The notes beneath the pieces were generated by a model. The model saw only the letters and a program-made list of their open reading frames with translations, searched no databases and had not been told where the DNA came from. A stretch of 64,000 nucleotides of DNA from NCBI GenBank assembly GCA_963666485.2, contig CAXXUO010000004.1:96001-160000 (forward strand), read 5' to 3'. Source of the stretch: Syntrophorhabdaceae bacterium. GTDB lineage: Bacteria > Desulfobacterota > Syntrophorhabdia > Syntrophorhabdales > Syntrophorhabdaceae. Numbering within the stretch: position 1 is the stretch's first letter; each line of letters opens with the position of its first letter. The position numbers were made by a program, and so were the translations under genes. Shown here piece after piece: positions 1 to 64,000 of the stretch.

Positions 1-58
1 CCGTACTCAACCTTGTGCCTCGCCCACCAGCCAGTATAATTGCGTCTAACGATTTCAT
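1..58 (-). CDS. Sugar-phosphate nucleotidyltransferase, N-terminus only (runs off window)
   Basis: Manual translation from ATG at 58: MKSLDAIILAGGRGTRLST, the ILAGGxGTRL NTP-transferase signature. Confidence 0.8.
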   Translation of the reverse strand, partial: MKSLDAIILAGGRGTRLST

Positions 59-146
59 AATGTGAACAATTTCATCTGAAAGGTATTCAAGAAGTAACCT
101 ATTTCTGCGACGTTAGTCTGGTTATGAAGGCAATTACGAACCCAAA

Positions 147-1415
147 CTATTGACGATCCAGTACCTTGTTATCCAGGTATTCGAATAATGCATCGGCGGC
201 CCATGAATGTCCCGTTTTGTTCCAATGTGCGTCATACCTCCACCTAGCTTCTTTCAGATCACCTCTTTTTGAGAAATATGTGTTTAGATCAATCAAGGGA
301 ATGTTATTCTGATCCGCAATTTTCTTTATCCTTGACATATAACCTTTGTCTGTCGTTTTTCTTCCATTCATCTTGTCAGGACTCTCCGGAAGCGACGCGG
401 CGTTGGCCATGATGACCAGTTTTGCGCCATCCTTAAGGGTCTTCTCTTTAAATACTTTGATAATGTGATCCGTAATGCCTACTGCATCTTCAAACACTGG
501 CGGCATGTTTTCTGCGTAGATCATCAGATCCATATCAAGATCGTCGGGGAACTTCCAACCGGACAGCTGAGCCCTGTAAGAAGGCACCTGTCTCAATTCT
601 GCTATTCTTTCCTTTACCACCTCATTGTAAGCATTAGTGCTTATTTTGAATTTGATGTCGATAATTTTCGTAAGCCATCTGTAGAGTGTGCTCCATCCCA
701 AATAAGGGTTCATTTGATTCTCAATTCGTACAAAAAGCGGGGTCTTTCCTTTTGTTTTTAGTACGTATTTACCCCAATCAGGATCAATGTCGATCCTGGC
801 ATAATCATTTTCACCTTTCTTTTCGAAAAACAGGCGGGGAGACTTGTACGGATCCCACCCATTCCTGATAGATTCCAACAAAGGCGAGTTATTAGCGAAA
901 TCATTGTATACAAACACGATCACAACAAGATCTGGTTTATACTTCCTTCCCAGTTCTTCGTAGAAAGACAGGACATTACTCGTACCACAGCCTGAGAATC
1001 CCAATGCAATAACTTCAGGCTTTCTGAATGGATATTTCTTTTGCAGTTTTTCCTGCAAAATAGCCTGAATTTTATCTTTGGTCTCAACCTGTACGGCTTC
1101 GATAAATGAGTCTCCAAGTAATAGAACGCGATATGTTCCCCTCGGCTTTTCAAATGAATGCTCGTAATCCAAAAATCCTACCGAGTTTGCTTTTTGCGTA
1201 ACGCTATAATCAATGACATTGCTCCATTTGAGGGTTGAATTGGGCTTAAAAACAAACCCCAACCTGGGATTAAACTCGGCGGGCCAGGTGCTCTCCTGGA
1301 CCTTTACTGGAACAACAAAAACTCTTACTATCAATTCCAACACCAGAAAACAAATACATAAAGTTACGCCCAGGATCATAACATTTGTTATCAGGGGCGG
1401 AATCTTGATTTTCAT
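147..1415 (-). CDS. SGNH/GDSL hydrolase-family protein with N-terminal membrane anchor (polysaccharide acylation-type)
   Basis: LLGDSF block I, YND, C-terminal DAHWN (DxH) motif; hydrophobic N-terminus. Confidence 0.75.
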   Translation of the reverse strand: MKIKIPPLITNVMILGVTLCICFLVLELIVRVFVVPVKVQESTWPAEFNPRLGFVFKPNSTLKWSNVIDYSVTQKANSVGFLDYEHSFEKPRGTYRVLLLGDSFIEAVQVETKDKIQAILQEKLQKKYPFRKPEVIALGFSGCGTSNVLSFYEELGRKYKPDLVVIVFVYNDFANNSPLLESIRNGWDPYKSPRLFFEKKGENDYARIDIDPDWGKYVLKTKGKTPLFVRIENQMNPYLGWSTLYRWLTKIIDIKFKISTNAYNEVVKERIAELRQVPSYRAQLSGWKFPDDLDMDLMIYAENMPPVFEDAVGITDHIIKVFKEKTLKDGAKLVIMANAASLPESPDKMNGRKTTDKGYMSRIKKIADQNNIPLIDLNTYFSKRGDLKEARWRYDAHWNKTGHSWAADALFEYLDNKVLDRQ

Positions 1416-1488
1416 TACTGTCTCAATGAACTAAAGGCTTTTCGGATAGCGGCGCGTCTTATGGGGACATCTATCTTCGTACCACCGA

Positions 1489-1893
1489 TCACCAGACATC
1501 CTGCAAGTCTTTTGGAATATAAAGATGGTTTCTTGTTTTATAGCCCGTTTCTCTCTTTCTGTTCATCTTGATTTCCATGAAATCCCCATGCAAGACACGA
1601 TAGAAGGCGGCAATAGGTGTTAAGAGAAGAAAAAAGATCATAGACAAAATGATTTTTGAATTTACGGTCCCCAAGAAATTGGCGAAGGCTAGCCAGAAAT
1701 AGGAGATCTTGCTGGCAACGTTTTTCAAAAAAACAGCAATGCCAAGGAGCGCAAGAGCCACGTAATACAGGATCTGCGTTTTAAACAACAGGCCGAATAC
1801 GATTGCCATCCCCGCGAGGATACACAGCGTTTCAATGCTTTTAAGGTCATGATCCTCTTTCGATCTAATGTCCGATGTCATATATGAACCCAA
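1489..1893 (-). CDS. SxtJ-family membrane protein
   Basis: Hydrophobic 134 aa with W..FA..LG.VNSKIIL..IFFLLLTPI; lies just downstream of a carbamoyltransferase. Confidence 0.7.
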   Translation of the reverse strand: MGSYMTSDIRSKEDHDLKSIETLCILAGMAIVFGLLFKTQILYYVALALLGIAVFLKNVASKISYFWLAFANFLGTVNSKIILSMIFFLLLTPIAAFYRVLHGDFMEIKMNRKRETGYKTRNHLYIPKDLQDVW

Positions 1894-1926
1894 TTTATCG
1901 ATCCTTTCCGCTACTCACATTTGCTT

Positions 1927-2076
1927 TCAGAACAGAGCATATATAAAGGGCGCGATAGCGGACCCTCCTGCAATAACGATCACCACGGCAAACAGAAGCA
2001 GAACAATTATAATCGGCAATAACCACCATTTTTTTCTTTGCCTCATAAAACCCCATAGATCAGCAAATAAGGACAC
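1927..2076 (-). CDS. Small membrane protein (DUF5989/SxtK-like), 49 aa, absent from the ORF track
   Basis: GTG start 8 nt after AGGAGG (2085-2090); MSLFADLWGFMRQRKKWWLLPIIIVLLLFAVVIVIAGGSAIAPFIYALF. Confidence 0.8.
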   Translation of the reverse strand: MSLFADLWGFMRQRKKWWLLPIIIVLLLFAVVIVIAGGSAIAPFIYALF

Positions 2077-2121
2077 TATCACAACCTCCTAAAAACACAT
2101 TTCTGTATAGTCAAGCGGCCT

Positions 2122-3999
2122 TTAATCAAGCCCATAAACAGCCCGCCAATCTATGTCATCAATCCATTCCGGCTGCTGTTTCTTGTCAAAAAGATAATTT
2201 CCTACGACGAGATAGTCCATTTCGGTTCTCATAAAGCACTTATATGCGTCGTCAGGCGTACAGACTATTGGTTCCCCTCTTACATTGAAACTGGTATTGA
2301 CTATCAATCCGCATCCGGTCTTTTCCTTAAAACGTTTGATCAAGTGCCAGTATCTTGGATTCGTTTCCTGATGAACAGTCTGTATACGCGCAGTAAAATC
2401 AATATGGGTGATCGCAGGGACATCCGATCGCACGAAGTACAGCTTATCTTTCCACGGAAAAGAATGATAATCCTCAGGTATCTGATTCCTTCTAGACTTC
2501 AGCACATTGGCGATGAGCAGCATGTAAGGCGAGACAGACTCCAGATCAAAGAACGTTTCTACATCTTCATCCAGTACAGAAGGGGCAAACGGCCGGAATC
2601 CCTCTCTGAACTTTATCTTCAGGTTCAGTTTCTTCTGCATGGCCGGACTCCGTGCATCGGCAATGATACTTCTGTTGCCAAGCGCGCGCGGTCCCCACTC
2701 CATCCGACCCTGGAACCAACCCAGGACGTTCCCGCTCTCGATAAGGTTTGCTACGACCTCACATAACTCATCAAAATCGTTGTAGTATGAATAGACTGCC
2801 TTTTTCTTTTTCCGGACTGCCATGCGCATGACTTCCAGGTCATCAAACATAGGTCCCAAATAAGAACCCTGCATTGAATCGGAACCCTTTTTATCGGTAT
2901 TGGCATCTCGAGGCTGGTCGAAATAGATGTGATAAGCAGAATAAGCTGCACCCAGCGCACCCCCGGCATCCCCCGCCGCAGGCTGGATCCATATATCCTT
3001 GAAAATCTTCTGCTTCAGCAGCTTACCGTTAGCGACACAGTTCAATGCCACGCCGCCTGCCAGGCATAGATACTCTGATCCTGTCAATCTTTTAGCTTCA
3101 CCGGCCATTCTTAAGACAATCTCTTCCGTTACGTTCTGAATGGCAAGGGCAAGGTCGCAATGAGCCGAAAGTAGATCCTCCTCCTCGTCTCTGGGAGAAA
3201 GACCGAACAATTTCTGCCACTTTGGGACATTCGCCATTCTCAGTCCGGTGGCATACTCGAAATACTCCTGGTTGAGAAATACAGAACCATCGTTCTTTAT
3301 ATCCAGCATTTCGGTCTTTATCAGATCTATAAAGTGCTTTGTCTGTTCAGATTCGGGGTTGCCGTACGGGGCAAGGCCCATAAGTTTATATTCGCCTGAG
3401 TTCACTTTAAAACCAAGGTAATAGGTGAATGCGGAATAGAGTAATCCCACTGAATGAGGAAAGCACAGTTCTCTGAGGATTTGTATGCTCTTCCCTTTTC
3501 CATGGCAGATCGAACTAGTTGCCCATTCACCAACTCCATCTATTGTCAATATTGCGGACTCCTGAAATGGGGAAGGATAGAATGCACTTGCTGCATGCGA
3601 GAGATGATGTTCAGGGAAGAGAAGCTTGGTCCTGTTTGCGTCGAACTTACCAAAAAGACTAAGTTCATTAAGGATCATTCTTTTGAGCATCAATTTTTCT
3701 TTGATCCAGACCGGCATAGCGGACAGAAACGATCGCAGACCTTTTGGGGCAAAGGCATAATATGTTTCCAATAATCGCTCAAATTTAAGAAACGGCTTAT
3801 CATAGAAGACGACCGCATTCAATTCTTCGACCGCGACATCTCCTTCCATAAGGCAATATCGGACTGCATTATGAGGAAAGGAGGGATCGTGTTTCTTTCG
3901 AGTAAACCGTTCTTCCTGCGCGGCCGCAAGAATTCTCGAATCGTGTAACAAAACTGCAGCTGAATCGTGATAAAATGCCGATATTCCTAAAATGTGCAT
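2122..3999 (-). CDS. O-carbamoyltransferase (NodU/CmcH family)
   Basis: ILGISAFYHDSAA, EHHLSHAASAF, EYKLMGLAPYG, GPRALGNRSI, NTSFNVRGEPIV. Confidence 0.93.
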   Translation of the reverse strand: MHILGISAFYHDSAAVLLHDSRILAAAQEERFTRKKHDPSFPHNAVRYCLMEGDVAVEELNAVVFYDKPFLKFERLLETYYAFAPKGLRSFLSAMPVWIKEKLMLKRMILNELSLFGKFDANRTKLLFPEHHLSHAASAFYPSPFQESAILTIDGVGEWATSSICHGKGKSIQILRELCFPHSVGLLYSAFTYYLGFKVNSGEYKLMGLAPYGNPESEQTKHFIDLIKTEMLDIKNDGSVFLNQEYFEYATGLRMANVPKWQKLFGLSPRDEEEDLLSAHCDLALAIQNVTEEIVLRMAGEAKRLTGSEYLCLAGGVALNCVANGKLLKQKIFKDIWIQPAAGDAGGALGAAYSAYHIYFDQPRDANTDKKGSDSMQGSYLGPMFDDLEVMRMAVRKKKKAVYSYYNDFDELCEVVANLIESGNVLGWFQGRMEWGPRALGNRSIIADARSPAMQKKLNLKIKFREGFRPFAPSVLDEDVETFFDLESVSPYMLLIANVLKSRRNQIPEDYHSFPWKDKLYFVRSDVPAITHIDFTARIQTVHQETNPRYWHLIKRFKEKTGCGLIVNTSFNVRGEPIVCTPDDAYKCFMRTEMDYLVVGNYLFDKKQQPEWIDDIDWRAVYGLD

Positions 4000-4094
4000 T
4001 TGAATCGCATTGTGTTGGACTGGATCGTCAAATCATCTACCCTGTTCAATTGTGCTGGTCCGTGGTTCTAACAGGTCCTGGATAGCGAGAATGG

Positions 4095-5975
4095 TCAGCT
4101 GACGTCCAGCGTGTTTTCATGCTGAACCATCCACTCATTGAGAAACAGCAAATTCCATATCTTAGCCGACATATCATGGACTCTTGAATGTTCGTTCAAA
4201 ATCCTCTGGATCGTGTCCATGTTAAAGAACAACGGCAGATGTTTTGAATTAACGAGCCTTCCTCTTACATCTTCTCTCAGTCCACCCGCAAACCAGTCCC
4301 CAAGCGGGATCCCGAAACCTTTCTTGGGCCTTTCTATCACAGATTTCGGAAATCTTTTCAGGGCGAGGGCCTTCAAAATATACTTCTTGTCATACGTGGT
4401 CTGTCCATCAGCGTGAATCTCGCGCAGTTTGAAACTGGCCGGGATTGTTGCCGCAATCTCCATCAATCGATGGTCAAGAAGCGGGGTTCTGACCTCCAAG
4501 GAATTTGCCATAGACGCAATATCGACCTTTGTCAGGATATCGTACGGAAGATATGTCAGTATATCAAGGTGCTGCAGCCGGCTTACCAACGTGTCACCCT
4601 GAAGAGCCAGGAGACTTCTTCGATACGATTGCTCATTATCGACCAGCGAAGCGTATCTCTCGTTATACAGGAGGTCCCTCTCCTGGGAGGAAAAATGCTT
4701 ATAGACCGAAGAATAAAGATCGAAGATACTGTGTCCGCTGTTTTGCTCCAATATCGGCCTGGCTCTGCCGAGTAGCCCCAAAGCGTATCGGGTCAACCTT
4801 TCACCAAATTTCTCTTGCCTTTTCTTGACCTGCCCGGAGACCACATACTCGTACGTGTTGTATCCGGCAAAGTTCTCGTCGCCCCCGTCACCGCTCAAAA
4901 CCATCTTGACGTTTTCCCGGGCCATACGCGACACATAGTATGTGGGGATAGCTGATGAATCGGCAAAAGGCTGGCCATAATGTTTGACAAGCAGCGGCAG
5001 AATACCGAGAGATTCCACTTTGACGATCTTTGTGTAATGCTCGGTGCCGCATAGTTCGGCAACCTGCTTTGCATACTGCAATTCACTGAAATCCGCATTC
5101 TCAAACCCGATGCTGAAGGTCTTGACGGGTTGGTTCAGGATATCGGACATATATCCCACTACCAGGCTGGAATCAATTCCTCCACTTAGAAATGCCCCGA
5201 AGGGCACATCACTCACAAGCCTTAACCTTACGGATTCACGCAGTACACAATCCAATTCTTCCAGCCAATCATCAAAAGATAAAGACCTGTCCTCCTTGAA
5301 ACTGAGTCCCCAGTATCTTTTCCTGACAATCTGACCGGATTTTGTATCAACCGCGAGGTAATGTGCCGGGGGCAGGCAGTGCACATCCCGGTAAATGGTG
5401 CGGGGAGCAGGGATGTATTGCCAGTACAGGTAATCGTCGAGTGCTTCAGGGTTGATTCTGAAGGGGCCTGCTACGCGATAAAGCGGCTCAATCTCGCTCG
5501 AAAAGAACAGGGTGCCGTTCCGCGTGGTGTAAAAAAGAGGTTTTTTACCCGCACGGTCGCGAGCGATCAAGGCCTTGCCGCTCCCGGTGTCATAGCAGGC
5601 AAAAGAGAACATACCGCGGAAATGCTCAAGACAGTCCTCGCCCCATTCCAGACAGGCATTTAAAACGACCTCAGTATCCGAATGCGTGTCGAAGCGCCGT
5701 CCCGTCTTTTCGAGATCTTTGCGTATCTCGGGAAAATTATATACTTCTCCGTTATACGTTATTATTCCGGTACCGGTATGGTCCTGCATGGGCTGTTTGC
5801 CCAGGTCGAGGTCGATGATTGAAAGACGTGCATGCCCGAACGAGACCGGTCCTGCCGTTTCCACCCCGTGGCCGTCCGGGCCCCGATGCCGCATCAGCCC
5901 GATCCCTGTTGTGACCTTATCGATTTCCGCACAGTCAGAACCGTTAAGATTGATGGCCCCAAAGATCCCGCACAT
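4095..5975 (-). CDS. AsnB-type glutamine-dependent amidotransferase (probable glycan amidation)
   Basis: MCGIFG N-terminal nucleophile, HRGPD, FLSGGIDSS, LSGDGGDE. Confidence 0.9.
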   Translation of the reverse strand: MCGIFGAINLNGSDCAEIDKVTTGIGLMRHRGPDGHGVETAGPVSFGHARLSIIDLDLGKQPMQDHTGTGIITYNGEVYNFPEIRKDLEKTGRRFDTHSDTEVVLNACLEWGEDCLEHFRGMFSFACYDTGSGKALIARDRAGKKPLFYTTRNGTLFFSSEIEPLYRVAGPFRINPEALDDYLYWQYIPAPRTIYRDVHCLPPAHYLAVDTKSGQIVRKRYWGLSFKEDRSLSFDDWLEELDCVLRESVRLRLVSDVPFGAFLSGGIDSSLVVGYMSDILNQPVKTFSIGFENADFSELQYAKQVAELCGTEHYTKIVKVESLGILPLLVKHYGQPFADSSAIPTYYVSRMARENVKMVLSGDGGDENFAGYNTYEYVVSGQVKKRQEKFGERLTRYALGLLGRARPILEQNSGHSIFDLYSSVYKHFSSQERDLLYNERYASLVDNEQSYRRSLLALQGDTLVSRLQHLDILTYLPYDILTKVDIASMANSLEVRTPLLDHRLMEIAATIPASFKLREIHADGQTTYDKKYILKALALKRFPKSVIERPKKGFGIPLGDWFAGGLREDVRGRLVNSKHLPLFFNMDTIQRILNEHSRVHDMSAKIWNLLFLNEWMVQHENTLDVS

Positions 5976-5978
5976 CGC

Positions 5979-7307
5979 TCAGTTGTTCCTTCCCTTATTC
6001 ATTTTCGCCCGGAAGACTTCGTTGTAACGCATAATCATATGTTCGATTATCTTATCTGAGTCATGATATTTTTCGATGAATGCCGGCCCCTTTGCTCCAA
6101 GCATTTTCAACTCGTCGGGCTTGCTGACCCATTCTTTCAGTTTCTCATAAACATTGTCCGGGCGCGCTACAATGATCGGGCAGTCCGGTATACTGTCCAG
6201 AAATTCCTCACGTATATAGGCCATGTTGGGGACGCCCATGAGCATGGTCTCAATATTTGCGTTATTGTAGTACCCCATCATCAGTTTTCCAGCATACAGG
6301 TCGGCGCTTTTGTAGAGCGACAACGCTTCGGACAACGGCTTCTTTACAACCTCGATGTACTCGATATTGAACCCTTCGTCCTGAAGCCTCGATATGGCTT
6401 TGCGAAGGTGTGGCAGTCCGTCGACTCCCGGATGGTTCGAACTCGACACGATCCTGAACACCCCGTTATTCTTCGGGGCCGGCACCACATTCTCGAAATC
6501 TATCCCATATGGTGTTATGAACGGGATATGCTCCGCTTCGGCAAAGAAATCCTGAAGGTCCGGGGTCGTCACAAAGAAAAGGTCGCCTGCCTGCCTTGCC
6601 TTTGACAATCTCATGCGGTGGTAATCCGTATCACATGATCCCTCAGGATAATCACATTCTTTACAGCAGCTGACATCGGGGTTCTTCCGAAGGTTGATGC
6701 TCTTTTGTCGCAGGTCGCAGCCGCGGAAATGAAATACGAGTACCTTGTTCATTTTTTTGAGGTAGGGAATCTCCCAGCCATCATCAAGGGATAATAATGA
6801 ATTGAAATGGAAATGGATCACATCGTGCCTGGCGAGGACAGCCCATAGATAGTAAACTTCCAGGAGTTTACGTTTAAAGAAAGTAATTTTGTAGGGTATT
6901 GAATAGTCGAAGCCAATTAACAATCTGTTATCAATGCCGGTATTTAGTGCAAAATAATTTGCCTTTTTCTTGTGGGATCTCAGTAGACGCGACAGCATGA
7001 ACTGTTTGCTGGATAAAATAGACACATGAAGTACCGACCTGACCTCCGTCCTTCGTATAGCCAGGTGCAACACCTTATAAATGAACAACGATACATCACA
7101 AAAGAATGTCCGCATATATTGAAACGACACATACAATACATGTCTTCGATGAGTTATTGCCATCATCACCAGGTTTCTTGCCCGCAAGATTGGAAATACG
7201 AACAACTTTTTTGTGGCTAAGAAGAGATAATGTTTCAGTATGTAGTAAAGTTTCCTGAACATTTTTACAAAGATCCATTTGTTTGAGGTGGTGTCTCCGA
7301 AAACCAA
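5979..7307 (-). CDS. Glycosyltransferase (GT-B type); start uncertain
   Basis: DVIHFHF, HFRGCDLR, C-terminal YKSADLY...ETMLMGVP GT-B-like segment. Confidence 0.65.
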   Translation of the reverse strand: MVFGDTTSNKWIFVKMFRKLYYILKHYLFLATKKLFVFPILRARNLVMMAITHRRHVLYVSFQYMRTFFCDVSLFIYKVLHLAIRRTEVRSVLHVSILSSKQFMLSRLLRSHKKKANYFALNTGIDNRLLIGFDYSIPYKITFFKRKLLEVYYLWAVLARHDVIHFHFNSLLSLDDGWEIPYLKKMNKVLVFHFRGCDLRQKSINLRKNPDVSCCKECDYPEGSCDTDYHRMRLSKARQAGDLFFVTTPDLQDFFAEAEHIPFITPYGIDFENVVPAPKNNGVFRIVSSSNHPGVDGLPHLRKAISRLQDEGFNIEYIEVVKKPLSEALSLYKSADLYAGKLMMGYYNNANIETMLMGVPNMAYIREEFLDSIPDCPIIVARPDNVYEKLKEWVSKPDELKMLGAKGPAFIEKYHDSDKIIEHMIMRYNEVFRAKMNKGRNN

Positions 7308-7313
7308 TGAAAA

Positions 7314-8984
7314 TTAATTGCCCGCACCTTCGAAAACCTCGCGGTATATATCAGTCATACGGTCGATGACTACTTTTGAACTGTGATATTTTTCAAACCA
7401 TTTACGGCCTTCTTCTCCAACTGTCAACCTGTATTCACGATTCTTGACTAATTTTAACAACTCCATTTCAATAGAAACGGAATCAGGTGCATTGATCACC
7501 GGAGGGAGTTGCGGATAACACCAATAGTGAAGGTGTTCTTTGTAGTTCAGGATAACAGGCTTCGCGCAAGCCATTGATTCAGGTACAACTGCTCCGAATG
7601 TACCAATGCCGTCATTGAACTGATCCAGGATGACGTCCGCAGCACAATAATAATCTTTCATCGCCGGCTTGCTCTGGATAGGCACCCAACGAACCTTATC
7701 GCTGAAACCGCATTGTGCGATCAACTCTTTCGAAAGATCTACTTCCTGACCCCACTCAAAGAAAACGACATGTGCCCTTAAGTCCGGGTTATTTGCAAAA
7801 AGTTTTCCGAGTGCTCGAATCATAATATCATTTCTCTTGAACCAACTATTTTCAAGGCCCGCGGGGCAATGCTTCCAATGGTGCCGGGAAGGAGCGACAA
7901 AAATAAATTCACTGCCAGTTTCCCTGACAATCTGTTCTCGTATCGGAGATTCGTCAGGTTTTAAAAGCTCGTCATCAATTATGTGAGGAATAAAAACATA
8001 ATTATCGAGACCGAGACGTTCCGCGGATAAATTACAGTCGGCATTGGTAATAATAATCTTCTTCGCCTTCTTTAATGCCAGCGAATAAAGTCTGCCCCGT
8101 GCAGAGTCTTCGAAGGGAAAATCCCTCATCGTCCCATGTTCATAACAAATAAAAGGCTGACCCGGACTTCCCAGCATGACATAGATGGGATCAAGGGCAT
8201 AGGCCTGGATGAGGTCATATTGTTTCAAGAAATCACTGTGAGCAATACTTCTCGGCATCCATTCCAGGATATCATTTATAGAAAGCGGTTCCGTCCGGTC
8301 AGGATAGAATTTCCGGTATTCTCGCCGGATACTCTCCAATCGGGAATGATGCTTTGCATTACAGATCTTGATATCCAATCGTTGCTTTATCCTCTGTGCC
8401 TTGTATAGAGCATAAAGAGCCAGGCTTTTTGAAAGTTCTTTGCTTTTTATAAGATGACGGATCTGACGGACCCTGTGGTTAAGTATCCTTACGCCCGGTT
8501 CTACCAACCTTACCTGCCGTTCTACCTGCCTCAAGAATTGCCTGGTGTTCGGGCCAAGAATTCTTTTGGCGTATCCCAGCACGTTGCCGGATATCGGCCG
8601 GTATATGTACGGCTCAAAGGGGGGCAGCGATACAAGGTGATCCGATAGAGCGTTTCGTCCTGCACGCTGTTGATTCGATAATCCCCCATTCGGACCGTCA
8701 TCCGACTGCTCTAATTTAGAATAATTGGCCAATTCTCGCAAAGTAAGATCGAAAAACCATTCCGGTCTCTTGAAGCCCTTGAGGTCGCATTTCGACCAAT
8801 CCGGGTTAAATTCATCAACCGTTTCATTGAGATAAACCTCGGCCCATTCCGGTTGACCCTGGCAATGACGATAATCGACGTTCAGGCAATCCGCGTCAAC
8901 CCCTCGTTTCCGAAGATATCTGCAATGAAGGTATCCATTATTCAGGATGTTTCCCACATGAAGTACTTTTTTATTTCCTATCAT
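7314..8984 (-). CDS. Glycosyltransferase, GT4-like
   Basis: KVLHVGNILNNGY; ADVILDQF...GTFGAVVPESMACAKPV. Confidence 0.8.
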   Translation of the reverse strand: MIGNKKVLHVGNILNNGYLHCRYLRKRGVDADCLNVDYRHCQGQPEWAEVYLNETVDEFNPDWSKCDLKGFKRPEWFFDLTLRELANYSKLEQSDDGPNGGLSNQQRAGRNALSDHLVSLPPFEPYIYRPISGNVLGYAKRILGPNTRQFLRQVERQVRLVEPGVRILNHRVRQIRHLIKSKELSKSLALYALYKAQRIKQRLDIKICNAKHHSRLESIRREYRKFYPDRTEPLSINDILEWMPRSIAHSDFLKQYDLIQAYALDPIYVMLGSPGQPFICYEHGTMRDFPFEDSARGRLYSLALKKAKKIIITNADCNLSAERLGLDNYVFIPHIIDDELLKPDESPIREQIVRETGSEFIFVAPSRHHWKHCPAGLENSWFKRNDIMIRALGKLFANNPDLRAHVVFFEWGQEVDLSKELIAQCGFSDKVRWVPIQSKPAMKDYYCAADVILDQFNDGIGTFGAVVPESMACAKPVILNYKEHLHYWCYPQLPPVINAPDSVSIEMELLKLVKNREYRLTVGEEGRKWFEKYHSSKVVIDRMTDIYREVFEGAGN

Positions 8985-9018
8985 TACAAAGACTTCCTCA
9001 TCGCTTCACGATCGACGA

Positions 9019-10159
9019 TCATGTCCTGTCAAGCGCATTATTTACCTTCTCGACAACAAACGACTGCTCCGATTCTGTCATGCCAGGGAATAAAGGAAGG
9101 GTGATGGTCGTATCCTCGCCGAGACATGCGTTCGGAAAAACATCCGGGTCTATTCGATACTTATCCGCATAATATCCCAGGCGATGCACCGCCAGCGTTC
9201 CGGGCCTTGTCTGAATATCGTCCAACGAGAGGTGATCCATGATCCTGTTTCTTCTTGACCGTCCTCCATCCAGGAGTCTTATCACATAGGATTGATACGT
9301 GTGATGACATTTTTCGGGAATGACCGGTACGGCAATAGCCTCTATGTGCCGCAGGAATTCTGTATATCTTTCGGCAAGCATGATCCGTTCTTCGAGCAAT
9401 TTATCAAGCTTATGAAGTTGGGCGACCCCAACTGCCGCCTGTATATCGGAAAGCCTGAGATTATAACCCAGATTATTGAATGTAGACATAACCCATGGTT
9501 TTCCTGGATCGTCGATTCCTGGAGGAAGTCCTGTTGCGCCGTGGTTCCTCTGACTTCTTACCCTGGCGGCGATATCAGGTTTGTTCGTGGTGATCATTCC
9601 GCCTTCACCCGTGGTGACGACCTTCCGGGGGTGAAATGAAAAACAGCCCGCATCACCAATTGCTCCCACGGGTTTTTCTCCGTACAACGTGCCTACCGCA
9701 CATGCTGCGTCTTCAATAACAAAGAGGCCATTTTTCGCCGCGATGTCCATGATCTCGTGCATCTTCGCGGAAAGCCCGAAAAGATGTACCACTACTATTG
9801 CCTTTGTCCTGTCCGTGATTGCTCTTTCCAACGCAATGGGGTCCAGGTTATACGTATCAAGCTCAATATCCGCAAAAAACAGCCTTAGCACCGGTGTATT
9901 CCGCGCAGTGAGCCGAAGTCACCCATGTGAATGCCGGTACGATAACCTCGTCGCCGGGTCCGATTCCCAGCGCCAACATGGCAAGGTGTAAGGCGGCCGT
10001 ACAGGAGGTGGTTGCCAGTGCATGATCTACATGATGGCGCTCCGCGAACATCTTTTCAAAACGCTCAACGAACGGGCCCTGGGTCACCCACCCCGAATCC
10101 AGGCATTCCTTGAGAAGAGCTATTTCTTCTTCGTCAAACTTAGGAGCTGTCAGGTTCAT
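9019..10159 (-). pseudogene. DegT/DnrJ/EryC1/StrS sugar aminotransferase split by one +1 frameshift (possibly a sequencing error)
   Basis: ORF 9863-10159 gives the N-terminus (SCTAALHLA, GDEVIVP) and ORF 9019-9891 the rest (IEDAAC, SFHPRK). Removing one base at 9871-9879 restores the frame. Confidence 0.85.
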
Positions 10160-11166
10160 AAACGACCTCTTCCACTAAATATTTTGGTAACCGCTACCCT
10201 CAGGGCGGCTATCATATCATCCGGCAAATCGACATTCACGGAACGATCCAATCGATCTATGCTGTTTTCAGTCGGACTGATGGTACAACCCAGTCTGTCC
10301 AATCCACAGCAAATACTCGACAGCGTGCTGGAAGGTTCAGAGCAAAGCTGCTCGTAAGTGATCTGCAAGGAATTTACATGTACCCCCTTCAATTCCTCGT
10401 CTATTTCCCGCCGGCATTCAAATACCTGCATCGACACGTCATGGACGGGGTCGGGGCCGTGACCCGCAAAGGGCCACGTGGAAGGTTTCAAAGACCACCA
10501 TGTACTATAGGAACCAAAACGTTCGCGCCGTGATTTCAGGATCGACGCTGCTGTCATGAAGGGATCACGTTTGATGTGTATAAAAATGCTTTTGCCGTAT
10601 ATTTCAGTCAGGTATCTTGCCTGAAGGCCGCATATGACATTTTTGAAGACAACGGGGCGCCGAAATTGACCGAGAATTTCATGGATAAGAACTTTTCTTA
10701 GCCCTTCCGCATCGAGTTCCCCCAGATGTTCCTCGGGTATCTTGTGCGTGGGGAATTGATCCAGTTTAAGCCAGTGACGCCAAAAATACCCAAATTCATG
10801 CGGTTCGTGAGCGCCTTCTGTCGTCCCGAAATTAGACCGAAAGGAAATATTACGCCGATAATCATCGCCGAGAAGCATTCCGGATAGCCTAATACCCACT
10901 GACGGCCTCATCCAAAAACGTGCAACAACATTATTGATATATCCCACCGGAAGATAACGGCTCAGCATCTGTGAAAGAAGCGTCGTTCCCGATCTCGGGG
11001 CGCCTACTATATATACGAGAGGGTATTGCGAGTCCTTCGTTTCATCTTCATCAGGAAGGTCCGCTGACTGAAGCACTTCGTTCAATTTTGCTAGATATAC
11101 CTCGTCGGCCGTTTTCTTACGAAACGCAAGTGCCCTTATCCCTGGTTCATGCGGATCAAATTCCAT
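10156..11166 (-). CDS. PAPS-dependent sulfotransferase
   Basis: IVGAPRSGTT 5'-PSB loop, IHIKRDP...S 3'-PB motif, ITYEQLCSEP. Confidence 0.85.
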   Translation of the reverse strand: MEFDPHEPGIRALAFRKKTADEVYLAKLNEVLQSADLPDEDETKDSQYPLVYIVGAPRSGTTLLSQMLSRYLPVGYINNVVARFWMRPSVGIRLSGMLLGDDYRRNISFRSNFGTTEGAHEPHEFGYFWRHWLKLDQFPTHKIPEEHLGELDAEGLRKVLIHEILGQFRRPVVFKNVICGLQARYLTEIYGKSIFIHIKRDPFMTAASILKSRRERFGSYSTWWSLKPSTWPFAGHGPDPVHDVSMQVFECRREIDEELKGVHVNSLQITYEQLCSEPSSTLSSICCGLDRLGCTISPTENSIDRLDRSVNVDLPDDMIAALRVAVTKIFSGRGRL

Positions 11167-11210
11167 CGATCACATCCATTGACAGAAAGTAGATACCAAC
11201 AAAGGGAAGG

Positions 11211-12245
11211 TCATTTCTTTTTTCCCATGAGGTAGTGTTGGGCTTCTATGGAAACCGTCTGTTCTATGATTATCTTGTTTTCGGAAAACCATGGCTTCAC
11301 TTCATCGATGGTATAACGATAGGCATATTGCGGGTGATACCAATCATAATTGACAAGAGTAGAGAACTCCTCACCAAAGTTGTCATTGTTAAAACATTTC
11401 AGGAAATTATAATAGAATAGTTCTTGAACCTTGTACTTTCCCTTTTTGATTCCGAGCAAAGGCAAGTCCTCAGTTAGACAGACCTCTTCCCGGATCTGTT
11501 GCAGCGCTTGGCCAAGCAGAGTGAATTGCCGGCATACTCTGTAAGCTTCATCATTCGGCATCCGCGAGATGACTTCCCGCAGCGCGTTGTCGCTTGATTC
11601 TCTGCAGACACCTTTCTTGTTGTAGACTGAAATGGCTACGGTGCCCCCGGGCTTTAGCACTGTGCACAAGGAACGAAATGACGCCCTGGGGTCAGGAGTA
11701 TGATGAAGGGACGCCCGGCAAATGACATAGTCAAATCTCTCACGAACAGGGATTGGACGGGATATATCCCACCTTAGAAGCATCCCGCATTTTTCCAGAT
11801 CAGGAATTCTTGGAATAATGTCGCCGAGAGAGCCATGTATATCGGCGCCTATGTAATGCATATGGCCGCTCGTAGTGTCGTCTACCAGTTCATTGGCTAT
11901 TCCGCCAAATCCGCAGGCTGCGTCATACACATAGATATCTTCGTTTGCGGCATCACTCCGGATACGGTCAAACAACCTGTCCCAACCCAATTTTGCCGCA
12001 GGCATGACCAATTTCGCTTGGGGATTCGACTGTATGAATTCAAGAAAGCCTTTTTCGCTTCCCCACTGGTCCGAATAATGCCCGGCGGTCTGATCGTTCA
12101 TGCCGCCGGAAAGATCTATATAACAAGAAGACCCCGGTAATGAATGATGACCCCCTTCGCACATCCAGGCTCCCGTATCCGTCCGTTTCGAATACGAAAG
12201 GCGGCCCCCGCAAACGGGGCATATGACAGTGCAGATCTTTCTCAT
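11211..12245 (-). CDS. Class I SAM-dependent methyltransferase with N-terminal CPxC knuckle
   Basis: YDAACGFG, FDYVICRASLHHTPDP, LKPGG. Confidence 0.85.
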   Translation of the reverse strand: MRKICTVICPVCGGRLSYSKRTDTGAWMCEGGHHSLPGSSCYIDLSGGMNDQTAGHYSDQWGSEKGFLEFIQSNPQAKLVMPAAKLGWDRLFDRIRSDAANEDIYVYDAACGFGGIANELVDDTTSGHMHYIGADIHGSLGDIIPRIPDLEKCGMLLRWDISRPIPVRERFDYVICRASLHHTPDPRASFRSLCTVLKPGGTVAISVYNKKGVCRESSDNALREVISRMPNDEAYRVCRQFTLLGQALQQIREEVCLTEDLPLLGIKKGKYKVQELFYYNFLKCFNNDNFGEEFSTLVNYDWYHPQYAYRYTIDEVKPWFSENKIIIEQTVSIEAQHYLMGKKK

Positions 12246-12275
12246 AACGCCTTTAGTACCTTATTTGACATCAGC

Positions 12276-13336
12276 TCACGTCAATTGATCGAAAGGAAAC
12301 ACGTAATAGTACGGGAACGCCTGCGATATTTTATCCCTATTGCGTTTAATAAGCTCCCTCGACCTCTCGGAGGCGTGAATCAGATAGGAATATGGATGAT
12401 CGACCGCACCCCAGCCCGCTTTGAACCGGTGCAGCGTCTGTTGCGTTACCCACGTCCCACCCCAGTTCCAATGCTGGAAGCCTGATTTGATTGAATCCAG
12501 CATGGCATTGAATATTATCAAAGATAAGGGTTGAAGCGGTCTATAGTCGTGTTTGATCACAGGAGTGATGTATTCTACGGTTCTGTTGAAAAATATGACC
12601 AGCAGCGCCGCGATGGGGGTAGCCTGCAACATCGCGACATAGATCTTTCTGAAAGCACTGGGAAGGCTTCGGCGCATAGCATCAAAATGCTCCCACAATT
12701 TTGTTTTGCCACCAATCGCCTCGATATTCTCAACATGGGTTTCATACAGGAATCGCCACGCCCATTCCTCATCAACCACCCGAACCGTGAACCCTTGCCG
12801 GGTAGCCTTATTTACGTTTCTCATTTTCTTCCTGACAATATGTGCAAGTTCTTCCCTGGCCCTTTCCGAGCTCCGGGGCAAAAAAGTTATCTGGCCTATC
12901 CTCTCGTCAATAAATGGGGTATTCACAACATCCTGGTATGCCCGGAAGTACTCATTTTCAAACGGCGACAATATAAGGGTCGCCGACAACAGATCGTCAT
13001 CTTTCAGATGCTCCGCATATTTTAACAGGAGGTCCTTACGGACGTTCTCGTCGTTCGGCTTGAGCAATGTGCAACCGCCATAACTTCCGTACCAGGGCAG
13101 GCTGTTCACAAACTCTTCCCGTATTCCGGATGCCGCAGACTGAATAAAGGCAGCGTCCCGCAAATCTCATCATCCTGCCAGGCCACGTAATAGGTCGTCT
13201 CGCCGCCTACCGCAGATTGCAGGAAATCCCTGAATTCAAGGCTTGAATACACGAGATTGAACTCGTTTTTCTGGAGAAACTCCTCGTATTTCTGACGGTC
13301 ATCCGGCCGTAGAACGGTAACGCGGCACGTGCTCAT
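12276..13336 (-). pseudogene. GNAT/FemAB-like acyltransferase split by a frameshift near 13107-13120
   Basis: ORF 13106-13336 ends HPEYG and ORF 12276-13163 continues VNSLPWYGSYGG; WNWGGT and LHRFKAGWGA motifs. Confidence 0.75.
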
Positions 13337-15020
13337 TTATCTGGCCTCTACAAGGCAATTCCTATGATATTCCATTTCTTCTTCGGATTGATCATCCATG
13401 AGAGGATTGAGCCTCGAGATCTCTTCCGGCAATGCCCGACCGGAGGCCACAAGACCAAATAACGCCAGCATGAGGGGCATAGTCTTTTCTTCGCCATGAT
13501 TTCTCACCAACCATTCACGCATTTCCTTTTCCTTGCCGAGCCTCAGATCGGCATGATCGACCAATGCGCATATATGCCTGTAAATCTGTGCCGGGGAATC
13601 CGCATTCATCGCCGGGATGGCGTCTCCCTTATACAGGGAATTATACTGGTCTTCCCGTAGTTTCATTATGATAGGTTTACCCACGGATGCAGCCTCCAGA
13701 GCCGTGGCACCGTAATAACCCATAAAGAACTGATCCATGAAAATATCACAGGAGCGATAATAATCGATCAACTTCTTCTTTCCAACGGGATTCAGGAGTA
13801 AAAATTGATCCTGTATTCCGTTTGATTCGATCATACTCCTGAGGGTGTCTCGCGTCATCACCCCAGTTGATCACGACATACCTGATATTATTCCTCTCTT
13901 TGGCTGCCTTGACGAGGATATCAAAAAACCCCGTATCCTGGCCTTTCCATTTTGTGTCCCCACCTGCTGGTCATCAGAATATAAACCCCATCCCCATGTT
14001 CCCGCACCCATTCTTTCCTGGCAGTGCCGGGGCCCGGACAGTATCGATGATCGTCCATGGGGTACGGGAGATATAACGCATTGGATAACCCAAGGCGCCT
14101 GCATTGAGCAAGTACATGGGGATTTGACGCCAGGAGGAAAACGGGCCGCGTTGTACCCTAAATGGGCGACAAGACCTAATTCATCGGACCGGCCGCAAAC
14201 CCACATCAGGTCCCCGCCGTAGGCAAAAATACAATAGGGCCGACCGCTTGCGTAGACTGCCCCGATAGGATCCATACTGTATATCATGTCATATTTTGCC
14301 AGTTCGCAGGACCATTCAAAATAGGGGATAAAACCCTGTATACCATGCGAGGGATTCCGGGCGAACGCTCTTGGCTCGATCCATGATCTTGATGAATCCG
14401 AGTCTATCCCCTTTCAGCAGTCTTGCATATCCGGTCAAAAAATTGAAACCATCCATCTGGACCGTGCGGCATGGTACTATCAAGGGGAATATTCTCTTTT
14501 ATTTTGAGAAACTCCTGTTCATTTTCAAGGTCAGCAAACTCTCCGTCAAATAACTCCCATTCCGGCGACATCAATATTGTCTTATCCAGGGGATTGAGAA
14601 ACAGGGTGGCATCTGCTCCGTATTTTTTTGACAGCATTGACCATTTGTGCATACTTTGATTCATGTTGGTACAAAACGCCAGCTTCAACGAAGATGGGTT
14701 CCGTCCGCCGTCAAACTCCATTGCGTACTGCCATATTGCTTCAGAATAAATGCGAAACCGCCTGATATTGTCCGGTGTCAAATACGGATGTTTCCATGGT
14801 GTTTCGTCCACACTGTCATATCTCGGGGAAGGGTCGAATGCAATGGTAGGGATGCGCTGGAGTAAATGATTTTTCTCACGGAGAAGAAGATCGCGGTTCT
14901 GCTGTGATCATATCGCGTTCTGCTGTGATCATATCGCGTTCATAAATCACACGATCCAGAGCAAGAATAATTTTCTTTTATTGGAGGTATTCTTAAGCCA
15001 ATTTTGAAAAGAAAACTCAT
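13337..15020 (-). pseudogene. Glycosyltransferase (GT4-like, about 558 aa when repaired) fragmented by about 7 single-base insertions
   Basis: ATG overlaps the radical SAM stop (ATGA). Frames can be walked continuously to the C-terminal DIFMDQFFMGYYGATALEAASVGKP. 1684-7=1677 nt is a multiple of 3. Confidence 0.75.
14896..14941. repeat. 21-bp tandem repeat (2 copies plus a partial) encoding the heptad ERDMITA on the minus strand
   Basis: gttctgctgtgatcatatcgc at 14896-14916 and 14917-14937. Confidence 0.9.
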
Positions 15021-16570
15021 ACTCTATTGTCCTGGGCCTGAGTTCCTTTATAGGGATAACAAAGCTTCATGACGGGCGATACGATACTCTCATATCGTGG
15101 AGTATCCTCTATCCTCAAGACATGGGCAAACCAGCACTGGCATTCCCTGCACGACGCAATGTCGTTGAATCGACCCGATGAATGGGCCGTCCAGAGATTC
15201 TTTAACGTATCGTTTTGCCGCAGGATCTCCTGCAGCGGGGAATCGGTAATATTGCCGATATACCCCGGGACACCACCATTGCACGGCATCACATCTCCGG
15301 AAGCCTGGACCCAGGCGCATTCTGTAATGAGATTGCACGGCAGGCGGAGCGACCGTTCGGGTTCAAAGAAACACAGGTCCGTTTGATACTTCTTGCTATG
15401 AACCTGCTCATCCATCCTGTTCTCGGGTGAAAGCGCAACATAATCCACTATTTTGAGCCATTGATCGAGGTAGACGTCTGTTTCGTGTTTGTTGCTATCC
15501 TGAACAGTAAATATGACACCTACCTGGGGATTCTTCTTGCCCAGACTGTTTCTCATTTCTATGAGCCGTCTTACATTGGATTCTATGTTTCCAATATCCC
15601 GTCCCGTAATGGTTTTATAAACCTCCGGTGATGCACCGTGCATACTGATCTTTAAGTGATCGACCTCGAGATCTATCAAGACCCGGCTGGCCTTTTCATC
15701 CATTGCCGTGGCATTCGTGGCAAAAAAGCATGCCAGTCCATTCTCTTTGATGACCCTGAGTATCCTCTCGTAGTCCAGATTATAGAATAGTTCACCTCTC
15801 CAGTACGGCACCACCGTTCTGGAGAGAGTATTGTGATAGGGATCGTCCCATTTGGCTATCTCACGAACAGTACGCTCGAACACTTCCAAAGGCATGTCCT
15901 TCTCTTCCTCAGGTCTGATATACCGCGAACCGCTGCTTTGCCTGACGCCGTGATACGGGCACATGAGACAGGAGTTGTTGCACCGTGTCGAGGTCTCGAG
16001 CTGGATCGTCCTCGGCAAATGCATATCCGCCATAAGGGCATATCCTGCAAAAAAGTCTTCTCTGCTATGTTCGAGTTCGATGAAAGACTCATTATCCAGG
16101 AATTCGCTACGGAATTGTTCGATATAGTTTGACCCGCAATTTGATAAATATCCGGCCAGCGAGGAGTTTATGCCCGGTCTCAGTGCTATAAGACCGTCCT
16201 GAACCCCGAAAGGCTGGATCCTGCCGTCAACTGCCATCGGCAGGACATGTTTGCCCGATGAAGAGGAGGCGGACAGGAAGCGTTTGATCCGGGCTGCGGA
16301 CAGATGTATGTTCCAGTCCATGGCCAGAACCACCGGGCCGTTATATTTCCTGCAGAAATCCTCTATGCTTGTCCTTTCAGCATCCGGTAGAACAGGCAGT
16401 TGATCAATATAAGACCCGTATGAGGTGGTCAACAATACCTTTTTTATGCCCGACTCGCGCATCTGCCGGGAGATAAGCGTTATTCTGTTATTTCTCTTTC
16501 GGGCCGGGCCGGAAAAGTCGTTTACAAGAATAAGTCCGGCGACACCCGAATATTTCTTTCTAAAAAACAT
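15017..16570 (-). CDS. Radical SAM/SPASM-domain protein
   Basis: CNNSCLMC (CxxxCxxC); C-terminal PC...GDVMPC...GNI...CRECQC SPASM-like cysteines. Confidence 0.85.
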   Translation of the reverse strand: MFFRKKYSGVAGLILVNDFSGPARKRNNRITLISRQMRESGIKKVLLTTSYGSYIDQLPVLPDAERTSIEDFCRKYNGPVVLAMDWNIHLSAARIKRFLSASSSSGKHVLPMAVDGRIQPFGVQDGLIALRPGINSSLAGYLSNCGSNYIEQFRSEFLDNESFIELEHSREDFFAGYALMADMHLPRTIQLETSTRCNNSCLMCPYHGVRQSSGSRYIRPEEEKDMPLEVFERTVREIAKWDDPYHNTLSRTVVPYWRGELFYNLDYERILRVIKENGLACFFATNATAMDEKASRVLIDLEVDHLKISMHGASPEVYKTITGRDIGNIESNVRRLIEMRNSLGKKNPQVGVIFTVQDSNKHETDVYLDQWLKIVDYVALSPENRMDEQVHSKKYQTDLCFFEPERSLRLPCNLITECAWVQASGDVMPCNGGVPGYIGNITDSPLQEILRQNDTLKNLWTAHSSGRFNDIASCRECQCWFAHVLRIEDTPRYESIVSPVMKLCYPYKGTQAQDNRV

Positions 16571-16582
16571 CGCATTCCCTCG

Positions 16583-19441
16583 CTAGTTATTTCTTATTTC
16601 CATGTTGCAGCAATTCATCCCTGATTCGAATATTTTGTATCCCCGGGGATGCAGTTTTCCGTTCTGGCTGTTCATGAATACTTCTGTGGCGATACCTTTC
16701 TTCACGTCCGGAAAGATAAACATGCCATTATAACCGGTTTTTGTCGACAGGTATTCTTCGTCCTGTCTCAAGAATACCTCAAGCCCGTCTTCCCCGGAGA
16801 CAACGCGGCCGCCTATTACCGCGCTTTCGGGATGCCTGTGATCGACCCTCTCGGGGAGAAAAGAGATTCTGTGTAGTTCCACGAAGTCCCCGTCGGCGGA
16901 GTTATCTCCTGTCAGGATAACATGTATCCTGGACACCGAACCCGTCGGCAAACGCCTTGTTTGATTTCCGTTGTGTGACATGTCCTTCAGGTCGTATGTT
17001 CTATATTTGACCTTGCCCGCCTCGCTGCCCTTCATGCGGATACCGGCGTATTCGATACAACGGTCCGCTTCCTCGCACCATATGAACTCGTCCCGGTCTT
17101 CCACGGTAAAGCCTATACCGAGAAACATCGAATCACTATTCTTTCGGTATGCGAAATGAAAATAGCGCCCATCACCCAGTTCGAGGGAATCAGGTACAAA
17201 TGTAAGGCGCGCTGCACCGGGGCCGTTTTTCGTGAATTTGCCAACCGATAACCCGGCATCAAAATAATAGTCCCCCCCGGAGACGTCCAGCACCCCGGCC
17301 TGGTCGAAAAAACCGACCTTTCCATGAATAACCTTCTGGGAAGTGGCATCAAGGATCGTTACACTATTCCTTCCTGACTCATCCGGCCCGTTACATTTGT
17401 AAAAGTGATAAAGCTCGTTGTCGATGATCACGTCGGTCGTCTCGGGGTCGTCGACGTATATCGTGGCTCCGTGCAAGAATGATACCTGCCGTGAAATGAT
17501 CGGGCAGAAATGGTTGTGCCACAATCTGATGGAGACCGTTTTCTGACCTATGTCCAGGTGCCGGTCCAGGTCTCTCGTCATTGCAGCGTAACGGGCCAGC
17601 ACTGATGCTGGAGTCACCCAGATCCTGGGACCGCTCAGGCCTGATAAGTCCGCCTGCAGATCGGAGAGCACAAGAAGCGCCTCTACTGTCTGGTCGTTGA
17701 ATATCTCCTGCTCGGGCTGAAGGAGGATGTCCGCAGCTCCCCAGTGCACGTAAATGATTGCCGCATGGCCGGGCCTGACAGCTAATTGATGTATTGCCTC
17801 GGACAGCTGAAAACCGAGGTTTTCATTATGATGAATATCTGCATGCCTCGCATAATAGGGGTGTCCTTCCTTCTCTTCTGCGATATAGCGGGGTACTATG
17901 TAGATCGGACGGTCGTCTCGGCTTAAATCCTCGATCAACAGTTCTGTTATCAGGTTGGATGCGGAGTTCAGGGGGACATGGGGGTCATCTGCGGCAAACG
18001 CCATACGTGCCGGGCATATGAACGATACCCCTCTTTGAGCGAGCAGATCATAGTGATAGGCCGATGAGGAGCGCAGGTCAGCTTCGCCTGTTCTGTAAGG
18101 ATTGCCTCTAAAGATCGGTCCTTTGAAAGTGGGTGAGGTCATGGTTGAGACAAATTGCTTTCCGCCATGGCACACCATTAGGATGGGGATCATTTTCAGA
18201 GACTCCAAGACCGGCGCCTGACTCTCAACTATTGCCCTGTGAAAGGGCAGTGCACAAACACCTTCCAAGGCAAACCTGCCGCTGCCTTTTAGCGACAGGA
18301 CCATACGGTCAATAGATGCGCCCGGCACATCCAGCCTCGATCCAACCGGCTGGTTTCTTTCCTTGCTGTATAGCAGATATTTACCGTCGACAAGATCTGC
18401 GGGCTCCCATCCTGAACTCGACAGGAGTTCTCCCCTCAATACGACTGTATGGCTGCCGCCTCTGTTGTCGGTGAGGATCAATTCCGCTGTTTTCACGCCC
18501 GGATCGATCTGTGCGTTTATGACCAATCCATAGTTGCCAAAGGCCAGATAACCTGTATCCCGGCGATTAACGTCAATAACCTGTTCGATCTCGCCCTGCA
18601 CCTGAATGTCCAAAGGGGAACAAATGTTACCCGGCTCGACAAAATCATCATCCCAGGAATGGCATGAATCAAACCAACCGCGGTGGAACATCTCCAACAA
18701 TTCTGACGCGGTTTTGTTGTTAAGGTCCCCTGATGTATTACGAAAAAAGATACACGCATTCTCCGGCTGGCATGAGAGGTTCCCCGAAGGCCAGAAGGAG
18801 TCTCCCTGGTTAACGCCGATCTGGGATTCAATGTACTCGTGAATAGACCTGGCCATTCCGACGGTCATGCCGTCCACGTCGCTTGCAATGGCCAGCGCAT
18901 TGTTATAGGGAAAGGGCAAAACACGGCAATTCTTGCCCAACCGTGGGTCAACCTTCTGGTCTGTGAAAGGACGGGTCTTCTGTGCAAAAGCAATGCGCGC
19001 GTCCCTCGCTGCACCTGCGAGGTCCGCTATGTCCTGCCTCCTTTGCGGCTTGACGGGTTTTAAGATATAGACCCTCCCGTTCTTTCTGGGGTCGGAATTA
19101 TCTGAAGTGCTGAAATAGAGAAAGTTGTGCCAGTGTGAATAACCGCCTGAACCTCTGTTGATTATGGTTGCGTGCATGGAATGCGCAGGAAATAGTTCTT
19201 TGCCGTCCTCAAAAAGAATATACGTTGAATTCCTCGGTTTTTCCGTGGAGTCACCCTGTTCAGCCGGAAGCTCCAATCTTACCGAATATCCGAACGGCTC
19301 CAGGCAGTTGATATCGTTTGTGTTAATTACTCGTACCCCGGGGTCTTGCTGCGGCAATGTATCGACAGTTACAGGATCGATCACATCCCCAACCGCGCCT
19401 TTGAAGAAGATTTTTCTTATGTTCCTGATCATGGATGTCAT
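16583..19441 (-). CDS. 952-aa multidomain protein: N-terminal SHW..LYFS module plus a possible deacetylase-like region
   Basis: Long ORF in operon; FPYNNALAIASDVD, FDSCHSW, IYVHWG; shares a 76-aa module with 20231-21505. Confidence 0.6.
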   Translation of the reverse strand: MTSMIRNIRKIFFKGAVGDVIDPVTVDTLPQQDPGVRVINTNDINCLEPFGYSVRLELPAEQGDSTEKPRNSTYILFEDGKELFPAHSMHATIINRGSGGYSHWHNFLYFSTSDNSDPRKNGRVYILKPVKPQRRQDIADLAGAARDARIAFAQKTRPFTDQKVDPRLGKNCRVLPFPYNNALAIASDVDGMTVGMARSIHEYIESQIGVNQGDSFWPSGNLSCQPENACIFFRNTSGDLNNKTASELLEMFHRGWFDSCHSWDDDFVEPGNICSPLDIQVQGEIEQVIDVNRRDTGYLAFGNYGLVINAQIDPGVKTAELILTDNRGGSHTVVLRGELLSSSGWEPADLVDGKYLLYSKERNQPVGSRLDVPGASIDRMVLSLKGSGRFALEGVCALPFHRAIVESQAPVLESLKMIPILMVCHGGKQFVSTMTSPTFKGPIFRGNPYRTGEADLRSSSAYHYDLLAQRGVSFICPARMAFAADDPHVPLNSASNLITELLIEDLSRDDRPIYIVPRYIAEEKEGHPYYARHADIHHNENLGFQLSEAIHQLAVRPGHAAIIYVHWGAADILLQPEQEIFNDQTVEALLVLSDLQADLSGLSGPRIWVTPASVLARYAAMTRDLDRHLDIGQKTVSIRLWHNHFCPIISRQVSFLHGATIYVDDPETTDVIIDNELYHFYKCNGPDESGRNSVTILDATSQKVIHGKVGFFDQAGVLDVSGGDYYFDAGLSVGKFTKNGPGAARLTFVPDSLELGDGRYFHFAYRKNSDSMFLGIGFTVEDRDEFIWCEEADRCIEYAGIRMKGSEAGKVKYRTYDLKDMSHNGNQTRRLPTGSVSRIHVILTGDNSADGDFVELHRISFLPERVDHRHPESAVIGGRVVSGEDGLEVFLRQDEEYLSTKTGYNGMFIFPDVKKGIATEVFMNSQNGKLHPRGYKIFESGMNCCNMEIRNN

Positions 19442-19467
19442 CGGATAACCAAAACTGCTGCGGCGAA

Positions 19468-20208
19468 CTACTCCTCGCGATCTTCTTTTACCGCCACTGC
19501 CCCCGCAAAAACAAATTTGTCGGGATGAAGCGACACCAACTTCGAATAGATGGACCCAGCGAAATACTTGAACTTTAAAAACGCCCTGTATGATTTGAAG
19601 AATTTCTTCGGATACATCCCGTAATCCTGTGTGTGAACCACCGAAAATCGAGCCTTTTCGAGAGACGCTACCAGTTCATCTCTGTTCCAGTAGGTAGGGA
19701 TCGTCCTGTCCAGCCTCCCCAGTTCGTTATTGATATTATTTTCCGGCCGGCGGGTACTCGATACGAACAACACGCCCCCACGATCGAGGACACGCCTCAC
19801 TTCCTTAAGGGCTTCCAAGGGGCTCTTCATGTAGCATATGGCGCCCATAAAGACACAGACATCGAAGGATGCATCACGAAACGGCAGGGGCATATCTGCA
19901 TCACCGATGACGACCTTCAGCCTGCTGTTATATTTCTCCAGAATAGACCACTGCCTGTAATATCCCCATGAGTCGAACAATGTGATGTTCTTTTTCATAG
20001 CGTTTAGAGAAGCCGCCGTCGTAACTCCCGCAGAGGGGCCGATCTCCAGTATGCGCAGGTCTTTATTCAGGTCGGCGAACCTGGCGATCTGCAAACGGCT
20101 TGCGAAGCCAAGCTGCTTCCTCGGGTTGGTGATATACAGATGATAGTATGTCGCAAGAGTGTCAAATGCATCGGTAGTTCCTAGCCGATATGTCGAGTCT
20201 TTATTCAT
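19468..20208 (-). CDS. Class I SAM-dependent methyltransferase
   Basis: ILEIGPSAG, LPFRDASFDV, ALKEVRRVL. Confidence 0.85.
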   Translation of the reverse strand: MNKDSTYRLGTTDAFDTLATYYHLYITNPRKQLGFASRLQIARFADLNKDLRILEIGPSAGVTTAASLNAMKKNITLFDSWGYYRQWSILEKYNSRLKVVIGDADMPLPFRDASFDVCVFMGAICYMKSPLEALKEVRRVLDRGGVLFVSSTRRPENNINNELGRLDRTIPTYWNRDELVASLEKARFSVVHTQDYGMYPKKFFKSYRAFLKFKYFAGSIYSKLVSLHPDKFVFAGAVAVKEDREE

Positions 20209-20230
20209 AGGCCTTATCGCTATTTAAGAC

Positions 20231-21505
20231 TTATTGTTTTTCAGCCCAGCAGAAAAAATTAATACCCCGGGTGCCTTTTTCCCTGTATCTCATTTCCCCC
20301 CGATACATTGCCATAGCCAGTACTCCATTGATCTTTGAATGTATTGCCTTAAGGGATCGTGACTTCCAGAGCCTTGTCTTCATTTCCGCCAGGGGAAAAT
20401 TCTTAAAATTGAATTTTTCTGCAATGTAAATGAACATGAACCTGGGGTCGCAATTGAATTCATTATATTGCTTAATCCTGAACCCAACGGGTTCCAGGTA
20501 TTTTTCGATCTGAGGTCTTCCAATCAAATTCTGCGTGTACAGTTTCCGATATTCAAAGAAGGTTTTCTTTCCTCCAAACATCTTGTAAATGTGGAACGGA
20601 AACCACTTCTTATAATACAGTTCCGTAAAACCGCTAAAGAAAGCATTGCCGCCCTTGGTCAATATATACTGGAACGCCTGAAAGATCTTTTCCGTTTCAG
20701 GGCTGTCAAAATCATCGATGCTGTGGATCATTACGATCGTCCTATAGGTCCCGTGCTTCAAGGTCTGCGGAACCTTCAGGTCAAAATAGACGAACTCCTT
20801 GTGCGGCAAACGGTCCTGAAATTGCCTGCAATGATCGAAGCAGTATTCCGTGCCGGTCGTAAAACTGTAATTCAGGTAGCATATTGAACTGGCGCCTTCT
20901 CCCACGGCAATCTCGATAGAGGGGTCAACTATTTTCATGCTGCGAAAAAATTCACTGTCAAGATACTGTCTGAAATATTCGGTCAGAAGCGAAGGCCATC
21001 GAGGCTCGGTTAAATCGAAGATCGATTCGTAGAATCTGCAGAAATCCGCTTTATCGAAATCGACGTTTCGAAAAGACAACAGCTCGGGTAAAAACAATAG
21101 CCATGTAAGAATTCGGGTTACTATCCAGAGCAACATTCCGACGGCCGGCCTGTAAACGTCGGCCAGATACTTCCTTATAAGGGGAGGGACAATTCTCTTC
21201 CGCCGGGAAAGAACATACTGCATCCCATTTGACCGGGGATCGGAATTGTTGCTTGAAGAAAAATAGAGAGTATCTTCCCAATGTGAATATCGTCCATTTC
21301 CGTCGTTCACGATCTCCGAATGAAATGAATGCCCCGGGCCTATTTCAGAACTGTCTTCGAACAATTTCCAGGAAGAATGACGAGCATGACCGGAATCATC
21401 TCCCTCAGACTTCGAGAGGGGAAGACGTACTGTATACAAATTGCCGGAGACATGGTATACACCGGCAGGTTGAATCCTTATCTCTTTGTTTATGATATTC
21501 GTCAA
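20231..21505 (-). CDS. SHW..LYFS module fused to a divergent methyltransferase-like domain
   Basis: N-terminal shared module; SIEIAVGEG, HSIDDF, ILTKGG resemble class I MTase motifs. Confidence 0.55.
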   Translation of the reverse strand: MTNIINKEIRIQPAGVYHVSGNLYTVRLPLSKSEGDDSGHARHSSWKLFEDSSEIGPGHSFHSEIVNDGNGRYSHWEDTLYFSSSNNSDPRSNGMQYVLSRRKRIVPPLIRKYLADVYRPAVGMLLWIVTRILTWLLFLPELLSFRNVDFDKADFCRFYESIFDLTEPRWPSLLTEYFRQYLDSEFFRSMKIVDPSIEIAVGEGASSICYLNYSFTTGTEYCFDHCRQFQDRLPHKEFVYFDLKVPQTLKHGTYRTIVMIHSIDDFDSPETEKIFQAFQYILTKGGNAFFSGFTELYYKKWFPFHIYKMFGGKKTFFEYRKLYTQNLIGRPQIEKYLEPVGFRIKQYNEFNCDPRFMFIYIAEKFNFKNFPLAEMKTRLWKSRSLKAIHSKINGVLAMAMYRGEMRYREKGTRGINFFCWAEKQ

Positions 21506-21562
21506 TTTCTAGAACAAACCCGGCAGTTGATATTTTACGAAACGAAGGCGTGGGTTTTAATG

Positions 21563-22807
21563 TTACTGTCTTCTTATATCGCCCCATTTTGCATCGCCTT
21601 CATACGCATATGGCACCGGGGCGCGCCATGAATAACGCCGCTTTACGAAAAACTTGCGGCATCGTCTCTCCAGGGCGATAATATCACCTTCTTTTCTGAT
21701 CAGTGTGTCCCGGGTAATTCCGAGTGTAAGCCAATATTCACCTGCGCCGAGGAGGAGTTCGTCTGTAGAAATCTCAAACGTGCCTTCCCCGGCCAGGCCA
21801 TCAAAAATAAGTCCCTGTTCATTGCCGTCAGAGCCGGTGATCCAAATACCTTCAGAACTCTCTATTCTATACAAAGGCATGATATCCTGTTTTGGGCTGC
21901 TGCCTTTCCATGAAAAACGGAGTCTGAAGGGCTCTCCCTGCATGAACGTCGTCTTCTCGATTCCATCGTGATCACATGTCTTTATGTCGTAAATCTCTAT
22001 CTCGCCGGTACCTTCACGGTATGACGCGCTGTGAAGAGCATTTTGCAGTTCCTGTTCCGGCTCTTCCGCTTGAGTCCCGTGGATCAATTGCTGCACATAT
22101 TTTTCATAGGCCATGCATACGCCCATTGATACGTCGTAAAACTTCACCTTGCCTTCATGTATCCACAATGCCCGCTGGCAGATACGTTTGACAAGGTCGA
22201 GTGTATGCGAAACAAAAAGAACTGTGGTGCCGCTCCTGCAAATATCGTAGATCCTTTCAAGACATTTGCTGACAAAGTAGGAGTCGCCGGCTGCAAGCGC
22301 CTCATCCAGAATGAAGATATCGGGTTCAATGCTCATTGCTGTTGAAAACGTCAATCTCGCCTGCATCCCGCTTGAATATGTTTTGAAGGGCCTGTCGATA
22401 ACGCTGCGTAACTCGCTAAAATCAATAATGGACTCTACCTTTTTGTCAATTTCGTCACGACTCATCCCGAGGCACATGCCGCCCATATATATATTTTCCC
22501 GTCCTGTATATTCGCTGTGAAATCCGGATCCCAGTTCAAGGATAGCGGATATCTTGCCATCTATATGAACATTACCGGATGTTTTATCGAGAGTGCCTGC
22601 CAATATCTTCAGGAGAGTACTCTTGCCGGCTCCGTTAGGGCCTATGATCCCTACCACCTCGCCTCTTTTTACCTCAAACGAAACATCCTGCAATGCCCAG
22701 AACTGCTCATGAAACGGCTTTCCGGTCACAAGTTCTTTGAACATGTCTTTGGGCTTGTTGTAAATCTTGTACATTTTTGAAAGGTTCTCGACCTTGATAG
22801 CACTCAT
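21563..22807 (-). CDS. wzt: Polysaccharide ABC exporter ATP-binding subunit with C-terminal carbohydrate-binding domain
   Basis: [33 protein letters not shown]; about 170-aa C-terminal extension. Confidence 0.9.
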
Positions 22808-22822
22808 AAATACCGTTCCCTG

Positions 22823-24727
22823 TTATTTCCCTGATATGATCTCTTTACGATAAAGGTATTCAAGGATCTTGTCTAGGATTCCGGAAACATCTTCCGATTC
22901 CGTATTTACCACGATCTCCGGATCGAGCGGTTCTTCATAAGGGGATGAGATTCCGGTAAACTCAGATATCTGACCACTGCGGGCCTGTTGATAAAGTCCA
23001 TGGGGGTCCCTTTGCGCACACGTATCGATGCCGCACTGCACATAGATCTCGATAAAACGGGAACCGTCTATAATTGACCTGACGAAGTCCCGGTCTCTCC
23101 GGAAAGGGGAGATGAAGGTGCATAAGACTATGTTCCCTGCTTCGTAAAAAAGTCTCGCCGTTTCACCTGCGCGCCGTATATTTTCACTTCTGTCCCTGTC
23201 GGAGAACCCGAGATCCCCGCATAATCCATGCCTTAAATGATCTCCATCCAAGAGCATCGTCAGGCAATCCATATCAAAGAGCTGTCTTTCCAGGCGTTGC
23301 GCAATTGTTGATTTTCCCGATCCGGAATAACCCGTAAACCAAAGAACAGCCGCTCCGTGATTATTCCGGAATTCACGTTCCACGCGGCTTATATTGCACT
23401 TGTGCCACACGGCATTTGGCGACCTCATCCTAAGGTCTTCCGTACTGGCAGACTCATTGATAATCTCTCCCAGTGAACGGGAAGCGCCACGGATGACCCC
23501 GGCAGCCACCGTATTGTTGCTCAAGGCGTCTATAAGAATAAAACTGCCCGTTGCCCTGTTCGTTTTGTAATTATCGAAAAACACGGGTTGGGAGGTGCGG
23601 ACCTGCACTCTGCCGATCTCATTGAGACCAAATGTGTCCGCCGCCTCGCGATGCAGGGTGTTCATATCGATCTTATAAGTGATGCTGTCGATAAATGCCT
23701 TTACAGACCGGGTGGTGTGTTTTAGGATATACGGTTTATCACCGGACAGGGGTGTTTCATCCATCCAGCATATCGTGGCGTCGAATTTATTGCTGATGAC
23801 AGGGACGTTATTTTTCCGGACGATCATGTCGCCGCGGCTGACGTCGACCTCGTCCTCCAGGGTCATCACGACAGATTGTGGGCAAAACGCCTCGGGCAGT
23901 TCGCCGTCATATGTCACGATCCGCTTGACGCGGGTGGTGCGGGCCGAAGGCAGGACGATCACCTCCTCGCCCGGCGAAACAGTGCCGGAGACGATCTTCC
24001 CCGCAAATCCGCGAAAATCAAGATGGGGCCGAATAACGTACTGGACGGGAAACCGGAAATCTATAAGGTTCCTGTCGGCTGAAACATGGATGTTCTCCAG
24101 GTAATGCAGCAAGGTCACATCATCATACCACGGCATATTGCCGCTTTTTTCAACGACGTTGTCACCCCTCAGGGCAGAAACAGGGATGAAGACGATGTCG
24201 TGGACGTCAAGCTTTTCCGAGAACTCGCCATACTCCTCCACTATCCCATTGAACACATCCTCGGAATAATCGACAAGATCCATCTTGTTGACGGCCACCA
24301 GGATCCTCGGTATCTGCAGGAGCGATGCGATGAACCCGTGGCGCTTCGACTGGGTCAGCACCCCATTTCTGGCATCGATAAGGATAATGGCGCAATCGGC
24401 TGTCGACGCGCCTGTCACCATATTGCGCGTATATTGAACATGTCCCGGCGTATCGGCTATGATGAACTTTCTTTTCGCCGTCTCAAAATAGCGGTATGCG
24501 ACATCGATAGTGATCCCCTGCTCCCGCTCCGCGGACAGTCCGTCGAGCAGTAACGCCAGGTCTACGTCTGCCAGGCCCTTGCGTTCCGATGTCTTCTGTA
24601 TGGCGGCATACTGGTCTTCATAGATGGATTTCGTTTCATACAGCAGGCGCCCGATAAGGGTGGATTTCCCGTCATCGACGCTGCCCGTCGTCGTAAAACG
24701 CAATATTGACTTTTCCCCGCCAGGCAC
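22823..24727 (-). CDS. cysNC: Bifunctional sulfate adenylyltransferase subunit 1 / APS kinase (NodQ-like)
   Basis: TTGSVDDGKSTLIGRL, DTPGH, NKMD; second domain WFTGYSGSGKST, LDGD, FTGISSPYE. Confidence 0.95.
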   Translation of the reverse strand: MPGGEKSILRFTTTGSVDDGKSTLIGRLLYETKSIYEDQYAAIQKTSERKGLADVDLALLLDGLSAEREQGITIDVAYRYFETAKRKFIIADTPGHVQYTRNMVTGASTADCAIILIDARNGVLTQSKRHGFIASLLQIPRILVAVNKMDLVDYSEDVFNGIVEEYGEFSEKLDVHDIVFIPVSALRGDNVVEKSGNMPWYDDVTLLHYLENIHVSADRNLIDFRFPVQYVIRPHLDFRGFAGKIVSGTVSPGEEVIVLPSARTTRVKRIVTYDGELPEAFCPQSVVMTLEDEVDVSRGDMIVRKNNVPVISNKFDATICWMDETPLSGDKPYILKHTTRSVKAFIDSITYKIDMNTLHREAADTFGLNEIGRVQVRTSQPVFFDNYKTNRATGSFILIDALSNNTVAAGVIRGASRSLGEIINESASTEDLRMRSPNAVWHKCNISRVEREFRNNHGAAVLWFTGYSGSGKSTIAQRLERQLFDMDCLTMLLDGDHLRHGLCGDLGFSDRDRSENIRRAGETARLFYEAGNIVLCTFISPFRRDRDFVRSIIDGSRFIEIYVQCGIDTCAQRDPHGLYQQARSGQISEFTGISSPYEEPLDPEIVVNTESEDVSGILDKILEYLYRKEIISGK

Positions 24728-25683
24728 TAGAAGTAGCCTTCCTTCTTCTTCTGTTCCATCGATGAGTCGCTCGTCAGGTCAATGATGCGGTTTTCGCGTT
24801 CTGACTTGCGGGCACGCCTCACCTCGCCAATGATACCGTCTATTGTCGTCGATCCCGATTCGATCGCACCCGTGCACGGAATACATCCGAGGCTCCGGAA
24901 ACGGCTCATGACAATTTCGACCTCTTCGCTATCAGTTCCCTCGCCCTGCCCGTCACCCCCTGGCGTCCCCTTCCCCCCTGGGCCATTCACGGTTGAACAG
25001 GAAGACACCGGGATCAGGATCCCCTTTCTTCGGATCACGGGCCTTTCCTGTGCGTAATAGATGGGCACTATAGGTATGTTCTCGAGTTTTATATATTGCC
25101 ACACATCCTGTTCCGTCCAGTTGCTTAAAGGAAAGACGCGGACGGTCTCACCCTCATTTATGCACGTATTGAACAGGTCCCAGACCTCGGGCCGCTGGTT
25201 CTTGGGGTCCCATTGTCCATGCGGATCTCTAAGAGAAAAGACCCTCTCTTTTGCCCTTGATTTCTCTTCGTCCCTTCGTGCCCCGCCAAACGCGGCGTCA
25301 AAACCATGCTTCCTGATGGCGTCGAGCAGCGCCCCCGTCTTAAGGTAGCTGCAGCATTTGTCGACCCCTATCTTCAACGGATGGCATCCGTTCTCGATCA
25401 TCTCCTCGTTGCGTTCCACTATCAGCCTGGCCCCGATCTCCCGGCAGAAGCGGTCCCGGAATTCGTACATCTCCGGGAACTTGAAGCCGGTGTCTACGTG
25501 CATCAACGGAAAGGGGAATTTCCCCGGATAAAAAGCCTTCTGGGCAAGCCTGACCATAACGCTCGAGTCTTTTCCCACGGAATAAAGCATGACGGGATTC
25601 TGAAATTCGGCAACAACTTCCCGCATTATATGTATGGATTCGGATTCGAGCTGCCTGAGAAAAGAGATGGTGTAAGAACTCAT
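24727..25683 (-). CDS. cysD: Sulfate adenylyltransferase subunit 2
   Basis: [46 protein letters not shown]. Confidence 0.96.
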
Positions 25684-26537
25684 CAGCTGATCTCGCCGCT
25701 TATGTATGCTTTTGTTCTTTCATCTTTTGGATCGTTCAGGAATTGAACTGCGGGACCGTATTCAACCAATTCTCCCATGTAGAGAAAGACAATATAGTCG
25801 GCGATCCTTTTTGCCTGCCGGAGAATATGGGTCACGACAATTATCGTGTATTTCTGTTTCAGCAATCTGAACTGCGCCTCGACGAGCTTCGCCGAGATGG
25901 GATCCAGCGCAGACGTCGGTTCGTCGGCGAGAATGATCTCCGGCTCGATGGCGAGCACGCGGGCGAGTGCCAGTCTCTGCTGCTGGCCGATGGAAAGCTT
26001 CGAAGCAGGCGCGTGCAGCCTGTCCTTCACCTCTTCCCAGAGTCCTGCCAACCTCAGGTAATACTCTACGAGGAGATTCATTTCCCGCTCTTTGTTCCCT
26101 TTTTTGATTGTTTCTTTCTTTTCAAAGAAACCGTCAAAAACATGGTTGAATTTTTCTTTCTCCGATATCTTTTCGAAGATGTTGCCACCGTTGATCTTAT
26201 GGATGCGCGGCCCGAAGGCTATGTTGTCATATATGGACATGGGTAAGGGGTACGGCCTCTGGGGCAGGAACCCCACCCTCTTCCTGAGGTCTATAACATC
26301 GGTCCCGCTCCCGTAGATATCGGTCCCGTCTATATATATGTCCCCCGTCACCCTGACATCCTCGTTCAACTCAAGAAGCCTGTTCATACTCTTGAGAAGC
26401 GTGGTTTTTCCGCACCCGGATGGCCCGATAATAGCGATTATCTGTTTTTCCGGAATATCAAGGATGATGTTTTGGAGGACCTGGTGGCTCCCGTAGGACA
26501 CCGTCAAGCCGTCCACATGGATTGTTGACATGAACAA
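25683..26537 (-). CDS. pstB: PstB-like ABC ATPase
   Basis: [36 protein letters not shown]. Confidence 0.85.
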
Positions 26538-26540
26538 GCC

Positions 26541-27389
26541 TTATCGAATGAGGTGCTTCGAAAATCTCCAGCCCAGAAAACGGGATACGATACTCACAAG
26601 CAATACGATCATGAGAAGTATAAGCGCCGAAGCGAAGGCCCTTTCCTGGACCTCCGGTACAGGGGTGCCGGCCTGGAAGAACACGGCAAGCGGCAGTGAC
26701 GCGACGGGATCCAGCAAAGACCCCGGTATCTCATCCGTGTACCCGGCGGTAAATAGTATCGATGCGGCATCGCCGATGCCGCGTCCGAACGCCAAAATCA
26801 CCGCGGTGCAGATCCCGGGGAATGCCTGCCTGAATATCACTGAAAAGGTCGTTTCCAACCGGGTAGTGCCGAGGGCGTACGATACCTCCTTTAGCTCGAA
26901 AGGGACCATACGGATCGCCTCTTCCATGGACCTGATCATAATGGGCAGCATAAGAAGCGTCAGCACAATTATCCCGCCCAACAGCGAAGCACGCAGCCCG
27001 AAATAGACCATAACAACGAATCCGAAAGCGCCATAGACGATCGAGGGCGTTCCCCAGAGTATATCGAGTATCAAACGCGTATAATCCCCGAAAATCCTGT
27101 GCGTGTACTCCTTCTGCAGGGCAAGCGCCACGGGGAGGCTGATCATTATCGCGATGATCAAAGAGCCCGACACAAGCAGGAATGAACCGACGATCGCGTT
27201 TGCGATTCCCCCTTCCCTTCCCAGGTAATAACCTCCCTTCGGAGTGCTGAAGATCATGGAGAGGTTCATGGCCGAAAATCCTTTAGCGGCAATGACCATG
27301 ACGATACCGACCAGGGACAAAAGGACAACTGTCACCGAAGCGATCATCAACGCTTTGAATATGTTTTCTTCCAGATTCCTTGAATTCAC
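26541..27389 (-). CDS. pstA: PstA-like ABC permease
   Basis: GGIANAIVGS, PSIVYG, EVSYALG EAA-like loop. Confidence 0.85.
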   Translation of the reverse strand: MNSRNLEENIFKALMIASVTVVLLSLVGIVMVIAAKGFSAMNLSMIFSTPKGGYYLGREGGIANAIVGSFLLVSGSLIIAIMISLPVALALQKEYTHRIFGDYTRLILDILWGTPSIVYGAFGFVVMVYFGLRASLLGGIIVLTLLMLPIMIRSMEEAIRMVPFELKEVSYALGTTRLETTFSVIFRQAFPGICTAVILAFGRGIGDAASILFTAGYTDEIPGSLLDPVASLPLAVFFQAGTPVPEVQERAFASALILLMIVLLVSIVSRFLGWRFSKHLIR

Positions 27390-28307
27390 TCAGTCTCCGG
27401 AAACACTAAGCCTCAATAGGGTAAAATGCGCCGTAACGCTGAAACCGGCGACGATCAGGAGCAGTATGAGCGCTGCGAGCATCAAGGCGGAATCGTACAG
27501 TGGGATCGACATGACCTCCCCGTAATTATTTGCGATCAAGGCAGGTAACGGGTATGCGGCATCGAAAATGGACGACGGTACCTGCGGAACGTTTCCGACA
27601 ACCATCAATACGGCCATGGTCTCGCCGAAGGCCCGCGCAAACCCGAGGACCACCGCGGCAATGAGCCCTCTTCTGGACTTTCGCAGCACAACATATTTCA
27701 CCGTCTCCCACCTCGTTGCCCCCAGGGCCAGTGCAGATTCACGTACCTGTGCGGGTACCATCCTCAGCACCTCCAGAGAAACAGAGATAACGAACGGGAC
27801 GACCATAACCGCCAGAATGATCCCGCCCGACAACAGGCTGTATCCGGTTGTGTCCATCCCCAGCAATTCGCCGATCTTGCCGACAAACGGCACTACTACC
27901 AGAATTCCGCAAAGTCCGTAGATAACGGAAGGTATTCCGGCCAGTATGTCGATGATGAGATGTGCGAATTCGCGAAAATGCCTGTGAGCATACTCTGACA
28001 GGTAAATAGTGCTCAAAAGACAGATCGGCATCGAGATGACCATGGCAAGCAGTGTGACCTCGACCGTGCTCACGATAAAGGGAAAAAGTCCGAATTGATT
28101 GTTGAGCGGATGCCATGACGAAGACAGCAAGAGACGTGCCAGGGACGTCCCGGATATGATCGGTAACGATTTAAGCAACAAACCAAAAAGAATTATGAAA
28201 AACACTACACTGACAAATATCAGGCTGCAGCGCATTCCAAGGCTGGCGACGAAGTCCTTGGACCGTCTGATGCGAAGCCAGCCTTTCATACCGCCATTAC
28301 CGGCCAA
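27390..28307 (-). CDS. pstC: PstC-like ABC permease
   Basis: LAGIPSVIYG, RESALALGATRWE, ARAFGETMAVLMVVGN. Confidence 0.88.
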   Translation of the reverse strand: MAGNGGMKGWLRIRRSKDFVASLGMRCSLIFVSVVFFIILFGLLLKSLPIISGTSLARLLLSSSWHPLNNQFGLFPFIVSTVEVTLLAMVISMPICLLSTIYLSEYAHRHFREFAHLIIDILAGIPSVIYGLCGILVVVPFVGKIGELLGMDTTGYSLLSGGIILAVMVVPFVISVSLEVLRMVPAQVRESALALGATRWETVKYVVLRKSRRGLIAAVVLGFARAFGETMAVLMVVGNVPQVPSSIFDAAYPLPALIANNYGEVMSIPLYDSALMLAALILLLIVAGFSVTAHFTLLRLSVSGD

Positions 28308-29298
28308 GCTTTTTCAATGCCTCTCTGGCCTGGCCTTGCTTTATCTTCAGATACCCAACCTCATCGACGTACCGCTGCCCATCGGATAGGATCCATTTCA
28401 CGAAATCCATTGCAGGGCCCTGGAACTGCCCTTTTGTGACGAGATAAAGATCCCGTGCAGGAGGCGAAGGATAGACTCCCGAATTGACCGCCTCTATGGC
28501 CTCGTGCTTATTCCTGAGCCTTTCCTGGGGATCGATCTTGCCGTTCTCGTTCACATCGATCGGGACCACCTGGAGTCCAGGGACCGGTTTGCCGGTTTTC
28601 ATGTCAAAGGCATAGTTAAGATTGTTGAACCCAATCGCGTTCTTGTCTTTTCTTACAGCTTCGGCGACACCCGGATCGCCGTACACGGCGACACCCTTAA
28701 GGTCCTCCTGGTTCTTTCCAAAGTATTTCGCCCAGGTTTCCGCGGCACCACATGAATCGGACCTGGTGTAGACCCTGACCTTTTGATGGGCCGATGTTCC
28801 TGCAAGTTCTCCCCAGGTCATGGACCGTCCGGATATCCACAGATCCACAAGTGTCTTCTTTCGTATTCCTTTTTCCAGTATCTGCGGAAGAACAGGATTA
28901 TCTTGATTTATAGTGGGGAAAACCGCGTCTTTCACGACGGCGACGGAGAAGACGCCCCGTTTCGCCTCCTCGGGCCTGATCTCGCGGGAAACCATTCCAA
29001 TATCGACGAATCCGTTCGTGGCATCCACGATACCCTTTCCGGCCCCTCCAGCCGAAACGTCTATCCGGACCTTCGGATAGATTTTCTTATACTCTTCGGC
29101 CCATTTGACCATCATGGGATAGAGGGCCCATGCTCCCGAAACTCTGATCGTCCCTTGCACCAGGCCAATTTGTGCTGCTTTGCCCTGTCTTTGTTGCCCC
29201 CCTTCAGACGCGTTGACAACAGACAACCCCAGGAAGAACAGAAAAAGTCCACATAGGATGATCAAACAACGTTTTGTGCCTTGATATCGCGTGCGCAT
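28297..29298 (-). CDS. pstS: PstS-family periplasmic oxyanion-binding protein with an atypical binding site
   Basis: Likely start ATG at 29298 (MRTRY...) followed by a signal/TM segment; SGAWALYP, GGAGKG, DIGMVSR, RSDSCGA, YP..RDLY. Confidence 0.8.
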   Translation of the reverse strand: MRTRYQGTKRCLIILCGLFLFFLGLSVVNASEGGQQRQGKAAQIGLVQGTIRVSGAWALYPMMVKWAEEYKKIYPKVRIDVSAGGAGKGIVDATNGFVDIGMVSREIRPEEAKRGVFSVAVVKDAVFPTINQDNPVLPQILEKGIRKKTLVDLWISGRSMTWGELAGTSAHQKVRVYTRSDSCGAAETWAKYFGKNQEDLKGVAVYGDPGVAEAVRKDKNAIGFNNLNYAFDMKTGKPVPGLQVVPIDVNENGKIDPQERLRNKHEAIEAVNSGVYPSPPARDLYLVTKGQFQGPAMDFVKWILSDGQRYVDEVGYLKIKQGQAREALKKLGR

Positions 29299-29327
29299 TG
29301 AACCCTCTTTTCCGGCCCGGAACACTG

Positions 29328-30176
29328 CTACAGAACGTTCCCAAACATGACCTTCAGCTTTCGGAATATCCGGTACCCAACATAGAACGTTCCTACGCTG
29401 AGACAGATATAGACAACCCAGGCCCACCAATGTTCAAATCGGCCGAAATAGAATATATCCTGATAGCACCAGGCGAGATAGCTAAAAGGATTGAGATACA
29501 AAAGGGGGCGAAAGATTGCCGGTACCTGGTCGGGTAAATAAAAGATCGGCATGATATACATGCCCAGCAAACAGAAAACTTGTGTGAAGTCTTTGAGGTC
29601 GCGAAAATAGGTCCCGATCGAGGAAAGGACATACGACATGCCGATCATGCCCAGGACCTGGAAAAAGACCGGCACCGGGATAAGTACGTATGTCCACAGA
29701 AGCCCCTTGTGAGTGATAAGAACATACAGGATCAAAAATACTGTCAGTATGATCTGGGTGACGAGTGATGATATGACAGTCTTGATAGGAAGGACCTCTA
29801 CGGGAAAAATGACCTGCTTTACAAGATTCGAGTTTCCCGTTATTGATGTCGTGGACTTCATCATGGTTTCCTGGAATGCCATCCAGGGGATGAGGGCGCA
29901 TAATAAATAGGTCGTGTAATCCAGGGGAAGTTTATATGTCCCCCCGATCTTCATCTTGAAAACGTAGGCAAAAATGAAAACATAAACGGCGATAAGCGCG
30001 AGGGGATGCCCTACCGCCCAGAAAAGTCCGAATAATTGCCCGGCATACCGTTCCGATATCTCCCTCTTCGACATTTCCCATGTCAGTTGGCGATGCCGCG
30101 TCAGGAGACTTAATATTTCCTGAATAGCGGCAAAATGATTCTTTACATTAAATACTTTGCTGATAAGCACTTTCAT
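29328..30176 (-). CDS. wzm: Polysaccharide ABC exporter permease
   Basis: REISERYAGQLFGLFW, NLVKQVIFP, FRDL, PIFY, LNP. Confidence 0.9.
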   Translation of the reverse strand: MKVLISKVFNVKNHFAAIQEILSLLTRHRQLTWEMSKREISERYAGQLFGLFWAVGHPLALIAVYVFIFAYVFKMKIGGTYKLPLDYTTYLLCALIPWMAFQETMMKSTTSITGNSNLVKQVIFPVEVLPIKTVISSLVTQIILTVFLILYVLITHKGLLWTYVLIPVPVFFQVLGMIGMSYVLSSIGTYFRDLKDFTQVFCLLGMYIMPIFYLPDQVPAIFRPLLYLNPFSYLAWCYQDIFYFGRFEHWWAWVVYICLSVGTFYVGYRIFRKLKVMFGNVL

Positions 30177-30186
30177 GGATCACTCT

Positions 30187-32070
30187 TTATCCAAGGAATC
30201 TTTTACACCAATTCTCAAAATTAAGAAGGGACCATATCAAAAGTCTTCTGTTCTCGATGCCGTGCAAATGTTGGTCGACAAGCCCCTGTATTGTTTCCTT
30301 ATGAAGGTAATTATAGAGTTCGGCCCGGTCGTTATAGAGCATCCGTTTTACATAGTCTATACTCTCTCCCTTGAACCAGCTTGCGTCCGGTGCGGAGAAT
30401 CCCTGTTTTTCGCGCTCCGTTATCTCGACAGGGATGTATCTCTCCATTATCTTTCTGAGGATCAATTTGCCGTCCTGCGTCCGCTTGAAATAATTGTCCT
30501 GCTTCGGGCCCGGCTCGTTTTCGTTGGGGCGTTCTATATCCTTTCCGAGGTTCCTGAGCTTGTACCGCACCGGTATGCGTATTGCAAAATCGACCAGATC
30601 ATTATCGAGAAACGGGACTCGGGTTTCAAGTGAATGCGCCATGCTGAGCTTGTCGTCGACAAGGAGAAGGCCGTGAAGGAAGGTCCTGGCCTCGAAGCAC
30701 AGGGAATGATTTATGTAATCTTCCGGCGTCCGCAGGACATGTTCGTGGTCCAGGAAGACGCTTTTGAAAATATCCCGCGTCCACACGTGCCGGACATCAT
30801 TCCAAACCGGTTGAAACACATCCTTGATCGTCTTGTTCGGTATGAGCCTTTGCCAGAACTGGTAGTAATTATCGACATAGTCCTCGAAATTCGAGCTTCC
30901 CGCCGCCCGGTAGTAACGCCATGGATACCCGCCGAAAAGCTCGTCGCCCCCCGTCCCGGCAAGAACGACCTTAACGAATTTGCTGGCAAGTTGTGCAACG
31001 TAGTAATTGGGATAGCTCTGCCCTACCCGCGGCTCTTCAATATGCCAGGCCATCATGGGCATGATGCGTTCCATGTCGCCTGATTTAAGGACCATCTCGT
31101 AATGCTCCGTTTTGAACAAATACGACATGTACTCGGCGCCGGACCTCTCGTCGTACGTCACTTCGATACCCGATGCCGAACTGAGATCAAAGCCGCATGT
31201 AAAAGACTTGATATACGGTATCTCCTGAGCAGCCAGCGCCGTGATGGAGCCTGAATCCATACCGCCGCTGAGGTACGCGCCGACGTCCACATCGCTGACC
31301 AGCTGCCTTTTTACTGCCTGACGGAACAAGCGGTCCAGCTCTTCTATGTACTCTTCCTCGGCTACCGGGGATTCGGGTTCCTTGAACATAAAATCCCAGT
31401 ATTTACGAAAGCTGAGGGAGCCAGTTCCTTTGTCCAGTGAAATGCTCGCCCAGGTTGCAGGCGGAAAGAGCCGCACGTTCTTCAGGAATGTCCTGTCCGT
31501 AAAGATATTCTGGAATGAGAAATACTCGACCAGCGCTTCGAGGTCCAGCTCCCTTTTCAGGCGGGGATACGTGATAATTGCCTTTTGCTCCGAGGCAAAG
31601 AGCAGCACATTATCCACGACCGCGTAATATAACGGCTTGATGCCGTACCTGTCACGGGCGAGGAAAAGCTTCTTCTCGACCGCGTCCCAGACCGCGAACG
31701 CGAACATCCCGTTGAACCGGTCGACACAGGCGCTGCCCCACTCTGCGTACGCGTGCAGGACAACCTCGGAGTCGGATGTCGAGATGAAGCGATGCCCAAG
31801 AGACTGAAGTTCAGCCCGCAGTTCCCGGAAGTTATACACCTCACCGTTGTAGGTCAGGGCATACCTCTTATCGGGCGTGACCATGGGTTGATGGCCCGTC
31901 GGCGTGAGGTCTATGATCGAGAGCCTGCGATGGCCGAAACCTATGCAGCCGTCTATATATATCCCCTCGTCATCGGGCCCCCGGTGGGCAATGGCGGTCG
32001 TCATGTTCTTTAAAAGAACAGGCGAGACGGCCTGACAGTTGAGATCGAATATTCCTGTAATACCGCACAT
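30187..32070 (-). CDS. AsnB-type glutamine-dependent amidotransferase (second copy)
   Basis: MCGITG, HRGPDD, YLSGGMDS, GTGGDELFGGY. Confidence 0.9.
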   Translation of the reverse strand: MCGITGIFDLNCQAVSPVLLKNMTTAIAHRGPDDEGIYIDGCIGFGHRRLSIIDLTPTGHQPMVTPDKRYALTYNGEVYNFRELRAELQSLGHRFISTSDSEVVLHAYAEWGSACVDRFNGMFAFAVWDAVEKKLFLARDRYGIKPLYYAVVDNVLLFASEQKAIITYPRLKRELDLEALVEYFSFQNIFTDRTFLKNVRLFPPATWASISLDKGTGSLSFRKYWDFMFKEPESPVAEEEYIEELDRLFRQAVKRQLVSDVDVGAYLSGGMDSGSITALAAQEIPYIKSFTCGFDLSSASGIEVTYDERSGAEYMSYLFKTEHYEMVLKSGDMERIMPMMAWHIEEPRVGQSYPNYYVAQLASKFVKVVLAGTGGDELFGGYPWRYYRAAGSSNFEDYVDNYYQFWQRLIPNKTIKDVFQPVWNDVRHVWTRDIFKSVFLDHEHVLRTPEDYINHSLCFEARTFLHGLLLVDDKLSMAHSLETRVPFLDNDLVDFAIRIPVRYKLRNLGKDIERPNENEPGPKQDNYFKRTQDGKLILRKIMERYIPVEITEREKQGFSAPDASWFKGESIDYVKRMLYNDRAELYNYLHKETIQGLVDQHLHGIENRRLLIWSLLNFENWCKRFLG

Positions 32071-32123
32071 GATCGGTTTATTCCTGAAACTACTATTGTG
32101 GCCGGGTCCGGCTTCGAACTATT

Positions 32124-33113
32124 TCAGCCCGCAGCCCTTCTCCGTGCTTCCAATTCCTCAATATGATTCTTTCTCCACTCGATGAGTTTCTGGAAACCTT
32201 CCTCGAGGTCCACCGTCCACGTAAAACCGAGGTCCTTTTCCGCTGCAACCGGGTCTCCGACCCGGTTCGTCACGAAGGTCTGACCTGCAGGTTCATACTG
32301 CAAGGGCAGTGATGACCCGGTGATTCGAAGCAGAAGTTCAGCCAGTTCCTTTATCGATGTCTTGATTCCCCGACCCACGTTATAAAACCCGAATGGCACG
32401 TCGGCCTTGAGGGAACACACATTGGCCCGCGCGACATCGCTGACATAGATAAAATCATATGACTGGCTGCCGTCCCCAAAGACAACCGGGGAAATTCCCT
32501 TGTCTATGTTATCGAGTATCTTCATCATAACCGCGACATATGTGCCCTTGTAATCCTGCCGCGCCCCATACACATTCATGTACCTGAGGCAAACACCATT
32601 CATGCCATACCGTTTATGGTATGCCTTGAACATGTGCTCGCTTGCGATCTTGGTGGCACCGTAGAAGGTCCAGTTGTTGTAAGGATGGTCTTCGGACATG
32701 ATATCGGTAAGCGCATCGCCATAAACGGACGCCGAAGAAGAATAAACAAGCCTCTTGATGTTGTTGGCAACACAAGCTTCGAGCACGTTGAAAGTACCCC
32801 TGATATTCACGTCGAAAGCAGCCTGGGGATATTCATAGCACTGAAGGAGCCAGAGGGCCGCAAGGTGAATCACGGCATCGGTGTTCTTCATGGCGGCATT
32901 TAAAATATCGGTCTGCATAATATCGCCGCCGATCTCAAAAATGTTGCAGCGGTCGTCTTTCAGGGCTTCATTGAGGTTTTCATGGGTACCCCGGCAGAAA
33001 TTATCATAGACGGTTACCTTGCCGATATCTTCTTTCAAAAGCTCTTCAACCACATGGGAGCCGATAAGGCCCGCACCCCCCACAACAAGAATGTTCTTGC
33101 CTCTAATGTCCAT
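32124..33113 (-). CDS. NAD-dependent sugar epimerase/dehydratase (extended SDR)
   Basis: GGAGLIG, SSASVYG, YGATK. Confidence 0.9.
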   Translation of the reverse strand: MDIRGKNILVVGGAGLIGSHVVEELLKEDIGKVTVYDNFCRGTHENLNEALKDDRCNIFEIGGDIMQTDILNAAMKNTDAVIHLAALWLLQCYEYPQAAFDVNIRGTFNVLEACVANNIKRLVYSSSASVYGDALTDIMSEDHPYNNWTFYGATKIASEHMFKAYHKRYGMNGVCLRYMNVYGARQDYKGTYVAVMMKILDNIDKGISPVVFGDGSQSYDFIYVSDVARANVCSLKADVPFGFYNVGRGIKTSIKELAELLLRITGSSLPLQYEPAGQTFVTNRVGDPVAAEKDLGFTWTVDLEEGFQKLIEWRKNHIEELEARRRAAG

Positions 33114-33144
33114 CGCATCTCCTTATCAAAAATGGAATGAGCAA

Positions 33145-34311
33145 TTACCGGTCCTTCAATATCCTGCGTACTTCATCCGTGACCCTTCCGCAGTCCTCTT
33201 CCGTCATTAACGGCTCGATGGGAAGGCTCAGGACCTCCAGCGTTGCCGTCACAGTATTGTCGAGGTCACCAAAGGGCTTTTGTTTTCCGTTGAACACTTT
33301 CATGTGATGCAAAGGGACGGGATAATACACCATCGAATCGATCCCCGCCCTCTTGAGGCCTGCCTGCAGGCGGTCTCTTTCCCCGGCAAGGACTCTCAGC
33401 GTGTATTGATGGAACACATGCCCGGCATCGAAACCGCCGGGAGAGGTGGGCAGGATTATTCCGCTTTGCGCTCCCAACTCACGGTTATAGAAAGACGCTA
33501 TCTGTCTCCGGCGACCGTTGAATTGGTCGATATACCTCAATTTGGCCACTAAAATAGCAGCCTGAAGGGTATCAAGCCTTGCATTATAACCGACATGATC
33601 AACATTATATTTGTCCTTGCCCCCATGCTTAAGAAGCATCCTGACAAGATCTGCTATGGTATCGTCATTGGTCGCGACCATTCCCGCATCGCCGAAACCT
33701 CCAAGATTCTTTGACGGAAAGAAACTGAATGCCCCCGCATGGCCGACGGAACCTAACTTCTTTCCTTTAAAAGAGCCCCCAAAGGCCTGGGCCACATCCT
33801 CGAGAACAAAAAGATCATACTCCCTCGCGATGGCGAGTATTTCATCCATATCGCAGCCCTGCCCATAGAGGTGAACGGGAATGATGCCGACAACACGTGA
33901 ATGATCTTGTTCAACGCATTCTTTTATCTTTGCAGGGTCAATATTGTACGTTCCGGAATCGATATCGACAAAAACCGGGGTTGCCCCTGACCTGAGAATG
34001 GCATCACCCGTCGCCGTGAAAGTAAACGGCGTAGTTATGATCTCATCTTCATGATCGAAATATTCTTTGCCTTTACGTGATATGGCAAGGGCCCTCAACG
34101 CCAGCACCAGCGCATCAGTACCGGAAGACGCGCCGATACAGTGTTTGAGTTCAAGATACCCGGCCACCCGGCTCTCCAATTCAGCGACTTCCGGGCCCAG
34201 TATCCATTTTTGATGTTCAAGGCACCGGGCGATAGCCGCGTCAATATCTGCCTTCATGAATAGATATTCTGCGTGAAGGTCCAACATTGAAACGTGCTTT
34301 ATCTGATTCAT
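33145..34311 (-). CDS. wbpE: DegT-family aminotransferase, WbpE-like
   Basis: SGTDAL, EDVAQAFG, SFFPSKNLG, NARLDTLQAA; adjacent to wbpD/wbpB-like genes. Confidence 0.8.
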   Translation of the reverse strand: MNQIKHVSMLDLHAEYLFMKADIDAAIARCLEHQKWILGPEVAELESRVAGYLELKHCIGASSGTDALVLALRALAISRKGKEYFDHEDEIITTPFTFTATGDAILRSGATPVFVDIDSGTYNIDPAKIKECVEQDHSRVVGIIPVHLYGQGCDMDEILAIAREYDLFVLEDVAQAFGGSFKGKKLGSVGHAGAFSFFPSKNLGGFGDAGMVATNDDTIADLVRMLLKHGGKDKYNVDHVGYNARLDTLQAAILVAKLRYIDQFNGRRRQIASFYNRELGAQSGIILPTSPGGFDAGHVFHQYTLRVLAGERDRLQAGLKRAGIDSMVYYPVPLHHMKVFNGKQKPFGDLDNTVTATLEVLSLPIEPLMTEEDCGRVTDEVRRILKDR

Positions 34312-34314
34312 GGT

Positions 34315-34941
34315 CTAGTTTTCCTGAACCGCAATTAACCCGCCGGACTTCAGGGTATATTCATTTCCGCAATAAGAGCATTTCAAGTCACCCCGGGTCT
34401 TCGCATCTTTACCGTTCGCCGTTAGCCGTTCGCCGTTAGCCGACTTAAGCGTCGTCCCGCATTTACATGTCCATCCCACCTGCCGTGCGGGCACTCCAGC
34501 CATAACGGCATAATCCGGAACATCCTTTTTCACGACAGCACCTGCGCCGATGATCGCATACCTTCCAATCGTGGATCCGCAAACGATCGTTGAATTAGCA
34601 CCGATGGTAGCACCTTTTTTGACACGGGTTTCCCTGAACTCATGTTTTCGTTCTATGAAAGCCCGGGGGTTATATACATTCGTGAATACACACGATGGGC
34701 CGCAGAAGACCTCATCCTCGAGGACCACGCCTCTGTACACAGAAACATTGTTCTGAATCTTGCAGCGGTCCCCGACAACGGCATCACGCTCCACACATAC
34801 ATTCTGGCCTATGATACAATTCCTGCCAATCCTGGCCCCGGAGAGAATATGCGAGAAATGCCATATTTTTGTTCCATCACCTATTTGCACGTTATCATCG
34901 ACATAACTGCTTTCATGCACAAAAAACTGTCCTTCACTCAT
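34315..34941 (-). CDS. wbpD: Hexapeptide-repeat N-acetyltransferase, WbpD-like
   Basis: TKIWHFSHI, KIQNNVSVY, VFTNVYNPR; C-terminal CxCG...CxxCG. Confidence 0.85.
   Translation of the reverse strand: MSEGQFFVHESSYVDDNVQIGDGTKIWHFSHILSGARIGRNCIIGQNVCVERDAVVGDRCKIQNNVSVYRGVVLEDEVFCGPSCVFTNVYNPRAFIERKHEFRETRVKKGATIGANSTIVCGSTIGRYAIIGAGAVVKKDVPDYAVMAGVPARQVGWTCKCGTTLKSANGERLTANGKDAKTRGDLKCSYCGNEYTLKSGGLIAVQEN
34412..34442. repeat. 7-bp CCGTT(C/A)G tandem array inside the wbpD-like CDS
   Basis: ccgttcg ccgttag ccgttcg ccgttag ccg. Confidence 0.85.
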
Positions 34942-34945
34942 ATGT

Positions 34946-36097
34946 CTAATCCAATCCTTTAAGAATCGTTACGATCCTGTCCACGGCGTGACCATCCCCA
35001 TAATAGGGATGCCAGTCACCGGGACCGGTCCCGCGGGCAAGTCCGATCGCTGTCCCTGCTATCTTTTCCCTGTCAATTCCCGTCAGAATGTTCCAGCCGC
35101 TTTCAACGAGTTCAACCCACTCTGTTTCATTTCTCGGTATGATGCAGGGCACCCGAAAGAAAAAACCTTCTTTTTGAACGCCCCCGGAATCCGTGATTAT
35201 ACCGGATGCATTGCTCTCGAGAACGAGCATTTCACTATACGATACAGGTTCGGCACATTGAATGTTCGTTTCCGTATCGAGCGGAATTGAATTTTCCATG
35301 AACGCTTTTCGTGTCCTGGGATGCAGAGGGAAAAAGACGTTGATCCCTGCCCGGGCTATTTCCCCGAGTGCCTCCCAAATAATACGCAGATTATCGGGAT
35401 TGTCCGTGTTTTCCGCCCGATGGATGGTAACCAGTATATATTTGTTCTTTGCCAATCCGAACCTTTCCAGGACACTGCCGGGATTGACCATCTCGCACAT
35501 TGAAACGGCAATGTCGTACATGACATCGCCAACATTTGCCACAAGCGGCATGGCGGAACCGGGACCGACCGCCGGATCATCCCTGTCGATCAATTTCCCG
35601 CCATTCACAGGATTGTCAAATCCTTCCTTTACCAGGTTATTTATCGATATTTCCGTCGGGCAGAACAGAATATCCGACACGTGGTCCGTGACGACCCTGT
35701 TGACCTCCTCGGGCATGCTTTTGTTGTAACTTCGCAACCCTGCCTCCACGTGGGCGACCGGTACATGTATCTTCGACGCGGCCAGCGACCCGGCCAGTGT
35801 CGAATTTGTATCCCCGTAAACGAGGACGAGATCGGGTTTCTCCCGGAGCAAAATTTGTTCTATTGAAGACAGCATATCGCCGGTTTGTTTCCCGTGAGAT
35901 GCAGAACCCACTCCCAGATGGTAATCGGGTTGCGGTATACCAAGCTCCGCGAAAAAGATGTCCGACATGTTCAGGTCATAATGCTGCCCCGTATGCACGA
36001 GGACTTCCCGAAAACCGTTGTCGCGCAATTGCCGGCAAACCCGGGATGCTTTTATGAATTGAGGCCTGGCCCCTACTATGCTGACGATCTTTTTCAT
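34946..36097 (-). CDS. wecB: UDP-N-acetylglucosamine 2-epimerase (WecB/WbpI-like)
   Basis: GARPQFIK, HTGQHYD, GDTNSTLA, HVEAGLRS, TDSGGVQKE. Confidence 0.92.
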   Translation of the reverse strand: MKKIVSIVGARPQFIKASRVCRQLRDNGFREVLVHTGQHYDLNMSDIFFAELGIPQPDYHLGVGSASHGKQTGDMLSSIEQILLREKPDLVLVYGDTNSTLAGSLAASKIHVPVAHVEAGLRSYNKSMPEEVNRVVTDHVSDILFCPTEISINNLVKEGFDNPVNGGKLIDRDDPAVGPGSAMPLVANVGDVMYDIAVSMCEMVNPGSVLERFGLAKNKYILVTIHRAENTDNPDNLRIIWEALGEIARAGINVFFPLHPRTRKAFMENSIPLDTETNIQCAEPVSYSEMLVLESNASGIITDSGGVQKEGFFFRVPCIIPRNETEWVELVESGWNILTGIDREKIAGTAIGLARGTGPGDWHPYYGDGHAVDRIVTILKGLD

Positions 36098-36108
36098 TGC
36101 GCCAAAGG

Positions 36109-37065
36109 TCAGGGAACGTCCAGGTTCTTCAATAGCGGGTGATACTCGCCTTTCAGGCCCACCGGTTTTGCGTTGCGGATCTCGAATGCCGTTTCGATGG
36201 ACTGCTTGACATCGCTTAGTCCAAACCCGTCGCCTTCGAGTATCTTCTGATAGCTGACAGTGTGCAGATCCGTAAACCCGTCGGAGAACTCAATTTCTTC
36301 GCCATTGACCGTGATCGACCTGTACGTCGTCTTTTTTTCGGCAACTGCATTCTCCGGGAGATCATTTCTGTCAAGCGAGAGGAACCAGCGGACCCGGGCA
36401 TTGGCAAGTTCCAGGAAACCGGCGGCCTTCGTCTCCTGGTGCACATGAACGACATTCCTTTGAACCGGCCCGAAGATCCACTGCAGCATGTCAAAAAAAT
36501 GGATACCGATGTTCGTCGCCACCCCGCCGGATTTCGAGATGTCCCCTTTCCATGAAACGAGGTACCATCTGCCCCGCGACGTGATGTACGTCAGGTCGAT
36601 GTTGACCTTCGTGTCCTTGGGCCCGGCCAGGCTCCTCTCTTTCAACGCGATGATGGATGGATGGAGCCTTAGCTGCAGGATGGAATTTACGCGCCTGCCC
36701 GTTTCTTTCTGCATTTCTTCCAGCGCGTCAACATTCCACGGATTGAGGACCAACGGTTTTTCACAGATCGCGTCGGCGCCGACCCTCAACGCGAAGCGCA
36801 TATGGGCGTCATGGAGATAGTTCGGGGAAGCGATGCTGACATAGTGGATCCGCTTGTCATCGTCCGTCCTCTTGAGGCGTTCGACATGCCTGTCCAGTCT
36901 TTCGAATTCGATGAAGAAACTGGCATCGGGAAAATAACTGTCGATAACCCCTACGGCATCATGCTTGTCCAGGGCTGCGGCAAGATTGTTGCCCGTCTCT
37001 TTGATCGCTTTCATGTGCCGGGGGGCGATATATCCTGCAGCACCGATCAAGGCAAAGTTTTTCAT
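36109..37065 (-). CDS. wbpB: Gfo/Idh/MocA oxidoreductase, WbpB-like (UDP-GlcNAcA 3-dehydrogenase)
   Basis: FALIGAAGYIAPRH, SPNYLHDAH, CEKPLVLNP, SGGVATNIGIHFFD. Confidence 0.88.
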   Translation of the reverse strand: MKNFALIGAAGYIAPRHMKAIKETGNNLAAALDKHDAVGVIDSYFPDASFFIEFERLDRHVERLKRTDDDKRIHYVSIASPNYLHDAHMRFALRVGADAICEKPLVLNPWNVDALEEMQKETGRRVNSILQLRLHPSIIALKERSLAGPKDTKVNIDLTYITSRGRWYLVSWKGDISKSGGVATNIGIHFFDMLQWIFGPVQRNVVHVHQETKAAGFLELANARVRWFLSLDRNDLPENAVAEKKTTYRSITVNGEEIEFSDGFTDLHTVSYQKILEGDGFGLSDVKQSIETAFEIRNAKPVGLKGEYHPLLKNLDVP

Positions 37066-37105
37066 ATTAGATCCTCATAAAATAACTGAAAACAAAATAT
37101 CGCTC

Positions 37106-38047
37106 TCAACCGTTCCTACGTTGCACGTACCAATCTACGGTCTTCTCAAGGCCCGCCTGGAAATCGACCTTAGGTTCATAACCCAGAAGCGATCTCGCTG
37201 TCTCGATCGAGGCAAAGGAATGCTTTATGTCCCCGGACCGCGGATCGTCATAACGGGCATGTATGTCCTTCCCGAGAATCCTGTTTATCGATGCGACGAG
37301 TTCATTGAGCGTTACACTGCCCTGGCACGCGCAATTCATTACGGACCCCGCAGGACAATTGCCCGTCGCAGCAAGAAGATTGCCCATAACAACATTTTCA
37401 ACAAACGTAAAATCCCTGCTTTGCTTGCCATCCCCGAATATCACCGGCCTTTCCCCGTCCAGTATCGCATTGATAAATTTCGGGATCACTGCGGCGTATT
37501 GGGAATTCGGGTCCTGCCGTGGGCCAAACACATTGAAGTACCGTAAAGCCACCGTGTGAAGACCGTACGTTCGTGCAAAAACAACGCAATATTTTTCGGC
37601 CGCCAGTTTCGTAACGGCGTACGGCGATATGGGGTTCGGAGCCAGGCCTTCATGCTTCGGCAGAACAGGGTTGTCGCCATATACGGAAGACGACGAAGCA
37701 AAGACCACTCTCTCCACGCCGGTTTCGTGTGCAGCCCTCAGGACATTCAGCGTCCCGGTGATATTGACGTCATTACTGGTAGCCGGGTCCTTGATGGACC
37801 GCGGCACCGACGGAAGTGCGGCCTGGTGCAGAACAATGTCGGATCCTTTCATTGCTTTACTCAGAGCTTCAAAATCCCTTATATCGCCCTCAACGATGTC
37901 GATGACATCTTCATGCGGGGCCAGGTTCTCCCGGTGCCCCGTGTAAAAATTATCGAAGACGGTGACCCGGTCGTTCCGCTGCGTCAGCGCATGGACTATG
38001 TTCGACCCGATAAAACCGGCACCGCCTGTCACAAAGTACTTTTTCAT
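37106..38047 (-). CDS. UDP-GlcNAc(A) 4-epimerase-type SDR (WbpP-like)
   Basis: TGGAGFIGS, HQAALPSVPRS, YAVTK, RYFNVFGPRQDP. Confidence 0.88.
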   Translation of the reverse strand: MKKYFVTGGAGFIGSNIVHALTQRNDRVTVFDNFYTGHRENLAPHEDVIDIVEGDIRDFEALSKAMKGSDIVLHQAALPSVPRSIKDPATSNDVNITGTLNVLRAAHETGVERVVFASSSSVYGDNPVLPKHEGLAPNPISPYAVTKLAAEKYCVVFARTYGLHTVALRYFNVFGPRQDPNSQYAAVIPKFINAILDGERPVIFGDGKQSRDFTFVENVVMGNLLAATGNCPAGSVMNCACQGSVTLNELVASINRILGKDIHARYDDPRSGDIKHSFASIETARSLLGYEPKVDFQAGLEKTVDWYVQRRNG

Positions 38048-38063
38048 GGTTCGCGCATACCTC

Positions 38064-39368
38064 TTATGCGGAATAAATGCGGCCCCTTAACTTTTCTTTA
38101 TCAACAATATTCCTGGTGTCCACGATCGGTACACCAAAAGAACTAAAGTCTACGGAGTGGTACTCCGCATGGGGTGTAGCGATGAGGAACAGGTCGTAGT
38201 CCCCGGTGATCTCACGCGATTCTTTTCCGGCATAGCGTGCAAATTCCCGTGACGGCCTTATCACGGGGATGTTCGGATCGTTGTATTCCACCATGGCCCC
38301 CATTTTTTCAAGTTTGTCCATGAGGTGATACGAAGGGGATTCCCTGTCATCGTCGATATCGGCTTTATACGCAAGGCCGAGGATGAGTACCCTGGCACCT
38401 TTGACAGGCTTTCCTGACTCATTCAGGGCATGGATCACTTTTGAGACCACAAAGTCGGGCATGGCGGTGTTGATCTGCCCGGCCAATTCGATGAACCGTG
38501 TGGGGCACTCATATTCCCGGGCCTTCCAGGTAAGATAAAAAGGGTCAATGGGAATGCAGTGGCCGCCCAGTCCGGGGCCGGGATAAAAAGCCTGGAATCC
38601 AAAAGGTTTTGTCCGGGCGGCATTTATAACTTCCCAGATATTGATGTCCATTTTATCGAAGAGGATCTTCAGTTCATTCACAAGAGCGATGTTCACGGCC
38701 CTGTAGATGTTCTCGAGAAGTTTTGTTGCTTCCGCCGCACGGGTACTCGATACCGGGACCGTTTTCTGCACGATCGAGTCGTACAAAGCCTGGGCCAGCC
38801 GGCAGCATTCGGGTGTATACCCTCCAACAACCTTCGGTACCGTCGTCAGCCCGAAATCCTTGTTGTTCGGGTCTTCCCGTTCCGGTGAGAAAGCGAGGTA
38901 AAAATCCTTCCCCGCAACAAGCCCTGATCTTTCCAGTATCATCCGCATATCCTGGTCGGTCGTCCCGGGGTAGGTCGTGGACTCAAGGATCACAAGCTGC
39001 CCTTTTCGCATATTTTCCGATATCGACCGGGCAGTTTCGAAAACATATTTCATCTCGGGCTCCCTGTTTTTGTTCAGGGGCGTCGGAACGCACACGAGAA
39101 TACAGTCCATCCCGCTCAGACGCGTAAAATCGGAGGTAGAAGTAAATCGGGCCGTACTTTCGGGGTTGTCGAAAACGACAGACATATCGATATGCTTGAT
39201 GTAGCTTTGTTTGTTTGCCAGTTTTGTTATCTTGGATTCATCGACGTCAAAACCCGTCAATGTGAAACCGTTCCTGAAGAATTCGATAGCCAGGGGAAGA
39301 CCGACGTACCCGAGGCCGATTATCCCGATGTGCGCTTTTTTGTTTTTGATCTTGTCTATCAGATCCAC
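38064..39368 (-). CDS. wbpA: UDP-N-acetylglucosamine 6-dehydrogenase (WbpA-like)
   Basis: Likely GTG start at 39368; GLGYVGLP, ESTTYPGTT, FSPERED, GLGGHCIPIDP. Confidence 0.88.
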   Translation of the reverse strand: MDLIDKIKNKKAHIGIIGLGYVGLPLAIEFFRNGFTLTGFDVDESKITKLANKQSYIKHIDMSVVFDNPESTARFTSTSDFTRLSGMDCILVCVPTPLNKNREPEMKYVFETARSISENMRKGQLVILESTTYPGTTDQDMRMILERSGLVAGKDFYLAFSPEREDPNNKDFGLTTVPKVVGGYTPECCRLAQALYDSIVQKTVPVSSTRAAEATKLLENIYRAVNIALVNELKILFDKMDINIWEVINAARTKPFGFQAFYPGPGLGGHCIPIDPFYLTWKAREYECPTRFIELAGQINTAMPDFVVSKVIHALNESGKPVKGARVLILGLAYKADIDDDRESPSYHLMDKLEKMGAMVEYNDPNIPVIRPSREFARYAGKESREITGDYDLFLIATPHAEYHSVDFSSFGVPIVDTRNIVDKEKLRGRIYSA

Positions 39369-39399
39369 CTTAAAACCCCCACAATTTAATTTGCCGAAC

Positions 39400-39732
39400 C
39401 TACTGGGAAGATTTAATCTCGCCCTTAAGCTCTTCGATTTCCTTCTGCAGCCTTTCGTATTCATCCAGTTTAAGCTGCAGGAAATACTGCGTCTGCCGGA
39501 CCCTTTCATTGATCCCCTGCGGGGTCAGGACATAAATGTACGCCGCCTTGTTGTTTGAGTTCTTGAAACGTTGTGCCTTGACGTAGCCTTTCTTGATAAG
39601 TTCTTTCAAGATGAAGTTGACGCTTCCGAGGCTGAGCCCGATCCTTTTTGACAGATCACGCTGAGAGATTTCTCTCGCTTCCGACAACTCTCTGAGTGTT
39701 TTAAATTGTGCTTCGTTCATGGAAGGATTCAC
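39400..39732 (-). CDS. MarR-family EPS-associated transcriptional regulator
   Basis: ISQRDLSKRIGLSLGSVNF, KAQRFKNSNNKAAYIYVLTPQG; first gene of the glycan operon. Confidence 0.88.
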   Translation of the reverse strand: MNPSMNEAQFKTLRELSEAREISQRDLSKRIGLSLGSVNFILKELIKKGYVKAQRFKNSNNKAAYIYVLTPQGINERVRQTQYFLQLKLDEYERLQKEIEELKGEIKSSQ

Positions 39733-39790
39733 GACAGGCTACCGCCACGGCGTTCGATGCTCTATCGTGACAAATTAAAATGATTATTGA

Positions 39791-39811
39791 TGTGTTCAGG
39801 CATTGAACACA
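39791..39811. promoter_or_regulatory. Palindromic operator candidate TGTGTTCA-N5-TGAACACA
   Basis: Perfect 8-bp inverted repeat about 60 bp upstream of the MarR gene, in the divergent intergenic region. Confidence 0.65.
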
Positions 39812-39961
39812 CTCATCTTCTCAGTTATACTGATATAAGTCAAGTTATTTCTAATAAAAGTCGATAAACTATTATAGTGTTTTTCTCCATATTGATTTCG
39901 GGCCCGACTGGCGTGTAAGATTAGTATTACACGATAATAAACACCCAGATAAGGAGATCAC

Positions 39962-41110
39962 ATGAAGCGTGCATTAGTTACAGGGATCACGGGGCAGGAT
40001 GGATCTTATCTCACTGAATTTCTCCTGAATAAAGGCTACGAAGTACACGGCATTATTCGGCGGGCCAGCACGTTCAACACGGGGCGGATCGACCATATCT
40101 ATTCCGACCCGCATAATCCCTCGACCAACCTGTTCCTGCATTACGGCGATCTTTCGGACTCCGGGCAGCTTATTGAGATAATCTACGACATCAAACCCCT
40201 GGAAATATATCATCTCGGCGCACAAAGCCATGTCCGCGTCAGCTTTGACACTCCCGAATATACGGGGGATATAACCGGAATGGGTGCAACAAGAATACTT
40301 GAAGCGATCCGCCGCAGCAGTATCAGGACAAAGTATTACCAGGCGTCGTCTTCCGAATTATTTGGCGCATCCCCTGCCCCGCAGTCCGAGACCACGCCGT
40401 TCTATCCCCGAAGCCCGTATGCGGCAGCCAAACTGTACGCATACTGGATGACCGTCAATTACCGCGACGGCTATGGGTTGTTCGCCTGCAACGGTATCCT
40501 TTTTAACCATGAATCTCCGAGGCGCGGTGAAACGTTCGTGACCAGAAAAATTACGCGGGCCCTGGCAAACATCGTTGCGGGAAACCAGCACAGGTTATAC
40601 CTCGGAAATCTCGACTCCAAAAGAGACTGGGGTTTTGCCCCTGAATATGTGGAGATGATGTGGTTGATGCTCCAGCAAGACAAGGCCGACGATTATGCTA
40701 TAGGGACCGGCGAAAGCCATTCCGTCCGGGAAATGCTGGAAACTGCGTTTCGCTATATCGGGATCGAACTTGAATGGAAAGGGACCGGGGTTGGGGAAAA
40801 AGCTCTGATCGCATCGGTCGACAAGGGCTTAAACCTCAAGACCGGTGATACCATCATCGAGATCGATCCGCGGTATTTCAGGCCTACGGAGGTGAACCAC
40901 CTTCAGGCGGACATATCCAAGGCCAGGAGACAATTGGGCTGGGAACCGAGGATCACATTCGCGGAACTTATAAAGACAATGGTCGATTATGACCTCCAGA
41001 TGGTCGGTGTGAAAGCGCCCGGCGAAGGCATCAAGGCTTGCCTTGAAAAAGGGTTCTGTTATACAGATCACAGTTATTCCCTGTATGAAAAGATCCGCGA
41101 AGGGTCTTGA
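39962..41110 (+). CDS. gmd: GDP-mannose 4,6-dehydratase
   Basis: [49 protein letters not shown]. Confidence 0.96.
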
Positions 41111-41125
41111 TAATACATTCTAACG

Positions 41126-42235
41126 ATGAACAGAACAGTGATGACATTCAACGACAAGCATATTACCGTGACCGGGGGCAAAGGGTTTCTTGGAAGACAC
41201 GTGATAAGCAAACTCCGCTCGCTTTCATGCACGAATGTGATGATAGCAGATCTTCCCGAATACGACCTTACAGACATTTCCCATATCAGGCGAATGTATG
41301 ACGAACAAAGGCCCGACATCGTGATCCACCTCGCAGCCAGGGTTGGCGGGATCGGGTTTAACCAGGAGAACCCCGCATCGCTCTTTTATGAGAACGCAAT
41401 GATGGGTATTCAGTTGCTGCATGAAGGCTACGCACATAAGATCGAGAAGTTTGTGGCCCTCGGCACCATCTGCGCCTATCCCAAGTTCACATCCGTCCCT
41501 TTCCACGAAGAAGACTTATGGAACGGCTATCCGGAAGAGACCAACGCACCGTATGGCCTTGCAAAAAAGATGGTACTCGTTCAGTCCCAGGCTTACCGTC
41601 AACAGTACGGGTTCAACTCAATATTCCTCCTGCCCGTCAACTTGTACGGCCCGGGAGATAATTTCAGTTTCAAGTCTTCACATGTTATTCCGGCACTTAT
41701 CAGAAAATTCCATCTCGCTCGTCTTCTTGCCGCAGGAGATGTTGCAGGCATTATCACCGATTTTATTATCAATGAGGACACCGATGCGGTGATTGACGGC
41801 TCACCGGTCACGATCGACAGGAGCTCATCGCCCGAAGAAGTCGTGAGGCTTCTTAATCATTACGGTATTTCCAACAACGATGGAGAACAGGTAGCGGTCG
41901 AGATCTGGGGTACCGGGTCTGCTACCCGAGAGTTTTTCTATGCAGAAGATGCAGCGGAGGCCGTAATTGCCGCCACGCAAAGCTACAATAAGAGCGATCC
42001 GGTAAATATCGGCGCGGGTTTCGAGATATCGATAAAGGACCTGGTGGAGCTTATAGCAGGGCTCATGAGATTTAACGGAAGAATTATTTGGGACCACACA
42101 AAACCCGACGGTCAACCCCGGCGCATGCTGGACACAACGAAGGCCCGCGAAGAATTTGATTTTACTGCCCATACATCGTTCAAGGAAGGGTTGACAAGGA
42201 CTATCGAGTGGTACTCTATGAGAAATAATGAATAA
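41126..42235 (+). CDS. fcl: GDP-L-fucose synthase family protein (long-loop variant)
   Basis: [47 protein letters not shown]. Confidence 0.9.
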
Positions 42236-42469
42236 TCAATCCTCGCTCAGGGAAATCCTGGTCTCGACGATCCTCCGTGACAGTTTCGGGCGTCCCGATA
42301 ATTGTGAGATTTTCGACGTCGACGCAGGATACGGGACGTGATGTTGAATCGATGTGTATCCCTGTGAAGGAAAAACACCGGATTGCGAATATGTCCGAAG
42401 AAATACTCGAATTTATATACGGCCGCTAAACGAAATTAAACAAAGATACAGCGGACCATCCGAAAAACG

Positions 42470-44377
42470 TCAAATTAATTTCAGTTGCAATATGGTCTTT
42501 TTTAACGCATCGCAGACTACGTTTATTTCTTCAATATTCATGTTGTTGTGAAAAGGTAGTGCGATTGTCGATTCGCCTGCGCTCTCGGATACCGGGAATG
42601 ACCCGGGCTTATGACCGAATCTCTCCCGGTAGAAATTCTGCAAATGAATGGGGGTGAAATAAGGCCTGGTAGGGATTCCGAGTTTGGCCATTGCCTCGAT
42701 AACATCGTCCCGACCGATCCCGTTTTCCAATCGAACGACATAGACAAACCAGCTCATCCGCGTCGTTGTTGGCGCAATGTCCAGTATCTTTACTTCATCT
42801 ATGGAGATCAGGACTTTCTTGTAAAGGTCGGCGACATCATTCCTCTTTTTCAGTATCTCGTCAAGCCTTTTCAGCTGCACAACTCCCACGGCGGCATTAA
42901 GTTCGGACATGCGATAATTATATCCAAGGCGTGAATGGTTTAACCACCCATCCATTATATCCCTGCCCTGATTGCGAAGACTTCTCATGAGATCTGCCCA
43001 CGCACCGTCGTTTGTGACTATTACGGCCCCTTCACCTGTCGTCATCTGTTTATTGGGATAAAATGCAAAGGTACCGGCCTTCCCGATCGTACCGACGCGG
43101 CGGCCCTTGTAATGCGCGCCAATCGCTTCACACGCGTCTTCGATAACGATCAGGCCGTGCTTTGCCGCAATGTCCATGATGGGGTCCATATCCGCCGGTT
43201 GACCAAAGATGTGAACGGGGATTATGGCTTTTGTTCTTTCCGTGATCGCAGCCTCAATTTTCGCCGGATCGATATTGAGCGTGTCGGGGTCGATATCGAC
43301 AAATACGGGGGTGCCCCTCTCGAAAAGAATGCAGTTGGCGGAAGAGATGAAGCTGAAAGGGCTTGTGATCACTTCATCTCCCGGTTCTATGTTCGATGCA
43401 ACCATGCACATGTGCAACGCGCTGGTCCCGTTAGATACGGCGATAGCATGCTTTGCGTCCGCCTGTTCCGCCATGAGCTTTTCGAATAACACGGTTTGGG
43501 AACCAATGCTCAGGTTCCTCGATTGCATGACCTTTACAACCCCTTCTATTTCCTCGCGGGTGATATCCGGCATTGACATAGGAAGCCTTAAACCAACGCT
43601 GGTTCCCAAAACCGGTTGCTCGATATCGCCCAGGATCCCCGACAAATGAGGTACGGTCCTATAAGGCAGCGAGGCTTCCCGGCATATGTTCTGGATATTC
43701 CTGATCGTCTGGTCGGCTGCGCTCGGGATTGCAATGATCACTTCGTCTATCGATAATTTTTTTGCGACATCTTTCAAGGTGATAATGGGGCCGTACACCT
43801 TCACATCCGCTATGTTCATTGTGATCTTTGCCGGGTCGTCATCAAGAAAAGCTGCGGCCTGCAACCCGAGATAAGGGTTGTTCCTCATTTCATTCAAGGC
43901 ATATGTACCGGCGGTCCCTGCCCCGATGATCAAGGCCCGGCGGCCAGGCTCAAGACCGGTCTTCTGCCAGTCGATATCTCCGGCATAATGAATGTTCTTA
44001 CTGAGAAAAAAACGTAAAGACATAAGAAGCAGAAGGCTTAAAGAGCCTTCGAGAAAAACTACGGATTTTCCGATCAGGTAGATCAAATTCAATTTCAAAA
44101 CAAAGTAATTCAAGAAAAGGAGCAGTAAAGAGCCCGCCACGATACTGATGGCGACAGTCAGGAAATCACGGGCCGTCGCATAACGCCATATGGTCTTATA
44201 GCTGCCCGACAGAAAAAGGAAGAGCGGTCTGATGATAACGGCTGCCAGAACAAAAGGCAGTATATCGATGAACTGAAACCAGGATGAAAAATATGATCCC
44301 CTGCCGAGCCTGACCGCGAAGATGACAGAAAGTGATGTCAGGAAAATGTCATATAATATCCAGTAATATAACTTCAT
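42470..44377 (-). CDS. Fusion protein: CapD/PglF-type membrane and Rossmann N-terminus plus a DegT aminotransferase
   Basis: About 4 TM segments, RALIIGAGTAG, FLDDDPAK, DEVIIAIPS; then SNGTSALH, IEDACEAIG, FAFYPNKQMTTGEG. Confidence 0.85.
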   Translation of the reverse strand: MKLYYWILYDIFLTSLSVIFAVRLGRGSYFSSWFQFIDILPFVLAAVIIRPLFLFLSGSYKTIWRYATARDFLTVAISIVAGSLLLLFLNYFVLKLNLIYLIGKSVVFLEGSLSLLLLMSLRFFLSKNIHYAGDIDWQKTGLEPGRRALIIGAGTAGTYALNEMRNNPYLGLQAAAFLDDDPAKITMNIADVKVYGPIITLKDVAKKLSIDEVIIAIPSAADQTIRNIQNICREASLPYRTVPHLSGILGDIEQPVLGTSVGLRLPMSMPDITREEIEGVVKVMQSRNLSIGSQTVLFEKLMAEQADAKHAIAVSNGTSALHMCMVASNIEPGDEVITSPFSFISSANCILFERGTPVFVDIDPDTLNIDPAKIEAAITERTKAIIPVHIFGQPADMDPIMDIAAKHGLIVIEDACEAIGAHYKGRRVGTIGKAGTFAFYPNKQMTTGEGAVIVTNDGAWADLMRSLRNQGRDIMDGWLNHSRLGYNYRMSELNAAVGVVQLKRLDEILKKRNDVADLYKKVLISIDEVKILDIAPTTTRMSWFVYVVRLENGIGRDDVIEAMAKLGIPTRPYFTPIHLQNFYRERFGHKPGSFPVSESAGESTIALPFHNNMNIEEINVVCDALKKTILQLKLI

Positions 44378-44483
44378 GTCCCGTCATCAAGATAAACCAA
44401 ATCGCTCTGAATTGCCATGTTTTTTCAGATGCGGTTACAGGCTTGAGATGGCCGTTTTCGCCGGAGCCCCGGGGCGAGGGTGA

Positions 44484-45779
44484 TTATGTTCCGCTTATTT
44501 TCAATCCTTCAACATACAGGGATGGTGAGCCGACAGGTCCGTAAAATATCAAGTCATTGCCGGATTCTTTAAAATTCTGGAAGATATCGAAAACGTTACC
44601 GGATATCATAACTCCTTGAAATGGGGTGCGCGTTCCGTTCCTGACCGCATAGCCAAGGCACCCGACGGAAAAGTCACCCGTGATTGTGTTTGCGGTATGG
44701 GTACCCATTAATTCCTCGATCACTATCCCTTCCGTGATAACAGGCACGATATCACGTGTACCCGGGAGGACATATATGCCGCGAATACCGCACTTCGGCG
44801 GGGCCTTCAGAGAACCTCTAACGCTGTTGCCTGTCGAAGTTTTTCCAAGTTTACGCCCGAAATAGGAATCATACAGGAATGATGCGAAGACGCCGTCCTG
44901 AACAACCGTACTGTCGGATGACGGGATGCCTTCGCCGTCGAAAGTAAAGCCGTCGGTCCCGGCCATACCGGAATCGATGATCGTGAGCCCGTCGGCAAAA
45001 CACCGTTCGCCTTCCTTTCCCTTGAGTCGCGTCTTGTCTTTGAAGAGGCTTTCTCCCAGAAATGATTCGGAGAGTATCCCGAGAAGGTCCGTCGCGGCCT
45101 GGGGGGTAAAAATCCCATCATAGGTCCCGGTGGGTATCTGCCGGGCATTGAGCATGCTTATGACCTTTGCGGCAATATGGGTCCCCATTTCTTTCGCGTT
45201 GATATCTTTCAAAGTATGCGCCCATCGCCAATCGTACCATGAGACCTCATCGCTGCCCTCTGCTGCGACTGTCATGGCTGAATACAGAAAAAGGCTGCTG
45301 CGTCCCGTGATGTTAAGCCCGTTGGAATTAACGAGTGAGGCAGAGACCTCGACCTCCTGAAACTCGCAGCTCCTTACGGTTTTTATGCGGGAGTCATACT
45401 TTCTGATCGTCTCTTCCATTTCCAGGAGAACGGACCGTTTTTCGTCATCATGCACGGCGAGGCCGGATGCATCGTACAGGTTTCCTTCCGGATACTCCCC
45501 GGAAGGCCCCGGAAAGAGCATGTCTTCGTCTATCTCCATAACAGGCAATATCGCCTGTGCATTTTCTGTAAGCTTTCCTGCCGGATCGCCGCGATCATAT
45601 GTGTAGCAGAAAACAGGCCGCGAGCCTTTAACGGCACGCAGGGCATACCCCTCTTCCTCTTTGTATTCGGCCGAGCAGATCTCCCCGTCCCGCGCCTCCA
45701 TCTTGTTGCCTTTTTCGCTCAGACAGAAAACTTCATACTGGTCAAACGTGCGGGAGATCTTATCGACAACGTCCTTCAT
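44484..45779 (-). CDS. pmbA: TldD/PmbA-family protein (PmbA/TldE type)
   Basis: FDGEG, TGNSVRG, MGTHTANTITGDFS, GSPSL; no HExxH seen. Confidence 0.8.
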   Translation of the reverse strand: MKDVVDKISRTFDQYEVFCLSEKGNKMEARDGEICSAEYKEEEGYALRAVKGSRPVFCYTYDRGDPAGKLTENAQAILPVMEIDEDMLFPGPSGEYPEGNLYDASGLAVHDDEKRSVLLEMEETIRKYDSRIKTVRSCEFQEVEVSASLVNSNGLNITGRSSLFLYSAMTVAAEGSDEVSWYDWRWAHTLKDINAKEMGTHIAAKVISMLNARQIPTGTYDGIFTPQAATDLLGILSESFLGESLFKDKTRLKGKEGERCFADGLTIIDSGMAGTDGFTFDGEGIPSSDSTVVQDGVFASFLYDSYFGRKLGKTSTGNSVRGSLKAPPKCGIRGIYVLPGTRDIVPVITEGIVIEELMGTHTANTITGDFSVGCLGYAVRNGTRTPFQGVMISGNVFDIFQNFKESGNDLIFYGPVGSPSLYVEGLKISGT

Positions 45780-45890
45780 ACATTACCTCAAGGTTTATTT
45801 CTGGCATTATAGTACGCAACAAGCTCGGTATCAAGGCGAAACCTTTCTGAATAACCCGTTACGCCTTCTTTACGGCGGTTGAACAAACAC

Positions 45891-45917
45891 TGGATTCCGG
45901 CCTTCGCCGGAATGACG
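45891..45917. repeat. REP-like hairpin TGGATTCCGGC-loop-GCCGGAATGACG
   Basis: Same family at 52724, 53405, 53476, 53569, 60298, 60384, 60917 and 61040. Confidence 0.85.
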
Positions 45918-45940
45918 TATTTCTATTTTAGGTTTTACCT

Positions 45941-45968
45941 GGAACGTGGAACCTGGAACCCGGAACCG
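45941..45968. repeat. 7-bp GGAAC(C/G)N tandem array (4 copies)
   Basis: ggaacgt ggaacct ggaaccc ggaaccg. Confidence 0.85.
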
Positions 45969-45979
45969 CGGCGCAGCCG

Positions 45980-46429
45980 CTATATCTCCCTTATCATCGC
46001 CGTCTCGTCGCATTCCGGGAATTTGGGGCATTTGATGCAGTCCGACCATATCTTTTGAGGAAAGACTTTTTTATCGCTGATAGAAAATCCGCACTTCTGG
46101 AAAAAGTCGACCTGATACGTCAGTAAGAACAGCTTATGAATCTCATAGGCGCGGGCCTCTTCGACACATGCCTCGACGAGGGCACGGCCCGTGCCTTTTT
46201 TCCGGGCGAATTCGGCGACGCAGAGGGAACGGACCTCGGCGAGGTTCTCCCAGCATATGTGGAGAGCTCCGGTTCCGGCTATGTTGTCTCCCTCTATGTA
46301 AACAAAATAATCTCTCAGGTTGTCATAGAGCTCGCCGAGCGACCGCGGCAGCATTTCGCCCCGGGATGCGGCTTGATTTATCAATTGGTGGATCTTTTTG
46401 ATATCTTCGACACGTGCTTTTCTGATCAT
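45980..46429 (-). CDS. GNAT N-acetyltransferase, short ArgA-like
   Basis: MLPRSLGELY, LAEVRSL, PQKIWSDCIKCPKFPECDE. Confidence 0.8.
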   Translation of the reverse strand: MIRKARVEDIKKIHQLINQAASRGEMLPRSLGELYDNLRDYFVYIEGDNIAGTGALHICWENLAEVRSLCVAEFARKKGTGRALVEACVEEARAYEIHKLFLLTYQVDFFQKCGFSISDKKVFPQKIWSDCIKCPKFPECDETAMIREI

Positions 46430-48027
46430 AATTGCAGCATCTCCCGCGCTCTTTTTATCGTTATATCGGTGATCATGGCCCCGCCCAGCATTCGGGCCAA
46501 CTCTTCAACGCGCTCTTCGGCATTAAGCTCGCGTATGGCGGTAACGGTCCGGCCGGAGACCACCTTCTTTTCGACAACAAAATGCCTGTCACCGTAGGCC
46601 GCTATCTGGGGCAGATGGGTGATACACAGGATCTGGTGTTTGACCGAGAGGTCCTTGAGCCGTTTGCCCACCATGTCGGCTATGCGCCCTCCGATCCCGG
46701 AGTCCACCTCGTCGAATATCAGCGCTTTTTCTTCCTCGCCGCCGATCACTTTCTTGATGGCGAGCATGATCCGCGACAATTCGCCGCCCGACGCGATCTT
46801 TCTCAGCGGCTTCACGGGTTCGCCCGGGTTCGTGGATATCAGGAGCTCAATGTCGTCCCGGCCATCCCTGTCGATGCGCCCTTTATCGTCGATCGATACA
46901 CGGAACTGCAGGCCGTTCATCGAAAGGAACCCCAGTTCATCGATGATCGTCTTCTCGATGCGGGACGAACCTTTTCTGCGTTTATTCGAAAGGTCAACGG
47001 ACATACCTTCCACATTATTCCGAAGGTCTGCCTGCTGCCTTTCCAGGTGGTCAATATTATCGGTAATGCCTCTCAGGTATGCAAGCCTTTCCCGGGCCGT
47101 ATTAAGAAAATCCTGTATCTCCCCGGGCGAGCCGCCATATTTGTCTTTCAGCTTAAAGATCTCAGACAGGCGCTCCTCCGCCTTGAGCATTTCTTCTTCA
47201 TCGAGGAGTATGGTTTTCTGGAAGCTGTGCATTTCGGACACGAGGTCCTCTATCTCATAGGAAATCGTGTCCAGCCGCGTCCTGAAGCTCTCTACCGCTT
47301 CGATGTTCCCGAGACCCCGCAGCAGGGCGCCGCAGTTCTTGATCATCGATTCGGCAGAACTATCGGACATCTGAAGCCCCTCGGCTATCTCTTCAAAAAC
47401 CCTGGTGATCTTCTCGGCGTTTTTCAGGACCTTGAGCCTCTCCCGCAGGTTTTCTTCCTCAACCTCGCCTATATTTTTTGACTCGATCTCATCGATCTGG
47501 AATTCAAGAAGGGCTATTTCCCTGTCCTTTCCTTCGGCCTGGCGTTTCATCGCGGCAAGGTCCGCATTTACCTTCTTTAATTCATCAACCTTTTCTCCGA
47601 GCTTTTGCCTCTCCTCGTCGAGCCCGAGGAGCGTATCGATAATAACCGGATAATTCTCCTTGTCGAGCAGGTGCTGGAATTCGTTCTGGCCGTAGACGCT
47701 GATCAATGTCGAGCCAAGATTTTCCATTTTCGCGAGGGTGACGGGTTCATCGTTCAGGAAGGCCCGCGACCTCCCCGAATTACCGATGATGCGCTTCAGG
47801 ATATATTCTTCATTGCCGCTTATAAAATGGCCGGTCACTTCAGCCTGCGCGGCATCGGTGCGCACGGCATCCGGGGCGGATTTTGCATTCATGAGGGTGG
47901 CAAGTGCGTTAATGACGATCGATTTCCCGGCACCGGTCTCGCCGGTTATCACGTTGAAGCCTTCGCCGAACTCGATCTTCAGTTCATCGATGATAGCGAA
48001 GCCCTTAACCCCGAGATACGTCAGCAT
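46426..48027 (-). CDS. recN: DNA repair protein RecN
   Basis: ITGETGAGKS, ASGGELSR, IFDEVDSG, ITHLPQIAA. Confidence 0.95.
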   Translation of the reverse strand: MLTYLGVKGFAIIDELKIEFGEGFNVITGETGAGKSIVINALATLMNAKSAPDAVRTDAAQAEVTGHFISGNEEYILKRIIGNSGRSRAFLNDEPVTLAKMENLGSTLISVYGQNEFQHLLDKENYPVIIDTLLGLDEERQKLGEKVDELKKVNADLAAMKRQAEGKDREIALLEFQIDEIESKNIGEVEEENLRERLKVLKNAEKITRVFEEIAEGLQMSDSSAESMIKNCGALLRGLGNIEAVESFRTRLDTISYEIEDLVSEMHSFQKTILLDEEEMLKAEERLSEIFKLKDKYGGSPGEIQDFLNTARERLAYLRGITDNIDHLERQQADLRNNVEGMSVDLSNKRRKGSSRIEKTIIDELGFLSMNGLQFRVSIDDKGRIDRDGRDDIELLISTNPGEPVKPLRKIASGGELSRIMLAIKKVIGGEEEKALIFDEVDSGIGGRIADMVGKRLKDLSVKHQILCITHLPQIAAYGDRHFVVEKKVVSGRTVTAIRELNAEERVEELARMLGGAMITDITIKRAREMLQL

Positions 48028-48031
48028 TCCT

Positions 48032-48880
48032 TTACCGCTCGCCCCATTTCAGCTTTGTTCGCAATATCTCAAAATATCCGCGTGCCGATTTTACGAGATG
48101 AACGCAATGGCCCGACTTCTTCACTATGACCTCGTCCGCATACTCGAGGGGGAACCCTACCTGCCCGTCGAGTGTCAGGATGACCTTTTCGTTCATGGAT
48201 TTCAGGACGGCCCTGATGACGACGGATTCGGGCAGGATTATCGGGCGGTTTGTCAGTGTGTGCGGGCAGATCGGTGTAACGATAAGATTCGTGAGGGATG
48301 GATACATGAGCGGCCCGCCTGCCGCCATGGAGTATCCCGTGGATCCCGTGGGCGTGGAGACGATGAGTCCGTCGGCCTTGTACGTGGTCAGGTACGCGTC
48401 ATTCACGTATGTTTCGATGTCGATGATGCGCGCCAGCGCATCTTTTGTAATGACGGCATCATTCAATATGGTGATGCCGAATATCGGGTCGCCCTCGCGC
48501 ATCACCTTGACATCGAGCATGATGCGTTTGGAGATGCTGAAATCATCACGCAGCACCTTGTCCAGGGTGACCGCCGTTTCCTCGATAGATGTCTCGGTCA
48601 AAAATCCGAGCCCTCCCAGGTTGACCCCCACAATGGGCACCTCCGAGCCTTTTCCGTGGCGCGACACTGACAAAAGAGTGCCATCACCGCCAAGCACCAC
48701 GATAACGTCAGCGCCCTCTCCGACATGTTCCATCTCGAATGTTTCGCCATAACCGATGCGGGATGCGGCCTCTTCCTCGATCACGATCCGGTTGCCATCT
48801 CCAAAACGGTTAATTATCTCGCCCGCTATTTCCAGTGCGTCTTTCTTTTCCCGTTTGCACACAACATGGATGGTTTTCAT
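48032..48880 (-). CDS. nadK: NAD kinase
   Basis: LGGDGTLL, LGFL, NDAV, DGLIVSTPTGSTGY. Confidence 0.95.
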   Translation of the reverse strand: MKTIHVVCKREKKDALEIAGEIINRFGDGNRIVIEEEAASRIGYGETFEMEHVGEGADVIVVLGGDGTLLSVSRHGKGSEVPIVGVNLGGLGFLTETSIEETAVTLDKVLRDDFSISKRIMLDVKVMREGDPIFGITILNDAVITKDALARIIDIETYVNDAYLTTYKADGLIVSTPTGSTGYSMAAGGPLMYPSLTNLIVTPICPHTLTNRPIILPESVVIRAVLKSMNEKVILTLDGQVGFPLEYADEVIVKKSGHCVHLVKSARGYFEILRTKLKWGER

Positions 48881-49923
48881 TGCATGTACCTTTCCTTCAG
48901 GTCTGCCGACACCCTGTTCAAAAAATCAAAAGCCCTTTCCACCGTTTCGGTCCGGTCGGGATTGGCGAGATTACATGTGGCAGGGGCAAGCAGGCTGCCA
49001 GCGGCTATTTCAGTCGAATCCAAACCCCTCTGAAGCAGGGGTCCCCACAAAGCATTCAGTCGGGCGATCACAGACCCGGTATCTTCTTTCGTAAGCTCTT
49101 CCTGGTATGTCGGTACGATCCCCCAGCTGACTATGCCGCCTTTCTTGATAAAATCATTCACCTTTCCGTAATTTACGAAGATATCGCCAAATCCCCATGC
49201 ATTCAACGAAATGATGTCCAGGCCGAGGGAGAGGAGGAAATCCCAATCGGGGTTCCCGCACAGATGGAGGCCGCGCGGACTTTCGACACCGTCATAGAAC
49301 TGCAAAAGCTCGTCCCGGGCCTTGACATGATCATAGCCGCTCATCGCACTGAAGATAAACTCCAGGCCAGGGTCATCTATCCAAACAAACGCATGTTCAT
49401 TCTTCACGACAAGCTCCCTGTATTGCGCATTGACCCTTTTCTGGATGAACGAGAACGCAATTGAACGTATGTCATCATTATAAACTATCGGTTTTCCATT
49501 CTCATCTACAATTTTCAGGGTAAGGGATACCGGGCTGATCACCTGTCCATGGACCGATTTGAACCCGGAAAGATCATGTGCAAGGAATTTCCGGTACACC
49601 TGCGAATAATTATCGGACAATGCGAACCACGCGATATCGTTCTCGTGAGCAAAAAATTCATCAAGACCGGTGTAGAAAAGCCGGGTATCAATATAGATCC
49701 GCTGCGATGCCTCATCGAGCACCATTCCTGGAAAATGCTCCAGTGCCTGCACATACATGTCCTCAAAAAAAGAGACCCGGGGGAGCTGCGGCCAGAAAGG
49801 GATATCGAGGGACAAGGCGAGGTTAAGCGCTTTATCGACATCCTCATGAGGTAGGATGCCCATGGCTGTCGTGGCAAGGCCGGCGGTAAAAGAGGCCTTT
49901 TTCTTCATATACATCTGTATCAA
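48877..49923 (-). CDS. Single-domain (core) cobalamin-independent methionine synthase-like protein
   Basis: IPFWPQLP, GLHLCGNPDW (HxC), LLAPATC zinc-ligand pattern; about half the length of MetE. Confidence 0.6.
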   Translation of the reverse strand: MIQMYMKKKASFTAGLATTAMGILPHEDVDKALNLALSLDIPFWPQLPRVSFFEDMYVQALEHFPGMVLDEASQRIYIDTRLFYTGLDEFFAHENDIAWFALSDNYSQVYRKFLAHDLSGFKSVHGQVISPVSLTLKIVDENGKPIVYNDDIRSIAFSFIQKRVNAQYRELVVKNEHAFVWIDDPGLEFIFSAMSGYDHVKARDELLQFYDGVESPRGLHLCGNPDWDFLLSLGLDIISLNAWGFGDIFVNYGKVNDFIKKGGIVSWGIVPTYQEELTKEDTGSVIARLNALWGPLLQRGLDSTEIAAGSLLAPATCNLANPDRTETVERAFDFLNRVSADLKERYMQ

Positions 49924-49953
49924 ATGAGGGTCTTGTATGTCAATGGATGGAAG

Positions 49954-50037
49954 AACGGCGTACGGCTAACGGCGGACGGGAAAAACTAAAATGCGAAAGG
50001 TAAACGGCGTAAGGCTGACGGCTGACGGCGTACGGGA
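49954..50037. repeat. Two intergenic 7-bp NACGGCN tandem arrays
   Basis: aacggcg tacggct aacggcg gacggga (from 49954) and aacggcg taaggct gacggct gacggcg tacggga (from 50003). Confidence 0.85.
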
Positions 50038-50170
50038 AAGGCGGTCTGAAATGGGGTGATTTGGGCTGCATGATTTTTAGATGGTTTGTCCAATATAATC
50101 ACATAGTTATCTGTTATACTGCTCATAAAAAGGGTTGACAAGAATATATGGATTGGGCTATGTTAACCGG

Positions 50171-50788
50171 ATGAATCGTGGAAAGCCCTTATACATTGCT
50201 CTCATAACACTGCTTTTCCTCGTGAGCATCCTGACGGCAGGGTTCTGTGCGTCGGGTGTTTTGCGCGAAGATACCCAGTCCGAAAAGACTGAAAAGGCGC
50301 TCATCATCGAGAAGACCGTATCGTATCTCAAGGAACGTAAACCGGGGATCCCCGAGGAACGCGTCAAGATCATAGCGAGCAGCGTCTACGAAGAGTCAAA
50401 GAAGTACGATCTTGACTACCGGCTTGTTCTTGCCATTATGAAGGTCGAAAGCAACTACAAGACAGAAGCGGTATCGAGAACCGGCCGTGGATTGATGCAG
50501 ATAAACCCGAGATCGGCCAAGGCCCTTGCCCGGCAGTCAGGCGTCGAGATCAAGGGTGCAAAATGTCTTCATGAACCGGAAAAAAATATCAAGCTCGGCG
50601 TCAGCTACCTCTCAAGATTGCACAACATGTTCGACAACATAGTGTCTGCACTGCACGCGTATAACGCCGGTCCCGGCAAGGTCCAGAAACCGGAGAACGA
50701 GCAGCAGGCGAAGACCACCTCATTTACTCGCAAGGTCATGAGCGAATATCAGCGGATAGCGGAAGTATTGCCGGATCCGGAAGAGTAA
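50171..50788 (+). CDS. Lytic transglycosylase (SLT domain) with N-terminal anchor
   Basis: AIMKVES, GLMQI, ALHAYNAG; likely start ATG at 50171. Confidence 0.88.
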   Translation: MNRGKPLYIALITLLFLVSILTAGFCASGVLREDTQSEKTEKALIIEKTVSYLKERKPGIPEERVKIIASSVYEESKKYDLDYRLVLAIMKVESNYKTEAVSRTGRGLMQINPRSAKALARQSGVEIKGAKCLHEPEKNIKLGVSYLSRLHNMFDNIVSALHAYNAGPGKVQKPENEQQAKTTSFTRKVMSEYQRIAEVLPDPEE

Positions 50789-50794
50789 AAAGAA

Positions 50795-51288
50795 CGGCGT
50801 ACGGCTAACGGCTAACGGCTAACGGAAAAAATCCCAGTAAATTAATTCGGAAAACAATTCTGACAATTAAGGGATAGGTCTGTGTCAAAGGGGGGATTTA
50901 GAAATCTTAAGGTCTGGCAGCGAAGCAAAGATCTGGCGGTGAGGATATATAGCGTAACAGGTGATGGGAAATTCGAAAAAGATTTCGGTTTGAGAGACCA
51001 ACTGAGGCGGGCCAGCGTATCCATTCCCAGCAATATAGCTGAAGGTGACGAAAGAAATACTGACCGCGAAGCCGTCCGCCATCTCTACATTGCAAAAGGA
51101 TCTGCCGCCGAGTTACTGACCCAACTGATAATAGCCCACGAAATTCGATATTTGGACACGAATTTATTTAAAGATCTCGAAGATGATTGCCTGGCAATTT
51201 CCAGCATGCTTTCAAAATTAATCGCCTCCCGCTCCAAAACTTTCAGAACCGATGAATGTCTTTCCCGTTAGCCGTTAGCCGTACGCCG
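50795..51288. mobile_element. Four-helix-bundle gene cassette bounded by a perfect 24-bp inverted repeat
   Basis: cggcgtacggctaacggctaacgg (50795-50818) is the exact reverse complement of 51265-51288; mobility is inferred. Confidence 0.5.
50882..51271 (+). CDS. Four helix bundle protein (23S rRNA IVP family)
   Basis: FRNLKVWQ, FGLRDQLRRASVSIPSNIAEG, IAKGSAAEL. Confidence 0.92.
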   Translation: MSKGGFRNLKVWQRSKDLAVRIYSVTGDGKFEKDFGLRDQLRRASVSIPSNIAEGDERNTDREAVRHLYIAKGSAAELLTQLIIAHEIRYLDTNLFKDLEDDCLAISSMLSKLIASRSKTFRTDECLSR

Positions 51289-51289
51289 C

Positions 51290-51955
51290 TTACCATTTGT
51301 ACCTATCTTCCATAAACGAATAATACATATACCCAAACCGGTTATACCAATCTTTCTCACCGTAATATTTGGCCTCACACTGGTCGATCTCCTGCAGCAC
51401 GGCTTTCAGTTTATCGGAGAGTTCCTGGTGTTTGTTGCGGTATGCCTTTTCGAAATTCTTGAATGACGCCTCTATCTTGCGCCTTTCCGCCTGCCAGCCA
51501 AGACCTGCCACCCCATGCACGCCCGATACGCTGTCCCCGAACGAAAGGGAACTCTTTGTGAAATCTTCGGTGGCTATCTTGAGTGCCCGGAGCTTTTCGA
51601 AGTTTACTCTCAGCCTGTACAGCTTGTCATATGCGCCTTTATAACAATCCTTGCAGCCGTCCTTCTTCAACTCGTCACAGCTTGTCGGGACCTGGGGCAT
51701 CCCCGGGGGGTTGTAATTCGGGTCCGCCTGCTTGTCGAGGTCGGAAAGAGGTTTGAAACTGTCGAAAAGATTGACGGCGCCTTTCGATATATCCTGTGCC
51801 TGTTTTGACGAGTCATATGCCTTGCCTAAGGTGTCCATACCCTTCCAGAGGTCCTGAATGGGCAATTCGGAAGGGCCGGCAAGGGCACATAACGGTAAAA
51901 CCAGCAATACAGATACAAAAGAAACGACAGTATTTTTTATCATTATCTTTTTCAT
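51290..51955 (-). CDS. Hypothetical exported, helical protein
   Basis: Signal-peptide-like N-terminus, four Cys in the mature part, coiled-coil-like C-terminal half. Confidence 0.6.
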   Translation of the reverse strand: MKKIMIKNTVVSFVSVLLVLPLCALAGPSELPIQDLWKGMDTLGKAYDSSKQAQDISKGAVNLFDSFKPLSDLDKQADPNYNPPGMPQVPTSCDELKKDGCKDCYKGAYDKLYRLRVNFEKLRALKIATEDFTKSSLSFGDSVSGVHGVAGLGWQAERRKIEASFKNFEKAYRNKHQELSDKLKAVLQEIDQCEAKYYGEKDWYNRFGYMYYSFMEDRYKW

Positions 51956-52569
51956 TATCTTCGACCCCGCTTAAGAAATATGATCAGGACGATAAGGATC
52001 GCGGCAAGCAATACGGCAATAATCCAGAGCACTGCCGATCCCATACCGAACCCGCCGCCCATACCGCCCTTCATTTTCTTGTACTCCTCTTTCGGAATGA
52101 AGGCGGGCCTGATAGCCGGCCGGATCTCGTCACCTACCCAGACAACCAGTTGATAGGGCCTCTCACCCTGGGCGGACGCGACAAAGATCTTGAGATCGCC
52201 CTCCGTGCGGAGCTTGAACGTCTGGACGCCTGACCCTTTCGTTGACCCCGACTTCTCCGGCTTTTTCCAATCGAACTTGCACACCTGGAGCGTCAGGTCC
52301 GCGTCCTGGTCCTTCGACAGGAGCGTGACTTCCACCGGCTGCAGGATACCGAGTCCCTCAACGATGAACTTCTCCCCGCCCTGCCCTACGGTTCCCTGCA
52401 AGGCCATGACCTTGCCATTGGGAACCCTGGGGTCCTGCTTCGGCACGATCCTGAATTCCTGGGCCCCTGCATAAACCGGCAAAAGAAAGGCCAGGAGCAG
52501 CAAGAAGGAAAACAACGCGGCCACCGTTCTGCGCAAACACCTGATGTGACGTAAAGGCATTACTTTCAA
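51955..52569 (-). CDS. Hypothetical exported protein with C-terminal membrane anchor; start uncertain
   Basis: Signal-like segment ending VYA; C-terminal hydrophobic helix followed by KRGRR; stop overlaps the next ATG. Confidence 0.6.
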   Translation of the reverse strand: MKVMPLRHIRCLRRTVAALFSFLLLLAFLLPVYAGAQEFRIVPKQDPRVPNGKVMALQGTVGQGGEKFIVEGLGILQPVEVTLLSKDQDADLTLQVCKFDWKKPEKSGSTKGSGVQTFKLRTEGDLKIFVASAQGERPYQLVVWVGDEIRPAIRPAFIPKEEYKKMKGGMGGGFGMGSAVLWIIAVLLAAILIVLIIFLKRGRR

Positions 52570-52723
52570 GGAGCAACTCCTTTAGACATTATTGAAGTTG
52601 AGTTTTGAAATTTATATCCCGCGGGGGAGGAAGTGTCAACAGGGATGCGTTGCTTTATGGTGAGAACTATATGATGTATGACGTACATAGTCAATATCAT
52701 TGAACATAAAGGATAAAAGACAC

Positions 52724-52750
52724 TGGATTCCGGCTTTCGCCGGAATGACG
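52724..52750. repeat. REP-like hairpin
   Basis: tggattccggctttcgccggaatgacg. Confidence 0.85.
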
Positions 52751-52774
52751 GGTGGTTGGTTGGAAAAGAAAAAC

Positions 52775-53169
52775 CTTGTATGATACTCCCCGTGGAATAT
52801 CACGAACAATCCATGATAGAAAAGAGAAAAAGGTTGCCGGTGTGGCAGGCCGTAAAAACCAGGGGATGATATCCCGTATCCAAGCTCGGGCCGCCACACC
52901 TTCTCCTTACAAACCCGGACAGTTGCAGGGGACTCGTACCAGGAGATCCCGCATTGCACAAGGAAGGGACACGGGAAAAAGGGGTGATATCATGGACGAC
53001 GTCTTCATCGGGATCGACATATCGAAAGAGCATTGTGACCTCGCGGTCATACCGGGCGGCACGCAGAAGAGGTTTACAAACGACGAGGAGGGCCACGAGG
53101 CGATCCTTGCCTTCGTACTTCCTCTCAACCCTTCCCGCATCGTCATCGAGGCGTCGGGAGGATACGAGA
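52775..53169 (+). mobile_element. Truncated IS110-family element (left end, bridge RNA region and 5' part of the recombinase)
   Basis: Left junction CT|TGTATGAT, a structured non-coding leader, then a DEDD recombinase N-terminus. Confidence 0.8.
52830..52975 (+). ncRNA. Putative IS110 bridge RNA (boundaries approximate)
   Basis: Stem ggtgtggc/gccacacc encloses TAAAAACCA, hairpin gggat-gat-atccc and ATCCAAG. A second loop contains GGACAGTTGCA, gggactc/gagatccc and ACAAGG. Confidence 0.7.
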
Positions 53170-53231
53170 TGGGAGCAGGGAAAAATTTGGGGGACGTCCT
53201 TAAGAAAGTAAGAAACTCCTCAAACAACTAA
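52992..53231 (+). pseudogene. IS110 recombinase fragment (about 60 homologous codons)
   Basis: MDDVFIGIDISKEHCDLAV...FTND...IVIEASGGYE; similarity ends where a foreign repeat begins. Confidence 0.85.
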
Positions 53232-53401
53232 ACGGACCGCCCTGTCGTTATTATCCCCGGACCGGGTGATTTTAAGTTACTTACTTTCTTAAGGACGTCC
53301 CCTTTGCCTTTATAAGTTACTTACTTTCTTAAGGACGTCCCCTTTGCCTCGGACCGGGTAATTCTAAGTTACTTACTTTCTTAAGGACGTCCCCCTTGCC
53401 T
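53189..53401. repeat. About 37-bp repeat: one forward partial copy and three inverted copies
   Basis: ggggacgtccttaagaaagtaag at 53190; taagttacttactttcttaaggacgtcccc(t/c)ttgcct at 53273, 53313 and 53365. Confidence 0.9.
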
Positions 53402-53404
53402 TTA

Positions 53405-53424
53405 CGGCTTCCGCCGGAATGACG
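53405..53424. repeat. Partial REP-like hairpin lacking its TGGATTC start
   Basis: cggcttccgccggaatgacg. Confidence 0.75.
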
Positions 53425-53475
53425 AGGGTGTGGTTGGATTCCGAATTCCGAGACTGTATCCCAATTCAAAAAGGT

Positions 53476-53598
53476 CGTCATTCCGGCGCTTGACGCCGGA
53501 ATCTAAGGTTTTTCTTTTAGGTCTTTCCATAAAAATGGAACCGGGACAAACTAACAAAAATCAAACCTTGGATCCCGGTGTCAAGCACCGGGATGACG
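53476..53598. repeat. Inverted doublet of REP-like hairpins (REPIN/MITE-like)
   Basis: cgtcattccggcgcttgacgccggaatct ... tggatcccggtgtcaagcaccgggatgacg. Confidence 0.8.
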
Positions 53599-53739
53599 AA
53601 GAAGGCTTATTCGGGCGGGTGTAGACTAACGGCTTACCGCGAGCGGTTTGCGGTGTACGACGAACGAGTGGGTGAGAAATTGTGACACAGCCTTCGCCGA
53701 AGTGCCAGGTAAGGGTAAGTCGTTTCCGTTCGTCCCCAA

Positions 53740-53780
53740 CCGCTCGCCGTTAGCCGTTAGCCGTACGCCGTTAGCCGTTA
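53740..53780. repeat. 7-bp CCGTTAG tandem array overlapping the stop of the FAD oxidase gene
   Basis: ccgctcg ccgttag ccgttag ccgtacg ccgttag ccgtta. Confidence 0.85.
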
Positions 53781-55144
53781 AATATCTTCCCCGGGTTCAA
53801 TATATTATTCGGGTCGAAGAGGGCTTTGATCGACTTCATGGCCGCAATCACGTCGGCGGACAATTCCATATCGAGGTATGCCGATTTCGCTATGCCGATG
53901 CCGTGTTCACCCGAAAGCGTGCCGCCAAGGCGAACAGTCTCAGCGAAGATGTCCTTGACCGCCAGCTCTGCCTTGTGGCGGTCTTCGGGGGTATCTTTTA
54001 TCATGATGCTCACGTGAAAATTGCCGTCACCCGCATGGCCAAAACTCAATATAGGTATCTCGTACTTTTTCTCGAGGGCCTCAAGTATCCGGATCAGAGA
54101 AGGGATGTGAGAACGGGGAACGACCACGTCCTCAGCTATCTTGACCGGGTTCAGATTATACGTTGCCTGGGACAGGACGCGCCGGGCCTGCCACAGTTTA
54201 TCCGCCTCGACCGGGTCCCGCGTCACATCGCACTGCAGGACATTCTGTTCGGCCAATATCGCGCGTATCTTTTCGACCTGCGGCCCTACGGACTCCTCGT
54301 GGCCGTCAACCTCGATAAGGAGCAACCCGCCCACATTCTCGGGCAACCCCATGGGGGAAGCCTTTTCGCTGCAGCGGACGGAAGCCCTGTCCATGAACTC
54401 TATCGTCGACGGTATCACCTTTGCCGCAATGATGGCAGACACGGCCCGGGCGGCATCTTCGACTTCACTGAAGAGCGCGAGTATGGTTGCCTTTGCTTCG
54501 GGCATGGGGAGAAGCTTCACGATGATCTTTGTGATCACCCCGAGAGTGCCTTCACTTCCCACGAAAAGGCGCGTCAGGTCATACCCGACAACCCCTTTCA
54601 TCGTGCGCACGCCCGTGTTGAGGATCTCGCCCGTCGGTTTCACCACCTCGAGCCCGATGACATAATCGCGTGTAACACCGTATTTGAGAGAATTCGGCCC
54701 GCCGGCACACTCGGCGACATTCCCTCCTATGCTCGAATACTTGTACGACGCAGGGTCCGGCGGATAAAAAAGGCCGTACTTTGCCGCTTCCTGCTGGAGG
54801 GCGAACGTGACGACCCCCGGTTCGACGACGGCGATGAGATTCTCCTGGTCTATCTCGAGGATCCGGTTCATTCGCGTGAAAACGAGGATAACACCTTCGA
54901 CAACCGGAGTGGAACCGCCTGTCAGGCCCGTACCGGCCCCCCGCGGGATAACGGGAAACATGTGCTGGTTGGCGAGCTTCAGGATCGCGGACACTTCCTG
55001 CGCTGAGGACGGAAACACGATGAGTTCCGGCACGATCCCGTCCGTTCTGGCATCATACGAATAGCACCTGCGTTCCTCAAGTGAATCGACCACATTCTCC
55101 TTGCCGACTATCTTTCTTATCTCTTCAATGACCCTGCTATCCAC
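53771..55144 (-). CDS. FAD-linked oxidase/dehydrogenase, GlcD / D-lactate dehydrogenase family
   Basis: Likely GTG start at 55144; PRGAGTGLTGG, YPPDPAS, SEGTLG, GHAGDGNFH, SGEHGIG, NPGKIF. Confidence 0.9.
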   Translation of the reverse strand: MDSRVIEEIRKIVGKENVVDSLEERRCYSYDARTDGIVPELIVFPSSAQEVSAILKLANQHMFPVIPRGAGTGLTGGSTPVVEGVILVFTRMNRILEIDQENLIAVVEPGVVTFALQQEAAKYGLFYPPDPASYKYSSIGGNVAECAGGPNSLKYGVTRDYVIGLEVVKPTGEILNTGVRTMKGVVGYDLTRLFVGSEGTLGVITKIIVKLLPMPEAKATILALFSEVEDAARAVSAIIAAKVIPSTIEFMDRASVRCSEKASPMGLPENVGGLLLIEVDGHEESVGPQVEKIRAILAEQNVLQCDVTRDPVEADKLWQARRVLSQATYNLNPVKIAEDVVVPRSHIPSLIRILEALEKKYEIPILSFGHAGDGNFHVSIMIKDTPEDRHKAELAVKDIFAETVRLGGTLSGEHGIGIAKSAYLDMELSADVIAAMKSIKALFDPNNILNPGKIFNG

Positions 55145-55196
55145 GCCGCCCTCTTTAAAGGTTATTTTCAGCGTGAATATAACATATAAAGACCTT

Positions 55197-55316
55197 TGTT
55201 CCAAGTTCCACGTTCCAGGTTCCACGTAAAAGAAATGTACGACTGACGTATCAGTGTTACAATCTCTGCCCGCAGCCATTCTTTAGCGTGGAACCTGGAA
55301 CGTGGAACCTGGAACC
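55197..55316. repeat. Inverted pair of 7-bp TGGAAC(C/G) arrays
   Basis: (n)gttcca x4 at 55197-55224 and tggaac(c/g) x4 at 55289-55316. Confidence 0.85.
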
Positions 55317-55388
55317 GTTCTTACCTTTGTTTTCGTTTGCTTTTTTGCCCATGCACGGGTTATTTTCAATAAATACTCAGGAGGCGGG

Positions 55389-55790
55389 ATGAAAAAGGTC
55401 GCGGTCGCGTTATTGTTGTTTTTTGCAATCTTATTGCTGGCGGGGAACGTTAAGGCGGCACCCGATGCCTTCGACACGGTTGACACGAACAAGGACGGCT
55501 ACATAACGAAGGATGAATTTGAATCGCATATCAAGTCCAGGTTCAAGGAATACGATACGAACAAGGACGGAAAAATAGATGCAGACGAATTCGGGGTTAA
55601 AAAGAACCCTGAAGCAGTCAAAGAGTTTGGATATATGGACAAGAACAAGGACGGTGTCGTCAACGCCGAAGAGTTCTACAGGGCGGCCCTTCAAAGGCGC
55701 GACCAGATGGACCTCAGCAGCGATGGAAAACTAAGTCGGGAAGAATATAATTCAAATAAAACTCTGCCATTCCTGCAATTTTACTTTTGA
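55389..55790 (+). CDS. Exported EF-hand calcium-binding protein
   Basis: ATG after AGGAGG, signal peptide; DTNKDGYITKDE, DTNKDGKIDADE, DKNKDGVVNAEE, DLSSDGKLSREE. Confidence 0.85.
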   Translation: MKKVAVALLLFFAILLLAGNVKAAPDAFDTVDTNKDGYITKDEFESHIKSRFKEYDTNKDGKIDADEFGVKKNPEAVKEFGYMDKNKDGVVNAEEFYRAALQRRDQMDLSSDGKLSREEYNSNKTLPFLQFYF

Positions 55791-55892
55791 CACGTACCGG
55801 GGCAAGGGAATACCGATATCTGCTGCCATAGTTATGGCATGGTCGAACGGTAAACATACCGTCGTCCATATCCGGATAAACATGGCGCCTCT

Positions 55893-57500
55893 ATGAAACC
55901 TGACAAGACACCCGACCAAAAACATATCTTTAGCGCCCTCGGCGACAGTTTCTTTCGCATGCTCTGGATAGCAAACGTGATGTCACTGGTCGGGTCATGG
56001 ATGCATGAGACGGCAGCGGCGTGGCTTATGACGTCGATGACAGTGTCGCCGGTGATGGTCGCCCTGCTCCAGACTGCGATGACTCTGCCCTTTTTCCTCC
56101 TGGCATTGCCCGCAGGCGCCCTGGCGGATATCATCGATCGCAGGAAGATCCTGATCGCCGCACAGACGATAATGCTCCTCGCTGCGTGTGCACTGGGAAT
56201 ATGCACACTGACCGGCGCCGTTACGCCGGTCGTCATCCTCGTCCTGACATTTGCGCTCGCCATTGCGGCGGCGGTCAATGCGCCTACGTGGCAGTCGATA
56301 ATACCGGAGCTTATAACACGCGACCGGCTGCAGTCGGCGGTGACGCTGGGTTCCGTCGCTTTTAACGTCGCGCGCGTTGCCGGCCCTGTTCTCGGTGGTC
56401 TTTTTCTTGCGCTGACGGGCCCTGCATCGGTGTTTTTCATCAACGCACTTTCATTCACGGGCGTGATCTTCGCCCTTATGCGCTGGCGATACAGGCAGCC
56501 GGAGCAGTCTCTCCCGGCCGAGCGTTTTTTCGGCGCGATCAGGACAGGCGTGGGCTATGTCAGGCATGTTCCCCAGGTCAAGACCGTTCTTCTGCGCATG
56601 GCCATCTTTTCTTTCTTCGGCGGCTCCCTCTGGGCGTTCCTGCCAATCATCGCGCGTGTACGGCTGGATCTCAGCCCTTCGGGTTTTGGTTTTCTCATGT
56701 GTTTTTTTGGAATCGGCGGCCTTGCCGGAGCGGCCCTGCTTCCCGTAGCCGGTCAGGCCTTACGGCTTAAAACCCTTGCCAATTGCGCGACCCTGCTCTT
56801 TGCCGCTTCAATAGCCATCCTGTCTTTCTCGTGGCATTTCTGGCTGACATCCCTCGCCCTCGTCATTGGAGGGATCGCCTGGCTGGTCCTCATTTCCACA
56901 TACAATACAGCAATATTGTCCATTGTCCCGTCCTGGGTAAGAGGACGCGTCATGTCCGTATTTATGCTCGTCTTTTTCGGTCCCTTCGCGGTGGGGAGCG
57001 CATTGTGGGGTTTTTTAGGTTCATGGCTGGGGATAACCGCCACCCTCGCGCTGACATCGATCTTTACGGCCCTCGGCACGATCGTAACAATGCGGATGCA
57101 ATTGTCGGAACCGCACGGCATTGACCTGACGCCGTCGGAGCACTGGCCCCAGTTCACAGGTGAGGTCGAGCCCGCCCTTCACGAGGGGCCTATCCTGGTC
57201 GTTGCGGAATATACCATTGATCCGTCCCACATTGAGGAATACCTGAGAGCGGTATCGTCCTTACGAACGATCCGCAGACGGGATGGCGCCTTCAGGTGGA
57301 ACCTCTTCAAGGACGCCGAAGACCCCTACCGTTTCATCGAGTCATTCCTCGTTGAATCGTGGGCCGAATACATGCGGCAAAAGGAACGGTTCACGGTATC
57401 GGACGGCGGTGTTGTCGATACGGTCCGCTCGTGCCAGAAAGACGGCGAGCCCGTAATAATACGCCACTTTGTGGCCCAGCCGCTGAAACGGGAAAAATAA
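55893..57500 (+). CDS. MFS transporter with C-terminal soluble domain
   Basis: About 12 hydrophobic segments, GALADIIDRRK, FNVARVAGP; tail RRRDGAFRW. Confidence 0.88.
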   Translation: MKPDKTPDQKHIFSALGDSFFRMLWIANVMSLVGSWMHETAAAWLMTSMTVSPVMVALLQTAMTLPFFLLALPAGALADIIDRRKILIAAQTIMLLAACALGICTLTGAVTPVVILVLTFALAIAAAVNAPTWQSIIPELITRDRLQSAVTLGSVAFNVARVAGPVLGGLFLALTGPASVFFINALSFTGVIFALMRWRYRQPEQSLPAERFFGAIRTGVGYVRHVPQVKTVLLRMAIFSFFGGSLWAFLPIIARVRLDLSPSGFGFLMCFFGIGGLAGAALLPVAGQALRLKTLANCATLLFAASIAILSFSWHFWLTSLALVIGGIAWLVLISTYNTAILSIVPSWVRGRVMSVFMLVFFGPFAVGSALWGFLGSWLGITATLALTSIFTALGTIVTMRMQLSEPHGIDLTPSEHWPQFTGEVEPALHEGPILVVAEYTIDPSHIEEYLRAVSSLRTIRRRDGAFRWNLFKDAEDPYRFIESFLVESWAEYMRQKERFTVSDGGVVDTVRSCQKDGEPVIIRHFVAQPLKREK

Positions 57501-57505
57501 GGTCT

Positions 57506-58333
57506 CTATGTGAAGTTCTTGTAATATTGCTGTGCGAACGGCGCTATGGCCTCTACAAAACCATCCTGTTCTTCCCAGTCCATCGTCCTGAAAGACCGTG
57601 CAAAGTAGACGTTCTGTTCAAGCTGCTCCATCGTGTCGCAACCTATGACGGCAGTCGTAATACGCTGAGACAGGGCGTACCGGAAAAATGCCTCCATGGA
57701 TGTGTAAAACGTCAGCTTTGAGGTAAAGCCGCGGACATATATCTTCATTCCGATAATGCCGACATCTCTTCCGGCCGCCATCGTCACGATATCTTCAAGA
57801 TGATTCTTGCCCGAAGCTTCGGCAGGGTTGACGGGAATATGTATCGTATCGAAGTCGAACCGGTCAAGGCATTCACTGATGACGCGCAGGTCCCCGTGCC
57901 CGCCTATGCCGACAAAACGCGTATAGCCTTTCTCTTTTGCTTCGATAAAGGCTTCGATGGCCCCTCCGGGCGCAAAGACCGCGTTCATGGCGTTCTTGTC
58001 GCCGACATCGTGTATCTGCCAGAGATCGAGATGGTCGGTCTTGAGTTCTTGCAGTGTCGCTTCGAGGTCCTTCAGGGCACCTTGTTTCGTCCTCTCTTTT
58101 GACTTGCTCGTGAGAAAGACGTCCTTCCTTCGCTCGCGGAGCGCTTTGCCGTAATATTCCTCGCTTCCGTCGTATGAGCGCGCCGACTCAAAAAAGTTGA
58201 TGCCCAGGTCGAGTGCCTTGTTGATCAGCTGATATGCCTCTCGATCCTTTCCCTGGCTCCGCAGAAGGCCCTCCCCGCCGAGCCCGATGATCGTCGCATC
58301 AAAATTTGTCCTGCCGAGTTTTCTCTTTTCCAA
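57506..58333 (-). CDS. Aldo/keto reductase
   Basis: RKLGRT, GINFFESARSY, FLTSK, DHLDLWQIH. Confidence 0.85.
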   Translation of the reverse strand: MEKRKLGRTNFDATIIGLGGEGLLRSQGKDREAYQLINKALDLGINFFESARSYDGSEEYYGKALRERRKDVFLTSKSKERTKQGALKDLEATLQELKTDHLDLWQIHDVGDKNAMNAVFAPGGAIEAFIEAKEKGYTRFVGIGGHGDLRVISECLDRFDFDTIHIPVNPAEASGKNHLEDIVTMAAGRDVGIIGMKIYVRGFTSKLTFYTSMEAFFRYALSQRITTAVIGCDTMEQLEQNVYFARSFRTMDWEEQDGFVEAIAPFAQQYYKNFT

Positions 58334-58356
58334 ATTATCAGCCTTCTGAGTACGTT

Positions 58357-60027
58357 TTAATCCAGGTCCCGTTTAAAAACCGCCCCGCCCGCTGCCGAGG
58401 TTACCATCGCGGCATATCGCGCCATGTAGCCTTCTTTGATCTTGGGCTCGGGCCTCTTCCAGGCTTTCCTGCGCTTCTCGAGCTCCTTTTTTTCCACCTT
58501 GAGGTCGATCGTTTTTTTAACGAGGTCTATCTCAATAATATCGCCATCTTTTACAAGTGCGATCGGGCCGCCTTCCGCTGCTTCGGGTGACACATGCCCG
58601 ATGCACAGGCCCCGTGTCCCCCCCGAAAAACGGCCGTCCGTGATGAGGGCGCATTCCGCGTCGAGGCCCCTGCCTGCCAGGATGCTTGTCGGGGTCAGCA
58701 TTTCCCGCATGCCGGGACCGCCCTTCGGCCCTTCGTACCGGATGATGACCGCGTCTCCCGGCACGATCTTGCCGCCCATGATCGCTTTGCCTGCTTCTTC
58801 TTCGCTCGCAAAAATACGGGCCTTCCCCGTGAAATGCCAGATGTTCTCGTTGACACCGATCCGCTTGACGATCGATCCTGCCGGGGCAAGGCTCCCGGAA
58901 AGCACGGCCAGTCCGCCCTTCTCGTGGTAGGCGTTTTCCAGCGTGCGGATCACGTCGCGGTCGCTTGCGGCGACATTTTTAAGGAGTTCCGTAAATGACC
59001 TGCCGGATACGGTCCGGCATGATTTCCGGATAAGATTGCGGCGGGTCAATTCTTTCATGATAGCGTAAACACCGCCGGCCTCGTTGAGGTCTTCCAGGTG
59101 ATGCGGACCGGCAGGGCTCATATTGCAGATATGCGGGACCTTTTCAGATATCGCGTCGAAAATGCTTAAAGGGAGATCAATCCCGCCCTCGTGCGCGATG
59201 GCCGGTAAATGGAGCGCTGTGTTTGACGACCCGCCGAAGGCCATGTCGACGGAGATGGCGTTTTTGAATGCATCGAGGGTCATGATGTCCCTCGGTTTCA
59301 GGCCTTGCCTGATCGTATTGACTATGGCCATACCCGTTTCCTTGGCGAGCCGTATCCGCGCTGCATGAACGGCGGGGATCGTCCCGTTCCCCGGAAGTGC
59401 AATGCCTAACGCCTCGGAAAGGCAGTTCATGGAATTCGCCGTGAACATCCCCGCACACGAACCTGCGCCGGGGCACGCGCATTCTTCGAGCATTGCCAGT
59501 TCATTCTTATCCATGAGGCCCCCGGCAACCTTGCCCACACCCTCGAACACCGTTATAAGGTCGACCGGTTTGCCCTTGAAGCGTCCTGCCAGCATAGGGC
59601 CGCCGCTGACCATAATCGCCGGGATATTAAGGCGCATCGCGGCCATCATCATGCCGGGAATTATCTTGTCGCAATTGGGGATCAGGACAAGCCCGTCAAA
59701 CGGGTATGCCCTGGCCATCACCTCTACTGAATCGCATATGAGTTCGCGCGACCCGAGGGAATACTTCATGCCCTCGTGGTTCATCGCGATGCCGTCGCAG
59801 ATCCCGATAGTTGAAAACTCCATCGGTGTCCCGCCGGCCATGCGGATACCGTCCTTGACTGCCTGCGCGATCTTGTCGAGATGGATGTGCCCCGGAATGA
59901 CCTCATTCTTCGCGCTGGCAATCCCGATGATCGGCCGCGCGAGTTCTTCCTTTAAATATCCCATAGCTCCGAAAAGGCTCCTGTGCGGCGCCTTCTCAAG
60001 ACCTTTTTTCATTTTGTCAGACCTCAT
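58357..60027 (-). CDS. ilvD: Dihydroxy-acid dehydratase
   Basis: Likely start ATG at 60027 after [46 protein letters not shown]. Confidence 0.95.
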
Positions 60028-60297
60028 GGGGCCTCCTTCCCTGATAATAGATGTAATAAAAATATTGTTCCGGCAGATCGCATCCCGAGAATCTACAAGA
60101 TTATTATACAGGACACCGGTTTGCAAGACAAATAACGGGTTTTAAGGTAATGGCGGGCCCTGTTATTCCGTGCACGGAGAGGTTTCGCTCTCCGACCTCC
60201 GCACATGGCTACCTCCTTCACCCCTGCCCTTACGGTCCCGGCCACCAATCCTTAACATCAACCCCGGCCTTAACTCATCATCCCGACCTACTTTCTC

Positions 60298-60411
60298 CGT
60301 CTCCCCGGCCCATGAGCCGGGGCCCAAGGTTTCTCTTTCTTTTATTTTGGGTAGGAATAGAAATAAACCAAAAAACAATACCTTGGGTCCCGGGTCAAGC
60401 CCGGGATGACG
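60298..60411. repeat. Inverted doublet of REP-like hairpins
   Basis: cgtctccccggcccatgagccggggccca ... tgggtcccgggtcaagcccgggatgacg. Confidence 0.75.
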
Positions 60412-60434
60412 GGGTGGGGTACTGGGCATTCCGT

Positions 60435-60860
60435 CTATTTGAGCGCCGGTCGTTTTCCGGCTGCAATGTACACAAAATAATCAGTCAGTATTCTTCCGTG
60501 ATCAAAAGCTATATCCGCTGGAAGATCGTTTGCCGTAAAGACAGCGGCCTTGCGGGCGTCGTCTGCGCCCTTGAGAACTCCGCTACCGTCGGCTATGAAA
60601 ACAACAGAGGCGGTGTGAAAACGAGGGTCGCGGGCGGGGTCCGAGTAAACGTGGAATTGCTCGATGAGCCTGACATCCAGGGACGTTTCCTCTTTCGCCT
60701 CACGTATGGCAGCTTTTTCGACCGATTCCCCGACATCGACGAAACCGCCCGGGATCGCCCACCCGGCAGGAGGGTTTTTACGCTCGATAAGTATGATCCC
60801 GTTCTGATATTGAATAATTATATCGACAGTCAAAAGCGGGGTGGTCGGCAGGCTGCGCAT
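60435..60860 (-). CDS. NUDIX hydrolase
   Basis: [23 protein letters not shown]udix box. Confidence 0.92.
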
Positions 60861-60916
60861 TACAATTTCCTCCCTCTATTCAAGACATGAATTACAGTAT
60901 TGCACTTGCCCCGTAT

Positions 60917-61064
60917 CGTCATTCCGCCGGCTTTTGCGGCGGAATCCAGTGTCTTTAAAAATTTTGCTACCGATAAAACTTATAACCCAATAGATATCCA
61001 CATTACCATGAATACGGAAGAACGAAAAGGCAAAGACGCTGGATTCCGGCAAGCCGGAATGACG
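60917..61064. repeat. Inverted doublet of REP-like hairpins
   Basis: cgtcattccgccggcttttgcggcggaatccagtgtcttt ... aaagacgctggattccggcaagccggaatgacg. Confidence 0.8.
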
Positions 61065-61170
61065 CGCGGCGGTGGCCTCTACACAATTCGATAACAATAT
61101 ATTTTCATTGCGGGATTATTCTAATGATGTTTACAAAACGACCTGCCATATGATAAGCAATCAATCATCT

Positions 61171-61908
61171 ATGGGTGCAGACCTTATTATTGACAGCCAT
61201 TCCCACTGGGGACCGTCCCTTTCGATGGGCATAACCGTATCCACGTCGGAACTCCTCAAGCAGCAGAAGGAGTCCGGTGTTGATTACGTTATTATCATAC
61301 CCTTCCCTTCCACGGCAATCGAAAACAATTCGATCAATGTCCGCCTGCTCGACGAATCCAACCGGATAGAAAGTTTCTTTCCGTATCATTACGTACGCGA
61401 GAATTACGATTCTCCGGGCTTCAATCCCCTTCCGGCTCAGTATTACGGCGGGAAATGGCACTGGATGCGGGGTATACAGGATTCGTCGTCCAATTACAGG
61501 GTGCTCAACGACCCCCTGCTTCCCGGGCTTGTGGAGAAGATCACGGCAACCGGCAAGCCGGTCATCTTCGAGGAAGAGCTGGATTTTACCCGGACCTTTG
61601 TCGAGATGTTCCCGGATATGACGATCATAATCCCGCACCTCGGGCTTCTCGGCGGTTATCCCCTCGATTTTCTCAAGGCATTCAAGGCGAATGAAAACAT
61701 TTACTTTGACACCGCACTCGGCTCGCGCGATACGATCTTCGAGTTTATCCGGACGATCGGCCCGGAGCGCGTATTGTTCGGTTCTGATATCCCGTTCGGC
61801 ACGATGCGGGGTGAACTCGCAAAGATCACCGGCCTGTCACTGAGCGACAAGGAAAAAGAGCTCGTTTTGTCCGGCAACGCGGTCCGGTTGGCGCGCTTGC
61901 CTCTGTAA
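61171..61908 (+). CDS. Amidohydrolase-family (TIM barrel) metalloprotein
   Basis: IIDSHSHWG, IIPHLG, IYFDTA, VLFGSDIPF. Confidence 0.85.
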   Translation: MGADLIIDSHSHWGPSLSMGITVSTSELLKQQKESGVDYVIIIPFPSTAIENNSINVRLLDESNRIESFFPYHYVRENYDSPGFNPLPAQYYGGKWHWMRGIQDSSSNYRVLNDPLLPGLVEKITATGKPVIFEEELDFTRTFVEMFPDMTIIIPHLGLLGGYPLDFLKAFKANENIYFDTALGSRDTIFEFIRTIGPERVLFGSDIPFGTMRGELAKITGLSLSDKEKELVLSGNAVRLARLPL

Positions 61909-61977
61909 CATTAAATAACCGGCGCAAATCGGCGATTACTATATATGGAATGGCAGTTCATTTTTCAGGGGGATAAT

Positions 61978-62991
61978 ATGGGACCCAAGGATGCTCCGGA
62001 TACGGGCCGCAGGATAAACAGAAGGGATTTCTTGAGGATCGCGTCACTTGCCGGGGGTGCTGTTGCCCTTGCCGGGATACCGGATGTATTTGCACTGTCA
62101 GCCAAGAGGATGACTGTTGCGACAGCCGGCATCGGGAGCGTTCAATTTACAATTGGCGGGGCAATAGCGCGCACTATTGCGCAATATACCGGGCTCGAGG
62201 CCATCGCCGAGATAACGTCGGGGCGGGCCGATAATTGCGAACTCGTAGGATCGAAAAGGTCAGACCTCGGGCTCATCGCCGCCGATATGGCCTATGACGC
62301 CTTTCGCGGTACGGGAATGTTCGAGGGAAAACCGGTCCCGATCCGCGTGCTCACGGCCCTTTATCCCAGCTACACGCACATCGTGACCTTAAAGAACAGC
62401 AAAATAGCTTCTGTAAAAGACCTGGCGGGCAGGCGGGTAGCCATCGGCATCAAGTCAGGTGCAACTCACACCGTGGCGCTTCGGCTCATAGAGGCTGCGG
62501 GAATCGGCAGTGATAACGATGTAAAGAAAGTAACCATGTCATCGTCCGAATCGCCCCGCGCGCTGCGGGACGGCAAGATCGACGCCTATGTCTGGACCGG
62601 AGGGATTCCTTCCGCATCTATAGCTGACCTTGCACAAACCCCGGGCCTTGGCATGTCGCTCGTGGGCCACGGGAACCTCGTGCCTGCCGTCAATGCCACG
62701 TACGGGCCCGTTTATTACCGGTCACTCATTCCCCAGACAACGTACCCCGGCATGAAAGAGGATGTTTCCGTATGCGCATTCCAGAATATCATTATCTGCC
62801 ATAAAGATATGGAAAACCGCACGGCATATAACATACTCAAGATCATGTTCGAGCACCTCGGCGAGATATCCGCCGCCCACGCACAGGCGAAGCAGATGGG
62901 CCTCGAAACAGGCGCTTCCCTGACCTCAGTCCCCTACCATCCGGGCGCGCAGAAGTTTTTTGCGGAGAGAGGGTACAACGTTCCAATGTAA
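61978..62991 (+). CDS. TAXI-family TRAP solute-binding protein with Tat signal
   Basis: NRRDFL twin-arginine motif; DLAGRRVAIG, DGKIDAY, PYHPGAQKFF. Confidence 0.85.
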   Translation: MGPKDAPDTGRRINRRDFLRIASLAGGAVALAGIPDVFALSAKRMTVATAGIGSVQFTIGGAIARTIAQYTGLEAIAEITSGRADNCELVGSKRSDLGLIAADMAYDAFRGTGMFEGKPVPIRVLTALYPSYTHIVTLKNSKIASVKDLAGRRVAIGIKSGATHTVALRLIEAAGIGSDNDVKKVTMSSSESPRALRDGKIDAYVWTGGIPSASIADLAQTPGLGMSLVGHGNLVPAVNATYGPVYYRSLIPQTTYPGMKEDVSVCAFQNIIICHKDMENRTAYNILKIMFEHLGEISAAHAQAKQMGLETGASLTSVPYHPGAQKFFAERGYNVPM

Positions 62992-62995
62992 AAAC

Positions 62996-63066
62996 GGTTC
63001 CACGTTCCAGGTTAAAAGCTTTTCTTATTTAGCGGGGTTTTAGCGTGGAACGTGGAACGTGGAACA
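62996..63066. repeat. Inverted pair of 7-bp TGGAAC(C/G) arrays
   Basis: ggttcca cgttcca ggtt ... tggaacg tggaacg tggaac. Confidence 0.8.
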
Positions 63067-63099
63067 AAAAAGCCGGCCAATTTCTTGGCCGGCTTTTTT
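63066..63099. terminator. Bidirectional Rho-independent terminator
   Basis: A6-gccggccaa-tttc-ttggccggc-T6 between convergent genes. Confidence 0.88.
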
Positions 63100-63114
63100 A
63101 TCTGTTCCTTTTTT

Positions 63115-63891
63115 TTACGCTTTTTCCATCGCTATGATGGCGGCGCCGAGCGAACCGACTATCTGCGGTTCGACGTGAATCTTGAGCTGCGTTCCGAGTG
63201 CTGCTTCGAGGGCTTTTACGACACCGATGTTCTTGGCGACGCCGCCCGCCATGATGACGTCATTCTGGATCCCGCCAAGCCTGTTGATGAGGCCCATCGT
63301 CCTGTCGGCGATCGCTTTGTGAATACCATACAGGATATCCTCAAGCTCCTCGCCTTCGCTGACGAGAGAAATGACCTCTGATTCGGCGAAAACAGTACAT
63401 ATGCTGCTGATCGTTACTTCTTTTTTGTGTTTCAGAGAAATATCACCGATCCTGTCAAGTTCTACGTTCAACGCTTTTGCCATGACCTCGATGAACCTTC
63501 CGGTCCCCGCGGCACACTTGTCGTTCATTTCAAACTCAACAACGCGGCCTTTTTCGTCGATCCTTATGACCTTCGTGTCCTGGCCGCCGATATCAATGAT
63601 CGTCCTCGCCTGCGGGAAAAGATGATTGACGCCCCGTGCTATGCAGGTAATTTCGGTAACTGCCTGTTTCGCGAAGGACGCGCGTTTTCTCCCGCAACCG
63701 GTCGCTACAATATAGGAAACATCTGAAGGACTTTTGCCCGGATAGGCAAGCACTTTCTCAAGTGCCATTTCCGCCGTTTTCTTCGAATCCGCGCCTGTTT
63801 GAAGTATCGTATAACCCAATATTCCAGAGTCCTTATCGAGAAGCAGAGCTTCAGTTGTAATCGAACCTATATCTATCCCGGCAACTAACAT
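63115..63891 (-). CDS. Acyl-CoA dehydratase activase (HgdC/BadF-type ATPase)
   Basis: GIDIGS, IDIGGQDTK, MNDKCAAGTGRF, SSICTVFAESE. Confidence 0.92.
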   Translation of the reverse strand: MLVAGIDIGSITTEALLLDKDSGILGYTILQTGADSKKTAEMALEKVLAYPGKSPSDVSYIVATGCGRKRASFAKQAVTEITCIARGVNHLFPQARTIIDIGGQDTKVIRIDEKGRVVEFEMNDKCAAGTGRFIEVMAKALNVELDRIGDISLKHKKEVTISSICTVFAESEVISLVSEGEELEDILYGIHKAIADRTMGLINRLGGIQNDVIMAGGVAKNIGVVKALEAALGTQLKIHVEPQIVGSLGAAIIAMEKA

Positions 63892-63911
63892 AAGCTTCTC
63901 CCCCTTTTTAA

Positions 63912-64000
63912 CTATTCGAGTGTGGCAATAACTGCATCCGCTTCGACTTCCTGGCCAGCTTCGACGTTGATCGACTTGATCGTGCCGGCTGCAGGCGATA
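63912..64000 (-). CDS. Biotin/lipoyl carrier domain protein, C-terminus only
   Basis: Manual translation SPAAGTIKSINVEAGQEVEADAVIATLE*. Confidence 0.7.
   Translation of the reverse strand, partial: SPAAGTIKSINVEAGQEVEADAVIATLE

What the first reader, a model, noticed from the sequence alone, without database searches (positions are those of the whole stretch)
22823..29298. pstSCAB-like transporter coupled to cysD-cysNC and lodged between wzm and wzt
Seen: the order is wzm-pstS-pstC-pstA-pstB-cysD-cysNC-wzt. The pstB stop overlaps the cysD start (TGATG at 25681-25685), cysD overlaps cysNC, and no phoU or phoBR is present. Known: wzm and wzt are normally adjacent, and pst operons usually belong to the Pho regulon. 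Inference: a 6.5-kb import-and-activate cassette in which a Pst-family system supplies sulfate for PAPS synthesis and glycan sulfation.
Basis: partly seen in the sequence, partly recalled or inferred. Interest (0 to 1): 0.8.

Follow-up and report, generated by a model that had tools for sequence, protein, structure and literature searches.

The report
Phosphate-type importer likely repurposed for sulfate
A transporter that looks like the classic bacterial phosphate pump sits in one operon with the enzymes that activate sulfate, inside a surface-sugar gene cluster, and has lost the residues that recognise phosphate, so it most likely imports sulfate to make sulfated sugars.

Summary
On the minus strand the order is wzm, PstS-like binding protein, pstC, pstA, pstB, cysD, cysNC, wzt. 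The genes are packed tightly (TGATG and TAGTG overlaps), and a sulfotransferase lies downstream in the same glycan cluster.

The genome has three ordinary pst operons with phoU elsewhere. This cysD/cysN copy is its only ATP sulfurylase.

The binding protein belongs to a distinct clade (at least 490 species) that falls below NCBI's PstS cut-off. Five of the six hydroxyl side chains that hold phosphate in S-type PstS are replaced. Both proposed proton acceptors are alanine.

Among 80 related loci:
- phoU is adjacent in 0.
- cysD/cysN follows pstB in 28, and these belong to at least two cysDN lineages.

In sister genomes the same slot before cysD holds a TauE-family permease or Sbp-CysTWA. A TauE-family member has been shown experimentally to take up sulfate.

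Best reading (confidence about 0.65): a Pst-derived ABC importer that supplies sulfate for PAPS synthesis and glycan sulfation.

Points against:
- No uptake or binding experiment exists.
- Most Chloroflexota loci lack cysDN and carry an ambiguous two-component system plus a Na/Pi-cotransporter-like gene.
- The position between wzm and wzt is peculiar to this genome.

My literature searches found no description of such a system.

The parts
29328..30176 (-). wzm: ABC-2 type permease of a glycan exporter
   Evidence: PF01061 ABC2_membrane, 48.8 bits against a cut-off of 26.9. Its best NCBIfam match is the galactan export permease Wzm/RfbD, below cut-off.
28297..29298 (-). PstS-like periplasmic binding protein (333 aa, Sec signal peptide). 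It belongs to a divergent clade with an altered anion pocket. Proposed role: sulfate-binding protein.
   Evidence: PBP_like_2, 101.4 bits. TIGR02136 scores 113.1 bits, below its 206.6 cut-off. The start codon and signal peptide were read. Pocket residues were mapped.
27390..28307 (-). PstC-like permease
   Evidence: TIGR02138, 252.5 bits against 196.45. The residues equivalent to E. coli PstC R237 and E241 are kept in 60 of 60 clade rows (the E. coli residue numbers are recalled).
26541..27389 (-). PstA-like permease
   Evidence: TIGR00974, 197.9 bits against 193.45. The R220 equivalent is kept in 75 of 75 rows. The E224 equivalent is Asp in 75 of 75 rows, while the genome's own canonical PstA proteins have Glu.
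25683..26537 (-). PstB-like ATPase with an insert of about 32 aa and an LS[IV]GQ signature
   Evidence: TIGR00972, 308.7 bits, below its 343.2 cut-off and matched in two stretches.
24727..25683 (-). cysD: small subunit of sulfate adenylyltransferase; the only copy in the genome
   Evidence: TIGR02039, 434.6 bits against 396.6. tblastn and PF01507 searches of the whole genome find no second copy.
22823..24727 (-). cysNC: GTPase subunit fused to APS kinase, which makes PAPS
   Evidence: NF004035, 916.1 bits against 715. The APS_kinase domain covers residues 460-608.
21563..22807 (-). wzt: ATPase of the glycan exporter, with a C-terminal carbohydrate-binding domain
   Evidence: ABC_tran, 86.1 bits. 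Wzt_C, 52.1 bits against 30.4.
10156..11166 (-). Sulfotransferase; the likely user of PAPS in the same cluster
   Evidence: PF13469 Sulfotransfer_3, 52.3 bits against a cut-off of 27.

Best explanation
The four pst-like genes encode a binding-protein-dependent ABC importer. It descends from the phosphate system PstSCAB, but its binding protein no longer recognises phosphate and most likely binds sulfate.

Proposed sequence of events:
1. The periplasmic protein captures sulfate.
2. PstC/PstA-like permeases and the PstB-like ATPase bring it in.
3. CysD and CysN adenylylate it to APS.
4. The fused CysC domain phosphorylates APS to PAPS.
5. The cluster's sulfotransferase puts the sulfate on a glycan.
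6. Wzm/Wzt export the glycan.

What is shown:
- the gene order and tight packing;
- family memberships;
- loss of the phosphate-ligating hydroxyls;
- absence of phoU at these loci;
- linkage to and co-occurrence with cysDN;
- displacement by known sulfate transporters in sister genomes.

What is inferred: sulfate as the substrate, co-transcription, and the sulfated glycan as the end product.

The host appears to be a member of the Syntrophales (nearest relatives). Searches for PAPS_reduct and NIR_SIR domains found no evident assimilatory sulfate reduction pathway, so the cassette would serve sulfation alone.
For: (1) Pocket residues. S-type PstS proteins bind phosphate through the side-chain hydroxyls of Ser15, Thr17, Thr45, Ser63, Ser146 and Thr148 (SphX numbering). 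Thr17 and Thr148 are the proposed proton acceptors. Thr17Ala abolished phosphate binding and Thr148Ala strongly reduced it. Neither SphX nor PstS1 responded to sulfate. These points come from passages of PMC13614923 read. The HMM alignment to C. perfringens PBP-1 (4q8r numbering) and the MAFFT alignments place the clade's residues at those positions:
- Ala56 (80 of the 80 rows with a residue there, among 81 rows)
- Ala58 (80/80)
- Ala86 (81/81)
- Ser104 (81/81)
- Cys183 (74/81; Ala in 7)
- Ala185 (81/81)
An invariant Lys88 is gained. The genome's own three canonical PstS proteins keep the Thr/Ser set.

(2) The binding protein scores below the curated PstS cut-off (113.1 against 206.6). In the tree the clade sits on a branch apart from canonical PstS (SH-aLRT 99).

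(3) phoU is adjacent in 0 of 80 loci. Canonical pst-phoU operons lie elsewhere: three in this genome and one each in G001, G002 and G004. PhoU is far from the Pst-like locus in 5 of 5 other genomes.

(4) cysD/cysN follows pstB in 28 of 80 loci, which is 28 of the 65 with enough flank. Eighteen carry a CysD 68-80% identical to the window's. Nine carry a CysD of 33-43% identity, and one has cysN alone. The loci include ANME-1-type archaea. The cysDN label needs 7 changes on the tree, at least 5 of them forced by well-supported branches. An APS kinase lies beside the binding-protein gene in L047, and a CysQ-like phosphatase follows cysNC in L033.

(5) Distribution in the order, 96 genomes. Fourteen have the clade and 19 have CysD. 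Thirteen have both. A further CysD genome, G015, shows a pstB-like gene cut off at a contig end. Only 1 of the 77 CysD-negative genomes has the clade.

(6) Displacement by known sulfate transporters.
- In G061, G071, G049, G360 and G275, a cysD-cysNC pair about 75-78% identical to the window's is preceded directly by a TauE-family permease.
- In G067 the order is S49 peptidase, Oxidored_molyb, TauE, AlkP/NPP, cysD, cysN, DUF2304, GT2. This is the order seen in L017 and L019, with TauE where the PstSCAB-like genes stand.
- In G013, Sbp-CysTWA lies in the same cluster as CysH-cysD-cysN.
- A TauE-family protein restored growth of E. coli delta-cysA (PMC11535334, passages).

(7) This genome has no Sat. 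It has no CysT/W permease above cut-off and no Sbp. Its two other CysT/ModB-type ABC systems (permeases of the molybdate/sulfate/tungstate kind) score as molybdate/tungstate types.

(8) In the 5 Chloroflexota genomes searched out of the 8 loci with an Sbp-like gene, all 5 have Sat and none has CysT/W above cut-off. In all 8 loci the Sbp-like binding protein follows the pstB-like gene.
Against: - There is no binding, uptake or expression measurement. No RNA run holds the stretch.
- 37 of the 65 informative loci have no cysDN beside the transporter. No Chloroflexota locus does.
- Nine loci carry both a histidine kinase and an OmpR-type regulator upstream. The regulator cluster is present in 11 loci. 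The regulator's matches include PhoB (174.1 bits against a 296.2 cut-off). The kinase's matches include PnpS and PhoR. All are below cut-off.
- Ten loci carry a Na/Pi-cotransporter-like gene (PF02690, 39.3 bits against 29.1).
- PstC and PstA pass NCBI's equivalog cut-offs for the phosphate system. They keep the charged residues known from E. coli.
- Arg179, Asp181 and Ser104 of the pocket are retained.
- Trp57 (Phe in 9 rows) and Cys183 (Ala in 7 rows) are not invariant, so no single residue can be named as a sulfate ligand.
- The motif GAWALYPM was one of the two patterns used to collect the loci. Conservation at residues 54-61 is therefore partly by construction.
- The genome holds one SulP-family gene (122.5 bits against a 380 cut-off) that might import sulfate.
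- No genome in the order has both Sbp and the clade (0 of 14 against 8 of 82). About one overlap would be expected by chance, so this is weak support.
- Related genomes are not independent, and adjacency inflates co-occurrence.
- The AlphaFold model was too poor to inspect the pocket.
Confidence: 0.65

Rival explanations
1. It is still a phosphate importer: an extra Pst system with lower affinity or different regulation. Its place beside cysDN would then reflect co-transfer with glycan clusters, or a phosphate need of envelope synthesis.
For: PstC and PstA score above the curated phosphate equivalog cut-offs. The equivalents of PstC R237/E241 and PstA R220 are conserved. Arg179, Asp181 and Ser104 are kept. 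Some Chloroflexota loci carry an OmpR-type two-component system and a Na/Pi-cotransporter-like gene.
Against: Both proposed proton acceptors of S-type PstS are Ala, and five of the six ligating hydroxyls are gone. The single Thr17Ala change abolished phosphate binding in SphX (PMC13614923). phoU is adjacent in 0 of 80 loci. This genome already has three pst-phoU operons. TauE and Sbp-CysTWA occupy the same slot in sister genomes.
Confidence: 0.1
2. It imports another tetrahedral or sulfur oxyanion, such as thiosulfate, selenate, sulfite, molybdate or tungstate, and sulfate is not the physiological substrate.
For: Replacing Ser/Thr by Ala/Gly enlarges the pocket and makes it less polar. A near-invariant Cys (74 of 81 rows) and a Trp/Phe line it. 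Three Syntrophorhabdus-type loci have a molybdopterin-domain oxidoreductase upstream. Eight loci have a second binding protein of the Sbp/CysP type, as E. coli has for thiosulfate (the E. coli pairing is recalled).
Against: CysDN acts on sulfate, and it is the commonest functional neighbour (28 of 80). This genome has separate Mod/Wtp-like and TupABC-like systems. Molybdate or tungstate would not explain the co-occurrence with CysD.
Confidence: 0.2
3. The cassette is a decaying or non-functional passenger that was inserted into the wzm-wzt pair.
For: No close relative shows the same insertion between wzm and wzt. The PstB signature motif departs from LSGGQ.
Against: All eight reading frames are intact and tightly coupled. 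The clade's pocket residues, and the PstB insert's position and the LS[IV]GQ signature in the rows inspected, are conserved. The clade is conserved across more than 490 species in several phyla.
Confidence: 0.03

Closest known systems
PstSCAB-PhoU, the high-affinity phosphate ABC importer (E. coli K-12 b3724-b3728)
   Same: The architecture is the same: one binding protein, two permeases and one ATPase, in the same gene order. PstC and PstA score above the NCBIfam equivalog cut-offs. The charged permease residues are kept.
   Different: No phoU (0 of 80 loci). The binding protein and the ATPase fall below cut-off. The phosphate-ligating Thr/Ser residues are replaced. PstB carries an insert of about 32 aa. 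The operon is joined to cysD-cysNC.
S-type PstS proteins: SphX of Synechocystis and PBP-1 of C. perfringens (PDB 4GD5/4Q8R)
   Same: These are the closest solved relatives (4gd5, E = 2.6e-19). Ser stands at the position of E. coli Asp56. The Asp-Arg pair of the triad appears to be kept, as D124 and R282. Both are invariant in alignment A1. The D124 match is seen in the alignment. The R282 match is my own reading and was not shown by an alignment.
   Different: The Thr/Ser at the centre of the triad is Ala at both positions (Ala58 and Ala185). The other hydroxyl ligands, except Ser104, are also lost. SphX binds phosphate and did not respond to sulfate (PMC13614923).
SulT: the Sbp/CysP-CysTWA sulfate/thiosulfate ABC importer
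   Same: The proposed job is the same: ATP-driven, binding-protein-dependent sulfate uptake feeding CysDN. In G013 it lies in the same cluster as cysDN.
   Different: The families differ. Here the binding protein is PBP_like_2, not SBP_bac_11. The permeases reach only 50-54 bits on the CysT/sulfate-permease models (TIGR02139, TIGR00969), whose cut-offs are 240-246.
CysP of Bacillus subtilis, a sulfate permease of the PiT phosphate-transporter family
   Same: It is a precedent for a phosphate-transporter family giving rise to a sulfate transporter, with the residues critical for phosphate not conserved (PMC5840216 and PMC11535334, passages).
   Different: CysP is a secondary carrier, not an ABC system with a binding protein.
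TauE/TSUP-family sulfate uptake protein TK06_RS10770 of Pseudomonas fluorescens
   Same: A TauE-family gene occupies the slot directly before cysD in sister genomes. One member of the family complements E. coli delta-cysA (PMC11535334).
   Different: The protein family is unrelated. I did not compare the sister genomes' TauE genes with TK06_RS10770 itself.
Dedicated CysDN(C) copies for sulfation, such as rhizobial NodPQ and Xanthomonas RaxPQ (recalled, not checked here)
   Same: A second-purpose sulfate-activation module sits beside sulfotransferase genes and does not serve cysteine synthesis.
   Different: As far as I recall, those systems have no importer of their own. Here the cysDN copy is the only one in the genome.

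Membership tests
PstSCAB phosphate ABC importer | Binding protein of the PstS family above the curated cut-off | tested here: not met
   TIGR02136 scores 113.1 against 206.6 and TIGR00975 scores 62.8 against 205. Only the broad Pfam family PBP_like_2 is met (101.4 against 27).
PstSCAB phosphate ABC importer | Two permeases, PstC and PstA | tested here: met
   TIGR02138, 252.5 against 196.45. TIGR00974, 197.9 against 193.45.
PstSCAB phosphate ABC importer | PstB ATPase above the curated cut-off | tested here: not met
   TIGR00972, 308.7 against 343.2, matched in two stretches around an insert of about 32 aa.
PstSCAB phosphate ABC importer | A proton acceptor for phosphate in the pocket: Asp56 in D-type proteins, or Thr/Ser of the Asp-Arg-Thr triad in S-type proteins | tested here: not met
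   Ser stands at the Asp56 position. Ala58 and Ala185 stand at the Ser13/Thr131 positions of PBP-1 (Thr17/Thr148 of SphX).
PstSCAB phosphate ABC importer | Linkage to phoU / the Pho regulon | tested here: not met
   phoU is adjacent in 0 of 80 loci. It lies elsewhere in this genome and in 5 of 5 others. Pho-box promoters were not searched. A two-component system of uncertain identity stands at 9 loci (kinase and regulator together), and its regulator at 11.
PstSCAB phosphate ABC importer | Phosphate transport activity | not testable with these tools
   This needs an uptake or complementation assay.
SulT sulfate ABC importer (Sbp/CysP-CysTWA) | Binding protein of the Sbp family and permeases CysT/CysW | tested here: not met
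   The binding protein gives no SBP_bac_11 match. The pstC-like permease scores 50.1 (TIGR02139, CysT), 53.7 (TIGR00969) and 44.6 (TIGR02140, CysW), against cut-offs of 240-329. The pstA-like permease scores lower still.
CysDN(C) sulfate-activating complex | CysD, plus a CysN GTPase with an APS kinase domain, above curated cut-offs | tested here: met
   TIGR02039, 434.6 against 396.6. NF004035, 916.1 against 715.
Wzm/Wzt ABC-transporter-dependent glycan export | An ABC-2 permease, plus an ATPase with a Wzt_C carbohydrate-binding domain | tested here: met
   PF01061, 48.8. PF00005, 86.1. PF14524, 52.1 against 30.4.

The most novel reading that the evidence does not exclude
The Pst (phosphate) ABC family has produced a high-affinity sulfate importer. 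It would add a family to the five sulfate-uptake families listed in PMC5840216 (SulT, SulP, CysP/PiT, DASS, CysZ/TSUP). It is spread through at least 490 species of mostly anaerobic bacteria and archaea. Its specificity was switched by removing the Thr/Ser proton acceptors that S-type PstS proteins need for phosphate. In Syntrophales and related anaerobes it is the dedicated sulfate supply for PAPS-dependent, or kinase-less, sulfation of cell-surface glycans.
Probability: 0.6. Interest if true: 0.75.

Novelty: new variant of a known kind. Interest (0 to 1): 0.62.

Why it matters
- Annotation pipelines call these genes phosphate transporters (names listed). If they import sulfate, phosphorus and sulfur budgets inferred from hundreds of genomes of anaerobes would be misassigned.
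- A natural PstS variant that rejects phosphate and takes sulfate would be a clean test of how binding proteins tell the two anions apart. It would extend the D-type/S-type framework of PMC13614923.
- Sulfated glycoconjugates have been measured in anaerobic granular sludge, but the genes behind them are poorly known (PMC10483923, passages). This cassette, in relatives of Syntrophus and Smithella, gives a genomic marker for that capacity.
- The claim can be tested directly by complementing E. coli delta-cysA.

Tried and rejected
- **Structure prediction.** The binding protein was folded with the 30-row alignment A1. Mean pLDDT was 62.9, pTM was 0.45, and the pocket loops scored under 50. The model is too poor for a fold search or a look at the pocket, so I made no fold search.
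- **RNA evidence.** No RNA holder is listed. The four runs that hold the stretch are contigs from one study. I did not lay reads.
- **An empty wzm-wzt site in the same genus.** The best wzt relatives are only 38-40% identical (2 of 19 other genomes), so no comparator exists.
- **Earlier notes of this scan by place and by sequence.** Nothing relevant turned up.
- **Protein Atlas.** It gave no usable hit for the 952-aa ORF. For the 424-aa ORF it gave only methyltransferase look-alikes.
- **Mutual exclusion of Sbp and the clade in the order.** The counts are 0 of 14 against 8 of 82. About one overlap is expected by chance, so I do not use this as evidence.
- **Host as a sulfate reducer.** I considered this because of a DVU_1556-like methyltransferase match. 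I rejected it because the genome has no Sat.
- **Literature searches.** No paper links a Pst-type system to cysDN or to sulfation. The library lacks most subscription journals, so this does not prove the idea is unpublished.
- **ANME sulfur paper (PMC6286981) and Methanothermococcus paper (PMC10322725).** I searched both for transporter terms. Neither mentions a Pst-type system.

Full report
**1. What is in the window**

All genes of the finding lie on the minus strand and are intact. Family scans identify them in order:
- wzm, 29328-30176
- a PstS-like binding protein, 28297-29298
- pstC, 27390-28307
- pstA, 26541-27389
- pstB, 25683-26537
- cysD, 24727-25683
- cysNC, a CysN GTPase fused to APS kinase, 22823-24727
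- wzt, with a Wzt_C carbohydrate-binding domain, 21563-22807

The longest ORF of the binding protein starts at a TTG inside wzm. An ATG at 29298 follows a ribosome-binding site and opens a typical signal peptide.

The junctions are as described. They read TGATG at pstB/cysD and TAGTG at cysD/cysNC, with 15 bases before wzt. Promoter-like and terminator-like matches in the region are not clearly above the shuffled expectation.

The surrounding 40 kb is a glycan cluster. Upstream lie nucleotide-sugar enzymes. Downstream lie two methyltransferases, a radical SAM/SPASM protein, glycosyltransferases, a carbamoyltransferase and a Sulfotransfer_3 protein at 10156-11166.

**2. The rest of the genome**

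The assembly is 99% complete.
- tblastn finds three more pst operons. Each has PhoU beside it: C3 near 151.4-151.9 kb, C3 near 179.9-180.5 kb, and C1 near 774.5-775.1 kb.
- Their binding proteins are canonical. Two resemble E. coli PstS and one is of the S-type.
- The cysD and cysN genes of the window are the only copies, and there is no Sat-type ATP sulfurylase.
- The only other PAPS_reduct match lies next to genes whose best matches are phage-defence kinases and a phosphorothioated-DNA restriction enzyme. It scores far below every curated cut-off.
- The only NIR_SIR match is a 218-aa protein.
- No CysT/W permease passes its cut-off, and no Sbp was found.
- The two other CysT/ModB-type ABC systems (permeases of the molybdate/sulfate/tungstate kind) score as molybdate/tungstate types.
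- One weak SulP-family gene exists (122.5 bits against a 380 cut-off).

The organism therefore seems to activate sulfate only through this cassette, and these searches found no evident pathway to reduce it. That fits a role in sulfation.

**3. The binding protein is not an ordinary PstS**

It reaches 113.1 bits on the PstS-family model TIGR02136, whose cut-off is 206.6. More than 120 database proteins are 62-80% identical to it. Most come from Syntrophaceae and Smithella metagenome bins, where sources call them phosphate-binding proteins or SphX.

They come from Thermodesulfobacteriota, Chloroflexota, Armatimonadota, Acidobacteriota, KSB1, NC10, Bathyarchaeia and ANME-1-type archaea.

A recent paper gives the frame for reading the pocket (PMC13614923; passages read).
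- D-type PstS proteins accept the phosphate proton with an aspartate.
- S-type proteins have Ser at that position and use a Thr/Ser centred Asp-Arg triad.
- In SphX the side-chain ligands are Ser15, Thr17, Thr45, Ser63, Ser146 and Thr148.
- Thr17Ala abolished binding, and Thr148Ala reduced it strongly.
- Thr17 and Thr148 correspond to Ser13 and Thr131 of C. perfringens PBP-1.

The profile alignment to that protein (chain 4q8r, whose index matches the paper's numbering) puts Ala58 of the window's protein on Ser13 and Ala185 on Thr131.

Alignment with E. coli PstS and the genome's own PstS proteins (E. coli residue numbers are recalled) gives this map:

| E. coli PstS | Window protein |
|---|---|
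| Thr10 | Trp57 |
| Phe11 | Ala58 |
| Ser38 | Ala86 |
| Asp56 | Ser104 |
| Arg135 | Arg179 |
| Asp137 | Asp181 |
| Ser139 | Cys183 |
| Gly140 | Gly184 |
| Thr141 | Ala185 |

Across the 81 clade rows:
- Ala56 and Ala58 are found in 80 of 80 rows with a residue there.
- Ala86, Lys88, Ser104, Arg179, Asp181 and Ala185 are found in 81 of 81.
- Cys183 is found in 74 (Ala in 7).
- Trp57 is found in 71 (Phe in 9).

Residues 54-61 lie inside one of the search motifs, so their conservation is partly by construction. The other positions do not lie in a motif.

In short, five of the six phosphate-binding hydroxyls are gone, both proposed proton acceptors are alanine, and a lysine is gained. Sulfate carries no proton, so a pocket without acceptors suits it. 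That last step is inference.

**4. The membrane and ATPase parts**

PstC and PstA pass their curated cut-offs. They keep the equivalents of PstC Arg237/Glu241 (60 of 60 rows) and PstA Arg220 (75 of 75). PstA Glu224 is Asp in 75 of 75 rows, where the genome's canonical copies have Glu (residue roles are recalled). This fits a small oxyanion substrate and does not separate phosphate from sulfate.

PstB falls below its cut-off. It carries an insert of about 32 residues and reads LS[IV]GQ where canonical PstB reads LSGGQ.

**5. Neighbours of the clade (80 loci, each with up to 10 kb on either side)**

- tblastn finds the full S-C-A-B set in 73 of 80 loci. Five of the other seven end within about 100 bases of the binding-protein or pstC gene. 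L046 has about 1.3 kb more, without a pstC match. L069 has the binding protein alone.
- phoU is found in 0 of 80, using the genome's own PhoU as query at E <= 1e-8.
- cysD and/or cysN lies within a few kb downstream of pstB in 28 of 80. Fifteen loci have under 2.5 kb of downstream sequence and no cysDN, which leaves 28 of 65 informative loci.
- Eighteen of the 28 carry a CysD 68-80% identical to the window's, mostly with a full-length cysNC match. Nine carry a CysD of 33-43% identity, and one has cysN alone.
- In 5 of those 28 loci, a phosphodiesterase/AlkP-fold gene stands between pstB and cysD.
- Other recurrent neighbours (cluster counts, families):

| Neighbour | Loci |
|---|---|
| Rrf2 regulator directly upstream (best sub-family match CymR, 101.8 bits against a 195 cut-off) | 10 |
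| Sbp-like binding protein directly after pstB (TIGR00971, 109.7 against 155.5) | 8 |
| TauE | 3 |
| Sulfotransferase within 6 kb | 5 |
| APS kinase beside the binding-protein gene | 1 (L047) |
| CysQ-like phosphatase after cysNC | 1 (L033) |

Pointing the other way:
- Nine loci have a histidine kinase together with an OmpR-type regulator upstream, and the regulator cluster is present in 11 loci. Their matches are spread over MtrA, RpaB, YycF and PhoB, and over WalK, PnpS and PhoR, all below cut-off.
- Ten loci have a Na/Pi-cotransporter-like gene.
- Many Chloroflexota loci stand among unrelated genes.

**6. Tree**

In a quick maximum-likelihood tree of 81 clade rows and 4 canonical PstS proteins, the clade is one side of a branch with SH-aLRT 99. 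The outgroup branches are very long, so the root within the clade is unsure.

The window's protein falls in a group of 10 rows from Syntrophaceae and Smithellaceae, all with cysDN. A supported group of 35 rows holds 26 of the 29 cysDN rows. The other three are two archaeal rows and one Holophaga row. The label needs 7 changes, at least 5 of them forced by supported branches.

**7. Distribution in the order (96 genomes)**

- The clade is present in 14 genomes, including only 1 of the 19 other species of the window's genus.
- CysD is present in 19.
- Thirteen genomes have both. In 9 of them the two genes lie 3-5 kb apart. In 3 they lie 14-18 kb apart on one contig.
- Of the six genomes with CysD alone, G015 has a pstB-like gene (67% identical) cut off at a contig end, followed by AlkP/NPP, cysD and cysN. 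It probably belongs with the thirteen.
- One genome, G029 (92% complete, 330 contigs), has the clade but no CysD match.

Related genomes are not independent, and adjacency explains part of this pattern.

**8. Displacement**

This is the most telling comparison.
- In G061, G071 and G049, a cysD-cysNC pair 75-78% identical to the window's is preceded directly by a 250-aa TauE-family permease.
- A sample of 401 genomes of the phylum gave 34 with a close CysD, including this genome. I looked at 29 loci. Two of the three closest have the same TauE gene in that slot, and one more distant locus has a TauE-like gene. Seven have CysH upstream. Three have an APS-kinase-like match. Sixteen show nothing my queries recognise. 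None has pst-like genes.
- In G067 the order is S49 peptidase, Oxidored_molyb, TauE, AlkP/NPP, cysD, cysN, DUF2304, GT2. Loci L017 and L019 have the same order with the four pst-like genes in the place of TauE. L017 has one extra unclassified ORF before cysD, and L032 shows the same order without an Oxidored_molyb match.
- In G013 a canonical Sbp-CysT-CysW-CysA set lies in one cluster with sulfite reductase, CysH, cysD and cysN.
- A TauE-family protein of Pseudomonas fluorescens restored growth of E. coli delta-cysA, and its authors concluded that it is a sulfate uptake transporter (PMC11535334, passages).

The slot before cysDN is therefore filled by a sulfate importer of one kind or another, and the pst-like genes are one of the fillers.

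**9. Chloroflexota**

I searched 5 of the 8 genomes that carry an Sbp-like gene after pstB.
- None has a CysT/W permease above cut-off (best 91.2 bits against 240).
- All five have a Sat-type ATP sulfurylase elsewhere. In one it is split into three pieces.
- None has a strong PAPS_reduct match.

They activate sulfate and lack the usual ABC permease. This agrees with the reading but does not prove it.

**10. Comparison with what is known**

A review of sulfate transporters lists SulT, SulP, CysP/PiT, DASS and CysZ/TSUP, and no Pst-type system (PMC5840216, passages). CysP of B. subtilis is a precedent for a phosphate-transporter family turned to sulfate.

Six literature searches found no paper that links a Pst-type system to cysDN or to sulfation. 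The library lacks most subscription journals.

Sulfated glycoconjugates have been measured in anaerobic granular sludge, and their genes are called poorly known (PMC10483923, passages).

**11. Verdict**

The system works like a sulfate ABC importer, with confidence about 0.65. By descent it is a Pst system that fails three of the five defining tests of the phosphate transporter that I could run: the binding-protein cut-off, the proton acceptor and the phoU linkage. Its ATPase also falls below cut-off.

I class it as a new variant of a known kind.

The position between wzm and wzt is a local rearrangement. In three relatives (L040, L044, L051) wzm follows cysNC, and in L044 and L051 wzt comes right after it. 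No close wzt orthologue exists in the genus.

What remains open:
- the substrate itself;
- the meaning of the two-component system and the Na/Pi-like gene in Chloroflexota;
- the roles of the PstB insert, Lys88, Trp57 and Cys183.

Noticed in passing
window 25683-26537 (-): The PstB-like ATPase has an insert of about 32 aa after the Q-loop region. Its ABC signature reads LS[IV]GQQQR, where E. coli PstB and three of the genome's four canonical PstB copies read LSGGQQQR. The two clade rows inspected, L009 and L040, have the insert at the same place with a variable sequence.
   Followed up: partly
window 16583-19441 (-): A 952-aa ORF inside the glycan cluster has no Pfam or NCBIfam match and no usable Protein Atlas hit.
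   Followed up: partly
window 15017-21505 (-): Directly after wzt come four genes: a 424-aa protein that the Atlas places with class I methyltransferases, a 246-aa methyltransferase, the 952-aa unknown, and a radical SAM/SPASM protein. They could make the chain-end modification that the Wzt_C domain reads. This is speculation.
   Followed up: partly
window 9019-9891 (-) and 13337-13861 (-): A DegT-type aminotransferase ORF matches only profile positions 89-359, and a 174-aa ORF matches only part of Glycos_transf_1. These may be truncated or frameshifted genes. About 1.1 kb between 13861 and 15017 has no ORF of 150 aa or more.
   Followed up: no
L054, L055, L061, L064, L065, L085, L087, L088 (downstream of the pstB-like gene): In Chloroflexota an Sbp-like binding protein, a Na/Pi-cotransporter-like protein and a Usp protein follow the pst-like operon. 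None of the 5 such genomes searched has a CysT/W permease above cut-off. An Sbp-type protein may dock on PstCA-like permeases.
   Followed up: partly
L017, L019 (and L032 without the Oxidored_molyb match); L103 (G067): A conserved module reads S49 peptidase, Oxidored_molyb, a transporter, AlkP/NPP-fold enzyme, cysD, cysN (without kinase), DUF2304, GT2. The transporter is either the PstSCAB-like set or TauE. This matches the kinase-less sulfation module noted earlier in this scan.
   Followed up: partly
G000 C3:147.3-151.9 kb, C3:179.9-184.0 kb, C1:774.5-779 kb: The genome carries three canonical pst operons with phoU. One of them has two pstB genes, and one has a histidine kinase gene upstream.
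   Followed up: partly
L091 (G000 C9:482000-486500): The only other PAPS_reduct-domain gene of the genome lies beside a protein that matches a MAD6/PglW-type defence kinase and a phosphorothioated-DNA restriction enzyme. This is probably a defence island and not sulfur assimilation.
   Followed up: no
G490 C1:187125-187759: The Sat-type ATP sulfurylase of this Chloroflexota genome matches in three consecutive pieces in different open frames. This may be a frameshifted gene or an assembly error.
   Followed up: no

Follow-up and report, generated by a model that had tools for sequence, protein, structure and literature searches.

The locus described here raises the question of what a PstS-type ABC transporter takes up when its binding protein has lost most of the hydroxyl side chains of a phosphate pocket and its genes run into those for sulfate activation. 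In the window (the whole 64,000-nucleotide stretch of DNA that was analyzed), the genes lie on one strand (minus) in the order wzm, pstS*, pstC, pstA, pstB, cysD, cysNC, wzt, where pstS* is the variant binding-protein gene. A wzm-like ABC-2 glycan export permease gene (29328..30176) ends 30 bases ahead of pstS* (28297..29298; 333 aa, product P0001), after which come genes for a PstC-like permease (27390..28307; start TTG 28307 or ATG 28289), a PstA-like permease (26541..27389), and a PstB-like ABC ATPase (25683..26537) with no phoU after it. The pstB stop overlaps the start of cysD (TGATG; ATP sulfurylase subunit 2, 24727..25683, the sole copy in the genome), and the cysD stop overlaps the start of cysNC (TAGTG; 22823..24727), which family models identify as the ATP sulfurylase GTPase subunit fused to an adenosine 5′-phosphosulfate (APS) kinase, which makes 3′-phosphoadenosine 5′-phosphosulfate (PAPS). 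At both junctions stop and start share one base, and the remaining gaps are at most 30 bases. A wzt-like glycan export ATPase gene with a Wzt_C domain (21563..22807) starts 16 bases past cysNC. No phoU was found within the window.

This run lies in a glycan cluster (window positions 1 to 39700) with 49% G+C, compared with 54.5% for the genome, and the variant occurs in one of eight sampled genomes of the same family; both observations fit an acquired glycan cluster. The same cluster encodes a sulfotransferase (10156..11166, minus strand; PF13469, 52 bits) that is the likely consumer of PAPS; PF13469 has no second match in the genome. Two further minus-strand genes of the cluster (16583-19441 and 20231-21505; 952 and 424 aa) had no family match over cutoff; by eye, their products have in common a short N-terminal stretch resembling H-x-x-I-x-x-x-G-x-G-x-Y-S-H-W. 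Elsewhere in the window, a plus-strand gene (42470-44377) encodes a 635-aa protein in which a membrane/CoA-binding N-terminal part is fused to a DegT sugar aminotransferase. The genome, which is 99% complete, holds three ordinary pstS genes, two of them flanked by regulator/kinase and phoU-like genes. A profile search of the genome gave no match to Sbp, while one SulP-family gene is present, so the organism may have another sulfate route. No clear CysH match was found in the genome (one weak 44-bit match lies elsewhere). With a single cysD, no clear CysH, and a sulfotransferase in the cluster, the likely end use of the pathway would be PAPS for glycan sulfation.

A preliminary description, made from the sequence of the window, called P0001 a PstS homolog, and family searches and comparisons of an AlphaFold model bear this out. 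P0001 matches PF12849 (Pfam) with 102 bits, and its best sequence matches in the PDB are phosphate-binding proteins (4GD5, E = 3e-18). The model (pLDDT 86) superimposes on the Ser-type phosphate-binding protein 4Q8R with a Z score of 27.3 and an rmsd of 2.0 Å over 237 residues, whereas the best ModA entry reached a Z score of 17.4, and the top rows of both Foldseek and a second structure comparison were all phosphate-binding proteins. Modeled in this way, P0001 falls within the PstS/PBP structural family, with a type II binding-protein fold nearest PstS. Pocket equivalences were taken from the sequence alignment of P0001 to phosphate-bound PBP-1 (4Q8R/4GD5). P0001 nevertheless falls below both curated PstS cutoffs (113.7 of 206.6 for TIGR02136 and 63.6 of 205 for TIGR00975). 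It is also below the cutoff of the ModA-type model PF13531 (22.4 of 25 bits), and the Sbp model TIGR00971 gave no match at E = 0.001. The start is the ATG at 29298, preceded by a purine-rich AAGAGGG, and by eye the N-terminus looks like a signal peptide.

Three motifs had been singled out as altered, and all three are present in P0001: SGAWALYP at residues 54 to 61 (29116-29139, minus strand), GGAGKG at residues 84 to 89 (29032-29049, minus strand), and RSDSCGA at residues 179 to 185 (28744-28764, minus strand). In the alignment to PBP-1, A56, W57, and A58 replace Ser11, Thr12, and Ser13; A86 replaces Ser41; C183 stands for Ser129 and A185 for Thr131, with G184 between them; R179 corresponds to the retained Arg125; and S104 occupies the position of the acceptor Asp of Asp-type PstS. 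The proposed pattern of Ser/Thr-to-Ala changes thus holds for A56, A58, A86, and A185 but not for Thr12, which becomes Trp or Phe, or for Ser129, which becomes mostly Cys. By this alignment, five of the six listed hydroxyl donors of PBP-1 are gone, among them Thr12, Ser41, Ser129, and Thr131, as is Ser13. Both positions proposed to accept the phosphate proton are Ala, namely, A58 (Ser13 in PBP-1, Thr17 in SphX) and A185 (Thr131 and Thr148, respectively). Kept in the alignment are the glycine-rich backbone loops, Arg179, Ser104, and an Asp124-Arg282 pair. A56 alone is not diagnostic, because both Asp-type PstS proteins of the same genome read GATFP there.

The role of two Thr/Ser residues as acceptors of the phosphate proton in Ser-type PstS was proposed in a 2026 study (PMC13614923), in which SphX Thr17Ala, matching Ala58, abolished phosphate binding, SphX Thr148Ala weakened it, and PBP-1 Ser13Ala lowered it about 30-fold; ordinary PstS1 and SphX gave no response to sulfate. 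These mutants at equivalent positions, together with the consistent separation of the variant from phoU described below, back the earlier suggestion of altered specificity. The classic sulfate-binding protein Sbp has no proton acceptor and hence rejects protonated anions. It is described as holding sulfate without counter-ions, through polarized peptide hydrogen bonds (PMC2193177). A pocket that offers hydrogen-bond donors but no acceptor would exclude HPO4(2-), whereas a tetrahedral anion in its fully ionized form, such as SO4(2-), would be accepted. Taken by itself, the predicted P0001 pocket points to a proton-free oxyanion, among which sulfate, thiosulfate, molybdate, and tungstate are not separable by the pocket.

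Of 8,000 candidates scored in a homolog search, 7,998 proved to be relatives, and in all 120 of the close homologs listed the motif residues did not vary. Across 137 distinct relatives from many phyla (80 GTDB loci plus sampled genomes; identity at least 44%, median 54%), A56, A58, A185, R179, K88, and N226 were each present in all 137, as were D181 and D208, and A86 was present in 136, compared with a median column conservation of just 66%. In comparison, 26 ordinary PstS proteins carry Ser/Thr at positions 56, 58, 86, 183, and 185. Since the motif residues are invariant among relatives, the pocket changes reflect more than chance and are not drift. Carriers include Bacteroidota, Chloroflexota, Desulfobacterota, NC10, Armatimonadota, Omnitrophota, Bathyarchaeia, and ANME archaea, a list biased to close relatives because it covers the best 80 of the 570 confirmed. 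A quick tree built from 68 selected rows grouped the clade with its divergent paralogs on a single branch (SH-aLRT 100) adjoining Ser-type PstS, and in FastTree analyses the clade's PstA and PstC each formed a branch of their own. Databases name clade members phosphate-binding, SphX, or merely substrate-binding, and we found no account of the variant clade in the open literature, a coverage outside which most subscription journals fall.

Several members depart from the usual arrangement. Divergent second binding-protein copies, tandem or in-frame with the core copy, occur at L075:8770-10963, G326:C171, G381:C16, and G391:C13, and the pocket motifs of these copies have decayed in a different manner. 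At three loci of Chrysiogenia/Aminicenantes type (L033, L047, and L053), the binding protein is encoded without permeases beside an unnamed gene of 340 to 375 aa and STAS/SpoIIE signaling genes, an arrangement that suggests a sensing role. ANME-type archaea carry the variant at L024 and L030 (Methanospirareceae and Methanoperedenaceae), with cysD and cysN continuing the run at L024. Which transporters import sulfate in ANME archaea is considered uncertain in one account (PMC6286981).

The membrane and ATPase partners are of Pst type. PstC and PstA pass the NCBIfam phosphate cutoffs, and PstB reaches 308.7 of 343.2. The permeases score 4 to 5 times higher on the PstC/PstA models than on the CysT and CysW models (50 of 246 and 45 of 329 bits, respectively), and the ModB model gave 61.6 of 182.6 bits. 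Three Escherichia coli residues credited with phosphate binding or specificity (PMC12976172)—PstA Arg220, PstC Arg237, and PstC Glu241—are kept as R203, R225, and E229, which shows that the channel still handles an anion; the kept arginines count mildly against a full switch from phosphate. PstA Glu224 is replaced by Asp in 81 of 81 clade members (D207 here). In the PstB-like ATPase (25683-26537), a lysine/glutamate-rich insertion near residues 112 to 145 splits the family match in two.

Gene neighborhoods in relatives were annotated for cluster representatives and selected adjacent genes. Within 10 kb of the variant in 80 GTDB loci, we found cysD in 22, cysN in 21, cysH in 11, a sulfite-reductase-like gene in 6, and cysK in 4; any sulfur enzyme was present in 27, an Rrf2 regulator in 28, and phoU in none. 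Among the 43 loci of at least 18 kb, 19 had a sulfur enzyme and 12 lacked any counted sulfur marker. The cysD genes linked to the variant come from three groups that are only distantly related, and they lie upstream or downstream of it or face it; the association was therefore gained or retained on more than one occasion. An Sbp-like gene, counted apart from the sulfur markers, occurs in 5 of the 80 loci, and a porin O/P-family gene is a frequent neighbor (21/80). Genes for Mo/W enzymes or cofactors adjoin about seven loci (L012, L014, L035, L066/L216, L211, L220, and L226), some loci carry TauE, DsrE, YeiH, FocA-family, or polysulfide-reductase genes, and an alkaline phosphatase gene and a PPK2 gene adjoin the variant at L226 and L171, respectively. 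A PALP gene at L158, considered as a cysK candidate, was rejected as a threonine dehydratase and left out of the counts.

A matched control compared both types of locus within the same genomes, using 20 of the 39 Bacteroidales genomes that have both, with long contigs favored. The phoU gene lay beside ordinary pstS in 17 of 20 genomes and beside the variant in none, whereas sulfur enzymes lay beside the variant in 4 of 20 (7 of 20 with Rrf2 included) and beside ordinary pstS in none; 13 of the 20 variant loci had neither a sulfur enzyme nor an Rrf2 gene nearby. With 20 further loci included, phoU adjoined the variant in 0 of 120 loci, a count in which a few genomes appear twice and many loci end at contig ends.

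Other features recur in parts of the collection. In nine Chloroflexota loci (L020, L025, L034, L048, L073, L209, L210, L212, and L217), a distantly Sbp-like gene (TIGR00971, 120 of 155 bits) comes after pstB, so that the variant run includes a second, sulfate-type binding protein; a Usp gene and a gene for a membrane protein that weakly matches Na/Pi cotransporters are part of these runs as well. In a group made up of L012, L015, L235, and L229, a gene of the alkaline phosphatase superfamily (PF01663 in L015) lies between pstB and a short type of cysD, or, at L229, a similar-looking gene lies between sat and cysC, and two runs of this group are preceded by what by eye are small ribbon-helix-helix-like regulator genes. 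Many variant operons (e.g., L157, L063, and L080) have a gene for an Rrf2 regulator with four cysteines immediately upstream or in divergent orientation. CymR was the best of the named models for this neighbor, but its score (77 of 195) was far under cutoff and the assignment was rejected. The exact palindrome CTAT-N7-ATAG was no more frequent ahead of variant loci than in shuffled sequence (3 of 77 versus a shuffled mean of 3.1). A looser palindrome, GTCTAY-N7-RTAGAC, occurred in 18 of 28 Rrf2-linked regions compared with 14 of 69 and 4 of 20; genome-wide it was no commoner than the control in four of five genomes, and it was not a feature of the cysD or sat operons examined. As the operator tests gave no link to sulfur operons, we draw no regulatory support from them.

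The association with sulfate activation extends to whole genomes in some lineages. Among Bacteroidales, about 36% of those sampled carry the variant clade, and cysD was present in 87 of 91 carriers versus 90 of 159 other genomes (the center genome was left out, and three genomes with only divergent paralogs were counted as noncarriers); of the Bacteroidales with ordinary PstS, 57 of 70 had cysD. In the phylum of the window genome, cysD was present in 3 of 3 carriers versus 33 of 197 others, and a fourth carrier has cysD linked to the variant. No enrichment was seen in Anaerolineae, where 12 of the 18 carriers and 90 of the 132 other genomes had sat or cysD. Because related genomes were treated as independent, these figures overstate significance. 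Sbp was found in none of 251 Bacteroidales, 178 of which have cysD.

Because the phosphate-recognizing residues are absent and the genes form one run with those of the sulfate-activation enzymes, we consider the system, as read from its genes, likely to be a Pst-derived ABC importer for sulfate, with a probability of roughly 70%. Sulfate had been put forward earlier as plausible, and operon context, the matched control, and co-occurrence make it the best candidate, with Anaerolineae the lineage that shows no enrichment of sulfate activation. In the mechanism that we envisage, the anion would enter through the permeases, which retain both membrane arginines, with ATP as the energy source; CysDN would convert it to APS, and the fused kinase would convert APS to PAPS. 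In this genome, PAPS would then go to the cluster sulfotransferase and yield a sulfated, exported surface glycan; relatives that have cysH, sulfite reductase, and cysK would use it to make cysteine.

The argument from the pocket applies equally to any oxyanion without a proton, and the transporter might take up a different or wider set of such sulfur oxyanions, above all thiosulfate (a CysP substrate), with sulfate in second place. Thiosulfate use needs no ATP sulfurylase, and 6 of the 18 Anaerolineae carriers have no detected sat or cysD; the TauE, DsrE, YeiH, FocA-family, and polysulfide-reductase genes at some loci would also suit it. The partner enzyme here and in 22 of 80 loci is nevertheless ATP sulfurylase, whose substrate is sulfate, and in the window it is joined to the transporter by a direct stop/start overlap with cysD, so that thiosulfate as the chief substrate appears unlikely. 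Molybdate and tungstate are also fully ionized, and an importer for them, or a broad oxyanion importer with lineage-dependent use, would be in keeping with the Mo/W-related neighbors at about seven loci. The genome already has two separate proteins that we take, from their motifs, to be TupA-like, ModA structures match the model far worse than PstS does (Z of about 17 versus 27), and sulfur neighbors are more numerous (27 of 80 loci with sulfur enzymes); the co-occurrence with cysD would be left unexplained. Even allowing for the reported overlap of E. coli ModABC with sulfate uptake (PMC5840216), a Mo/W or broad importer strikes us as improbable.

Continued phosphate import, at low affinity or with the invariant Asp208 or Asp181, for instance, as a new proton acceptor, would account for the Pst-type fold, permeases, and ATPase, the PstC and PstA scores over the NCBIfam cutoffs, and the kept membrane arginines. 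The frequent porin O/P-family neighbor also fits phosphate, as does the finding that no TIGR02136-type PstS is present in 52 of the 91 carriers from Bacteroidales (a count that leaves out the Asp type), but absence of ordinary PstS is common in that order, since 128 of 250 genomes have neither type. Against phosphate stand the two acceptor positions occupied by Ala and the Asp position occupied by Ser, the absence of phoU from all 120 variant loci compared with its presence at 17 of 20 ordinary ones, and the three ordinary pstS genes that this genome already holds. Asp208, moreover, is placed by the model at the beginning of a helix, which it probably caps. We regard phosphate as highly improbable and return to sulfate as the preferred substrate.

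If sulfate import is correct, the variant supplies a sulfate ABC importer for lineages in which the classic one was not found, part of the metagenomic "pstS" signal of phosphate limitation concerns sulfur, and many anaerobe genes labeled "phosphate transporter" may be mislabeled. The variant is also a natural test of the rule that donor-only pockets discriminate sulfate from phosphate, set on the phosphate-binding scaffold itself. On balance, we favor a broader proposal: that these proteins make up an undescribed family of ATP-driven sulfate importers, which arose from Pst by stripping of the proton-accepting hydroxyls, is the principal ABC route for sulfate uptake in anaerobic Bacteroidales, syntrophs, some Chloroflexota, and methane-oxidizing archaea, and is called "pstS" in databases.

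Among known systems, the closest are Ser-type PstS proteins (Clostridium perfringens PBP-1, 4Q8R/4GD5, and Synechocystis SphX; PMC5381212, PMC13614923), with which the variant has in common the fold, the four-gene layout, and the layout of the pocket, including Arg125, Ser59, Gly130, and the Asp-Arg pair. It differs in that Ser11, Thr12, Ser13, Ser41, Ser129, and Thr131 become A, W/F, A, A, C/A, and A, in lacking phoU, in its sulfur-gene context, in scoring under the TIGR02136 cutoff, and in forming its own branch with the divergent paralogs. E. coli PstSCAB, of the Asp type (9K3S/9K3X; PMC12976172), likewise has PstA Arg220, PstC Arg237, and Glu241, whereas the variant has Ser104 for the acceptor Asp, Asp for PstA Glu224, and no phoU. 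The family models for the ModABC/TupABC binding protein (PF13531) and for ModB did not reach cutoff. According to a review, five families of sulfate transporters are known, of which SulT is the ABC type (PMC5840216). The job proposed for the variant, ATP-driven uptake of a fully ionized sulfur oxyanion, is like that of SulT Sbp/CysP-CysTWA (TC 3.A.1.6; PMC5840216), and the cys-gene context is alike, with cysD-cysNC directly downstream here and cysD in 22 of 80 related loci. The variant is nonetheless a separate lineage, with no TIGR00971 match and with permeases that are Pst-type by model. In function it is probably a sulfate ABC importer that stands outside SulT, built of Pst parts whose predicted pocket lacks the phosphate-recognition residues and whose genes lack the phoU neighbor. 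A precedent for such a change comes from Bacillus subtilis CysP, described as a permease of the PiT phosphate transporter family that turned to sulfate through the loss of phosphate-critical residues and is encoded with sat (PMC5840216); CysP is a secondary carrier of another superfamily, whereas the variant is an ABC system.

Follow-up and report, generated by a model that had tools for sequence, protein, structure and literature searches.

A left-end bridge RNA gene in the remnant of an IS110-group element, read against the intact copies of its own genome

Can the guides of a bridge RNA be read from the junction of a single, broken insertion element, and does the rest of the genome bear that reading out? 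The window analysed here is a stretch of 64,000 nucleotides from a Syntrophorhabdaceae bacterium (contig CAXXUO010000004.1 of assembly GCA_963666485.2); at 52764-53169 it holds a structured noncoding segment followed by the start of a DEDD recombinase gene. IS110 bridge RNAs have been known since 2024, when thousands of orthologues were predicted (PMC11208160). The favoured reading, held at a probability of about 0.9, is that the bridge RNA gene at the left end of a 1179-bp, IS621-type element of the IS110 group occupies 52777-52991, and that the copy in the window is a dead remnant of that element.

With 52764-53169 as query, its own genome (3.77 Mb, 10 contigs) yields four further copies, on contigs C8, C5, C3 and C2. 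All four are intact and identical to one another at 1179 of 1179 positions, which suggests recent activity; besides these copies, no further IS110-family genes were found in the genome. The limits of the intact element, and with them its length of 1179 bp, were set by BLAST with one intact copy. The window copy (52777-53178, on the forward strand, as are all features located below) is a 5' remnant of 402 bp, 99% identical to element positions 1-399, that comprises the left end with its bridge RNA and 62 recombinase codons. Alignment to the intact copies places a substitution at 52910 (C, for T in the intact copies), in the linker between the two stem-loops described below, and a 3-nt insertion, TAC, peculiar to the window copy, at 52937-52939 in the apical loop of the donor hairpin. 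Identity breaks off abruptly at 53178, and nothing of the remainder of the element lies near the window copy, which has neither a full recombinase gene nor a right end and so is not a complete element. The noncoding left end measures 212 nt in the intact copies and 215 nt in the window copy; the right end measures 31 nt.

The open reading frame that begins with ATG at 52992 opens with 62 residues (MDDVFIGIDISK...) that constitute the N-terminus of an IS110-type DEDD transposase (52992-53178), after which the frame continues in foreign sequence to a stop at 53229-53231. The fragment scores 23 bits against PF01548 (cut-off 29); the intact copies, whose recombinase ORF is 311 aa long, score 93 bits against PF01548 and 69 bits against PF02371. 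Just two relatives of solved structure were found, the ISCro4 transposase (E 4e-38) and the IS621 transposase (E 1.8e-35). Residues D9, E53, D95, D98 and S233 align with D11, E60, D102, D105 and S241 of IS621 (once the two additional residues at the N-terminus of the PDB chain are allowed for), which are the catalytic residues named by Hiraizumi et al. 2024 (PMC11208158); S233 and G234 stand together, and the window fragment retains D9 and E53 alone. The host belongs to an anaerobic lineage, with Syntrophorhabdus MAGs as its nearest named relatives.

The junctions of the five copies define where the element sits. In the window, host DNA to the left of the insertion ends in GAAAAAC (52768-52774, the left half of the target, LT), the last six bases of which recur on the 5' side of loop 1 (AAAAAC). 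The core dinucleotide CT follows at 52775-52776, and the element starts with TGTATGAT (52777-52784), in which TGTAT, the donor's right half (RD), overlaps a -10-like TATGAT (52779-52784). Left junctions read AAAAC-CT-TGTATGAT in five of five copies, with AAAAAC in two of them. Right junctions read ACAGTTG-CT-TGGAT(CCCGG...) in all four intact copies, or more fully ...GAACACAGTTG-CT-TGGATCCCGG... CT is accordingly present at both ends of the four intact copies (5/5 left and 4/4 right junctions over all copies), and occurs singly at 33 empty sites. When the two element ends, TGTATGAT and ...ACAGTTG, are compared, they are not inverted copies of each other.

The empty sites identify the target. 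Uninterrupted AAACCTTGGAT occurs at 33 sites in the genome (1.3 expected), uninterrupted AAAACCTTGGAT at 27 (0.3 expected) and the full 13-mer target, AAAAACCTTGGAT, at 8 (0.07 expected). Every one of the 33 unoccupied AAACCTTGGAT sites continues into the hairpin CCCGGTGTCAAGCACCGGG and then into ATGACG, so that insertion takes place at the left-hand border of a REP-like repeat. Of these sites, one is in the window, at 53563-53599, 390 bp downstream.

The REP-like repeat itself (AAAACCTTGGAT, hairpin CCCGGTGTCAAGCACCGGG, ATGACG) is found at 53460-53611 of the window and at 33 or more sites genome-wide. Two of its hairpins face each other in that part of the window, and the facing pair matches Rfam WsnRNA46 on both strands at 55 and 46.6 bits, below the gathering score of 65.3; this is most likely a likeness between palindromic repeats, not a sign of an sRNA. 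A second type of hairpin (GGATTCCGGC...GCCGGAATGACG) lies at 52724-52762 and again at 53406-53437.

The RNA encoded by the left end can be laid out as a 5' stem-loop and two larger stem-loops with internal loops. The 5' stem-loop, GUGGA ... UCCAU (52792-52814), was recognised by eye in the alignment and is confined to close relatives, in which it reads AUGGA ... UCCAU, one side being changed with the pairing preserved (again by eye, outside the formal count given below). The target-binding stem-loop (52839-52900) has an outer stem in two parts (52839-52846 with 52893-52900, and 52848-52851 with 52889-52892) and an inner hairpin (52863-52866 with 52872-52875). Between these lie the left target guide (LTG) UAAAAACCA (DNA TAAAAACCA, 52853-52861), whose AAAAACC is the LT top strand plus the first core base, and the right target guide (RTG) AUCCAAG (52878-52884), the complement of the CT-TGGAT that is found to the right of all four intact copies. 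In the donor-binding stem-loop (52914-52968) an outer CCC (52914-52916) pairs with GGG (52966-52968), and the inner stem (52929-52932 with 52947-52950) is lengthened, as judged by eye, by CUC (52933-52935) and GAG (52943-52945). Here the left donor guide (LDG) is ACAGUUGCA (DNA ACAGTTGCA, 52919-52927), in which ACAGTTGC is the same as the final 7 bases of the right end and the core's first base, taken together, in 4/4 intact copies. The right donor guide (RDG) occupies 52953-52962; its ACAAG (52958-52962) is the complement of CT-TGT, the element starting CT|TGTAT, and a further pairing, of AU (52953-52954) with the AT that comes next, could be made over a bulge of 3 nt. For IS621, RDG and RD are described as pairing discontinuously (PMC11208160).

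All four guides follow the strand rules of IS621, in which the 3' side is complementary to the core and the right half (PMC11208160): LTG AAAAACC goes with AAAAAC-C, RTG AUCCAAG with CT-TGGAT, LDG ACAGUUGC with ACAGTTG-C and RDG ACAAG with CT-TGT. In LTG and LDG the second core-pairing base is A rather than U, and the core is thus matched at C alone on these sides. Within this genome, the left flanks agree with LTG at 5-6 of 7 positions.

A preliminary description of this DNA, made by a model from the letters of the window, had placed the four segments at 52853-52861, 52878-52884, 52919-52927 and 52958-52962 and the junction at 52768-52784, and each of these coordinates is correct. From the one junction in view it had read AAAAACC as the first guide and ACAAG as the complement of core plus element start (CT-TGT), both of which are borne out base by base, and had proposed AAAAAC-CT-TGGAT as target and ACAGTTG-CT-TGTAT as donor. 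The left junctions (AAAAC-CT, 5/5), the right flanks (CT-TGGAT, 4/4), the right ends (ACAGTTG-CT, 4/4 intact copies) and the element start (CT|TGTAT) agree with that proposal. It had named intact copies as the place to look for such ends and insertion sites, and the four that exist have the ones predicted. Its account of the IS621 donor loop holds in part: GGACAGU is present in the wild-type RNA given in the supplement of PMC11208158, in which the other segment is GCAAGG; the ACAAGG that it gave appears there in engineered variants alone.

The case for the fold is comparative. A minimum-free-energy fold draws the first stem-loop fully and the second partly, and its stability does not exceed that of shuffled sequences (z = -0.97); since single-sequence stability is unremarkable, the structure is argued from covariation. 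Searching public genomes for relatives of the intact 311-aa recombinase gave 24 loci, from which 14 left ends were aligned, and four helices (23 pairs) were counted in this 14-orthologue alignment. Across the 14 orthologues 92.1% of cells are paired, a share that falls to 39.7-51.3% once the partners are shifted by 1-3 columns, and 17 of the 23 pairs have changes on both sides (compensatory changes); none of 500 shuffles reached any of five covariation measures. By helix, two-sided changes are seen in 10 of 12 pairs of the outer stem of the target loop, in all four inner pairs of the donor stem-loop and in one of its three outer pairs. A further helix on the outside, which in the minimum-free-energy fold pairs element bases 13-19 with the stretch ahead of the ribosome site, is lost in close relatives and was discarded as an artefact.

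A covariance model, R1, was built from eight distant relatives (one from Chloroflexota, five from Gammaproteobacteria-type MAGs and two from cyanobacteria), with the genome under study and its genus excluded. Run on the 3.77-Mb genome, R1 matches the five copies and nothing else, scoring the four intact ones at 62.2 bits apiece and the window copy at 58.7 bits. The match in the window, at 52838-52970 (E about 1e-11 to 1e-13), is its sole match there; every R1 match is full-length, without any flag for a non-standard pair. Over a sample of the family, 4 of 61 genomes are matched, the source genome counted among them; such patchy spread is what a mobile element shows. An Rfam 15 scan of 50000-57000 assigned no family to the + strand of the RNA at E up to 1; Rfam may hold no bridge RNA model.

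If the loops are guides, they should change with the host DNA on either side of the element. Free comparison by longest shared word proved too noisy, non-cognate matches running up to 8 nt, and a count in fixed register was used in its place. Over seven positions LTG agrees with its own left flank at a mean of 4.9/7, as against 2.07/7 between lineages (n=84, max 6). RTG agrees with the right flank at 5 of 5 positions in the element studied here and in those designated SynPtaB, Chloroflex, Maripro18, Pseudom21 and Cyano14, at 4 in Halothio17, Chromat19 and Anabaena25, at 1 in deltaMFD and at 0 in Burkh20; the mean for non-cognate right flanks is 1.46/5 (n=92, max 3). One locus, L024, was omitted from this tabulation; its RNA resembles that of L017, and its flank, GTTAT, would give 3/5. 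Four more relatives, in genomes G008, G030, G040 and G039, were scored by eye, each with 5/5 on the right: G008 combines LTG UUUAGACC with a left flank TTTTGAC-C and a right flank CT-GGAAC, G030 has CCGCAAAG with CT-TTGCGG, G040 has AUUACGCCU with CTTACGC-CT on the left and CT-CACGA on the right, and the right flank in G039 is CT-CTCTC. In a Syntrophorhabdus MAG the RTG is GUUCCAG, and CT-GGAAC stands to the right of 7/7 copies.

Across relatives, the guides co-vary with the flanks, with two exceptions. The copy in genome G002, whose right flank is TC-GTAAA, fails; the Burkholderiales copy scores 0/5 in fixed register, and TGACC fits one base off. The G002 copy is read as a decaying pseudogene because its recombinase gene is frameshifted. 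The locus L037 (G002:C15:36400-38400), from a same-genus MAG, is the same record as L015, with a near-identical bridge RNA and a recombinase gene split by frameshifts.

The ends of the element also carry what looks like a divided promoter. In the right end TTGACA terminates 13 nt before the last base, and in the left end TATGAT begins at the third base; joined over the CT core, the two ends would therefore present TTGACA-17 nt-TATGAT, with 11 of 12 consensus matches, as a putative sigma-70 promoter rebuilt across the joint. Of 10 elements examined, 7 have the same composite geometry; the other three are gammaproteobacterial and lack a good -35. Promoter reconstitution over joined ends is described for IS110 elements (PMC11208160). 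A consensus scan of the DNA 5' of the window copy gave no sigma-70 promoter. A 2026 paper on IS621 has its bridge RNA weakly expressed from integrated loci. For the present element, a search of sequencing runs turned up metatranscriptomes with small shares; one metatranscriptome run contained 0 contigs on it, and one raw-read DNA run under the same species label contained 0 element reads among the reads sampled, for which reason that run is no test for circles. Two contig sets, probably from the source sample, contain the element, and no joints were seen in them.

At 53178 the window copy meets something else. Fused to the broken element is the 3' part (53179-53405) of an unrelated noncoding repeat of ~280-330 bp that has 9-10 copies in the genome and is without an Rfam match. 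Its other copies reach ~140 bp further left than this one does, so both partners of the joint are truncated. The joint is read as a deletion that fused element position 399 to the inside of the other repeat and that would have taken away 780 bp of element sequence together with the right junction and part of the adjacent DNA; as reconstructed from the intact copies, the remnant has lost 249 of 311 recombinase codons along with its right end and the target's right half. Judged by what it retains, the window copy is a dead, non-autonomous remnant, unable to move, in which the guides of the RNA gene are intact. An RNA-guided origin of the truncation was considered and rejected: neither a CT core nor a match to a guide is present at the joint, shared sequence amounts to at most 1 nt, and an AAAC-CT-T in the other repeat sits 3 nt off. 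The lack of core and guide match is the ground for thinking that the truncation was not RNA-guided. The preliminary description had omitted that this copy is truncated and non-autonomous. Its remaining claims stand: the fragment downstream is that of a DEDD recombinase (a 62-codon N-terminus; 93 bits for PF01548 in the intact copies), the segments occupy internal loops in two stem-loops that are backed by covariation in 14 orthologues, TATGAT, which it likened to a -10 box, would be 17 nt from the right end's TTGACA in the joined ends, and the covariance-model search that it had suggested, run with a model drawn from distant relatives (R1), matches the window at 58.7 bits.

In G011, a genome of the same genus, the orthologous intergenic region lies between the same pair of genes and contains neither remnant nor adjoining repeat. 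Set against window 52700-53436, the locus (L039, G011:C161:6500-7000) is without ~740 bp made up of a REP-like hairpin, the remnant itself, the adjoining repeat and another hairpin; still present there are the two hairpins that face each other and an unoccupied AAAACCTTGGAT site. The noncoding repeat, a full copy of which is at L030:245-490 (G000:C2), forms a long imperfect hairpin (GGGGACGTCCTTAAGAAAGTAAG ... its complement) whose 3' arm is tandemly duplicated in variable number, with three arms in the window. Tandem units of 7-8 nt (GCCGTTA, CCTTACG, CCTTTAG, GTTCAAC and GGAACCT/GGAACGT among them) lie at window 53700-53780 and 55198-55315 and, genome-wide, beside repeats and insertion sites; a MIR9408-like Rfam match at 55198-55315 is built of such units.

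For the intact element these features suggest the following sequence of events, in which transcription, RNA-protein binding and chemistry are modelled on IS621. Excision would join the right end to the left end over the CT core, creating the sigma-70 promoter TTGACA-17 nt-TATGAT. The promoter would then drive an RNA of ~200 nt, with its 5' hairpin and two stem-loops with internal loops. The first loop would pair with both strands of the host target AAAAAC-CT-TGGAT at the edge of the REP-like hairpin repeat, and the second would do so with ACAGTTG-CT-TGTAT, formed where the ends of the element itself are joined. Four subunits of the 311-aa DEDD/Tnp recombinase, as a tetramer, would finally swap strands at the CT cores, inserting the circle.

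Before 2024, the structured ends of IS110 elements were viewed as leaders. On that view the left end would be an ordinary 5' leader or small regulatory RNA acting on recombinase translation, with the protein picking the target. The RNA does lie directly 5' of the recombinase start and its ribosome-binding site, the small RNAs of ISPpu9 were formerly held to modulate recombinase expression (PMC11208160), and expression and binding of the bridge RNA are here predictions from sequence alone. Such a leader is nonetheless very improbable: across more than 12 elements the loops change in step with the flanking host DNA while the stems still pair, and the recombinase is clearly homologous to those of IS621 and ISCro4, for which RNA guidance has been solved structurally. 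Still less credible is that the loop-junction matches are fortuitous. In its favour are the shortness of the segments (5-9 nt), an A-rich left flank and the occasional match of a non-cognate word of 8 nt; against this, four segments occupy the expected loops in the expected order and on the expected strand, a prediction from one junction came true at four of four right junctions not seen when it was made, and cognate agreement exceeds non-cognate in fixed register, which in effect refutes coincidence.

What the remnant does now allows of a more serious, if still improbable, alternative to its being dead. It might be an orphan bridge RNA gene, still transcribed and guiding in trans for the recombinase of the intact copies, or its LT-CT-RD might serve as a half-site for RNA-guided rearrangements. 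Its four guide segments are intact, its changes being limited to one linker base and 3 nt of an apical loop, and the model scores it at 58.7 bits as against 62.2 for the intact copies; the IS621 bridge RNA functions in trans (PMC11208160), and half-matching substrates are reported to recombine (10.64898/2026.08.31.748434). Transcription is a difficulty: the upstream scan finds no promoter, the natural -35 was in the lost right end, and the left neighbour gene is on the opposite strand, which makes read-through into the remnant unlikely. Moreover, the same guides are encoded by the four intact copies, so that an additional RNA gene would contribute nothing new, and near-identity to those copies is as compatible with a recent accident as with selection. 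The breakpoint has neither a CT core nor a guide match. Were either form of this alternative true, it would be a first natural step from a transposon guide to a host-resident guide RNA. The dead remnant of a bridge-RNA element is the reading retained.

As new biology the locus carries little weight, IS621-type bridge-RNA systems being already known. It is a clean natural example: a compact element of 1179 bp with a 311-aa recombinase, the target and donor of which are legible from the RNA and can be checked, in one genome, at four identical copies and 33 empty sites. It also demonstrates that guides read off the letters of a sequence, without tools, can be base-exact.

Among known systems the IS1111 group (seekRNA, or right-end bridge RNA) shares the recombinase family and the RNA-guided logic. 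It differs in placing the RNA in a long right end and in having sub-terminal inverted repeats of 7-17 bp (PMC11208160); membership in that group was rejected for the present element, whose right end is 31 nt long and whose RNA is in the left end. The ISCro4 transposase (PDB 9t56) is the best match of solved structure (E 4e-38, over residues 5-302) and was compared by protein alone. IS621 of E. coli (Durrant et al. 2024, PMC11208160; Hiraizumi et al. 2024, PMC11208158) is the closest parallel in design. Both have a DEDD RuvC-like and a Tnp domain with catalytic residues that align, the RNA in a long left end opposite a short right end, a 5' hairpin followed by target-binding and then donor-binding stem-loops, identical strand rules for the four guides with the core within each pairing, a CT core with a promoter rebuilt over the joined ends (here as read from the element's sequence), and a target inside a repetitive extragenic hairpin. 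The donor loops are alike by eye (...CCGGACAGUAUCA... and ...GCAAGG... in IS621, ...CCGGACAGUUGCA... and ...ACAAGG... here), and the LDG of IS621 likewise ends in CA.

The differences from IS621 are of degree. Kinship is distant (the match to the PDB sequence has E 1.8e-35): a DNA search of 5,426 E. coli genomes found ~100 nt of similarity, inside the recombinase gene. A protein search of plasmids returned 2,792 records annotated no more finely than as IS110 family. The recombinase has 326 aa in IS621 and 311 aa here, the target repeats differ, RTG is 4 nt there (PMC11208160) and 7 nt including the core here, and LTG ends in CU there and in CA here. In the choice of site the likeness extends to ISPpu9 and ISPpu10 of Pseudomonas putida (PMC12288879; 10.64898/2026.03.19.712850), which differ in the phylum of the host and in the repeat. 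They too are present in several identical copies, at the same position in a repeated extragenic hairpin (REP), and the abstract on ISPpu10 proposes that the structure of the target is read alongside its sequence.

Follow-up and report, generated by a model that had tools for sequence, protein, structure and literature searches.

A truncated IS110 element of the IS621 group, with intact sisters at the foot of one CGTC-type hairpin subtype in a Syntrophorhabdaceae genome

A 64,000-nt stretch from a Syntrophorhabdaceae bacterium (GCA_963666485.2, contig CAXXUO010000004.1, forward-strand positions 96,001–160,000; hereafter the window) carries a truncated IS110 element of the IS621 group. The intact sisters of this element are all found at AAAAC-CT-TGGAT, where a single subtype of CGTC-type hairpin has its foot, and very probably a predicted bridge RNA steers them there by base pairing. 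Three sets of observations bear on this directly: five left and four right junctions, guides that spell both target and donor, and agreement between guides and flanks across relatives. The source genome holds four complete insertions, few events for the statistics given below.

Aligned with the other genomic copies, the window element matches from 52764 to 53178 at 98–99% identity, where the alignment ends (Table 1). The right IS end is absent from the window, and the right ~770 bp of the element are replaced by a piece of a MITE. The reading frame, starting at ATG 52992, matches DEDD_Tnp_IS110 (PF01548) with an E value of 7e-5, below the cut-off, and retains only D9 and E53 of the catalytic motifs. 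Having lost its right end and the greater part of the recombinase, with the MITE piece in their place, this copy cannot move by itself. Two variants are private to the stub and absent from the four intact copies, namely a substitution at 52910 and a 3-nt insertion (52937–52939) in the donor-loop hairpin. Its bridge RNA, if transcribed, could still act as a guide in trans.

Table 1. Features of the window discussed in the text (window coordinates).
Feature	Position	Strand	Basis or remark
CGTC-type hairpin, GACAC subtype, without CT core in register; non-target	52724..52750	+	hairpin census
Occupied target, left half GAAAAAC plus CT core (52775-52776)	52768..52776	+	aligned to 4 intact copies
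IS110 element 5' stub (left end with bridge RNA, and first 62 codons)	52777..53178	+	98-99% identity to 4 intact 1181-bp copies
Predicted -10 box TATGAT	52779..52784	+	computed circle junction, by analogy with IS621
Predicted target-binding loop	52838..52899	+	single fold, consensus fold, covariation
LTG TAAAAACC(A) 52853-52861; RTG ATCCAAG 52878-52884	target loop	+	predicted
Predicted donor-binding loop	52914..52972	+	LDG ACAGTTGC 52919-52926, RDG CACAAG 52957-52962; private 3-nt insertion inside
Truncated recombinase frame	52992..53231	+	79 aa: 62 true codons plus read-through into MITE piece
Internal piece of unrelated ~330-bp MITE, internally duplicated, replacing right part of IS	53179..53404	+	genome copies
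Hairpin remnant without TGGATTC, possible right junction of window copy	53405..53424	+	sequence, body comparison
Hairpin with near-target GAAAAAC-CT-TAGAT	53476..53514	-	kept empty in G011 orthologue
Hairpin with empty site ATCAAAC-CT-TGGAT, best empty site in window	53560..53598	+	census, G011 comparison
TGGGT-subtype hairpin, poor target	60375..60410	+	census

Four full-length copies occur in the genome (C2, C3, C5, C8), each of 1181 bp and with an identical 311-aa recombinase; among solved structures this protein best matches ISCro4, at E 4e-38, and IS621, at E 1.8e-35, over residues 5–302. With the slash marking the junction, the left end reads ...AAAAC-CT/TGTAT in all four intact copies and in the stub, while the right end of all four intact copies reads ACAGTTG-CT/TGGATCCCGG and runs on into an entire hairpin with the end GGGATGACG. 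The target rebuilt from these junctions is NNAAAAC-CT-TGGAT. Both the recombinase motifs (D9, E53, D95, D98 and S233, that is, DEDD plus serine) and the junctions, with a short CT core on either side and no terminal inverted repeats seen in any of the four intact copies, place the element in the IS110 (IS621) group of the IS110 family.

The long, non-coding left end has a further property of this group, predicted target and donor loops with guides that match target and donor. The target loop, with TAAAAACC and ATCCAAG, the latter the complement of CT-TGGAT, spells AAAAC-CT-TGGAT; the donor guides ACAGTTGC and CACAAG match the element's own ends. Folded as a single sequence, the left end forms a stem in which an inner hairpin is surrounded by a large internal loop, though no more stably than its shuffles (z −1.05), so that stability alone is no evidence; a second such loop appears in the consensus fold of eight relatives, where two-sided changes occur at 5 of 36 pairs. 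Handshake pairing of each loop with position 7 of the other DNA is also present, on a mapping that follows PMC11208158: the C after the RTG corresponds to donor G7 and the G after the RDG to target C7, with position 6 unpaired in both. At the computed circle junction the ends read TTGACA (right end)-17-TATGAT, a promoter rebuilt at the level of sequence. Scanning 52500–53800 yielded no Rfam match at the gathering score and no bridge RNA match; a weak match there to Wolbachia sRNA 46 proved to be the hairpin pair.

From the available accounts of IS621 (PMC11208160, PMC13626964) we infer that the bridge RNA is expressed and the recombinase active. By the same analogy, the element would excise as a circle whose joined ends may form a sigma-70 promoter driving the bridge RNA; the target loop of this RNA would pair with AAAAC-CT-TGGAT at the hairpin foot, and a recombinase tetramer would then exchange strands at the CT core.

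How specific the landing sites are can be read from a strict census, which returned 353 hairpins, 310 of them with a TGG-like tail (form TGG-stem-loop-stem-GACG). These 310 have the properties of CGTC repeats as described in the accessible part of PMC3733652: a CGTC-tagged palindrome with a CCA tail, dispersed and often paired. They divide into 150 of GAC(A/G)C type, which lack a CT core in register, 47 ACCT/TGGGT, 35 empty ACCT/TGGAT, three other ACCT, four occupied and 71 others. Every intact copy stands at the foot of a CGTC-type hairpin, at the guide-specified base, and none (0/4) at the 150 GAC(A/G)C-type hairpins. That all four occupied sites fall in the 39-member ACCT/TGGAT class has P=2.2e-4 among the 310 hairpins; the corresponding values are P=0.0065 for ACCT-type hairpins at large and P=0.034 for TGGAT within the 89 ACCT-type hairpins, each resting on four events only. 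Among hairpins with a GGCTC loop, the sole bearer of TGGAT is the occupied C5 site, and 16 ACCT/TGGGT hairpins of the same loop type are empty.

The sequence-only reading had proposed an RNA-guided element programmed to a single hairpin subtype, recognized by an AAACCT-type flank. The guide loop indeed spells the same site as the junctions, and the data support a programmed subtype, AAAAC-CT-TGGAT, that is narrower than all AAACCT hairpins, with TGGAT needed, because the 47 ACCT/TGGGT hairpins are all empty. Empty perfect AAAAC-CT-TGGAT 12-mers number 27, against 0.42 expected under a third-order model, and all 27 are hairpin feet (26 strict hairpins and one with an altered tag); thus landing sites are many, and they are located in repeats. 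The abundance of intergenic sites that had been anticipated is borne out in number, the intergenic position being seen at the window sites. Related copies insert as had been expected from the same reading, at ACCT/TGGAT hairpin feet in 4/4 intact copies, 3/3 right ends from the genome G011 and 4/4 same-branch metagenome right ends (L053, L055, L056 and L064, with L054 of the same branch set apart), and none of these right ends lies at a GAC(A/G)C-type hairpin.

The sequences previously singled out around the stub are all present: AAAAGAAAAACCTTAGATTCCGG on the minus strand at 53518–53496, AAAAGAAAAACCT in the IS left flank (52764–52776) and AAACCTTGGAT at 53563–53573, together with GAGAAAC-CT-TGGGC at 60326 (minus), ACAATAC-CT-TGGGT at 60384 and the remnant CGGCTTCCGCCGGAATGACG at 53405. 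The 13 bases shared by the first two are not a product of chance, but they reflect membership of the repeat family: this 13-mer occurs 17 times genome-wide, at two IS left flanks and ahead of 15 empty hairpins, with TGGAT next in only one of the 15. When scored against the guide (LT TAAAAAC, RT TGGAT), the supposed empty sites nearby are of unequal quality. The site at 53569 is fair, with three LT mismatches (one in positions 3–7) and none in RT, but the other three mismatch the guide: 53505 (minus) by one LT base (none in positions 3–7) and one RT base (TAGAT), and 60384 (three LT, one RT) and its minus-strand partner 60326 (two LT, two RT) by four each. Of 19 genomes of the genus in which the orthologous locus was sought, G011 alone keeps both flanks; there the 53505/53569 hairpin pair is present and empty, without the IS, the MITE piece or the remnant. 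Since the whole block is missing, G011 provides no pre-insertion (empty) allele.

The MITE itself is non-coding and occurs 11 times in the genome, the window piece included; complete versions have inverted ends, and two of three have a 7-base flanking duplication. No match to a Y1 transposase (PF01797) was found in the genome, in a search in which 6 of 14 controls matched. The MITE interior contains an inverted pair of GGGGACGTCC repeats, and in many copies one end is missing or there are internal duplications; loci include window 53179–53404, C1:272392, C1:1230430, C2:355977 and C6:103929, and two truncated copies begin within one base of each other.

Where this piece ends, the sequence-only reading had placed the right junction of the window copy, at the hairpin remnant at 53405, and TGGATTC alone is in fact missing from it. 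Downstream no hairpin comes before it, and its strand is the right one; an insertion in G011 (L171) precedes a hairpin of nearly identical body, and one of the four G000 insertions has an atypical hairpin body. Yet the remnant adjoins a MITE fragment, which splits it from the IS, and not an IS right end, which leaves the junction role unproven. Another MITE piece adjoins a GACAC-type hairpin, at C1:272664, the remnant body is found in none of the 35 empty ACCT/TGGAT hairpins, the flank of its sole other exact copy is GACGC, and the G011 locus is of no help in the matter. We therefore hold the reconstruction only tentatively, leaning slightly against it. That the whole chimera at 53178–53405 is instead an assembly artefact among repeats, with no real deletion behind it, seems improbable. 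Both of its junctions do lie within repeated DNA. Four read runs were compared, three of them from one sample and one without matches, with the joint 52749–53405 (short side 20 letters) left out; none of the contig pieces listed for the three runs crosses the whole stretch, and the private variants of the stub are missing from the IS piece found there. These runs may, however, represent another strain, the private substitution and insertion set the stub apart from every intact copy, and another MITE piece, at C6:103929, begins within a base of the same point.

IS110 matches were found in 35 of 61 genomes searched, and 80 metagenome and 24 genome loci were compared (L denoting loci, G genomes); the closest named ones carry the name Syntrophorhabdus. 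Besides the right ends counted above, same-branch elements occur at TGGAT hairpin feet at one degenerate hairpin in G003. Across loci of at least 38% identity with parsable guide and flank (others left out), the 23 distinct right guides match the right flank at 110 of 115 bases, against a mean of 33.9 and a maximum of 56 in 10000 shuffles, the kin among these loci not being independent. For the left guide, taken in a fixed register with one site per guide, the agreement is 86 of 154 bases over 22 guides (shuffles mean 51.3, maximum 75). Exceptions are L055, which lies at TGGAT despite two right-guide mismatches, L093 and one L080 site.

Within the branch, guide and target change together. The right guide of L054, which is 87% identical, differs from ATCCAAG by one base (ACCCAAG), and the element lands at a TGGGT hairpin (one site). 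In sisters at 81–85% identity the guide reads GTTCCAG and the landing site is CT-GGAAC, in most cases within a 7-bp array, of which (CCTGAAA)n is an example, as seen at 18 of 19 compared among 47 right ends in G016 and at 3/3 right ends in G008. On balance, we read the branch as a natural re-programming series with a nearly fixed donor loop and a few base changes in the target loop, which take it from TGGAT to TGGGT (one base) and to hairpin-free 7-bp tandem arrays, always riding an abundant host repeat. A tree of 35 recombinases did not resolve the order of hairpin and array targeting. We also considered whether the guide simply tracks the only abundant repeat of its host. G016 and G008 have one and no hairpin targets against 47 and 28 array sites, respectively; the idea is weakened by the source genome, which holds 84 GAACCTGGAAC array sites besides its hairpins, so that availability alone does not explain target choice there. 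With the queries used, no element was found in G007 (70 hairpin sites) or G004 (40 array sites).

In G016, the array-targeting sister has 47 right ends, as many as there are TGARAC-CT-GGAAC sites left (47); this is a large and recent expansion, and it breaks up the assembly. In several more distant branches 7-bp arrays recur as flanks (L074–L080, L082, L088), and other palindromic repeats occur there as well: L047–L050 (G059), L065, L066, L067 and L009 each lie in a different palindromic repeat family matching their own guides, and two G059 elements are aimed at two positions of one repeat. A narrow literature search for IS110 elements with heptamer or heptanucleotide tandem repeats as target found none. 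In the source genome, 7-bp tandem arrays (TTAGCCG, CCTTGAA and CGCCCAT types) are common, intergenic and often in inverted pairs beside hairpins; one lies at window 53744–53780.

Two other accounts of the association between element and hairpin deserve weighing. The hairpin might belong to the right end of the element itself and simply be carried along, as the identity of three of the four right-flank hairpins would suggest. The fourth hairpin differs, however, left flanks vary beyond 5–7 bases, 35 ACCT/TGGAT hairpins stand empty of any element, and the sisters contradict the idea outright, since beyond the same right end they have different sequences, which fit their own guides, and no hairpin; we regard it as almost certainly wrong. 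A subtler proposal is a dual match, with the address set by base pairing and a further role for the neighbouring hairpin, which would either be read as well or be required as a structural gate, like the one reported in ISPpu10. Every perfect 12-mer here is at a hairpin foot, making sequence and structure inseparable in this genome, RT overlaps the first two stem bases, and a stem-loop is reported to raise efficiency (bioRxiv 10.64898/2026.03.19.712850, in its accessible part). Against this, the 81–85% identical sister recombinases use CT-GGAAC in 7-bp arrays without a hairpin, and the ISPpu10 stem is 5' and includes LT, whereas the hairpin here is 3'. We think such a gate unlikely, and it would add to guidance by base pairing, not replace it.

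Elsewhere in the window, 50882–51271 encodes a 23S rRNA intervening-sequence protein of the four-helix-bundle type (PF05635), set among intergenic repeats. On the minus strand, 51290–52569 encodes a pair of proteins of 221 and 204 aa, predicted to be exported or membrane-bound and without a Pfam match; in G011, G012 and G015 they likewise adjoin this oxidase gene.

Among the closest known systems is IS621 of E. coli, which inserts into palindromic repeats guided by a bridge RNA (PMC11208160, PMC11208158, PMC13626964; PDB 8wt6; these and the papers below as far as their text was accessible). Shared features are DEDD plus a catalytic serine, a left-end RNA, the CT core, two loops with four guides, insertion into a palindromic repeat and a promoter rebuilt across the circle junction, computed in our case. 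In contrast to IS621, the element has its own guides, a CGTC-type hairpin tail in place of an enterobacterial REP, a 7-base right guide complementary through position 14 and a recombinase that is only distantly related (E 1.8e-35). Elements of the IS110 family confined to a single repeat position have long been known (PMC1525189) and are explained by the bridge RNA (PMC11208160). ISPpu10, ISPpu9, ISPa11 and ISRm19 likewise have all copies at one repeat position, with many intergenic sites, often paired (PMC1525189; bioRxiv 10.64898/2026.03.19.712850); unlike them, the present element inserts at the foot and leaves the hairpin whole on the right. In Neisseria, the IS110-family transposase of prophage Nf1 uses one subtype, at a CT, of dRS3 (PMC7058167), a CGTC-type repeat also known as CGTC-1 (PMC3733652), but the CT in that case falls within the repeat and the cargo is a prophage, whereas here a plain IS uses flank and tail. 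ISEc11 and ISXne4 are relatives naturally re-directed by guide RNA changes (PMC11187229); they form a 72% identical pair of the IS1111 group, in contrast to the 81–87% series described here, between hairpin subtypes and 7-bp arrays. The hairpins resemble the CGTC superfamily (PMC3733652) in the 8–9 bp stem, the CGTC tag at one end, the CCA tail at the other, the dimers and the lack of a Y1 transposase match in the genome, and differ in the longer loops of some subtypes and in conserved A-rich flanks; the accessible sections of that paper report no regular association of CGTC repeats with transposase genes. In the searchable portions of the Durrant supplements, neither the 12-mer target nor the genus name gave a match, although the element may be in those data; of 55 matches there to a guide-region 10-mer, the two listed are other elements.

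REP-targeting IS110s, bridge RNAs and natural re-aiming have thus been published, and since its mechanism is known from other IS110 elements, the element adds a clean example to an established kind of system. With it, the range of REP-targeting IS110s comes to include the tail of CGTC-type hairpins. It also confirms, from genome data alone, that reading the bridge RNA can predict to one base which host-repeat subtype an IS110 uses. The greatest interest lies outside the window, in a close-knit series of natural changes in the guide, by which one recombinase is shifted from one hairpin subtype to another and to tandem arrays; these relatives are natural guide and target pairs on almost the same recombinase, useful for working out the rules of re-programming and whether a hairpin is needed.
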